Positions 1-34,476 of a DNA stretch of 34,476 nucleotides are shown here, piece after piece. The notes under the pieces are model-generated. The model saw nothing but the letters and a program-made list of their open reading frames with translations. It did no database searches and was not told the DNA's origin. Origin of the DNA: a virus; the IMG/VR virus record IMGVR_UViG_3300005002_000001. The stretch is one strand, 5' to 3'. Position 1 is the stretch's first letter. The number at the start of each line of letters is the position of its first letter. The position numbers and the translations under genes are program-made.

Positions 1-32
1 TCTATAATCCGACTCATACCATCTCTTCCGAA

Positions 33-1187
33 ATGGTCAAGCTAGCCTCTGTTTCAGAAGCTCGACAGAAAGAAGCTAGATCAGAAACGACGCAGATTTC
101 TCAAACTGATTATATGACGATCGTCAAGCCGATCGATATCTGTACGACACCGACTATCACGGTTACTTCTGCCAAGAAGAGGATCGTGGGCTATGTGATC
201 GACAAGTGGGAGCTTTTGCCAAATGGAGATCTTGTCGCCAAGGAGCCGATTCTTCTAGAAAATCAATATGTGTCCACCGCGGTTGATTACAAGGTCAGGT
301 ACGGCGGCAAATACGCTTACCAGGTTCGAACCGTGGCCGAATACACGATGCCGGCTATCACTCAAGAAGATCACCAGCTCGTCGTCATCAAGCTTTTGAT
401 CTGTTCTAAGCCGACCAAAAAACTGTTTGTAGAGTGTATCGAGGCTGTTCCGCCGCCCTTCCCGACTGATCTAGATTTCGTGTGGGACTACGAACACAAT
501 AATCTGATCGTGACATGGACCTTCCCGCCCAACTCTCAAAGGGACATCAAGAAATTTCAGGTTTTTCGTCGCCGCTCTATTAAAGAGCCGTATCAATTGC
601 AGAAGATGTACAACTTCGACGATACGCTCCGACCGGAACCCTTTGTTGATGTCGACCCGGAAAATGTTCCGGACGACTTCATCGAATACATGACGAATCC
701 CAAGTTGACGTACATCGATACTGACTTCAAAAAAGACTCGAGTTTCATCTACTCCGTTTGTTCGATCGATGCTCACGGGTTCACTTCCAATTATTCGACG
801 CAGATGCAGGTGTCGTTCGATCGATTTGCCAATCGTTTGGTAAAGAAGTTGATCTGCATTTCCGACTGCCCCAAACCGTATCCGAACATGAATCTGGCTA
901 GCGATACTTTCGTCGACGTCATGTACCACGAGAATGGATCTCGAATGAAGGTGTACTTCACGCCTGAATATCTTGAGCTCTACAATAACGAAAATCAGAT
1001 AATCCCGATCCTCAGCACCAACCAAAAGGATGCCGAATATCGAATTCAAATCATCAACCTCGATGCTCAAAAAGAGCAGGTCATCAATATCGAAGTTGAA
1101 GATCGTCGACGATACGACAAGACAAAGGAAGAGCTCTACAAGGGTTCCGGTCTGAAGTCGGTCGATCCGGATCGTTTTAAGCTCTGA
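33..1187 (+). CDS. hypothetical virion structural protein (384 aa)
   Basis: Long ATG-initiated ORF at the start of a run of large co-oriented structural-looking genes. No recognisable catalytic motif. Function not assignable from sequence alone. Confidence 0.45.
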   Translation: MVKLASVSEARQKEARSETTQISQTDYMTIVKPIDICTTPTITVTSAKKRIVGYVIDKWELLPNGDLVAKEPILLENQYVSTAVDYKVRYGGKYAYQVRTVAEYTMPAITQEDHQLVVIKLLICSKPTKKLFVECIEAVPPPFPTDLDFVWDYEHNNLIVTWTFPPNSQRDIKKFQVFRRRSIKEPYQLQKMYNFDDTLRPEPFVDVDPENVPDDFIEYMTNPKLTYIDTDFKKDSSFIYSVCSIDAHGFTSNYSTQMQVSFDRFANRLVKKLICISDCPKPYPNMNLASDTFVDVMYHENGSRMKVYFTPEYLELYNNENQIIPILSTNQKDAEYRIQIINLDAQKEQVINIEVEDRRRYDKTKEELYKGSGLKSVDPDRFKL

Positions 1188-1210
1188 AGAGAAGTGGATA
1201 TATTACTATC

Positions 1211-1396
1211 GTGAGTAGCATTGAAATTCCAGCTTTTCCTGACGAATGTCCGTTATGTAACACAACATACGAGAACGTCGGACATCCCAGAACGGGAGCG
1301 ATCATGATGCGGATCTGCAAGTGTAAGATCACTATGCAGCAGACGGATTACGGAACAATTACGGTAATCACTCCGCCCGAAGAGGAAGCCAAATGA
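1211..1396 (+). CDS. small zinc-ribbon protein (61 aa, GTG start)
   Basis: Contains CPLC...CKCK, a four-Cys arrangement typical of a zinc ribbon. Short ORF with stop/start overlap to the next ORF at 1393. Confidence 0.3.
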   Translation: MSSIEIPAFPDECPLCNTTYENVGHPRTGAIMMRICKCKITMQQTDYGTITVITPPEEEAK

Positions 1397-1656
1397 TGGA
1401 AATTCATCACATGTCGGCTTCAAACATCTGCTTTAAGACATCACCTGCGGTGAGCCATCCTGGTTTTATCCAGGTAGTGAAAGACGGAAATGTGTTAGGA
1501 GAAGTCGATGCAAATTTCGATTTTTCCAATCTGCCGGGTGAGTATCACATTTTAGCCTTGAAGCTTCTGAACGGCCATCGAATCGTGATGCCGTCTGATC
1601 ACCCTTCTGAACAAGAGGAAAAGCTTTCGTCTAGACCTTGGTGGAAGATTTGGTGA
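1393..1656 (+). CDS. hypothetical protein (87 aa)
   Basis: ORF coupled by ATGA overlap to the upstream ORF. No motifs recognised. Confidence 0.3.
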   Translation: MMEIHHMSASNICFKTSPAVSHPGFIQVVKDGNVLGEVDANFDFSNLPGEYHILALKLLNGHRIVMPSDHPSEQEEKLSSRPWWKIW

Positions 1657-1662
1657 TATAAT
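1654..1662 (+). promoter_or_regulatory. extended -10 promoter element TGaTATAAT
   Basis: Perfect TGnTATAAT consensus at 1654-1662, 10 nt upstream of the endonuclease ATG (1673). No SD in between, which suggests a leaderless or short-leader transcript. Confidence 0.35.
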
Positions 1663-1672
1663 AGAGTCTGGC

Positions 1673-2374
1673 ATGATCGTCTACCTGGTCGAGAACAAGA
1701 GGAACGGCAAGCGCTACGTCGGGCTGACGAAGCACGATCTGGATACCCGTTGGGGACAGCACGTCAAGGATGCCTTGCACGAGCGTTCCAACATGCTGCT
1801 GCACAAGGCCATCCGCAAGCACGGTCCCAACGGGTTCGTTCGCGTCGTTATTGATACGGGGCAGTCCGAGGAGCAGTTGAGAGAGTTAGAGAAGAGTTGG
1901 ATCGAGGCTCTGGGGACTCACGTCTCTCGAGGAGGGTATAATCTGACTTTGGGCGGAGACGGCTTGCTGGGATATAAACACAGCGAAGAGACCAAGCAGA
2001 AGATGAGCGAGTCTCGTAAAGGGGAACGCAATCCGAATTTTGGCAAGCATTGGGGCAAGCTAGAATGGTCTGAGGAAGACCGCCAAAAATTGGCTAAAAA
2101 GAGAATGGGCGAAGATAATCCCTTCAAAGGAAAGCATCATTCTGAAGAAGCTCGAAAGAAGATTGGAGACGCTCAATTCAAGAAAGTTGCCCAGTGCGAT
2201 GATGAGGGTCGCACGATTGGTGTATTTAACTCAGTGATTGAGGCAGCAACCAAGTTGGCTCCGAGCGAAAAATCGATATATGCAGCTCGAACTGGCATCG
2301 CTAGGGCATGTAAGTACCCTACTCGTCGGGCCCTGGGTTTCAAGTGGAAATACTTAGAAAATCAAAAAGGCTAA
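1673..2374 (+). CDS. GIY-YIG homing endonuclease with NUMOD3 DNA-binding repeats
   Basis: N-terminal VYLVEN...RYVGLT (GIY...YIG), then conserved R (RWGQH), E (WIEALG) and N (GYNLTLGGDG). Followed by repeated SExTKxKMS.xxKGxxNPxFGKHW and SEEARKKIGDAQ NUMOD3-like units, as in I-TevI/Seg-type enzymes. Confidence 0.85.
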   Translation: MIVYLVENKRNGKRYVGLTKHDLDTRWGQHVKDALHERSNMLLHKAIRKHGPNGFVRVVIDTGQSEEQLRELEKSWIEALGTHVSRGGYNLTLGGDGLLGYKHSEETKQKMSESRKGERNPNFGKHWGKLEWSEEDRQKLAKKRMGEDNPFKGKHHSEEARKKIGDAQFKKVAQCDDEGRTIGVFNSVIEAATKLAPSEKSIYAARTGIARACKYPTRRALGFKWKYLENQKG

Positions 2375-2378
2375 TGAT

Positions 2379-3095
2379 ATGGGCTATTTGGATCATTCAA
2401 CTAACAATATACTTCTCGACGCCGTTCTGACGGATACCGGTCGCCAGTTTTTGGCTCGAAACGATGGTTCGTTTTCGATCAACAAATTTGCCCTGGGCGA
2501 TGATGAAGTCGATTACACTATCATCCAAAAGTACGGTCGAACCGTCGGCAAAGAAAAGATTGAGAAGAACACGCCCGTCTTCGAAGCCCTGACGAATCAG
2601 GCATATGCCCAAAAGTTTAAGCTGATCAGCATCAGCAATCCGAATCTGATTCGATTGCCCGAGCTCTCTCTTTCTGGAGACTCTAACGTCAACGGTTCGG
2701 ACGCCGTCGTCACTCTAGGAAAGAGCACCCAAAAGACGGCCAACATCACTATCGAGCAGACGGTGCAGAACGAAACGTCTATCGATGTCGAGCTTAGAGA
2801 TCAAACTTTCGTCGTCGAAGTCAACAGCCTCTTTTTGCAGGTTCTTAGATCGGCTCCCGACAACGTCGACGGACAACAGCGAGCGACCTACATTTTGACC
2901 AGGTCACCCAACGAAAACTCGCTGCACGGTTCGACCGTGCAATTTACGCTGAGCGTCAAAAGCTTGACCGATGCGCAATTCACCGTGTATGGTTCAACCA
3001 GCAACAAAAACATCATCACGACGTATGTCAGGGTGACCGGAGCCCAGTCAGGCGCTGTCAAGGAATTCCGAGTCAACATCAACAAGAACCTGTGA
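2379..3095 (+). CDS. hypothetical virion structural protein (238 aa)
   Basis: ORF with SD-like upstream sequence in the structural gene block. No catalytic motifs. Confidence 0.45.
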   Translation: MGYLDHSTNNILLDAVLTDTGRQFLARNDGSFSINKFALGDDEVDYTIIQKYGRTVGKEKIEKNTPVFEALTNQAYAQKFKLISISNPNLIRLPELSLSGDSNVNGSDAVVTLGKSTQKTANITIEQTVQNETSIDVELRDQTFVVEVNSLFLQVLRSAPDNVDGQQRATYILTRSPNENSLHGSTVQFTLSVKSLTDAQFTVYGSTSNKNIITTYVRVTGAQSGAVKEFRVNINKNL

Positions 3096-3118
3096 TGGTA
3101 CGAGGAGTCTAAAGAGTA

Positions 3119-4351
3119 ATGGCTATCTTCAAAGAGATCACACCCGCTGATATCAAGACGTCTCGTACGTTTTTGAATCAGCTCATCGATATTCTACAGA
3201 TGGACGTCAGCGGGTCATCGACTCGAAAGAAGTACCAAGTCTTCGTTACGGGCGGAGTCGGACCGGGAGTTACTAGCTCTCTGTTCCAGACCGTATACGA
3301 CCAGGACTTTACTCTGCAGACGGCCAATCCGATCTTCGACGTGACAATGGGTCTGTACTACACGGGCTCGATCGTCAACGGAGCGAAGCTAGGTACCGAT
3401 GCCGCAGGCAAGTTTCTTTTCCCGTCATCGTCTCTCATGATGAGAGAAAAAATCGATGTCTACAAGCAATTTGCTTCAGCTTTGCTTGGAGATGCCAACG
3501 GACAATTCGTCGCTCCTTTCGATTCGACTTTGACGTCCGACCAGATCGACGGCGCGTTTTTCATCGCCTTCAAACGACTGTTTCATCGAGATCAGATCAA
3601 GCGAGAGACTTTCGCAATGCGCTGGTATCAGACGGCGTCCATCTCTCTGACGGCAGGCACATACGACTCCAATAATTTGACCGTTACGAGCGAGTACGGT
3701 TCGAGCATCTACACAGACGTCGGATCGTCGGCAAACAAGATCGTCGCTTTCGGAGGAAATGTCGGTAACATTGTCGATGCTGCCAACACGTCGCGCACCG
3801 TAGGTTTGCTTTTCTACGATCGGGGTGTAGCCGTTCTAGACCTATCGAAGATCATTTCTGGTACGCAGGCGGCCCGTGGCATCATCTCCGGCATGAACGC
3901 CGCAGGAGGAACCGGCCCAAACTTCAATCCTGGTCAGACGTTGATCGGTCGACCCACCGCTGAGAATCCTTTTGCTAAGTTCATTCCGGACTTCATGGTA
4001 TCAGCGTCGATGGACAACATCATCGATCACCTGTGCGCCGCCCGATTCTCTTCAGGTAGCTTTACTGCTGTTACGTTCCAGAACATCACGAATATCAACA
4101 GCACTTTGATCTTCGCTAGAGCCAATGCCGATGAATTCAACTATTCGTCCAATCCGACATTTACGGATGACGACAATAGGATCGTCGTCATCGATTCGGG
4201 ACAGGAAGATACTCAGCAAACGTTTACCTTCGTCTCTTCTGTCGGACTTTATGACGCTAACAACAACCTATTGGCTGTTGCTAAGCTAAGCCGACCGGTC
4301 GAGAAGAGTCCTGAACGCGATCTGACATTCCGAGTACGTCTAGACTTCTAA
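3119..4351 (+). CDS. hypothetical virion structural protein (410 aa)
   Basis: AGGAG SD 8 nt upstream of ATG. Ser/Thr/Gly/Asn-rich composition typical of tail or baseplate components. Confidence 0.5.
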   Translation: MAIFKEITPADIKTSRTFLNQLIDILQMDVSGSSTRKKYQVFVTGGVGPGVTSSLFQTVYDQDFTLQTANPIFDVTMGLYYTGSIVNGAKLGTDAAGKFLFPSSSLMMREKIDVYKQFASALLGDANGQFVAPFDSTLTSDQIDGAFFIAFKRLFHRDQIKRETFAMRWYQTASISLTAGTYDSNNLTVTSEYGSSIYTDVGSSANKIVAFGGNVGNIVDAANTSRTVGLLFYDRGVAVLDLSKIISGTQAARGIISGMNAAGGTGPNFNPGQTLIGRPTAENPFAKFIPDFMVSASMDNIIDHLCAARFSSGSFTAVTFQNITNINSTLIFARANADEFNYSSNPTFTDDDNRIVVIDSGQEDTQQTFTFVSSVGLYDANNNLLAVAKLSRPVEKSPERDLTFRVRLDF

Positions 4352-4390
4352 GGGACCTGGCCCGGGAGACCGGGTATAGTTATACGAGGC

Positions 4391-6775
4391 ATGTCCCTTC
4401 AGAAGGTATCGCCCGATAGTATCGAGACGTTCACCGTCAAGACTCGGCCCCATAGATTCTTCTCATCCTCCTCTTTTGGAGTCACGGGATCGGTTTACGT
4501 TTTTGCTCGCCGATCGGCCAGAGAAAAAGAAACACGTCAGCTTCCCGCCTTTGTGGAGGAAAGCAGAGACGATTCTAACTTAGACTCTCTAGTCGAGGAT
4601 ATGCGAGCGTATGCTCGCGACCGGACAAACATCCAAAAAGCGCTTGAAGCTTACTTGTCAGGTGTGAATGCCCAGGGCGTATCTGCTAGAAAAAACAAGT
4701 ACTTGGATGTTTTGAGGTTCGTCCCGTCAGTGACTTTCTCCAAAAATACTCAGAGAAAGCTCATCGTCAAAAACGTCCTCAACCCGTACTACAGAAATAT
4801 TCATCCTAAAGCTCATTGGGCCTACACAAACTATTTCAGTCTGAATTTTTTTACGGCCAGTTCCGTGCCTTCGGATGCGGCCCTGATATATCCGGATGAT
4901 CTCTCTAAGTCCAACTCGATAGTCATCGACGGTCAGACAGTCCAGCTCGAACCGGGCAATTACGTTTTGCCCGATGAATGGAGTTTCGACTTCTACATCA
5001 ATCCGAGATATGCGCAGGAATCTGCTGACATCCCCTTTAGAGCGGGCACGATTTTGCATGTTTCGAGTTGCTATGCTGTTTCGCTAGTGACGGGATCTTC
5101 TAAGGATCCGAAGGGATTCTCAGACGGCTTCAGATTGATGTTGCAGCTGTCACATTCTGCGGACATTAGGCCCTCTCAGGCCATTCCGGGAAATTGGCCT
5201 CACAATCTCGTATTCCTATCTGACGATAACAGTCTCATTAGAAATCACTGGCATCATGTCGTCATTCGATGGGGCGGAAACAACATCAATGCCGGCACCG
5301 GTTCTTTTGTCGTTGATGGTATCGAAAGAGGCACATTCAACATTCCGTCGGCGACAGTCGCTCCGAGATACAACAATAACGTCGACGAGCCGGCGGCTCT
5401 GTTTGTCGGAAACTACTACGAAGGCATCAATTCGGGTACGAATTCGATATCGTACTTCTTCGCCGCGGACGTCGCTGAAAGAGAAGGATTGCTGCAGCTC
5501 GATCCGACGACGGGATACGATATGCCCGTCACTTCGACGTTTAGACACCAACTCAATGCCGAACTTCACGATGTCGCTATCAAGCGATACTACATGACGG
5601 ATACCGACATCGCTGTTTCGTCTTCTGTCGGACCGATCGAGGCTAAGCTTCACAAGACGGTTTTCTATCTTCCTCCCTTCTTTACCAAGAATTCTCCGAC
5701 TCGAAAATTCGTTGGTACATACGGCGGAATTCCACAAACACCGTTCTTCTCTGTAGATGGAACGACGGATGATCCGTTTAACGTCGGCATGTCATTTGGT
5801 GTCGGCGGACATTACATGAATCTAGAGAACTTTACGTACGACTTTGCATCGGGCCAATGGCCACGATTGCTAAGCCTATCGGCAAGCGAGATTCAAGGTA
5901 CTACTTCGGCTTCAAGCGCTAATGATCACCTGTATAGCTTTCCAGCTACCGGATTGAGGAATCTTTTGATTCTTCCCTGCGACGACGGAGCCTTCTTCCC
6001 CAATTACGACTTGCTTGAAAATTTCGTTGGCGCTAGCCAGAAATACACCGATGATCTTGGAGTAGATGATTTCGCGTGGATCAATCTTGACAACATGGTC
6101 GATTTGCAGATCATCAAGTACGCCATTCCGGGAGATTCTGGCAGCTTTTTTACAGCTGTCGCCGGCGCTACTCCCGAGGATCCTGGATTGGAAGAGGGAG
6201 TTTCATACGCCATCTTGCAGAGAACGAGAGATCCGAGTTCCAATCAAGTCGCTTTCTTTGATATCAGCAACTTGTTTTACGGCAACAGAATCTATCCGCA
6301 GACGTTGGAAATCAAAGATACCGCTTTGACAGCTTCCCGCGGTCGAGTGCAGATTACTCTCAAGGATGACGGTTACGGCAACGTTTATAGGGCCGACGCC
6401 GCCACGCCGAATGCTCAATGGTCCTCGGTCGGCAACATCTACTATAACGAAGGTATTGTAGTCGTCAAGGATCCTAGCCTCTATTTCTTCGGAAAGGAGA
6501 GGTTCGACATCGATTTCCGAGGAGATCAGAACATCCACGTGATGAAGATCAACGCCATTCTTGGAGCCAATGAATTCAATTCGTCGTCAAATCCGAATTA
6601 CATGTCCGTTTCGGCTTCGGCATATCCTAATGACGTTGATCCGAATTTCGTCTACGTAACTGGCATCAACTTTCACGATGACAATTTCAACGTAGTGGCG
6701 AAAACTGCTCTAGTTCAACCAATCGTCAAGAGAAAAGGTGAGAGATACCTGTTAAGATCTAGGATAGACTTCTAA
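4391..6775 (+). CDS. large virion structural protein (794 aa)
   Basis: 794-aa ORF with a GAGG SD, rich in beta-strand-favouring residues. No enzymatic motifs. Weak hairpin (gcccgg-gaga-ccgggt, 4353-4368) in the upstream gap. Confidence 0.5.
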   Translation: MSLQKVSPDSIETFTVKTRPHRFFSSSSFGVTGSVYVFARRSAREKETRQLPAFVEESRDDSNLDSLVEDMRAYARDRTNIQKALEAYLSGVNAQGVSARKNKYLDVLRFVPSVTFSKNTQRKLIVKNVLNPYYRNIHPKAHWAYTNYFSLNFFTASSVPSDAALIYPDDLSKSNSIVIDGQTVQLEPGNYVLPDEWSFDFYINPRYAQESADIPFRAGTILHVSSCYAVSLVTGSSKDPKGFSDGFRLMLQLSHSADIRPSQAIPGNWPHNLVFLSDDNSLIRNHWHHVVIRWGGNNINAGTGSFVVDGIERGTFNIPSATVAPRYNNNVDEPAALFVGNYYEGINSGTNSISYFFAADVAEREGLLQLDPTTGYDMPVTSTFRHQLNAELHDVAIKRYYMTDTDIAVSSSVGPIEAKLHKTVFYLPPFFTKNSPTRKFVGTYGGIPQTPFFSVDGTTDDPFNVGMSFGVGGHYMNLENFTYDFASGQWPRLLSLSASEIQGTTSASSANDHLYSFPATGLRNLLILPCDDGAFFPNYDLLENFVGASQKYTDDLGVDDFAWINLDNMVDLQIIKYAIPGDSGSFFTAVAGATPEDPGLEEGVSYAILQRTRDPSSNQVAFFDISNLFYGNRIYPQTLEIKDTALTASRGRVQITLKDDGYGNVYRADAATPNAQWSSVGNIYYNEGIVVVKDPSLYFFGKERFDIDFRGDQNIHVMKINAILGANEFNSSSNPNYMSVSASAYPNDVDPNFVYVTGINFHDDNFNVVAKTALVQPIVKRKGERYLLRSRIDF

Positions 6776-6786
6776 GGGAGACTATC

Positions 6787-7443
6787 ATGCTGTTGGATCT
6801 TAAGGCTCTCGCCGCGAACCTTGCCGTTCCTATTCGGGGAGCTTGTCACATCGGGGCTCATTACGGAGACGAAAAGAAGACTTATACTGAGCTCGGCATC
6901 AAAGATGTCGTTTGGTTCGAGGCAGATCCTCAGACCTATCAAATCTTGAAGAACAACGTCGAACCCTACGGGCATCTAGTTTACAACGTATTGTTGGCCG
7001 ATGTAGAGAAGAATTATCAATTCAACGTTACGAGCAATAGGGGAGCATCCTCTTCCTTGCTACGACTCAAAAAGCATGCTCAACATCACCCGCATGTTGT
7101 CGTAACGTCAATCAAAGAATTGCCCGGACGTCGATTCGACTCCTTTTCTAGGGAGGTCGGGCTCGATCATCGAAAATACAATCTTCTCAATATTGATGTG
7201 CAAGGAGCCGAGCTACACGTCATCAAGGGAATGGGCGATCTGATCGATAATTTCGATTATGTGATGGCCGAAGTTAATGAGGCCGAGCTTTACGAAGGTT
7301 GTGCTTTGCTTCCCCAATTGAATGATTACCTGTTCAGTCGCGGTTTCTCTATGCAGACGAAGTCGATGACTAAGTACGAATGGGGAGATGCTTTTTATAC
7401 GAGGACTCATGCCCGTCAAGAAAAAGAAAAAGAGACGAGGTAA
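6787..7443 (+). CDS. FkbM-family SAM-dependent methyltransferase
   Basis: LLNIDVQGAELHVIKGM matches the FkbM hallmark (LLKIDVEGAE..VLxG). N-terminal GACHIGAHYGDE resembles the FkbM N-terminal motif. GGGAG SD upstream. Confidence 0.7.
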   Translation: MLLDLKALAANLAVPIRGACHIGAHYGDEKKTYTELGIKDVVWFEADPQTYQILKNNVEPYGHLVYNVLLADVEKNYQFNVTSNRGASSSLLRLKKHAQHHPHVVVTSIKELPGRRFDSFSREVGLDHRKYNLLNIDVQGAELHVIKGMGDLIDNFDYVMAEVNEAELYEGCALLPQLNDYLFSRGFSMQTKSMTKYEWGDAFYTRTHARQEKEKETR

Positions 7444-7810
7444 GCGTCGTCGAAACATCGGAAAGTATGAGTCTCCTAAAGCCGGCACTTGCACCTTTAG
7501 AAGCTCTTGGGAGAAAGCTTTCTTCGTCTATTTGGACGCTAATCCCAAAGTCGTAGCTTACGCCTCAGAAGGACTGAAGATTCCGTATGTTTCGAATGTA
7601 CGCACTGGACGCCAAAGAAACTACATTCCTGATTTGCTGGTAACATATGATGACGGTCACCGCGAACTCATTGAAATCAAGCCGAAAAAGCGTCTGACAC
7701 AACCTAAGAACGTCAAGAAGTTTGCTGCTGCTCGAGATTGGTGTTTACGAAACGGCTGCCTCTTTGTACTCCTTACAGAGATCGATCTCAAAGGGTTAGG
7801 ACTCATCTGA
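7388..7810 (+). CDS. PD-(D/E)xK family nuclease with Lys/Arg-rich N-terminus
   Basis: YIPDLLVTYDDGHRELIEIKPKK gives the D...E.K signature of the PD-(D/E)xK fold (TnsA-N/Hjc/T7 endo I-like). The only in-frame starts are ATG 7388 or 7409, so the gene overlaps the methyltransferase 3' end by at least 35 nt. Confidence 0.5.
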   Translation: MLFIRGLMPVKKKKKRRGKRRRNIGKYESPKAGTCTFRSSWEKAFFVYLDANPKVVAYASEGLKIPYVSNVRTGRQRNYIPDLLVTYDDGHRELIEIKPKKRLTQPKNVKKFAAARDWCLRNGCLFVLLTEIDLKGLGLI

Positions 7811-8373
7811 TGAAAATAATGGGCTTAGATATCTCAACGTCTGTCGTAGGCGTGACTATCCTTGACGAGAATTTCAACGTTGAATTGATGACGCATATAT
7901 CATTCAAATCATCGATGAATTTTTGGGAAAAGGCCGATCATGCTTTGGAACAGTTTTGGGAGATCTTCGATAAGCACGGAGCGATGCACGCTGTCTATGT
8001 TGAAGAGCCTGTCTTGAGTTACAGCCCGGGAAAATCTTCTGCCCAAACGATCATGACGCTAGCTAAATTCAATTACATCTTGAGTTATGAGATACGGCTA
8101 CATCAGAATAGAGATCCGATTCACATTACGGTCGGAGAGGCACGGAAGACGTGCGGTATCAAAACGGTTCAACGTAAGAAAGCCGGTGGGCTGTCTCACA
8201 AGGAGCAAACGTTCAAATATCTGACTTCCCCTGGGCAGCCGCTTCATGGCGTTCCTTTTCCGAAGACGAAAAACGGCACATACAAAAATTATGTGGCCGA
8301 TGAAGTCGATTCATATGTCATTGCACGGGCAGGTGTCATTCTAGCTCCGAGTCTCAATAGACCCAATCTGTAG
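7810..8373 (+). CDS. RuvC-like Holliday junction resolvase
   Basis: MKIMGLDISTSVVGVTILDE matches the RuvC/YqgF first Asp motif. A VEEP glutamate and the C-terminal ADEVDSYVIARAG (D..D..A.A) match the RuvC catalytic carboxylates. Start ATG overlaps the upstream TGA (TGATG). Confidence 0.6.
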   Translation: MKIMGLDISTSVVGVTILDENFNVELMTHISFKSSMNFWEKADHALEQFWEIFDKHGAMHAVYVEEPVLSYSPGKSSAQTIMTLAKFNYILSYEIRLHQNRDPIHITVGEARKTCGIKTVQRKKAGGLSHKEQTFKYLTSPGQPLHGVPFPKTKNGTYKNYVADEVDSYVIARAGVILAPSLNRPNL

Positions 8374-8412
8374 GTTTATGTACATAAGTCCTTTAACAGG
8401 TTAGGTCTTAAG

Positions 8413-9363
8413 TTGGTGCTAGCCGCAACCGACAAGATCAAGTTTATTGAAAGTGTTTTCGGATCGGGTCGGCTATCAGCCCGGGGCGAGAATATTGCAG
8501 TATCATGTCCGGAATGCAAGGGCATTGACAAGGGTAAGAAGAAGCTTTCGATTCGTCTAGATGACGATTTAAATCACTGTTGGGTCTGTGGGTGGAGTGC
8601 CTGTAACCTCTTAGCATTGTTGATGAAACATGCTAATCGAGAAGACGTCGAAACTTATCGTCGAACGTTCCTGCCGTACGTCAACAGAAAAAAAGACGAG
8701 GGAACTATTGATGTGATCCCGTTGATTCCTCGCGGGTTCAAGTCTTTGTATTGTCATTTCGATTCGAATGATCCGGATGTCAAGGCTGTCATTCGATATG
8801 TCATGGCTCGAGGTCTGACAAAAAAGGATGCCGCGTACTTTTTGCTCGGTGTCTCAGACGATTACGAGTATCGACGCCGCGTCATCATGCCGTCTTATGA
8901 TTCCGAAGGTCGTCTGAACTTTGTGACAACAAGGGCTATTAATGATGTAGTCCGACCGAGATACGTCAATTCAAAAAACTCAAAGTCGGACGTCGTCTTC
9001 AACGAACTGAAGATCGATTGGACTCAGGAACTAGTCATCGTAGAAGGTCCCTTTGATCTTATGAAGTGTCCAGAAAATTCGACATGTCTCTTGGGCTCTG
9101 AGCTCAATGAATCCCATCTTCTATTTTCCAGACTTCTCGAGCACAATACTCCCGTCGTTCTTTGCCTAGATAATGATGCCAGGAAAAAGATGAGAAGCAT
9201 TGCTCAAAAAATGATGTCATATGATTTACGCGTCAAAGTTTGCCAGCTTCCGGAAGGATCGGATCCCGGCTCCCTTTCAAAGGGTCAAATGCTTGACGTA
9301 ATCAGACGAGCTACCCCCTGGTCCAGGGAAGCGAGTCTTATCGATCGGATCCGGAGCATTTAA
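8413..9363 (+). CDS. DNA primase (zinc finger + Toprim)
   Basis: N-terminal CPEC...HCWVC zinc-binding motif. Toprim signature with IVEGPFDLMK (Glu) and CLDNDARK (DxD). TTG/GTG start with a weak SD. Confidence 0.6.
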   Translation: MVLAATDKIKFIESVFGSGRLSARGENIAVSCPECKGIDKGKKKLSIRLDDDLNHCWVCGWSACNLLALLMKHANREDVETYRRTFLPYVNRKKDEGTIDVIPLIPRGFKSLYCHFDSNDPDVKAVIRYVMARGLTKKDAAYFLLGVSDDYEYRRRVIMPSYDSEGRLNFVTTRAINDVVRPRYVNSKNSKSDVVFNELKIDWTQELVIVEGPFDLMKCPENSTCLLGSELNESHLLFSRLLEHNTPVVLCLDNDARKKMRSIAQKMMSYDLRVKVCQLPEGSDPGSLSKGQMLDVIRRATPWSREASLIDRIRSI

Positions 9364-12300
9364 TGCGAATTTGTCATATCGCGGATATTCACTGGCGAGG
9401 GTTGACTCGTCACGCTGAATATAAGAAGACGTTCGAAGATTTGGCTAACGATCTTAAGAGCAAGAATGTCGATCTGATCTTTATCGGTGGAGATATCTTC
9501 CACACAAAGACATCGGGCATCAGCCCGGAATATATCGATGCCATGACGTGGTGGTTCGATACATTGGCTAGCATCGCTCCCGTTCACGTGATCCTCGGTA
9601 ATCACGACGGAAACCTCATCAATCTGACGAGGCAGGATGCTATCTCTCCGATTATTTCGGCGCTCAAGTCGAATCGAATCACGCTCTATAAGAAGAGCGG
9701 CGTTTTTCCAATCGCTGCAGGATTCAACTTGTGCGTCTTGAGCGTCTTTGATATCGAGGGCTGGAAGGAAGTCAAGCCTCCCAAAAACGAGATCAACATC
9801 GGGTGTTTTCACGGACCTCTCAGGGGATCCAAATCCGAAGAAGGTTGGGAATTCGATTCTGATCTAGGAGTCGAAGACTTTCGATCGTATGATTTTGTTC
9901 TTCTTGGTGACATTCACGCTCAGCAGTTTTTGGATTACCGTCCCTGCAAGGATGGAACGACGAAGCCGTGGATCGGATATCCCGGTAGCACGATCCAGCA
10001 AAACTACGGAGAGACCATCGACGGTCACGGCTACCTGCTCTGGGATATCAAGTCAGTCGATGATTTCGATGTCGAGTTTGTCAAGCTTCCTAATCATCAT
10101 CCGTTTGTGACTGTCGAGTGGGATGACAATACGAAGAAGGTCTGTCAGAAATATCCGGCTCAATCTAGATTCAGGATTCGAAGCCAATCTCATATCCCTC
10201 AGAAGGATGCGAGAGCCATCACGACATGGCTTCTTAACAGAGGAGCTTTGGAAGTCGTTTTCAAGATCGATCAGGAAAAGTCCAAAGTCCTCCTGGCCGA
10301 AGAAAGCCAACGACTGATCCAGGACGTCAGAAATGTCGATGCTCTTCTGGGCTACATGAAAAAGTACTCAGAGTTTGTGTCGTATACTCTGTCCAAAGAG
10401 GACTGGGCTGAGATCGAAAAGATCGTCCGGAATGCAGTCCAGGGAATTGTTGATGACAATGACGTCGCCCGTCACACGAAATGGACCCTGAAGAGCATGG
10501 AATGGGACAATCTCTTTGCTTACGGAGAGAACAATTCCATCAATTTCTCCAGGCTTAGCGGCGTCGTCGGAGTTCTGGGTCCTAATCGATCCGGAAAATC
10601 ATCGATCGTCGGTACGATGTCCTATGGACTCTTCAATACAACTGACAGAGGCTCGGTAGAAAATCTGAGGGTCGTCAACGAACGAAAACCGTATGGTCTT
10701 GTCAAGATGGACGTTGTTTCCAATCAGGGAGATTACTACCTTGAACGTCAGACCGTCAAGAAAGAAAACAGAAAGGGAGATGTTTCAGCTCCCACTACAT
10801 TGAACTTCTACTCTCGAAATTCGTCTAATAACGATCTTTCTGAGATGAATGGAGAGCAACGCAAGGATACCGAAAAGGTCATTCGAAAGCTGTTGGGTAA
10901 CTTCGACGACTTCCAATTGACAGGTCTGTCTAGACAGGGAGATCTCAATCGATTCATCAATGAGGGATCGACTCAGCGAAAAGCCATCTTGACGAAGTTC
11001 TTGGATCTTGATTACCTCGAGCGCTTGCACGAGACGATCAAGTCTGATATGAACAATCTCAAATACTCTTCGAAGGGTCTGTATGACAATTACGAACTCA
11101 AGATCAAAAATGCCAAAGCTGATCTGACTCGATCTTCTGAGCTTCTTGCTGACAAGGAACTCAAACTCGAAGTTGTCAAATCCAAGATTGATGACCTTAG
11201 AAAAGCATATGCTGATGCTTCTGACGGAGCTCAGCCTGTCACTGCTGAGGATCTGTCGGCGCAGGAAGCTATCGTCAAGAAGTACACTTCTGATCTCAAG
11301 CAGAGAGAAGTCGACATCAAGAGGACCGAGGATCTGATCCTCGGCTTGCAGGATAAACGAGACAAGATCGAAAATCTCGAAAGAGAATACGATCTTGATG
11401 ATCTCAAACGTCAGTATCGAGAGCAGCTTTCGATGGAGACCGAGCTAGCTCAGAAGAAGGCCAAGTATGAGAAGGAGCATGACATCCTTGTAGCCAAGGA
11501 AAAGTCGGCCAAGAAGCTGCTCGAAGTTCCTTGCGGAGATTCCTTTCCGACGTGCAAATATATTCGAGATTCGCACCAGGACAAGCTGACCATCAAGGAG
11601 CAGAAGGCTCGTGCCCGCGAAGCCCTCGACCTTTTGGACTCAGTCAAACGAGCGCTGGTCACCGTCAAAAATCAGAACCTCGGAGACAAGATCAATAAGC
11701 TTGAGAAGCTCAAGCAGGCCCTGGGCACGATCAACATTCAAATCACTGAAAGCGAATCTAAGAAGATCAGATTCGAAAGCGAAGTTCTGACCCTCTCTTC
11801 CAAACTGCAAGAATCTAGTGATCGTCTCGATAGCTTGAAGCTTTCTCTCGTTAGTGATGTTGGTGTCAAATGCTCCAAGATCAAGAAGGAGCTCGAGGTC
11901 CAGCAAGTTTTGTCTGCTTCTCTCGAAAAAGAAGTCCGCAATCTCTACTCGGAAAAAGGAAAGTACGAGCATGAGATGCAAAACATTTTGAAGAATCGAG
12001 AAGAAGCCGAAAAGACCCTGGGCATCATCAAGATCTATGAGTTTGTGACTCAGTCTCTGTCGAAAAAGGGAATCCCTGCTTTGATTCTTCGAAGCCAGCT
12101 TCCCATCATCAACGAAGAAGTGGAAAAGATCTTGCAGGGTACTTTTGATTTCTCCGTCGAGTTTGAGTTGGACGATGATCTGAATTCGATGGATATCGTT
12201 TTGAATTACGGAGATTCGAAGCGTCCCATCGAAATGTGTTCCGGGATGGAAAAGACCATTGCTTCTATCGCTATTCGAGTTGCGTTGATCAATATCACAT

Positions 12301-12512
12301 CTTTGCCCAAACCCGACTTCTTGATTCTAGATGAGGGTTTTGGAACCCTTGATCCGCTGCAGGTCGACCCTTGCGGACGCCTCCTGCAGTCACTCAAAAA
12401 ATTCTTTAGGTTCGTCATGGTTATTACCCACGTCGATCCTCTGAAGGATTATATTGACAACTCGATCGAGGTGACTCGAAAGGAAAAGGATTCGTATGTA
12501 TCTTACGCTTGA
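9363..12512 (+). CDS. fused SbcD(Mre11)-SbcC(Rad50) nuclease-ATPase
   Basis: N-terminal phosphoesterase motifs: IADIHWRG (DxH), GGDIFH (GDxxD-like), LGNHDG (GNHD), GDIHAQ. Then Walker A GVLGPNRSGKSS, a ~350-aa coiled-coil with a central PCGDSFPTC, signature-like CSGMEKT, Walker B FLILDEGFGTLD and H-loop VITHVD. Confidence 0.8.
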   Translation: MRICHIADIHWRGLTRHAEYKKTFEDLANDLKSKNVDLIFIGGDIFHTKTSGISPEYIDAMTWWFDTLASIAPVHVILGNHDGNLINLTRQDAISPIISALKSNRITLYKKSGVFPIAAGFNLCVLSVFDIEGWKEVKPPKNEINIGCFHGPLRGSKSEEGWEFDSDLGVEDFRSYDFVLLGDIHAQQFLDYRPCKDGTTKPWIGYPGSTIQQNYGETIDGHGYLLWDIKSVDDFDVEFVKLPNHHPFVTVEWDDNTKKVCQKYPAQSRFRIRSQSHIPQKDARAITTWLLNRGALEVVFKIDQEKSKVLLAEESQRLIQDVRNVDALLGYMKKYSEFVSYTLSKEDWAEIEKIVRNAVQGIVDDNDVARHTKWTLKSMEWDNLFAYGENNSINFSRLSGVVGVLGPNRSGKSSIVGTMSYGLFNTTDRGSVENLRVVNERKPYGLVKMDVVSNQGDYYLERQTVKKENRKGDVSAPTTLNFYSRNSSNNDLSEMNGEQRKDTEKVIRKLLGNFDDFQLTGLSRQGDLNRFINEGSTQRKAILTKFLDLDYLERLHETIKSDMNNLKYSSKGLYDNYELKIKNAKADLTRSSELLADKELKLEVVKSKIDDLRKAYADASDGAQPVTAEDLSAQEAIVKKYTSDLKQREVDIKRTEDLILGLQDKRDKIENLEREYDLDDLKRQYREQLSMETELAQKKAKYEKEHDILVAKEKSAKKLLEVPCGDSFPTCKYIRDSHQDKLTIKEQKARAREALDLLDSVKRALVTVKNQNLGDKINKLEKLKQALGTINIQITESESKKIRFESEVLTLSSKLQESSDRLDSLKLSLVSDVGVKCSKIKKELEVQQVLSASLEKEVRNLYSEKGKYEHEMQNILKNREEAEKTLGIIKIYEFVTQSLSKKGIPALILRSQLPIINEEVEKILQGTFDFSVEFELDDDLNSMDIVLNYGDSKRPIEMCSGMEKTIASIAIRVALINITSLPKPDFLILDEGFGTLDPLQVDPCGRLLQSLKKFFRFVMVITHVDPLKDYIDNSIEVTRKEKDSYVSYA

Positions 12513-12825
12513 TCCCACGATCGAATGGTCGGAAAGGTCGGACGACCGCAAGGAAAGAAAGATCGGAAAGTTTGTCGTCACTATCCCCAAGGAGTACGAG
12601 TTTCCCAGACCTGTCTTTTGTCCCTGTTGCGATCGTCCGATGAGAGATGCGCAAGACCAGGTCTCCTACGACAAGAATAGTTGTTGTTTTTCCTGCGACA
12701 ATAAATTTGCTCGTCCGAACATGGAAAAATGGTCCAGCGGATGGAGACCCTCACCTGATGAGATTCAAAAATACCTCCAGGAGAGCGGCTACGATGTGAC
12801 TTCCAAAAACGTCCTGGATCAATGA
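12496..12825 (+). CDS. zinc-ribbon protein (109 aa)
   Basis: CPCC...x~25...CCFSC cysteine clusters. Overlaps the end of the SbcDC gene. Confidence 0.35.
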   Translation: MYLTLDPTIEWSERSDDRKERKIGKFVVTIPKEYEFPRPVFCPCCDRPMRDAQDQVSYDKNSCCFSCDNKFARPNMEKWSSGWRPSPDEIQKYLQESGYDVTSKNVLDQ

Positions 12826-12831
12826 TCGTCT

Positions 12832-12851
12832 GTCTCCTAATTAAAGGAGAC
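12832..12851 (+). promoter_or_regulatory. hairpin enclosing the SD of the downstream gene
   Basis: gtctcc-taattaaa-ggagac is a perfect 6-bp inverted repeat. The 3' arm is the GGAGA Shine-Dalgarno of the ORF starting at 12853. Confidence 0.3.
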
Positions 12852-12852
12852 C

Positions 12853-13233
12853 ATGGACTTTCTAGAATATAGCGATCTAGCCCAAGCCATTGACACGACC
12901 TTTGGTCGATCGTCGACGACTGGCATCGCCTCTCACTCAGTGAAGGCGTCTATCGTTGGCCAGGAACAAGTTCGTCTGGTGTATGCTTGCGTCGTCAATC
13001 TAACGACAGATCGTGAAGCTCTCCAGATGAAGCAGCGATATACTGATGAGTCAGAAGACGTCATCAGAAAATACATCGCTAAAATGAAGGCCGACTACAA
13101 GGAAATTTCGGGTCGCGCCATCTCCTTCAAGGAAGTGAGCAGCAATGTTTCCCTTGAGATGGTCAATATGAACATCTTCAATAGGAAGCGCACTGCAATC
13201 TTCCGCCGCTTGGTGCTGCTTGATGTGACCTAA
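12853..13233 (+). CDS. putative small terminase subunit (126 aa)
   Basis: Assigned by position only: immediately upstream of the large terminase and coupled to it by a TAATG overlap, with size similar to T4 gp16. No diagnostic motif. Confidence 0.3.
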   Translation: MDFLEYSDLAQAIDTTFGRSSTTGIASHSVKASIVGQEQVRLVYACVVNLTTDREALQMKQRYTDESEDVIRKYIAKMKADYKEISGRAISFKEVSSNVSLEMVNMNIFNRKRTAIFRRLVLLDVT

Positions 13234-14813
13234 TGCAGCAACACGAGAAGATCCAAGAGATCCTCAAGTGTGGCAAGGATCCGATCTACTTCATCAAGAA
13301 GTACGTCAAGATTCAACATCCCAAACGAGGAACTATTCCGTTTGAGACGTATGACTTCCAGGATGATTGCGTCCGGGACTTCGTCAAGCATCGCTTTAAT
13401 ATCATCGTAAAGTCCCGGCAGTTAGGTCTTTCGACCGTCACTGCCGGTTTTGCTTTGTGGTTAGCGATTTTTCACAAGGACAAGAACATCCTTGTTATCG
13501 CAACCAAGTTGCCCACAGCTGTCAACTTCATCAAAAAGGTGAAGTTCATGCTTAATAGCTTGCCGGCCTGGCTAATGCTTACCGAGTTTCGTGACACTCA
13601 GCAGAGCGTTACGTTTTCTAACGGTTCTGAAATCAAGGCCATTCCGACTTCCGAAGATGCCGGTCGTTCCGAAGCTCTTTCTTTGTTGATCGTAGATGAA
13701 GCGGCTCACGTTAGATACTTCGACGAAATTTGGGCAGGTCTGTACCCTACGCTGTCGACAGGAGGATCGGCGATTTTGATTTCGACTCCCAAGGGTGTCG
13801 GTGGCACGTATCACAAGATCTATTCAGAGGCCGTAGCAGGAGTCAACAACTTCAATCACATCAACCTTCCTTGGCATGTCCATCCTGAACACGATGATGA
13901 GTGGTTCAAAGAAGACAGCAAGCAGTTTGCAGGAGATTTGAAGAAGATTGCGCAAGAGTATCTGTGTGACTTCATTTCATCGGGTGATACCTTTTTGCAG
14001 GTTCAGCAGATGGATTGGCTCAAATCCCTGATCAAGAATCCGATATCCAAAGAGGGCGACGGTCGTCGAGTTTGGATCTGGGAAAATCCTCGACCCGGTC
14101 GGAAGTACATCATGACGGCCGACGTGTCCCGCGGAAACGCTGCTGACTATTCTACTTTTCACATCATCGATACTACGACATATACTGTAGTCGCCGAATA
14201 CAAGGGTAAGATTGCTCCTGATGATCTCGGAGTCATCATGGCCGAGTGGGCGACCAAATACAATAAAGCTCTTGTCTGTCCCGAATACAACTCGTATGGC
14301 TTCATGACTTGGTCCAAGATGAGAGATCTGAAATATACGAAGTTCTATTACAAGGCCGCGCGCTACAACGAGAATTACGTGCCTAGCGATACTGACAAGC
14401 CAGGTTTCGATACTCAGAGCAATTCTAAGATTCAGGCACTGACCAAGCTAGAAGAGCTCATCAGAAATCAGGTTCTCAAGTCTCATTCTCAGAGACTAGT
14501 CGACGAGCTGCAAACATACGTTTGGAACGGTTCCAAAGCTTCGGCTCTCAAAGGATACAATGACGATCTCGTCATGTCGGCCGCCATCGCCGCGTGGTTG
14601 TTGGATACCTTGTTCGGAACTCAATCATCGACGACGATCGATGAAATGATGGCTCAGAGCATCGTAGTCTCTCGGAGGAACGTCATGGATATAGCTCCGC
14701 AGGTTCCTATCATCGGTCACGGCCCTTCGGCTGTTCCCGTCAGGCAACGTCAATTGAGCAATGCAGCATTCAATCAGGGCGGAGTTGATCTTCGTTGGTT
14801 GTTGGGAAAGTGA
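13233..14813 (+). CDS. terminase large subunit (T4 gp17-like)
   Basis: FNIIVKSRQLGLSTV aligns with the gp17 ATPase P-loop region (SRQLGKT). Walker B LLIVDEAAHV. C-terminal RNaseH-like nuclease acidic residues (IMTADVSRG..., DD). Confidence 0.85.
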   Translation: MQQHEKIQEILKCGKDPIYFIKKYVKIQHPKRGTIPFETYDFQDDCVRDFVKHRFNIIVKSRQLGLSTVTAGFALWLAIFHKDKNILVIATKLPTAVNFIKKVKFMLNSLPAWLMLTEFRDTQQSVTFSNGSEIKAIPTSEDAGRSEALSLLIVDEAAHVRYFDEIWAGLYPTLSTGGSAILISTPKGVGGTYHKIYSEAVAGVNNFNHINLPWHVHPEHDDEWFKEDSKQFAGDLKKIAQEYLCDFISSGDTFLQVQQMDWLKSLIKNPISKEGDGRRVWIWENPRPGRKYIMTADVSRGNAADYSTFHIIDTTTYTVVAEYKGKIAPDDLGVIMAEWATKYNKALVCPEYNSYGFMTWSKMRDLKYTKFYYKAARYNENYVPSDTDKPGFDTQSNSKIQALTKLEELIRNQVLKSHSQRLVDELQTYVWNGSKASALKGYNDDLVMSAAIAAWLLDTLFGTQSSTTIDEMMAQSIVVSRRNVMDIAPQVPIIGHGPSAVPVRQRQLSNAAFNQGGVDLRWLLGK

Positions 14814-14828
14814 GCAATAATTAAGTCT

Positions 14829-15122
14829 ATGAAGATCTCTCTCGAAGAACTTCGAAAAGTAGTCAGGGAAGAGCTCGAGCTCGTACAAGAGGACCTTGAC
14901 CATCAGAGCGTCAAGAGCGTCGTCAATTCGGCTTCGAGTTTACTTCATGCTATTGATAAGTTCAATTCATCGGAGCCGACTGCGGCTCAGTCAACAGGCG
15001 TCAATACTCTTCTTACTTCTCTAAGAAAGAGTCTTGAGGATATGATTCAGAATCCGACGTCTTATGTCGATAGGCCGCCTCCCAAGGTGCTGACGGTCAA
15101 GAAGCCTAGAAGCGCTACCTGA
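14829..15122 (+). CDS. small protein with N-terminal capsid-targeting-like leader (97 aa)
   Basis: N-terminus MKISLEELRKVVRE is shared in pattern with the ORFs at 19676 and 20216. Lies between terminase and portal. Confidence 0.45.
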   Translation: MKISLEELRKVVREELELVQEDLDHQSVKSVVNSASSLLHAIDKFNSSEPTAAQSTGVNTLLTSLRKSLEDMIQNPTSYVDRPPPKVLTVKKPRSAT

Positions 15123-15170
15123 GAAACGTAGTAGAATCTAGCTCAGAGCTCAAATAGCTCAGAGGTTCGA

Positions 15171-17282
15171 ATGGCAAGGAAACACAGAGACAACCTATTC
15201 AAGCGCCTCACAAGGCTTTTTAGATCGGGACCCGTAGTCAAACGAAAGGTCCGCGCCCTTGATACCCGAGTGGCGATGCCCGATCAGATCAAGTCTTCGG
15301 CAGTTGCTCTCTTCCAGAAGTCTGTTTCGCCGATGTATACGGCGATCACAGCTAATGCGTACAACCTTGCTGAACGTTTGATGAGGTACAACGACTTTCA
15401 GGAGATGGAACAGACTCCTGAAATTTCGTCTGCGCTCGACATTTATGCCGACGAAACGTGTGCCCAGGACGAAAAGGGTCGGACCCTTCACATCTACTCT
15501 GAAAACACTCGAGTCAAACAGATCCTAGAAGATCTGTTCTATGATACGCTCAACGTCGAGTTCAATATGCGTCCCTGGACTCGTAGCCTCTGCAAGTTCG
15601 GTGACTTTTTTCTTTATAACGATGTGCATCCCGATCACGGAGTTATGAATGCGATTCCTATTCCGGTCAACGAGATCGAAAGGATCGAGGGGTTCGACAA
15701 AGCGGATCCGATGGCTGTCAAATTCCGATGGGCCGGACTCGCCAATCGAGAGCTAGAAAACTGGGAAGTAACGCACATGCGGCTTCTCGGAAACGATACA
15801 TTTTTGCCGTACGGATCGTCTATCATCGAACCTGCGCGCCGCATCTGGCGGCAGCTGATTTTGATCGAAGATGCCATGCTCGTCTATCGAGTAGTCAGAG
15901 CTCCGGAACGACGAGTCTTTTATATCGACGTTGGTAACCTTGAAAGCGATGCTGTTCCGACATATATCGAACAGCAGAGGGCACAACTTCGAACGAATCA
16001 AGTTATCGACAAAAATGCCGGTCGTGTCGATCTTCGGTATAATCCGATGAGCGTCGACGAGGACTTCTTGATTCCTGTTCGTGGATCCGACACCGGGACC
16101 AAGATTGATACTTTGGCTGGTGGTGTCAATACCGCTGCCGTCGAAGACGTTGCCTATATCCAAAAGAAGCTGTTTGCCGCTCTTAAGATTCCTCGTGCTT
16201 ATTTGGGTTACGACGAAATGCTGAGCAGCAAAGCAACGTTGGCTCAGGAAGATATTCGATTCTCTCGTAGCATCAATATGATCCAGAGGACGATCATCGC
16301 CGAGTTTAACAAGCTGGCGATTATTCATCTTTACGCTCATGGATTCGAAGGCGAAGATCTTCTAAACTTTACGCTTCGACTGTCCAATCCGTCGACGGTG
16401 GCTCAGCAGCAAAAGCTTGAAGTCTATCGAGCTAAATTTGAAATCGCCGGCACTGCCCCCGAAGGGTTGGTCTCTAGAAAGTTTCTTCTGAAGAATATTC
16501 TGATGCTCAACGATGATGAAATCGAAGAGATGGATGAAGAACTAGAAGAAGATGCAGCTAGAGCGGCTCGTCTTGGAGCTGCCGCTGAAGGCGGCGGAGG
16601 AGGGGGTGGAGGCGGTGGAGGCGGCGGCCTAGGCTTGGCCGGTGCTCCGGGAGGCGAAGGAGAAGGTGGAGAAGATGATATTTTCGGAGGCGGTGATGCC
16701 GGAGCGGGTGGAGGAGAAACAGCACCCGGTGGCGCACCTGCTGGAGGAGCACCCGATCTCGGGGGCGGAGAAGAAGCCCCACCGCCGGAAGAGCCCGACG
16801 AAGAGAATGCTGGAGAAGAGCCCGAAGAAGAGGAAGAGCCAAATACTGAGCTTCTGACTTCGGGGGACGAGCCCAACGACGAGCATTTCAAGATCACTCT
16901 CAAACCCGGTGAAAATCCGGTCAAGGCTAATTCCCAGCTCTCGAAACACCTTTATAACAGAGGTCGCCGCAGAACTCACGGCGCGTCCAGGACCCATATG
17001 CCTGATTACAAGCGCATGACTGGCATCGACTCTCCATCGATGAAGGATCCATTCGATTCAGGCTGGATGAAGGGAGTCGTCAGTAATCCTATGGGCGAAT
17101 CTACCGAAAAAGATTACTTGCTACCCCGACCGGTTATGTCTCGTGATGCGATGAATGCGATCAGAGGCGCCGCGCGCCGCTGGGGTGTAGATCAGAAGAA
17201 GAACGCTCTCATCAGTGAAAGCGTCGATGAAGACCTCGAAGTCGAATTTGAAGACCTAGATATAGGTGATAGCGATGAGTGA
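15171..17282 (+). CDS. portal protein with poly-Gly/acidic linker and C-terminal extension
   Basis: 703-aa ORF directly downstream of the terminase, in T4-like head-module order. Residues ~475-565 are G13 followed by G/A/E/P low complexity. A distinct ~135-aa basic C-terminal domain follows. Confidence 0.6.
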   Translation: MARKHRDNLFKRLTRLFRSGPVVKRKVRALDTRVAMPDQIKSSAVALFQKSVSPMYTAITANAYNLAERLMRYNDFQEMEQTPEISSALDIYADETCAQDEKGRTLHIYSENTRVKQILEDLFYDTLNVEFNMRPWTRSLCKFGDFFLYNDVHPDHGVMNAIPIPVNEIERIEGFDKADPMAVKFRWAGLANRELENWEVTHMRLLGNDTFLPYGSSIIEPARRIWRQLILIEDAMLVYRVVRAPERRVFYIDVGNLESDAVPTYIEQQRAQLRTNQVIDKNAGRVDLRYNPMSVDEDFLIPVRGSDTGTKIDTLAGGVNTAAVEDVAYIQKKLFAALKIPRAYLGYDEMLSSKATLAQEDIRFSRSINMIQRTIIAEFNKLAIIHLYAHGFEGEDLLNFTLRLSNPSTVAQQQKLEVYRAKFEIAGTAPEGLVSRKFLLKNILMLNDDEIEEMDEELEEDAARAARLGAAAEGGGGGGGGGGGGGLGLAGAPGGEGEGGEDDIFGGGDAGAGGGETAPGGAPAGGAPDLGGGEEAPPPEEPDEENAGEEPEEEEEPNTELLTSGDEPNDEHFKITLKPGENPVKANSQLSKHLYNRGRRRTHGASRTHMPDYKRMTGIDSPSMKDPFDSGWMKGVVSNPMGESTEKDYLLPRPVMSRDAMNAIRGAARRWGVDQKKNALISESVDEDLEVEFEDLDIGDSDE
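16591..16629 (+). repeat. GGN trinucleotide repeat encoding Gly13
   Basis: ggcggcggaggagggggtggaggcggtggaggcggcggc inside the portal ORF. The mirrored proline-rich minus-strand ORFs are artefacts of this tract. Confidence 0.8.
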
Positions 17283-18159
17283 TAGCAACAGCAAGACGAA
17301 CAAACATTCCAAGAAGAGGAATGCCGGATTGATGTACGAGTTTCTGCTCCGTACTATCTCTCGTGCCCTCGTTGAAAATGATGGCAAGCGCTCAAACGCC
17401 GCTCTAAAGATCATCAAGAAGCATTTCAAACCCGGAACAGAACTCTATAGAGAGTTTCGTCTTTTCAATTCGTTGATCAAGACGACGGTCAGCAACGATG
17501 CAGTTGCGGTGTCCATTGTCAATGAAGCTAAACTGGCTGCTCGTGCCATTGACATGTCAAAGCTCGAAAGAGAAAAGACGATCGTCATTCACGAAGTCAA
17601 CAAGACGGTAGCTGACGATTCTTTCTACGATCAACCGATCAATGAGTATAAGACTTATGCCACGATCGGAATTCTTTTCACGGCTTGGAGAAATCCCGGA
17701 AAGTACGATCTGTCTAAGATCGTGCAGTATGAAGAGAAGCTGATCGAATGGCTCAGATCCGAAAAGAAGAATCAGGATCAGTTGAACGAGGGAGCCGAAT
17801 CTCCGGGAGTCAATCGTCTCGTCTTCAAGATCATGACGAAGAAGCTCAACGAGAAATATGGCTCGACTCTAGACGAAGTTCAGAAGTCTCTCGTTAGAGA
17901 GTTTGCCCTTTATAGCGTTACGGGCACTGAGAACAATGTCAGAAATAAGTTGGTCGAGATTAGGAATGACCTGGTCGAATCGATCAAATATTCCAGCGGG
18001 CTTCCTGAGCATACCAGCGAAAAACTTCTAGAAGCTCGAAAGATGATCGAGTCTGAAGTCATTACTATGATCGATGACGAGACGGTTTCGAGGTATATGT
18101 CTTACGCCAAATTGGCGAATGAGCTTCGATCTCCGGAGGAAAAGAATGACCAGGCCTAA
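17275..18159 (+). CDS. hypothetical head-module protein (295 aa), possible prohead core component
   Basis: Located between portal and prohead protease (T4 gp67/gp68 position). Likely start is ATG 17275, inside the overlapping GTG ORF. N-terminus contains an L-V-E motif. Confidence 0.4.
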   Translation: MSDSNSKTNKHSKKRNAGLMYEFLLRTISRALVENDGKRSNAALKIIKKHFKPGTELYREFRLFNSLIKTTVSNDAVAVSIVNEAKLAARAIDMSKLEREKTIVIHEVNKTVADDSFYDQPINEYKTYATIGILFTAWRNPGKYDLSKIVQYEEKLIEWLRSEKKNQDQLNEGAESPGVNRLVFKIMTKKLNEKYGSTLDEVQKSLVREFALYSVTGTENNVRNKLVEIRNDLVESIKYSSGLPEHTSEKLLEARKMIESEVITMIDDETVSRYMSYAKLANELRSPEEKNDQA

Positions 18160-18763
18160 GCTGCTAGCGTCTTACGAGACGTTTGAATACACTCCCGAGA
18201 TGCTCAAAGAATCTCGCGAGGCGAATAACGGAAAGATCATCATGAAGGGTATCCTCCAGAAGGCGGACACCCTCAATCAGAATGGTAGGATCTATCCTCG
18301 ACCCATCCTTGAGCGTGAAGTGAGGAACTATCAGAAGTTCATCATCGAAAATCGAGCCCTGGGCGAGTGCGATCACCCTGATAGTTCTGTCATCAATCTG
18401 AAAAACGTTTCTCACATTGTGCGAGAAGCTCATTTCGAGGGTAACACCGTATACGGCACCGTCGAATTGCTTGATACTCCTTCCGGCAAGGTCTTGCAAT
18501 CTCTAGTGGAGTCGGGTGTCAAACTCGGTATCTCTTCTCGAGGAGTCGGTTCGACCAAGAAGACGGGAGACTACTACACGGTTGACGAAGATTTCCAGCT
18601 GATTTGCTGGGACTTTGTTTCTGAGCCTTCTACTCCCGGAGCCTTCATGCTAGCCGAAGGTAAGGACATTTCAGACGCCGAGCTCAAGAAGATTTTCAAT
18701 CGATCTGACAGGGTCGATCGCATCCTGAATGACATCCTCTTTAGCAAGGGAGGCAAACGATAA
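18146..18763 (+). CDS. prohead protease (T4 gp21-like)
   Basis: GGAGG SD before ATG 18146. 205 aa, near gp21 size. GECDHP...GISSRGVGS matches the His/Ser active-site regions of the gp21 prohead protease family. Confidence 0.65.
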   Translation: MTRPKLLASYETFEYTPEMLKESREANNGKIIMKGILQKADTLNQNGRIYPRPILEREVRNYQKFIIENRALGECDHPDSSVINLKNVSHIVREAHFEGNTVYGTVELLDTPSGKVLQSLVESGVKLGISSRGVGSTKKTGDYYTVDEDFQLICWDFVSEPSTPGAFMLAEGKDISDAELKKIFNRSDRVDRILNDILFSKGGKR

Positions 18764-19212
18764 TGCCCGGCTATTATGACGTAGATAAGATCACGCCGTC
18801 CCCGTCGACCCATACTCCCGCTCAACCCGGCTACGGATCCGTTCCGGAATATCAAGCCGCAGGCGTGCCCTGGGTGACAGGCTCTGTCGCTTCTTCCACT
18901 TCTGTAGTGCAAGAATTCAATTTTCCGTACGTAACGAAGAAGATCACCGTCAGGAATCATTCTACTGCCGGCGGTATCAGGGTCGGATTTACGCGTAACG
19001 GTGTGCAAGGATCCAACTATATTCTTGTCGACAATGTCGTCGGGGCTAGTATTGATCTAGATGTTCGTGTCGCTTCCTTGTATATTTTGGGAGTGACTGC
19101 GCCTAGCACATTCAGTATTTTTGCCGGACTGACAGCGATTCCCGCCAAGCACGCTCCTGTTTTGACCGGTTCAGTTTCCGGAACTAACGGATCCTGGCAG
19201 GGAGTTGGATGA
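18763..19212 (+). CDS. hypothetical protein (149 aa)
   Basis: ORF coupled to the protease stop by an ATAATG overlap. Gly/Ser/Thr-rich beta-type composition. Possible head decoration, not supported further. Confidence 0.4.
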   Translation: MPGYYDVDKITPSPSTHTPAQPGYGSVPEYQAAGVPWVTGSVASSTSVVQEFNFPYVTKKITVRNHSTAGGIRVGFTRNGVQGSNYILVDNVVGASIDLDVRVASLYILGVTAPSTFSIFAGLTAIPAKHAPVLTGSVSGTNGSWQGVG

Positions 19213-19679
19213 TCGTCAAGTATCCCAATCAAGTGCTCGCCAAGAGGACGTCAGACATCGAAGCATTTGATGATGAACTCAAGCTGTTTGTCGATCAGAT
19301 GGTTGGTGAGATGTATACGGAGGGAGGAATCGGATTGGCCGCTCCTCAACTCGGGAAATCGATCTCTGTCGTTGTGATTGCTCATCCTAGTCCCGATAGG
19401 GATAATGCTCTCGTGCTTGTCAATCCCAAGCTCAAAATGACAGGAAAAAGAATTCCCTCTAAAGAGGGTTGTCTGTCTATTCCTGGGCAGATGTTCAATG
19501 TCTCTAGATTCTCTTCTGTCGATGTAACCTTTAAGGGAATCGACGGTCAAGAACGACAGCAATCATTTGATGGAGATTTAGCGATTATTGTTCAGCACGA
19601 ATGTGATCACCTCGCAGGAATAACCTTGATCGAAAGGGCAGCGCTCGATCGACGGGCAAAGGCCAAGGGAAGAAAATGA
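19209..19679 (+). CDS. def: peptide deformylase
   Basis: All three PDF motifs are present: GIGLAAPQLG (motif I), EGCLSIPG (motif II), QHECDHLAGI (HExxH, motif III). Confidence 0.85.
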   Translation: MIVKYPNQVLAKRTSDIEAFDDELKLFVDQMVGEMYTEGGIGLAAPQLGKSISVVVIAHPSPDRDNALVLVNPKLKMTGKRIPSKEGCLSIPGQMFNVSRFSSVDVTFKGIDGQERQQSFDGDLAIIVQHECDHLAGITLIERAALDRRAKAKGRK

Positions 19680-20161
19680 AAGTCAGCAAGAAGATTCTGA
19701 AGCAAATTGTCAAGGAATGTCTGATTGAGATTCTAACAGAAGGTCTAGGATCGTCTGTTCCTTCTCCGGCAGCCATTTATCCGTCGACCGTTCCGGGAAC
19801 GAATCGGGATCTTTCTATGGCCGGCATGACAGAAAGATATGTGCCTCCTGTCCCGTATGATCCGATGGTGCGTCAAGCGCAGCCAACGCAAATCAGTCGT
19901 TTGAATAATCAGGTTGCTAGCGCGGTCAAAGAGTTGGCTGCTAGTACACGAGATCCGATGATGGCGTCTATCTTCGCAGATACGGCACGCAGTACATTGA
20001 TGGAGCAGGGAATCAATGACAAACCGATTCAGACTGTTGACCCTCGAGCCGATCGAGCTGCTAAAATCGCAGCCGTAGTTCCTCCCGAACAATTGTTTGG
20101 AGATGAAGCAGCTAGCAAGTGGGCAGCGCTTGCTTTTATGCCCGGCAATAAGAAGCCTTAA
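19676..20161 (+). CDS. hypothetical protein with capsid-targeting-like leader (161 aa)
   Basis: N-terminus MKVSKKILKQIVKE shares its pattern with the ORFs at 14829 and 20216. ATGA overlap with the def stop. Confidence 0.45.
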   Translation: MKVSKKILKQIVKECLIEILTEGLGSSVPSPAAIYPSTVPGTNRDLSMAGMTERYVPPVPYDPMVRQAQPTQISRLNNQVASAVKELAASTRDPMMASIFADTARSTLMEQGINDKPIQTVDPRADRAAKIAAVVPPEQLFGDEAASKWAALAFMPGNKKP

Positions 20162-20172
20162 TTCATTCCTGC

Positions 20173-20189
20173 ATATGCGCATATTTAAC
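20173..20189 (+). promoter_or_regulatory. 12-bp palindrome plus ATATTTAAC motif upstream of gene 20216
   Basis: atatgcgcatat is a perfect palindrome. It overlaps atatttaac, whose 3' end lies 27 nt before the ATG. The same 9-mer sits at the identical distance upstream of gene 25702. Confidence 0.3.
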
Positions 20190-20215
20190 CTAGAGCTCGA
20201 TAAGGAGTCATCGCT

Positions 20216-20464
20216 ATGAAACTCAGCAGCAAAGTTTTGAGAAGGATCATCGCCGAGGAAGCGGCCAAGTTTACCCGGGACACTCCGGAAGAAGCAGCCA
20301 AAGACACGGACGAGGTCGACGCCGATGAGTATGCTGATACTCTCGAGAAGAAGGTCGACATGATGAAGGCCCTGAAGATCGAGGAAGCTCGTCTTCTTCG
20401 TCGAGTCAAGAAGATTCGCGAAGAGAAGAAAGTTCTCGCTCTCAATATTGCGGATTCGGAGTGA
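20216..20464 (+). CDS. small acidic/basic helical protein with capsid-targeting-like leader (82 aa)
   Basis: N-terminus MKLSSKVLRRIIAEE, compared with the T4 IP leader MKTYQEFIAE. Size and charge resemble T4 gp67-type core proteins. AAGGAG SD. Confidence 0.45.
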   Translation: MKLSSKVLRRIIAEEAAKFTRDTPEEAAKDTDEVDADEYADTLEKKVDMMKALKIEEARLLRRVKKIREEKKVLALNIADSE

Positions 20465-20469
20465 ATTAG

Positions 20470-21006
20470 ATGCCTGGGCAAGGAAAATATACGACGTACG
20501 TCCCCGAGCAGAGGACGACTTCTGAAAAGGGAAAGTCGAATACGACTTTGCTCAAGAGCCTTTTCAACCCTCCTGTCGAGATCAGCGATCACGGCAAGAT
20601 CGTAGAGTTGGGTAATCAGTATCTGTTGGCTAACAACAACGGAGGAGTCCAAGCGGGTGACCCTAATCACTTCGCTTCTTCCGGTGGAGTCGTCAATTTG
20701 AATTACGACGGTTCTCCCGACTATGTTGACGAGCATGCTGATATCGTCAAGACGGGAGCCAAAGGCAATCCGTCGACGTCCTATACTCCCAACTTGACTT
20801 CTCCCGGCGTCGCCAACGGCGTCAGCCCTGATGGTCAAGCCGATATGGGTGTCGATAATGACGCAGGCAAGAAAATCCTTAATAGCACTGCTGTCGAAGG
20901 AATCAACGGTCTGAGGAATCCGGCAACGGACGCCTCGACTATGGGTTCGACGGCCTTGTCCAAGGATTCGAATCCGCTAGTACCCGGAAAGCACCCGGGA
21001 GCCTGA
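20470..21006 (+). CDS. hypothetical Gly/Asn/Ser/Pro-rich protein (178 aa)
   Basis: ORF with low-complexity, probably disordered composition. No motifs. Confidence 0.35.
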   Translation: MPGQGKYTTYVPEQRTTSEKGKSNTTLLKSLFNPPVEISDHGKIVELGNQYLLANNNGGVQAGDPNHFASSGGVVNLNYDGSPDYVDEHADIVKTGAKGNPSTSYTPNLTSPGVANGVSPDGQADMGVDNDAGKKILNSTAVEGINGLRNPATDASTMGSTALSKDSNPLVPGKHPGA

Positions 21007-21062
21007 TAGCCGATATTCTTTGAAACGGGCAATAATTATCCTAGGCGAAACATAGAGGAAGC

Positions 21063-22904
21063 ATGTCAAAGACACTCTACGAAGAAGCATTGGCGGATGC
21101 CCGTAAGCTTAAAGAAGTCGCGGAAAATAACGCGAAGAAGGCTGTCGAGGAAGCCGTCCTTCCCAGAATTCGAGAACTGCTTGAGAAGCAGTTGTTCGAA
21201 GATCTAGAGGGTCTCGATCCCGATGCTGAGAATCCTGTGCACGATGACGTCCTTTTGGATCTTGTCGGCGGAGCCGCAGATACTTCTGCTTCTTCGATCT
21301 CTCCTCCTGATGAAGAAGGAAAGGTAACCCTCGATCTGGATGCACTCAAGCAGCCGGCTAATCAGGGAAGCATGGGAGGCGGACCCGTCCCCGCTCCGGC
21401 AGGAGCTCTTGGTGAGCCCGTTGCCGAAATGGAACTGAGCGTCGAATCTCTTCAGAGCATGTTTGCTGATGAGAATGATTCTCTCAAGAAAGTCAATGAG
21501 TCGATCGCTGGTATTGCAGTCGATGTCAAGAGATTCCTTTCTGCTTCAAAGCTGATTAAGGAGTCTAAGGAATTTCACACAAAAATTGAAGAACTAATTG
21601 AGCGCATCCAAGATACATATCAGTATGTTCAGGAGCGTCTCGGTGACGTTCCCGACAAAGCCGGTATCGAAGTAAAGCTCGAAGGCTTTTTCAAGAACAT
21701 GAATGGTCTTAAGGAGACAACGATGAAGAGTGTCAAGGATCTTATGAACGAAGGGGACCTGACGATTAAGCTAACCGGCGTTCCGGAAGACCTTGACGTC
21801 GAGGATCTCGGTATCGACCTTATCACAGGTGATGAGGAAGAGGGTGGAGATCTCGATGTCGGAGCTGGCGACGACATGGGTGCGGGCGATGAGCTTGACC
21901 TCGGAGCTGGTGGCGATGATGTCGGAGGAGAACCTGAGGGCGACGACCTCGACATGGAGGAGATGGATATGGGCTCGATGAATGATAACGATGTAGTCGA
22001 GATTTCCGAATCCATGCTTCGAAGTGAGATTGAGCGTATGCGAAGGGCTCGTCTTCAGCGAGAAAGCGCTGATCCGAATCACCCGGGCAATGCCAAGGGA
22101 AGCAAGATCCCCGTCGACGATTTTGGCGGCGGCAAGGATGAAGGTGATCCCTGGCTCGATGGTGATGTTACCACGGCAGAAGATGACAAGGGACCGACTC
22201 TCCAGGGAGAAAGTCTCGAAGAACTCGATGAACTCGATGAGTTGGACGAGGCTGACATGGGTTCGGGCGCTGCCCAGAATCAAGAGCAGGGTCACACGGC
22301 CGCTGCTCAGCCCAATGATCAGAAAGAGTCCGTCATTAGGACGGCTATCCAGTCTGAGCTGAAGCTGCAGCAGGAGGCGTACAACAAGTACAAGCTTCTC
22401 GTTGCCGAAGCAAAGAAGGGTAAGAAGGACGCCAAGGACAAGGCCAAGAAGGAAGCTGACAAGGTCAAGAAGTCCAAGAAGAAGGTGTCTGAACTCAAGA
22501 ACAGACTAGGAGCTCTCAAGCTCCAAAATGAGGGAGTCGCTAATCGACGACCGGCTGTTACCGCGGAGGGTAATGGTCAAGTGGAATCACTCCGCGCTAA
22601 ATTGAACGAGCAAAATTTGTTCAATGCTAAGCTGCTCGCGACTAACAAGCTGCTGCAGAACGAGTCTCTCTCCACCCGTCAAAAGGGTTCGGCTATCGAA
22701 CGACTGGACGAGGCGAAGACGATTCGCGAAGTGAAGCTGGTTTACGAGAGCATCGTAAAGGCCCTTTCTAGCCGTCGTTCTCTTGCCGAAGGAGCGGGTA
22801 AGGTCATTGGATCTTCCTCCCGATCTACGGCGCCTGGATCGACGCTAACGGAATCAGTCTCTCCTGAGGGTGACCGTTGGGCTCGTCTAGCAGGCATCAA
22901 GTGA
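21063..22904 (+). CDS. putative scaffold / prohead core protein (613 aa, highly acidic, coiled-coil)
   Basis: Sits immediately upstream of the major capsid gene (T4 gp22 position). Long helical Glu/Lys-rich segments. Tandem acidic repeats GDLDVGAGDDMGAGDELDLGAGGDD and EELDELDELDE, plus a Lys-rich block KKGKKDAKDKAKKEADKVKKSKKK. Confidence 0.5.
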   Translation: MSKTLYEEALADARKLKEVAENNAKKAVEEAVLPRIRELLEKQLFEDLEGLDPDAENPVHDDVLLDLVGGAADTSASSISPPDEEGKVTLDLDALKQPANQGSMGGGPVPAPAGALGEPVAEMELSVESLQSMFADENDSLKKVNESIAGIAVDVKRFLSASKLIKESKEFHTKIEELIERIQDTYQYVQERLGDVPDKAGIEVKLEGFFKNMNGLKETTMKSVKDLMNEGDLTIKLTGVPEDLDVEDLGIDLITGDEEEGGDLDVGAGDDMGAGDELDLGAGGDDVGGEPEGDDLDMEEMDMGSMNDNDVVEISESMLRSEIERMRRARLQRESADPNHPGNAKGSKIPVDDFGGGKDEGDPWLDGDVTTAEDDKGPTLQGESLEELDELDELDEADMGSGAAQNQEQGHTAAAQPNDQKESVIRTAIQSELKLQQEAYNKYKLLVAEAKKGKKDAKDKAKKEADKVKKSKKKVSELKNRLGALKLQNEGVANRRPAVTAEGNGQVESLRAKLNEQNLFNAKLLATNKLLQNESLSTRQKGSAIERLDEAKTIREVKLVYESIVKALSSRRSLAEGAGKVIGSSSRSTAPGSTLTESVSPEGDRWARLAGIK

Positions 22905-22930
22905 TAAAAAACCACTAGGAGTGATTTCAA

Positions 22931-24835
22931 ATGAGTAAGTTTACGATTGAACAACTGACCGCGGGCATCTCCGACAGGAACCTCGCGGCAGAGAATAACC
23001 GCCTCCTCGAGAAGTGGAGCCGCACGGGTCTTTTGAAGGGACTCGAGGGTACCAAGCGAGAAGTCATGTCTCGACTGCTCGAGAACCAGGCAGCCCAGCT
23101 GCTTCGAGAGTCGAACTCGATCTCGACCGGAGGTGGAGCGATCCAGTCTTCGGGCCAGATCCAGGGCTTCTCGAACATCGCGTTCCCGATCGTTCGCCGA
23201 GTATTCGGTGGCCTCGTCGGTAACGAGCTGATCTCGATTCAGCCGATGAGTCTCCCGTCCGGACTGATCTTCTACCTCGATTACACCTACGGCTCGAACG
23301 TCGGTGGAGACGCTGGTTTCGGTCTCGACAACAACTCGGCCAACGAGACGTATACCCGAGGAACGTCCATCTATAACAACCCGACTGGTAAGGGCGTCCG
23401 ATCCGGATCTCTCGCCGCGGGTGGTATGTACGACCTCATGGGTGCTGGATACACCCGTCTGCACCAGCAGACGACCGCCATCTCCATGTCCAATGCGGAC
23501 ATCGGATCTTGGTCGGGTGCCAACGAAGCTTGGTCGGCCGGTACCGTCATGACTTCCGATGTTGCCTTTACGGGCACCAACGGTCGCAACGGCGGATACG
23601 ATGTCGACGTCGCTCTGGCCCTCCAGAACAATACTCTTGACGCAGTCTTTGCGCACGCTCCGGTCTCGCAGTTTACTGCAGCCCTGTCCAAGATGGATAC
23701 TCTTGCGGTCGATCAGATCGCGGTATTCAGCTTCGGAGCCGGAAACAACGGCGGAGCCGTTGCTTGGGGCGAGGCCTTCCAGGGCGGAACGGGAGTTCTA
23801 AACCTCCGTCGCGCCACCCGACGTGGTAACTGGAACGGCAGTGTCTTCACCCCCGATCCTCTCAATGGATCGCACTATCAGTTCCTTGTTCGTCTGAACA
23901 ACGGCGGAACCGCTCCGTCGGGTACCTCCAACCTCCGTATCACGGCCTCCGTGGTTCTGAGCGATGCACTCGAAGTTGACTCTTCCTCCGGCGCGACGAC
24001 CACGATCCCGTCCTTCGAAACGGATTTCGGAACGTCACCGCTTCCGACGATCCCCGAGATCGACATCAAGATCGAGTCGATCGCAATCACGGCGGTCACC
24101 CGCAAGCTCAAGGCCAAGTGGTCTCCTGAGCTCGCCCAGGACCTCAACGCGTACCACACGATGGACGCCGAGGTCGAGCTGACCCAGATCCTTTCCGAGC
24201 AGATCGCTCTGGAAATCGACCGCGAGGTTCTCAACGACTTGCTCACTCAGGCTAACGGTGCGAACTTCTTCTGGTCGAAGGCTCCGGGACGCTTCCTGGA
24301 CAAGTACACCGGTCGTCCGCAGACCCTTTCCTCGGCTCTCGCCATCGGCCCGTCCTTCACCGGTACGGTTCGTGAATGGTACGAGACCCTGGTCGAGACG
24401 GTCATCGACGTCGCGAACACCATCCACCGCAAGACCCTCCGCGGCTCTGCTAACTTCGTAGTTACCAGCCCGGATGTCTGCACCCTCCTCGAAGCCTCGG
24501 TCCTTTACAAGCCGAAGTACTCCCTGGACGGTGAAGGACAGGTTTCCACTCCGTTTACCATCGGTGCTGAACCGGTCGGTACTCTGAGTAACCGATTCAC
24601 GGTCTACAAGGACCCGTACTTCCCCCGTAACAAGATCCTCGTCGGATTCAAGGGCGGAAGCTACCTCGAGACGGGATATGTGTACGCTCCGTACGTACCG
24701 CTCATCGTCACGCCGACGATCTTCGCTCCCGAAGATTTCACTCCGCGTAAGGGCGTCATGACCCGATACGGTAAGAAGATGGTGCGAACCGACTTCTACG
24801 GTACGGTCACGGTCCTCGACATGAATATCCGCTAA
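22931..24835 (+). CDS. major capsid protein (T4 gp23-like)
   Basis: Last gene of the head module, with an AGGAG SD and a strong intrinsic terminator after it. 634 aa. N-terminal ~60-aa helical segment with (L/I)xE motifs consistent with a protease-removed propeptide. Confidence 0.65.
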   Translation: MSKFTIEQLTAGISDRNLAAENNRLLEKWSRTGLLKGLEGTKREVMSRLLENQAAQLLRESNSISTGGGAIQSSGQIQGFSNIAFPIVRRVFGGLVGNELISIQPMSLPSGLIFYLDYTYGSNVGGDAGFGLDNNSANETYTRGTSIYNNPTGKGVRSGSLAAGGMYDLMGAGYTRLHQQTTAISMSNADIGSWSGANEAWSAGTVMTSDVAFTGTNGRNGGYDVDVALALQNNTLDAVFAHAPVSQFTAALSKMDTLAVDQIAVFSFGAGNNGGAVAWGEAFQGGTGVLNLRRATRRGNWNGSVFTPDPLNGSHYQFLVRLNNGGTAPSGTSNLRITASVVLSDALEVDSSSGATTTIPSFETDFGTSPLPTIPEIDIKIESIAITAVTRKLKAKWSPELAQDLNAYHTMDAEVELTQILSEQIALEIDREVLNDLLTQANGANFFWSKAPGRFLDKYTGRPQTLSSALAIGPSFTGTVREWYETLVETVIDVANTIHRKTLRGSANFVVTSPDVCTLLEASVLYKPKYSLDGEGQVSTPFTIGAEPVGTLSNRFTVYKDPYFPRNKILVGFKGGSYLETGYVYAPYVPLIVTPTIFAPEDFTPRKGVMTRYGKKMVRTDFYGTVTVLDMNIR

Positions 24836-24859
24836 TTAGCGGCTGCAGCAAATAACCGG

Positions 24860-24892
24860 TGAGCGCCAGGCAAACGCCTGGCGTTCCTGTTT
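24860..24892 (+). terminator. rho-independent terminator after the capsid gene
   Basis: gagcgccaggc-aaac-gcctggcgttc forms an 11-bp stem (one G-U pair) with a GNRA-like loop, followed by ctgtttt. Confidence 0.6.
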
Positions 24893-25090
24893 TAAGCCGC
24901 CTACTTAAGTCTATGTCAGCAGGTTGGGCCCCTGTCCCGCAAAGTCGATCACCAGGGTGGGTCTGGAATATTCCTGGCTAGCTGGATAAAGGAGACTTAG
25001 GCGTGGATCAAGATCTTTTAGAAGGTAGCTCGAGGACATCTAACAAAGAAGCCCACACGGGCTAGGACGGAGCTCGACTTCGTTCGTATT

Positions 25091-25119
25091 TTTACCCTGC
25101 CGATTGTATTTCTTACAAT
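25091..25119 (+). promoter_or_regulatory. candidate sigma70-like promoter for the tail module
   Basis: TTTACC, then a 17-nt spacer, then TACAAT. Lies in the 255-bp non-coding gap about 30 nt upstream of gene 25148. Weak -35 match. Confidence 0.2.
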
Positions 25120-25147
25120 GGAGGTGGGCTAGCCGTGAACGTGGGAA

Positions 25148-25642
25148 ATGACAGCAATAAGGATCATCGATCGGTACGAAGATCTTGCTGACGTTCCGTC
25201 AGGAAGTTATTCTCCGACACAGATAAATCAGACTCTCAACTTCCTCCTGAGTTCTTCCTTCTCAGGTTCGGGAGATCCTTTTGCGTCGTATATCGTCGTC
25301 AATCCGACGTCATCGCTGCCCAACGCACGTCAGGTCGTCACCGGCGCCGGCATCATAATCACAGACAATCCGGGTTCCGGGACTCTGACATTCTCAGTCG
25401 ATCCGAGTTATGTCAGATCCCTCATACAGTGGAACGAGACCCCGGGCGGGGCGATCGATGGTAGCAATACCACGTTCACGTTAGCCCACGTTCCAATCCC
25501 GTCCGGGGCTCTTTCTCTGTATTACAACGGGCAGTTGTTAGATCAAGGTCCGACCGAAGATTTTATTTTGTCCGGCACGACGATCACGACCTTCTTTGTA
25601 CCGCGCCCTCAAGACAAGTTGAAAGCCACGTATCCCAAGTGA
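25148..25642 (+). CDS. hypothetical structural protein (164 aa)
   Basis: First ORF after the non-coding gap. C-terminal half (DGSNTTFTL...LSLYYNGQLL...DFILSGTTITT) has the alternating pattern of an Ig-like or beta-sandwich fibre/neck domain. Confidence 0.4.
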   Translation: MTAIRIIDRYEDLADVPSGSYSPTQINQTLNFLLSSSFSGSGDPFASYIVVNPTSSLPNARQVVTGAGIIITDNPGSGTLTFSVDPSYVRSLIQWNETPGGAIDGSNTTFTLAHVPIPSGALSLYYNGQLLDQGPTEDFILSGTTITTFFVPRPQDKLKATYPK

Positions 25643-25701
25643 TTTGCAATTTAGATACGAGCGTGAATATTTAACAATCAATCCTCTAATGGGGAAAAGA
25701 C

Positions 25702-27315
25702 ATGAGTAGATCATTCCTTAGGCAAGCAACGCAGATTTCGGCATCTGTTGATTTTACGGACGCCCTTGCAGCGGGTCTGTCTCTACAGTCTTCCTCTTAT
25801 ACGTTAGAAGACGATCTCAATGCTGTTAGATCTCAGCTACGCCGTATCCTGTACTCGACATCTTCCAACGGCAAGTGGTATGATGACGTACCGTCCACTA
25901 CTCTCGGCGGCCCTCGCGGTCTCTTCCAACTCGGAGGAGATCTCGAAGACCTCGAACGTAAGCGACTAGTCTATCGAGTCCAGAAGAACACTATCGGGCT
26001 TCAAGTTCCGATCGGTCAGAACTATGTGACTCTGTCCGTCGGCGCGGGTTTTGCTCCTGGCTTCTTGGCGGCCGTCTCTACTGCCATGACAGGCACTGTC
26101 GTTTCCCTATTGTCTGGTTCGCAATACAATGTTCACAGCATGGAACTGCAGTCAGGTTCGAATGCTTTAGTTCCGAAGAATCTTGTTGTCGTCGTCTCGG
26201 CCTCAACGGGCAATCCGATTCAATCTGATAATGGACAGGGCTTTGACGTTTATGCATTGCTCCAAGCCTCGGGTTCTGTAGCAGATGGTGATACTTTTGA
26301 CGATGTCACCAAGCGCGTGCAGTTGTCCTTCGTCAAGTCCAATCCTTCCCGAACCGGTCTCGTTTCGGCTTCTATCGCCGATATCGAAGGTCGATTCATC
26401 CAATACTCTTACACTCGTCGAGTAGCCCTCGATGAGATTCCGGACGACGCGTATCTGGATGGTGTCTTCGTCGACGTCATTGCTGATATTTCGGCGACCG
26501 TTGCCGCGGCTCTCTCTTCTCTGTCGGCTTCGGTCTCCCTCGATTCTGCGATCGACAGTCAGGTCGGACCTGCCACGCAGACAGACAGAAACATTGTCGT
26601 TCGTATCTCGTCTCCTTATCAGTGGGCCTTTGCTAATTCCGCCGGAACTCGTCACTTCTTCCAGGCTGATGCCGCTTCGGCTAGCATCAGTTTCGACATC
26701 GATAGTTTTACGGTCAACAATGTCAATACTGCGAACTTCCTCAATGCGGTACGTACCTCTGTCTCGGGTAACTGGGTCCAGATGGGTGCCGGGCAGGTGC
26801 AGTCTTCGGGTACGTTGCTTGTCAACTCGGCGACGGGATCGAATCTGATTCTATCGGGTGGTAACTTCCTTGTCATGGTCGACGGCAACAAACAATTCTC
26901 AACTTACACTAACGACTTTGTGCTAGCTGACAGCGTTAGTGATTGGAATCAGTATGTCACTAGCTTCGGTCAGATTTCCCTGTTCGATGCTTTGCAGTTC
27001 CTGTCCCAGTCGATCACCGGCGCCAAGGGTCAGCTCAAGGCGACGGCCGTCGTTACAGCAAACAATGTCAACGCCAATGTCAATGTAACGTATCCAACTA
27101 ATTTGGACGCTCCGCTATTGAATTTCGCCGCGTATCCCTCAGCTTCATTCGTTAGCGGAGTTAACGTGTACGTTAACGGACAATTGGTTCGAGGCGCTTC
27201 AAACGGCGGTGAAAATCATGATGTATATCCGGGAGACAACTTGTCGACAGGAGATCTGAAATTCGAATTCAAACTTCATCGTGACGATGTCATTACGATG
27301 ATCATTCCTAACTGA
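25702..27315 (+). CDS. hypothetical structural protein (537 aa)
   Basis: ORF with an SD-like GGGGAAAAG. Ser/Ala/Val/Thr-rich beta composition. No catalytic motifs. Confidence 0.45.
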   Translation: MSRSFLRQATQISASVDFTDALAAGLSLQSSSYTLEDDLNAVRSQLRRILYSTSSNGKWYDDVPSTTLGGPRGLFQLGGDLEDLERKRLVYRVQKNTIGLQVPIGQNYVTLSVGAGFAPGFLAAVSTAMTGTVVSLLSGSQYNVHSMELQSGSNALVPKNLVVVVSASTGNPIQSDNGQGFDVYALLQASGSVADGDTFDDVTKRVQLSFVKSNPSRTGLVSASIADIEGRFIQYSYTRRVALDEIPDDAYLDGVFVDVIADISATVAAALSSLSASVSLDSAIDSQVGPATQTDRNIVVRISSPYQWAFANSAGTRHFFQADAASASISFDIDSFTVNNVNTANFLNAVRTSVSGNWVQMGAGQVQSSGTLLVNSATGSNLILSGGNFLVMVDGNKQFSTYTNDFVLADSVSDWNQYVTSFGQISLFDALQFLSQSITGAKGQLKATAVVTANNVNANVNVTYPTNLDAPLLNFAAYPSASFVSGVNVYVNGQLVRGASNGGENHDVYPGDNLSTGDLKFEFKLHRDDVITMIIPN

Positions 27316-27337
27316 CGCTATCGTCTGATTAACTGGC

Positions 27338-27372
27338 GGGGTTCATGTTGTAAAATGTCAACATGAACCCCG
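27338..27372 (+). promoter_or_regulatory. 12-bp perfect inverted repeat spanning the start codon of gene 27363
   Basis: cggggttcatgt - 11-nt loop - acatgaaccccg. The ATG at 27363 lies inside the 3' arm. No T-tract follows. Confidence 0.4.
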
Positions 27373-27881
27373 AGAAGTCTGAGATGAAACTCATCGTGCT
27401 GCAGACGCACGGCGAGAAAGTCGAATACAAAATGGAGCAGCATCGCCTTGAAATCATGGCGACGGAAGCCGCTTTGAAGGCTCTGACGCTAGCTCGGGAA
27501 GAACATCAGAAGATCTCGATCAATATCGAGTCCGAAGTAAAAGCGGGATTGTTATCACCCGCGCATGCTGTCATTGCTAAGAAATATACGAAGAAATGTT
27601 CTGACTTTGTCGACAACTTTATCAAGGGTACCGAGATCAAGCTTTTTATGGCTAAGGGAAAGCTTGAAGCTTTGCAGGAAGTTGTCGGGGTTCTGAGAGC
27701 CGACAGAGACGAAGAACGTAAAAAACTAGATGGATTCCGACAGTCTCAAGAACGAGCCATCGAACAGATTGAGTCAGAGGCCGAGTCTAAGGCAGAATCC
27801 GACCCTCCAGTGACACCCAAAAAATCCCGAAAAATAAGGGAAGATGTGGCCAGGTCTTTGGACATACCTAATAAAAAGTAA
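27363..27881 (+). CDS. coiled-coil protein (172 aa)
   Basis: ORF with heptad-like Glu/Lys/Ala-rich sequence. TAATG overlap with the next gene. Possible fibre assembly or chaperone role, not supported further. Confidence 0.4.
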   Translation: MNPEKSEMKLIVLQTHGEKVEYKMEQHRLEIMATEAALKALTLAREEHQKISINIESEVKAGLLSPAHAVIAKKYTKKCSDFVDNFIKGTEIKLFMAKGKLEALQEVVGVLRADRDEERKKLDGFRQSQERAIEQIESEAESKAESDPPVTPKKSRKIREDVARSLDIPNKK

Positions 27882-28525
27882 TGCCGCAGACACCCGATCG
27901 TCATCCAGGTAGGTTCTTCGAAGATGAATCTATCAATTTAGGAACCGCATCTCTCGATGATCCCATCGAAGATGGCACGTTTCGTTACGTCTCAGGTTCG
28001 GGCTATCGATTTCGGGAGCAAGGTTTTATTCGAACCTTGCAACCCTATAGCAATCCGACAGGAAGTTTCCCTCCGACGCCTTTCGACGATATCACAAAGA
28101 ATTACGATAGGGGTTCAACCTGGATCGTTAGCGGAACTCAAAAGATATATGTGCTCATTGATCCAACATCGGGATCAGCGATTTGGAAGGACATAACATC
28201 AGCATCTTCAGGATTGAGTGCCGACGATCACAAATCCTTGAGGCATCTAATTCATTTTTTGAATGAAGGACCCGGCGACGGATTCTATCCAAATCCATTT
28301 AGAGAGATTTCTGGTGGCGTATTTCCAACTCGAGTCACTTGGTGGACAGATGCGAACAAAACATTGCGTCTGTTTCAAACTGAGATAACGAGATCGGGTA
28401 TTTATCCGATAACCGAATCGCATAAAATGTTCGCATCCGATGGCATCACTATTTTGGCGTCAGCAAAGGACGTGATTACTTACAACGGCGTATTTGAAAT
28501 GGCGAGATCGAGGTCGTTTGCATGA
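27881..28525 (+). CDS. tail-fibre module protein, paralogue A (214 aa)
   Basis: C-terminal ~90 aa (RVTWWTDANKTLRLFQ...DGITILASAKDVITYNGVFEMARSRS) is homologous to the C-terminus of the next ORF. Confidence 0.45.
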   Translation: MPQTPDRHPGRFFEDESINLGTASLDDPIEDGTFRYVSGSGYRFREQGFIRTLQPYSNPTGSFPPTPFDDITKNYDRGSTWIVSGTQKIYVLIDPTSGSAIWKDITSASSGLSADDHKSLRHLIHFLNEGPGDGFYPNPFREISGGVFPTRVTWWTDANKTLRLFQTEITRSGIYPITESHKMFASDGITILASAKDVITYNGVFEMARSRSFA

Positions 28526-29019
28526 GACATTCTCCGGCAGCAGTCTTAGTCGATGTAACAGGTAGTCAAGTTGGTACTCCCGTCAATCCCTTTTACATTT
28601 CAGGATCCCTTTCATTTCCCGGTATCAATATTGTTAACAACGTCTACACATTTGATACCGGAGCTCCTGTTGTTGTCACGACGCCTTCATCATCGTTGTC
28701 CGCTTCTCAAGTGCACGAGATTTTAAGAGAGCTAGTGCATCTAGATGATTCGAATGGACCCCGTGGCCAATATTGGTCGACCGGTCTAGTGTCAGACACT
28801 CATAACTCTCCATTTCCTACAGCTAGCATTTGGTGGACTGATTCATCTCGTACTCAAAAAGTTGTAGAATGTTTAGTGACGAGAAACTCCAGAAGATTGC
28901 CCGTCACTATCCAATGGAAAGCATATCTTTCGGATGGAATCACGGTGGCTGAATCTTATACAGATACGATTACATACTCAGGAGTCTTTGAGACGTCTAG
29001 AACTAGGAATCAACCATGA
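28522..29019 (+). CDS. tail-fibre module protein, paralogue B (165 aa)
   Basis: ASIWWTDSSRTQKVVECL...DGITVAESYTDTITYSGVFETSRTR is paralogous to ORF 27881. N-terminus MRHSPAAVLVDVTGSQVG resembles the N-terminus of ORF 29016. ATGA overlap. Confidence 0.45.
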   Translation: MRHSPAAVLVDVTGSQVGTPVNPFYISGSLSFPGINIVNNVYTFDTGAPVVVTTPSSSLSASQVHEILRELVHLDDSNGPRGQYWSTGLVSDTHNSPFPTASIWWTDSSRTQKVVECLVTRNSRRLPVTIQWKAYLSDGITVAESYTDTITYSGVFETSRTRNQP

Positions 29020-29897
29020 ATAGTCCGGCTTCGATTCTATTTGATATCAACGGAAATCCGGTTGGCGTTTCTGGGAGCATGCCTCTGCCGACCGGCTCGA
29101 TTGGTCAATTGCTTGCGGGAGTTGATCAAAGCGGCAACGTTCGTTATCTAAATTTCATTTCTAGCAGCATCATGGTCACGGGCTCTCTGGGTCTGGTTGG
29201 ATCGTCTATCGTCACGGGCTCGATCGCTGTTTCTAATTTTCCGTCTGTGCAAGTTGTCACTGGTAGCGTTTTGACGATTCCCACAGGTACGCAGACGGTC
29301 GCTGGAACAGTAACGTCTGTCATTACAGGAACTCTTCAGACGTCGGTAACCAACTTTCCAGCAGTGCAGACTGTCACGGGTTCCGTTTCTATTACCGGGC
29401 AGCCTGTTACCGTCAATGGAACGGTTAATTCTGTCATTTCTGGTACCTTAACGGTGACCACGACAGGATCTTTGCCTGTTTCGATTCTGAATATTCCGAC
29501 GGTCACAGGATCGGTCGGCATTACAAATTTTCCAATAGTTCAAACTATAACAGGAACTGTCGCTCTAACGGCTCAGCCGATTATAATCACGACGACAGGA
29601 TCGCTGCCGACGCTACATCGTAGGTCATCTTTGGCTTCGACGTCGTCTGTCAATGCTTCGAATTCGACTTCTCAAATTTTGCTGAGTTCGAGTTTGAACA
29701 GACTTCAAGGTTTAGTCTTTAACGATTCAACCGGTCAGCTGTACGTAACTTTGGGATCCTCTTCTTCAACAACTTCATTTACTGTGCGTCTAGACTCTCG
29801 TGGATACTACGAAATTCCTATTTACTATATCGGAGTCGTATCTGGAATTTGGTCGAACAATAACGGAGCAGCTCGAATGACGGAGATTAATCTCTAA
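29016..29897 (+). CDS. tail-fibre protein with NFPxxQTxTGSV repeats (293 aa)
   Basis: Repeated units SNFPSVQVVTGSV, TNFPAVQTVTGSV and TNFPIVQTITGTV, plus (L)PTGTQTVAGTVTSVITGT modules shared with the downstream 931-aa gene. Thr/Ser/Gly/Val-rich. Confidence 0.55.
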   Translation: MNSPASILFDINGNPVGVSGSMPLPTGSIGQLLAGVDQSGNVRYLNFISSSIMVTGSLGLVGSSIVTGSIAVSNFPSVQVVTGSVLTIPTGTQTVAGTVTSVITGTLQTSVTNFPAVQTVTGSVSITGQPVTVNGTVNSVISGTLTVTTTGSLPVSILNIPTVTGSVGITNFPIVQTITGTVALTAQPIIITTTGSLPTLHRRSSLASTSSVNASNSTSQILLSSSLNRLQGLVFNDSTGQLYVTLGSSSSTTSFTVRLDSRGYYEIPIYYIGVVSGIWSNNNGAARMTEINL

Positions 29898-32692
29898 TGC
29901 CTCTATATCCTTCTTTTCCTGATATTCAAACCGTTGTCGTAACCGGGTCTGTCGTCACGACAGCTGTGCAATCCGGATCGTATACAGTCGTAATCAGCGG
30001 TACGCAAGTCGTGACGGGCACGGTCGCTTTGACTGCCCCCGTCATCGTGTCTAATTTTCCAGTGACACAAACAATCACTGGTTCTGTTTCTCTAAGCCAA
30101 CCCGCTGCTGTTTCGGTATCCAACTTTCCAGGAACCCAGATCGTCGCCGGCACGGTCACGTCCGTCATCACCGGCACGGTGCAGACCGCAGTCACGAATC
30201 AGGTGACTGTCACGACTACTGGCTCGTTGCCTGTTACTTTTTCGGGAGTAACGACAATCACTGGAACGGTTCTGGCGCTGCCCACAGGAGTTCAGACGAT
30301 CGCTGGCACCGTTAACGCAGCCATTACGGGAACCGTCAATGTCTCGACGGTCGGCACGACGACCGTCGCGGGAACCGTGACTTCTGTCATCACTGGCACG
30401 GTCAACACCAACGTTACGAATTTCCCGGCTACCCAGACAATTACTGGATCGGTAGGAATTACGAATTTCCCGGCTACCCAGATAATTCAAGGCGCCGTTT
30501 CAATTGGAAATGTTGTCGCTGTTACGTCGACGGGCTCGTTGCCTGTCACTGTAATGAGCAATTTCCAGACGTCGGTAACTAGTTCTTTGAGCGCGCTTAA
30601 TCAGACGGTCACCATTGTTTCAAATAATTCTCTTGTCGTTGGTGGGTCGATCAGAGGAACTTGGGTCGGTACGATTACAGCTGAAGGTACTGTCAACGGA
30701 CAGGATTGGTTTACTGTTCGAACAGCTAATAAATCGACTAATGACATTGTGCAGACTTATACTGCTAATGACGATTTCGAGTTTTACTCAGTTGGAGGCT
30801 GCACTCAACTCAGAGTTAGGATGTCAGCCTTTACCTCGGGCTTGGCAACGATTACGCTTGTCGGAACCAATTCAACATCAGCCGAACTACTCAATTATTC
30901 GGGCCCGGACGCCGACGCTGCTCCGCCCCTAAGACATCTTAGTTTTGCCACTTTGGCAGAAGATGGTACTCTTCGAGCTCTTCGTCAGTTGAGTACTGCC
31001 CCGACGGGCTCGACATTTGCATTGCCGACTAGAGCAGCTAGCTATAGCGACGGTCGAGATGGATATCAACCTGAAGGTGCTTCAACGACATCTACGGGTC
31101 CGGCCCAAACGCACATTGACCCGGACGGTCGTGCTCAAACTTATTCTTCTGTTTTGACAAACGAAGGATCATTTCGAGATGATTTTGTAGGAGGAACTCT
31201 TAATACCCGTTGGACTTCTTCAACCGCGACAGGAGGAACTGTCGGCACTCCAACAAACTCTACAGTCACTATTGCTACGACAACGACCAACGGTTCAGCC
31301 GCCAGCATTTATGATGCTGTGACTGCAGACGTCGGACCAATGACATTTACTGCATATGCTAGCGTCAGCGGTCGATTTGCAAATCGAACGATAATTCTCG
31401 GAATGGCTGAATCTAACAGCGTTAGTTCCCCCGGCGCGGGAGCTTATTTTTCGTTGACAGGAACGACGGCGACTCAAATCACATGCGTTAGCGCCGCTTC
31501 CGCGGCGGCAGCCGATCAACAAACGACGACTGTGACTCTGCCCAACGGACTCGATACTTCGACATCATTGCGTTATAAGGTCGACGTTAGCGCGACCCAG
31601 GTAACGTTTTCTATCGGAACGGGCTCGGGAGACGACGTTATCGTTGCTCGTCATCAACTTCACATTCCGCTAGATGTCAGCTTGCTTGGATCCATTGTCG
31701 GAGCTCGCAATACGGGAGCCACCACCGCTGCATCCATTGTTTTGGATGGCGTGTATTTTGCGAACTGGAATCGTTTGCAAATCGATACTGACTATATCGG
31801 AGAACCACTCCAGGTTACGCTTCCAAACACCCCTAGCGTGTCGACAGGTAACCTAGGATCGCTTAATGCTGCGGTTACTATTCCGGTAGGTACCGGAAAC
31901 TCGATCGGAATGTCTTTGTCGGCAGGAACGTTGATCGGTACAATCGCAGTTGAAGTTTCTTTCAATGCTGGATCGGCTTGGGAAGCGTCCACATTCAATG
32001 GTCAGACTGCTGGTCGCGACACGACTATTGTTTTTACTAGCGCCAATACGGCACAAAATAGAACGATCCCTCTTCCGGGAGGAGCAACTCACGTTCGAGT
32101 TAGAGTATCAGCTTTCACATCGGGCACCGCATCTTGTGAGCTCCGATCTCTGAACAATAGTGAGCTCGGAGTTTCAATCCTTCAAGGTACTCGGGCATCG
32201 TACGTTGTCGGTGTCAGTGGACAGGCAAATACTGCAGCATCACACGCGATTGTAATTGAAGCTAGCTCAACCAAACGAATCTTGGTTCGTAAATTGATCA
32301 TCATGCATCCAGGTACTCAAACGACTGCAGGATTGAGAACCATGGTGCTCGAGCGTACCTCAGGCGCGGGCACGGGTGGTACGATCACGTTCGAACCTAA
32401 CGGTTCTGCCTCTTCATTTATTTCGCGAATGGATACTAAGGACCCGACATTTGGTGGAATCTGCCGCGCTAAGCCTACCGCGTTGGGAACGCAGAGTACG
32501 ACCTTATGGCTGGCGACAGTTTTTGTCCCAACGGCGCTGGCGGCGTTCGTCCCGGTTCAATACGACTTCGAGGCAATCTTTGGGAAGCCGTTTGTGATCC
32601 AACCCGGAACCACGAATGGAATTGCTTTGAGAGACCTTGGCGCCGCGGGCGCTGCTAACTTCGCCGCGCAGATTGTGTTCACAGAGGAATGA
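29897..32692 (+). CDS. large tail-fibre / receptor-binding protein (931 aa)
   Basis: N-terminal third is built from the same NFPxTQTITGSV and AGTVTSVITGTV repeat units. Two internal paralogous ~150-aa domains (TQLRVRMSAFTSGLATITLVGTNSTS vs THVRVRVSAFTSGTASCELRSLNNS). TAATG coupling to the upstream gene. Confidence 0.6.
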   Translation: MPLYPSFPDIQTVVVTGSVVTTAVQSGSYTVVISGTQVVTGTVALTAPVIVSNFPVTQTITGSVSLSQPAAVSVSNFPGTQIVAGTVTSVITGTVQTAVTNQVTVTTTGSLPVTFSGVTTITGTVLALPTGVQTIAGTVNAAITGTVNVSTVGTTTVAGTVTSVITGTVNTNVTNFPATQTITGSVGITNFPATQIIQGAVSIGNVVAVTSTGSLPVTVMSNFQTSVTSSLSALNQTVTIVSNNSLVVGGSIRGTWVGTITAEGTVNGQDWFTVRTANKSTNDIVQTYTANDDFEFYSVGGCTQLRVRMSAFTSGLATITLVGTNSTSAELLNYSGPDADAAPPLRHLSFATLAEDGTLRALRQLSTAPTGSTFALPTRAASYSDGRDGYQPEGASTTSTGPAQTHIDPDGRAQTYSSVLTNEGSFRDDFVGGTLNTRWTSSTATGGTVGTPTNSTVTIATTTTNGSAASIYDAVTADVGPMTFTAYASVSGRFANRTIILGMAESNSVSSPGAGAYFSLTGTTATQITCVSAASAAAADQQTTTVTLPNGLDTSTSLRYKVDVSATQVTFSIGTGSGDDVIVARHQLHIPLDVSLLGSIVGARNTGATTAASIVLDGVYFANWNRLQIDTDYIGEPLQVTLPNTPSVSTGNLGSLNAAVTIPVGTGNSIGMSLSAGTLIGTIAVEVSFNAGSAWEASTFNGQTAGRDTTIVFTSANTAQNRTIPLPGGATHVRVRVSAFTSGTASCELRSLNNSELGVSILQGTRASYVVGVSGQANTAASHAIVIEASSTKRILVRKLIIMHPGTQTTAGLRTMVLERTSGAGTGGTITFEPNGSASSFISRMDTKDPTFGGICRAKPTALGTQSTTLWLATVFVPTALAAFVPVQYDFEAIFGKPFVIQPGTTNGIALRDLGAAGAANFAAQIVFTEE

Positions 32693-33663
32693 TGAGTAAT
32701 ACGCTTTATCTAACGTATCATACGTTTAAGTTCACTGCAGAAAATTTGCCTGTGTATTGGACTTTGGACGGCGATGTTTATCATATTGTCTGTGTTAGAG
32801 ACGGTCGTCTATTCATTTCTAGAGCTAGTGATGATGATGTAGTCGATTTTGAACTTTGGAAAGATGACGAGAAAGAGTGTTCATCGTTAGATGATGCCTG
32901 TGCCATGGCTTTGGTTTCTCCTCTTTCTCCTTCTCCCAAGATGAAGCTTGATTGCCCATCGGAACAAGATAAGAAGCCAATTGTCACTATTTCTCCCGCG
33001 ACCGAAGGATTTGTAACCTGGATAACTGGCGCAGGCGACGATGCCGAAGCCCAATTTCCAGAATCAGGACGCGGAACAGGTACCCCCTTTGTTCTATCTT
33101 TTTCGGAAGATGAGGTACCTTGTACTAAAACGCTTGAATTCGATTTTATTGAACCGGTAGAAGTACATGACGGGCAAGTCTCTTGGAGACAACCCCAAAA
33201 CTGGGGATCACAAGATAGTTTTTCTTTGGGACTGAGAATTCCTTCGTCGTCTGTTAATCTGAATACGTCTTCTCTTGGTAATTGCAACAAAATTCCTATC
33301 GGACCAGAAATGAACATGATCGTTCCTGCCGCAGGAGACGGTCAATATGATCTGATCGAAGCCTGTCCTGTGCAAGATAGACAAAATCAGGGAGGCTTTT
33401 GGGATAATGAGTATGCCACAGGTGTGGTGACTCCAAATTCTGTTCCAGGAAAAGGACTGTGGAATCTTTTTGATTTTGAGATAACAGGTTGGCTAATCAA
33501 AAACATTCCGATGACTCATCCTATGGGTGTTTTTGACATCGACGTCTATAAAACTGAATACTTTCACCCGTCATGGTATCTGACATGGAGAGTCAATAAG
33601 CAAACGCCTGGCGCCGGGGATGTCTCTGGGTGGATTTTCTGCTTTAGACGGTTTGTAACTTAG
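32689..33663 (+). CDS. hypothetical tail-fibre-associated protein (324 aa)
   Basis: ATGA-coupled to the fibre gene. Trp/Asp-rich beta composition. Candidate distal adhesin or assembly factor by position only. Confidence 0.4.
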   Translation: MMSNTLYLTYHTFKFTAENLPVYWTLDGDVYHIVCVRDGRLFISRASDDDVVDFELWKDDEKECSSLDDACAMALVSPLSPSPKMKLDCPSEQDKKPIVTISPATEGFVTWITGAGDDAEAQFPESGRGTGTPFVLSFSEDEVPCTKTLEFDFIEPVEVHDGQVSWRQPQNWGSQDSFSLGLRIPSSSVNLNTSSLGNCNKIPIGPEMNMIVPAAGDGQYDLIEACPVQDRQNQGGFWDNEYATGVVTPNSVPGKGLWNLFDFEITGWLIKNIPMTHPMGVFDIDVYKTEYFHPSWYLTWRVNKQTPGAGDVSGWIFCFRRFVT

Positions 33664-33669
33664 GATTTT

Positions 33670-34476
33670 ATGAGAGCGTTAGTTTTATCGGGCGGGGGCT
33701 CTAAGGGATCTTTTCAGATCGGTGTTTTGAAGAAGTTAGTCGAATCTGATCCGAAAGGATACGATCTGATCTGCGGAGTATCAGTAGGAGCGATCAATGC
33801 TTCTGGTCTGGCGATGTATCATAAGTCGGACTATCCAAGTGCCGTCGCTTACATGGAGAAGCAGTGGAGAGAAAAAGTTCGAACTGATGTCATCTATAAG
33901 AGTTGGTGTCCTTTCGGTAAAGTATCCGCCCTTTGGAAGAAGTCTGTTTACGACTCATCGCCGCTTAAGAAATTTATGTATGAAAACATGGACCTGACTC
34001 GAATCAGAGCTTCAGGAGTCAAAGTGGCTGTTGGAGCTGTGTCACTCGAAACGCAAGAGTTCAGATTAGGCACTCAAGATGATGACAACTTGATCGATTG
34101 GGTGCTAGCGTCGTCCAGCTTTCCGATCTTCATGACTCCTGTCGATATCGAAGGACAGTCCTGGTCCGATGGCGGAATTAGATCGACGACTCCCCTCGGC
34201 CACGCCATCAAATCAGGCGCTGACGAAATTGATGTCGTCTTGTGCTACGATCCGGATGTGGAAACGACGAGCTGGAATTCCGAATCGGAAGTCGCCATCC
34301 CGGATCAGTTGATCAGAGTTTTGGGAATCATGTCCGATCAGATTGCATTGGCTGATCTCAAGTTGGCGGGTCTGAAAAATGAATTGGTGCAGATCAACGA
34401 CAAGTATCGAAAGATCAAAATGAAGGTCTATTGCCCGGACAAATACGTTCCTGTGTCAGATTCTTTGACATTTGAT
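33670..34476 (+). CDS. patatin-like phospholipase (3' end truncated by the window)
   Basis: LVLSGGGSKGSFQIG (GGGxKG oxyanion/Gly-rich motif, as in ExoU GGGAKG). GVSVGAINA (GxSxG nucleophile elbow). SWSDGGIRST (DGG catalytic Asp). ORF stays open to the last base of the window. Confidence 0.75.
   Translation, partial: MRALVLSGGGSKGSFQIGVLKKLVESDPKGYDLICGVSVGAINASGLAMYHKSDYPSAVAYMEKQWREKVRTDVIYKSWCPFGKVSALWKKSVYDSSPLKKFMYENMDLTRIRASGVKVAVGAVSLETQEFRLGTQDDDNLIDWVLASSSFPIFMTPVDIEGQSWSDGGIRSTTPLGHAIKSGADEIDVVLCYDPDVETTSWNSESEVAIPDQLIRVLGIMSDQIALADLKLAGLKNELVQINDKYRKIKMKVYCPDKYVPVSDSLTFD

Follow-up and report, generated by a model that had tools for sequence, protein, structure and literature searches.

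The stretch of viral DNA analysed here (the window; 34,476 nucleotides) ends in a plus-strand gene for a predicted patatin-like lipid acyl-hydrolase (PF01734), which opens with an ATG at position 33670 and whose frame runs through the window end (33670..34476; 269 codons, codons 1 to 269 of 291). The three motifs by which an earlier note on this DNA had recognized a patatin-type phospholipase are all present and in order: GGGSKG (33691..33708, residues 8 to 13), the oxyanion-hole or phosphate-binding loop; GVSVG (33775..33789, residues 36 to 40), the nucleophile elbow, with the TCA codon of Ser38 at 33781 to 33783; and DGG (34168..34176, residues 167 to 169), which contains the catalytic Asp167. 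Together with a PF01734 E value of 1.1e-30, this is far beyond chance. An AGGA ribosome-binding site (33662..33665, plus strand) is located 4 nt 5' of the ATG and overlaps the TAG stop codon (33661 to 33663) of the upstream gene; only a 6-nt gap separates the two genes, into which a promoter of the patatin gene's own would not fit. The region upstream, on the same strand, is occupied by an array of fibre-like paralogues with a conserved part (27881..29386; the 214-aa gene, the 165-aa gene, and the N-terminal part of a 293-aa gene), delimited by homology, and a hypervariable cassette (29387..33668), delimited by a homology break, that comprises the C-terminal part of the 293-aa gene, a 931-aa gene (29897-32692), and a 324-aa gene (32689-33663) directly 5' of the patatin gene.

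That this is a phage gene, as the note had assumed, is borne out by the window itself, which encodes a large terminase, a portal protein, a T4 gp23-like capsid protein, and a prohead protease; a primase-like protein, a fused Mre11-Rad50-like protein, a peptide deformylase, and homing endonucleases are encoded in addition. The nearest capsid proteins are those of an uncultured 484-kb phage, Flavobacterium phage immuto, a Microcystis phage, and Rhodothermus phage RM378. Located 3' of the patatin gene in an overlapping contig (L001, described below) and in relatives are genes for a T4 gp13-like neck protein and a gp15-like protein as well as two sheath-like genes (about 1000 aa each), and patatin-carrying relatives were found on contigs of 240, 324, 357, and 620 kb. 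No nucleotide-level relative of the window was present among 50,697 phage records. From the gene content, the relatives on contigs of 240 to 620 kb, and the lack of a similar phage record, the source is therefore an uncultured huge T4-like myophage. The window holds 0 copies of the T4-type late promoter (TATAAATA), its sigma-70 sites are no commoner than in shuffled sequence, and a scan for tRNA genes that might hint at the host found none; terminator-like sites number 18, about twice the shuffled mean of 9.2.

Completion and identity of the enzyme

In order to recover the 3' end of the gene, of which the window holds the 5' 92%, an exact-sequence look-up was carried out with the complete 324-aa protein of the neighbouring gene. 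This retrieved contig L001 (JGI 3300005039 Ga0068519_1000211; 9768 bp), which is identical to window positions 29702-34476 and extends 4993 bp beyond them. The patatin gene occupies 3969-4844 of the contig and encodes a full protein of 291 aa, with its stop at 34545 in window numbering and a 1-nt overlap between this stop and the start of the next gene (L001 4844). The gene thus leaves the window at its 3' end, as had been noted, with 22 residues (69 nt including the stop) outside; because no more than these residues remain, a hidden C-terminal domain is ruled out, and with it the unseen regulatory or targeting region for which the earlier note had left room. The protein is an acidic single domain (pI 5.1, 32 kDa) in which neither a signal peptide nor a membrane segment was found, and its hydrophobicity peaks at the core strand and helix around Ser38. 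Neither a recognizable virion-attachment domain nor the N-terminal motif of the fibre-like paralogues is present in it.

The PF01734 match reaches 107.7 bits (gathering score 27.7) and spans the entire profile (positions 1 to 191 of 191). In a PDB sequence search (phmmer), the best solved relative is the patatin domain of PlpD from Pseudomonas aeruginosa (PDB 5fqu, 5fya; E 1.8e-7), followed by weaker matches to CapE and CapV; in the alignment to the PlpD structure, GVSVGA pairs with GTSMGA and DGG with DGG. Alignments of 32 and 49 relatives (43 to 98% identity) were used to assess conservation: S38, G36, G40, D167, G168, G8, and G9 show no variation, and K/R12 reaches a conservation of at least 90%, so that the Ser-Asp dyad, whose absence had been named as one of two findings that would overturn the assignment, is present with both members invariant in the two alignments. 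An AlphaFold model was built for P0001, a full-length homologue 98% identical to the window patatin, with the use of 49 relatives (pLDDT 85, pTM 0.86). The Foldseek comparison suggested by the earlier note, run against the PDB, returned the patatin fold, with AbCapV on top (3e-13), PlpD (9e-13, TM 0.71 over about 290 columns, at a sequence identity of about 21%), Pat17, the potato patatin (TM 0.68), and CapE; the CapV, PlpD, and Pat17 matches range from E 1e-12 to 1e-13 with TM 0.6 to 0.7, and ExoU and VipD match weakly (TM 0.29 to 0.48). Among predicted viral structures, the best matches are giant-virus patatins, the RM378 protein, and an uncultured tailed-phage "RssA." The dN/dS values of the patatin gene (0.047 and 0.10; range 0.047 to 0.10 against three relatives) resemble those of the capsid protein (0.055 and 0.074).

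Profile, PlpD alignment, conservation, and fold agree on a lipase of the patatin type in which both the Ser-Asp dyad and the oxyanion loop are intact. The open reading frame very probably encodes a 291-residue, single-domain, soluble Ser-Asp lipid acyl-hydrolase of the patatin type, and the gene is a working enzyme gene under purifying selection, its activity being predicted from sequence. By analogy with solved patatins, Gly8-Gly9 and Lys12 would form the oxyanion or phosphate-binding loop, Ser38 of GVSVG would attack the ester linkage of an acyl chain in a glycerolipid, and Asp167 of DGG would act as the general base. PlpD itself is a type Vd autotransporter whose lipase is secreted via an attached barrel, whereas the phage patatin, 291 residues long, stands alone as a domain and lacks a signal peptide.

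A more specific assignment to the CapV or ExoU families is not supported. CapV and CapE (PDB 9jeh, 8zr9, 9ion) share the fold and the catalytic motifs and are the top fold and profile matches; however, the phage patatin is 30 to 60 residues shorter and lacks a cyclase partner, and its score against the CBASS_lipase equivalog of NCBIfam (NF041079) is 58.9 bits, well below the cut-off of 200 (residues 2-179; E 4.8e-16). The PADLOC models of CBASS effectors likewise match residues 1-180 only (E 4.8e-18), and the RssA/YchK model (NF007623) gives 23.9 bits against a cut-off of 272. Secreted toxins of the ExoU/VipD type are large proteins with a C-terminal region for membrane localization or cofactor binding, and the phage protein has 291 aa with no extra domain. 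The window, L001, and the contexts examined in detail contain no CD-NTase cyclase and no other defence gene. Membership in the CBASS, RssA, and ExoU groups is thus rejected on curated cut-offs and gene context.

The fibre-like array and gene order in relatives

The upstream array is held together by internal similarities. The 214-aa and 165-aa proteins have a common C-terminal domain (38% identity, E 5e-19), and an N-terminal motif, SPAxxLxDxxGxxVG (also given as SPAAILFDxxGNPVG), is common to the 165-aa and 293-aa proteins, with 10 paralogues having it against 0 of 1640 other ORFs; the 931-aa protein contains four NFPxTQ repeats. The nucleotide homology of the window to three relatives (L171, L010, and L002) ends at about 29386, 29111, and 28554, within the 293-aa gene or just upstream, and resumes at 33669/33670, the start codon of the patatin gene. 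Flanking sequences are 87 to 93%, 78 to 82%, and 78% identical to the three relatives, whereas inside the cassette only two short patches of 70 to 78% identity occur, in L171 and L010, and close relatives hold genes of 250, 600, and 274 aa at this position. Because homology returns at the patatin start and the genes in between differ, the patatin gene is the first backbone gene after a swapped, host-range-like cassette.

The "tail-fibre operon" of the earlier note survives in part. The NFPxTQ repeats, the paralogues with their N-terminal motif, and the swapped cassette are fibre-like features; on the other hand, the 214-, 165-, 293-, 931-, and 324-aa proteins gave no PHROG, Pfam, PDB-sequence, or phage-record tblastn match, so that no known fibre family, structure, or isolated phage supports the name. 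The AlphaFold model of the 214-aa paralogue is poor (pLDDT 60), and a fold search on that model gave nothing meaningful. Fibre genes of the PF23140 Gp80 family near the patatin gene are found in relatives only. We therefore describe the upstream genes as fibre-like; they may encode tail, neck, or head fibres.

To compare gene order, ORFs were called in 94 loci (the window, the encoding contigs, an IMG/VR set, and four MAG contigs) and clustered by BLAST. The patatin gene lies on the same strand as the fibre-like array and at its 3' end in 55 of the 65 distinct loci whose upstream sequence was long enough, where an array was scored as at least one fibre-like gene at most 8 kb upstream and the fibre-like "family" is a heterogeneous, single-linkage BLAST cluster. 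Three unrelated arrangements are found downstream: the neck genes, as in the window phage; an HNH and cold-shock set, with these genes 3' of patatin in one subclade; and further fibre genes, including PF23140 Gp80. The slot just 5' of the patatin gene can hold, in relatives, the gene of a lipoprotein (395 aa, signal peptide present) or of a GIY-YIG endonuclease; since such clearly non-virion genes occupy neighbouring slots, the position may be a cargo hot-spot. A conserved two-gene unit of patatin and a downstream partner was considered and rejected, the immediate downstream families of the different subclades (c18, c3, c37, and c7) having no profile-profile similarity and c18, c28, and c6 being retained beside the neck gene of a patatin-less phage (L179). 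Neither the downstream 162-, 120-, and 163-aa proteins nor a minus-strand protein of 162 aa has a membrane segment or a Pfam or PHROG match, and lysis-cassette neighbours were sought in the window with none found. A patatin-c18 fusion (P0090, in L174) was given little weight as Rosetta-stone evidence, as it occurs in a single contig with the junction one T away from a stop codon and may stem from faulty assembly.

In a second scan, the gp13-like neck protein served as the anchor; of the 34 loci that extend at least 7 kb upstream of it, only 5 carry the patatin gene, so it is no core gene of the clade. After removal of redundancy, patatin is present in four and absent from one of the gp13-anchored loci with an array, and present in one and absent from 23 of those without (Fisher p 0.001, in a test that ignores phylogeny). 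The two loci inspected by hand are L179, which has neither array nor patatin and keeps the three small genes that follow patatin in the window phage, with c18, c28, and c6 still adjoining the neck gene, and L238, in which the array is present and patatin absent. In Flavobacterium phage immuto, a 546-aa gene at the position of the window's 537-aa gene is followed almost directly by the neck gene. Because the patatin gene is missing from most relatives that share the neck and sheath genes, it is not needed to build the particle; it is an accessory gene that travels with the fibre-like array. The distant homologues of RM378 and LR756508 (27% identity) have different gene neighbourhoods, which limits the link with the fibre array to the family at about 33% identity or more.

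Distribution of the family and relation to known phage patatins

The word-indexed search returned 1639 relatives; the best 120 of these are 257 to 441 aa long (nearly all 283 to 304), 43 to 98% identical, and have PF01734 as their sole domain. When 1.84 billion representatives were scanned in full, 309 clusters at 50% identity were obtained with E<=1e-30 and 2299 with E<=1e-10, and at least 125 viral contigs of IMG/VR, up to 620 kb in length, carry a relative. Cellular relatives were sought in 185,579 bacterial and archaeal species, each represented by one genome, and reach an identity of 38% at most. The top three cellular matches with readable neighbours (L091 to L093) are MAG contigs of about 170 to 256 kb, and since L092 and L093 carry gene families of the phage loci, some of these matches are probably mis-binned phages. 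On these searches, the family is essentially virus-specific. The matches among the 50,697 phage records are all below 32% identity, and no cultured phage there has a close relative. One distant homologue carries a hydrophobic, membrane-type insertion of about 55 residues, which suggests action at the cell membrane from inside.

Phage patatins as such are not new: they have been known from Burkholderia prophages and phage WO since at least 2010-2011 and from a megaphage since 2021, and they are common in giant viruses. In Burkholderia prophages they were described as morons (PMC2920897). In phage WO of Wolbachia, a conserved patatin next to the tail module has been proposed to form a "patatin-based lytic cassette" (PMC9203015). 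The window resembles phage WO in having a phage-encoded patatin at a fixed place beside tail or fibre-like genes, the function in WO having been reached by inference only. However, WO is small and temperate, and its patatin is accompanied by a holin-like membrane protein and an ankyrin protein; the window phage is of the huge, T4-like, lytic type, its patatin follows a hypervariable fibre array, and the window contains neither partner, so that the pairing with an adjacent small holin-like membrane protein and an ankyrin protein that marks the WO cassette is missing. WO records do not appear among the tblastn matches at E<=1e-5, in a phage-record collection that may not include WO. Mar_Mega_1 and LR745206 encode a patatin-like phospholipase that was interpreted as an auxiliary metabolic or virulence gene and presented as the first patatin from a phage (PMC9723777); it was noted from annotation, with no gene context given. 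Mar_Mega_1, like the window phage, is uncultured and has a very large genome, whereas the family described here is defined by its link with the fibre array. LR745206 is absent from the tblastn matches at E<=1e-5, and its patatin therefore probably belongs to a different subfamily.

The only isolated tailed phage with a detectable homologue is Rhodothermus phage RM378 (Rm378p022; 27% identity, E 1e-11), which also shares a related capsid protein with the window phage; Rm378p022 has 321 aa, is annotated as hypothetical, and lies among replication genes, not after fibre genes. Our literature search found no description of the present family or of its link with a hypervariable fibre array, and the chief novelty here is the gene context. 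We know of no phage patatin with an experimentally established function. The family offers a clean test target, being a small soluble domain with clear catalytic residues and hundreds of natural variants, found at a fixed place beside host-recognition genes and with natural contrasts of presence and absence among relatives.

Candidate roles at the envelope and elsewhere

Fixed position, shared strand, tight coupling to its neighbours, the cassette boundary, and co-occurrence together point to a functional link of the patatin gene with the fibre or host-recognition module, of which the enzyme would be an accessory. With no room for a promoter, a start 6 nt after the array, and a stop that overlaps the next start, the protein is most likely made late, together with the fibre-like array. 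The reading toward which we lean, tentatively, is that of an envelope-lipid hydrolase tied to the fibre module, which would remove acyl chains from lipids of the host envelope (phospholipid or lysophospholipid of the outer membrane) in the course of adsorption and penetration, or would serve a receptor-related action on the envelope; it would either be borne on the particle or act on the envelope of the infected cell and its debris. Several observations speak against this reading: the protein has no attachment domain and is not needed for particle building, non-virion genes occur in the adjacent slot, one homologue has an insertion of membrane type, and the fibre-like genes have no identifiable homologues. 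A narrower version, in which the lipase rides on the particle with the fibre apparatus (or is released at adsorption) and digests outer-membrane lipid locally and thereby lets a very large tail breach the envelope, we consider unlikely. A particle-borne entry enzyme known from other viruses is the phospholipase A2 domain of parvovirus VP1 (VP1u), which has a secretory PLA2-like fold. If the narrower version were true, the phage lipase would be its functional counterpart and the first case of a phospholipase-type enzyme serving entry in a tailed phage, one specific to a large clade of huge, uncultured phages, and under an entry role in general lipid hydrolysis would join the phage tools for crossing the Gram-negative envelope.

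A role in exit is nearly as likely as one in entry, and doubtful when taken by itself. The enzyme would be a late-made lysis helper that does no damage in the cytoplasm and reaches the envelope once holin and endolysin have acted; there it would hydrolyse membrane phospholipids (for example those of the inner leaflet of the outer membrane) and so complete lysis. This fits a protein with no signal peptide that is presumably co-transcribed with late genes and is dispensable for particle building, and the hydrophobic insertion of one homologue points the same way. Lysis genes follow tail-fibre genes in many phages, and a lipid-cleaving enzyme that finishes lysis is known experimentally in LysB of mycobacteriophages, which has a cutinase-like fold; LysB and parvovirus VP1 are functional analogues only, with unrelated folds and no homology to the phage patatin. 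The proposal of a lytic enzyme beside the tail module of phage WO (PMC9203015) is a further parallel, but the ankyrin and holin-like partners of WO are missing here, no holin-like, spanin-like, or endolysin gene adjoins the patatin gene in the window or L001, and membrane segments are absent from all four downstream protein families. In L007, moreover, a peptidoglycan peptidase is encoded about 8.5 kb upstream of patatin with the fibre array in between, and because that phage has a peptidase of its own, patatin there is no substitute for an endolysin; nor does a lysis helper explain the shared presence and absence of patatin and array. Were the exit role true, it would represent a third route of outer-membrane disruption besides spanins and disruptin, and in either role, entry or exit, the protein could serve as an envelope-active enzyme. 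That the gene is cargo, a moron whose lipase frees fatty acids for the long infection of a huge phage or alters the interaction of the host with eukaryotes, is the published reading of the patatins in marine megaphage (PMC9723777) and Burkholderia prophages (PMC2920897), and it accords with the varied contents of the neighbouring slot and the accessory status of patatin within the wider clade. We regard it as improbable nonetheless: the 309 clusters and the low identity of cellular relatives describe an old, virus-specific family and argue against a recent pick-up from a host, position and strand are fixed relative to the fibre array in three genomic contexts, unlike those of scattered cargo, no other lipid-metabolism genes lie near, and in T4-like phages of lytic type a virulence role for the host would be unlikely. 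As cargo only, the finding would amount to routine annotation.

The suggestion of a hijacked CBASS effector is disfavoured. A CapV-like lipase freed from cyclic-nucleotide control and kept for superinfection exclusion or counter-defence would account for the best NCBIfam and PADLOC matches, both CBASS phospholipase effectors, and for AbCapV as the top Foldseek match, but only the catalytic half (residues 1-180) aligns, at a score far under the CapV cut-off, and no CD-NTase or defence gene accompanies the patatin gene in any context read. PlpD and potato patatin match as well as CapV does, so that the resemblance reflects the shared fold, and we consider such a capture quite improbable. To an acyltransferase or esterase that acts on the fibre proteins, in maturation or lipidation, and not on host lipids, we give very little credence. 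Tight adjacency to the array and co-occurrence with it would suit a modifier of this kind, and enzymes of the patatin fold include transacylases and are related to acyltransferases, malonyl-CoA:ACP transacylase having appeared in the fold search at an E value of 0.08 only; it would, however, be without precedent in phages, the motifs are those of hydrolytic patatins, and the patatin gene is kept while the adjacent fibre genes are swapped, which is unusual for specific fibre chaperones or modifiers.

Recombination at the variable fibre cassette

Divergence on the two sides of the variable cassette (29387-33668), the swapped part of the array of fibre-like paralogues upstream of the patatin-type lipase gene, was compared between the window and the relative L171. 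Left of the cassette (25702-29019), the two phages have genes that are 100% identical, with synonymous change nearly nil, whereas to the right of it, from 33670 onward, dS rises from 0.22 in patatin to 1.3 in the T4 gp13-like neck gene. This contrast places a recent breakpoint of recombination at the cassette.

Genes adjoining patatin in relatives

In several relatives, a gene for a protein of about 395 residues lies directly 5' of patatin (L002, 8795-9982; L007, 8750-9937; also L084 and L088), giving the order fibre genes, this gene, and then the lipase. At the N terminus the protein bears a signal peptide, along with a lipobox cysteine (e.g., MKKAFVSLLMFVVVFVLSCADH), and it is an exported lipoprotein; Pfam and NCBIfam searches with it returned no match. 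It may be a receptor-masking protein resembling T5 Llp. Another subclade carries a conserved protein of about 310 residues between the fibre array and patatin (L062, 3909-4844; also L052, L057, L061, L063, L068, and L090); it likewise has no match in Pfam or NCBIfam, and its sequence looks like that of a possible glycoside-hydrolase-type barrel. In some relatives (L003, L079, and L080), patatin is directly adjoined by inserted GIY-YIG genes.

Fused, enlarged, and duplicated patatins

In a single contig, L174 (558-1952), patatin forms an in-frame fusion with the 162-aa protein encoded directly after it in the window's phage; because the junction (GAT TTA ACG ATG) is separated from a TAA stop by one extra T, this may be either a genuine fusion or an assembly error. 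A distant family member in L089 (10001-10999; 33% identity) contains a strongly hydrophobic insertion of ~55 residues (about residues 78 to 134), which looks like a membrane hairpin within the patatin domain. Two phages have two patatin paralogues each, arranged in tandem in L038 (about 9968-11750) and separated by a few genes in L018 (10001-13152).

Structural, nuclease, and repair genes

The capsid protein (22931-24835) consists of 634 residues; because the gp23-type capsid profile matches only residues about 352 to 617, it has an N-terminal extension of about 350 residues. A peptide deformylase gene (19209-19679; E value, 2.8e-40) is located within the head-morphogenesis block, flanked by the prohead protease (18074-18763) and capsid protein genes. 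In the relatives L007 (17624-20644 and the next gene) and L002 (15986-18988 and the next gene), two consecutive genes of ~1000 aa both match the tail-sheath C-terminal domain and would be an unusual oversized, doubled sheath.

One 1049-aa open reading frame of the window (9363-12512) carries an Mre11/SbcD-type phosphoesterase at its N terminus together with a Rad50/SbcC-type SMC ATPase; the two are usually encoded by separate genes. The window also contains two genes of mobile-endonuclease type (1673-2374 and 7388-7810), one for a homing endonuclease with GIY-YIG and NUMOD3 and the other for a protein with a TnsA-like endonuclease domain.
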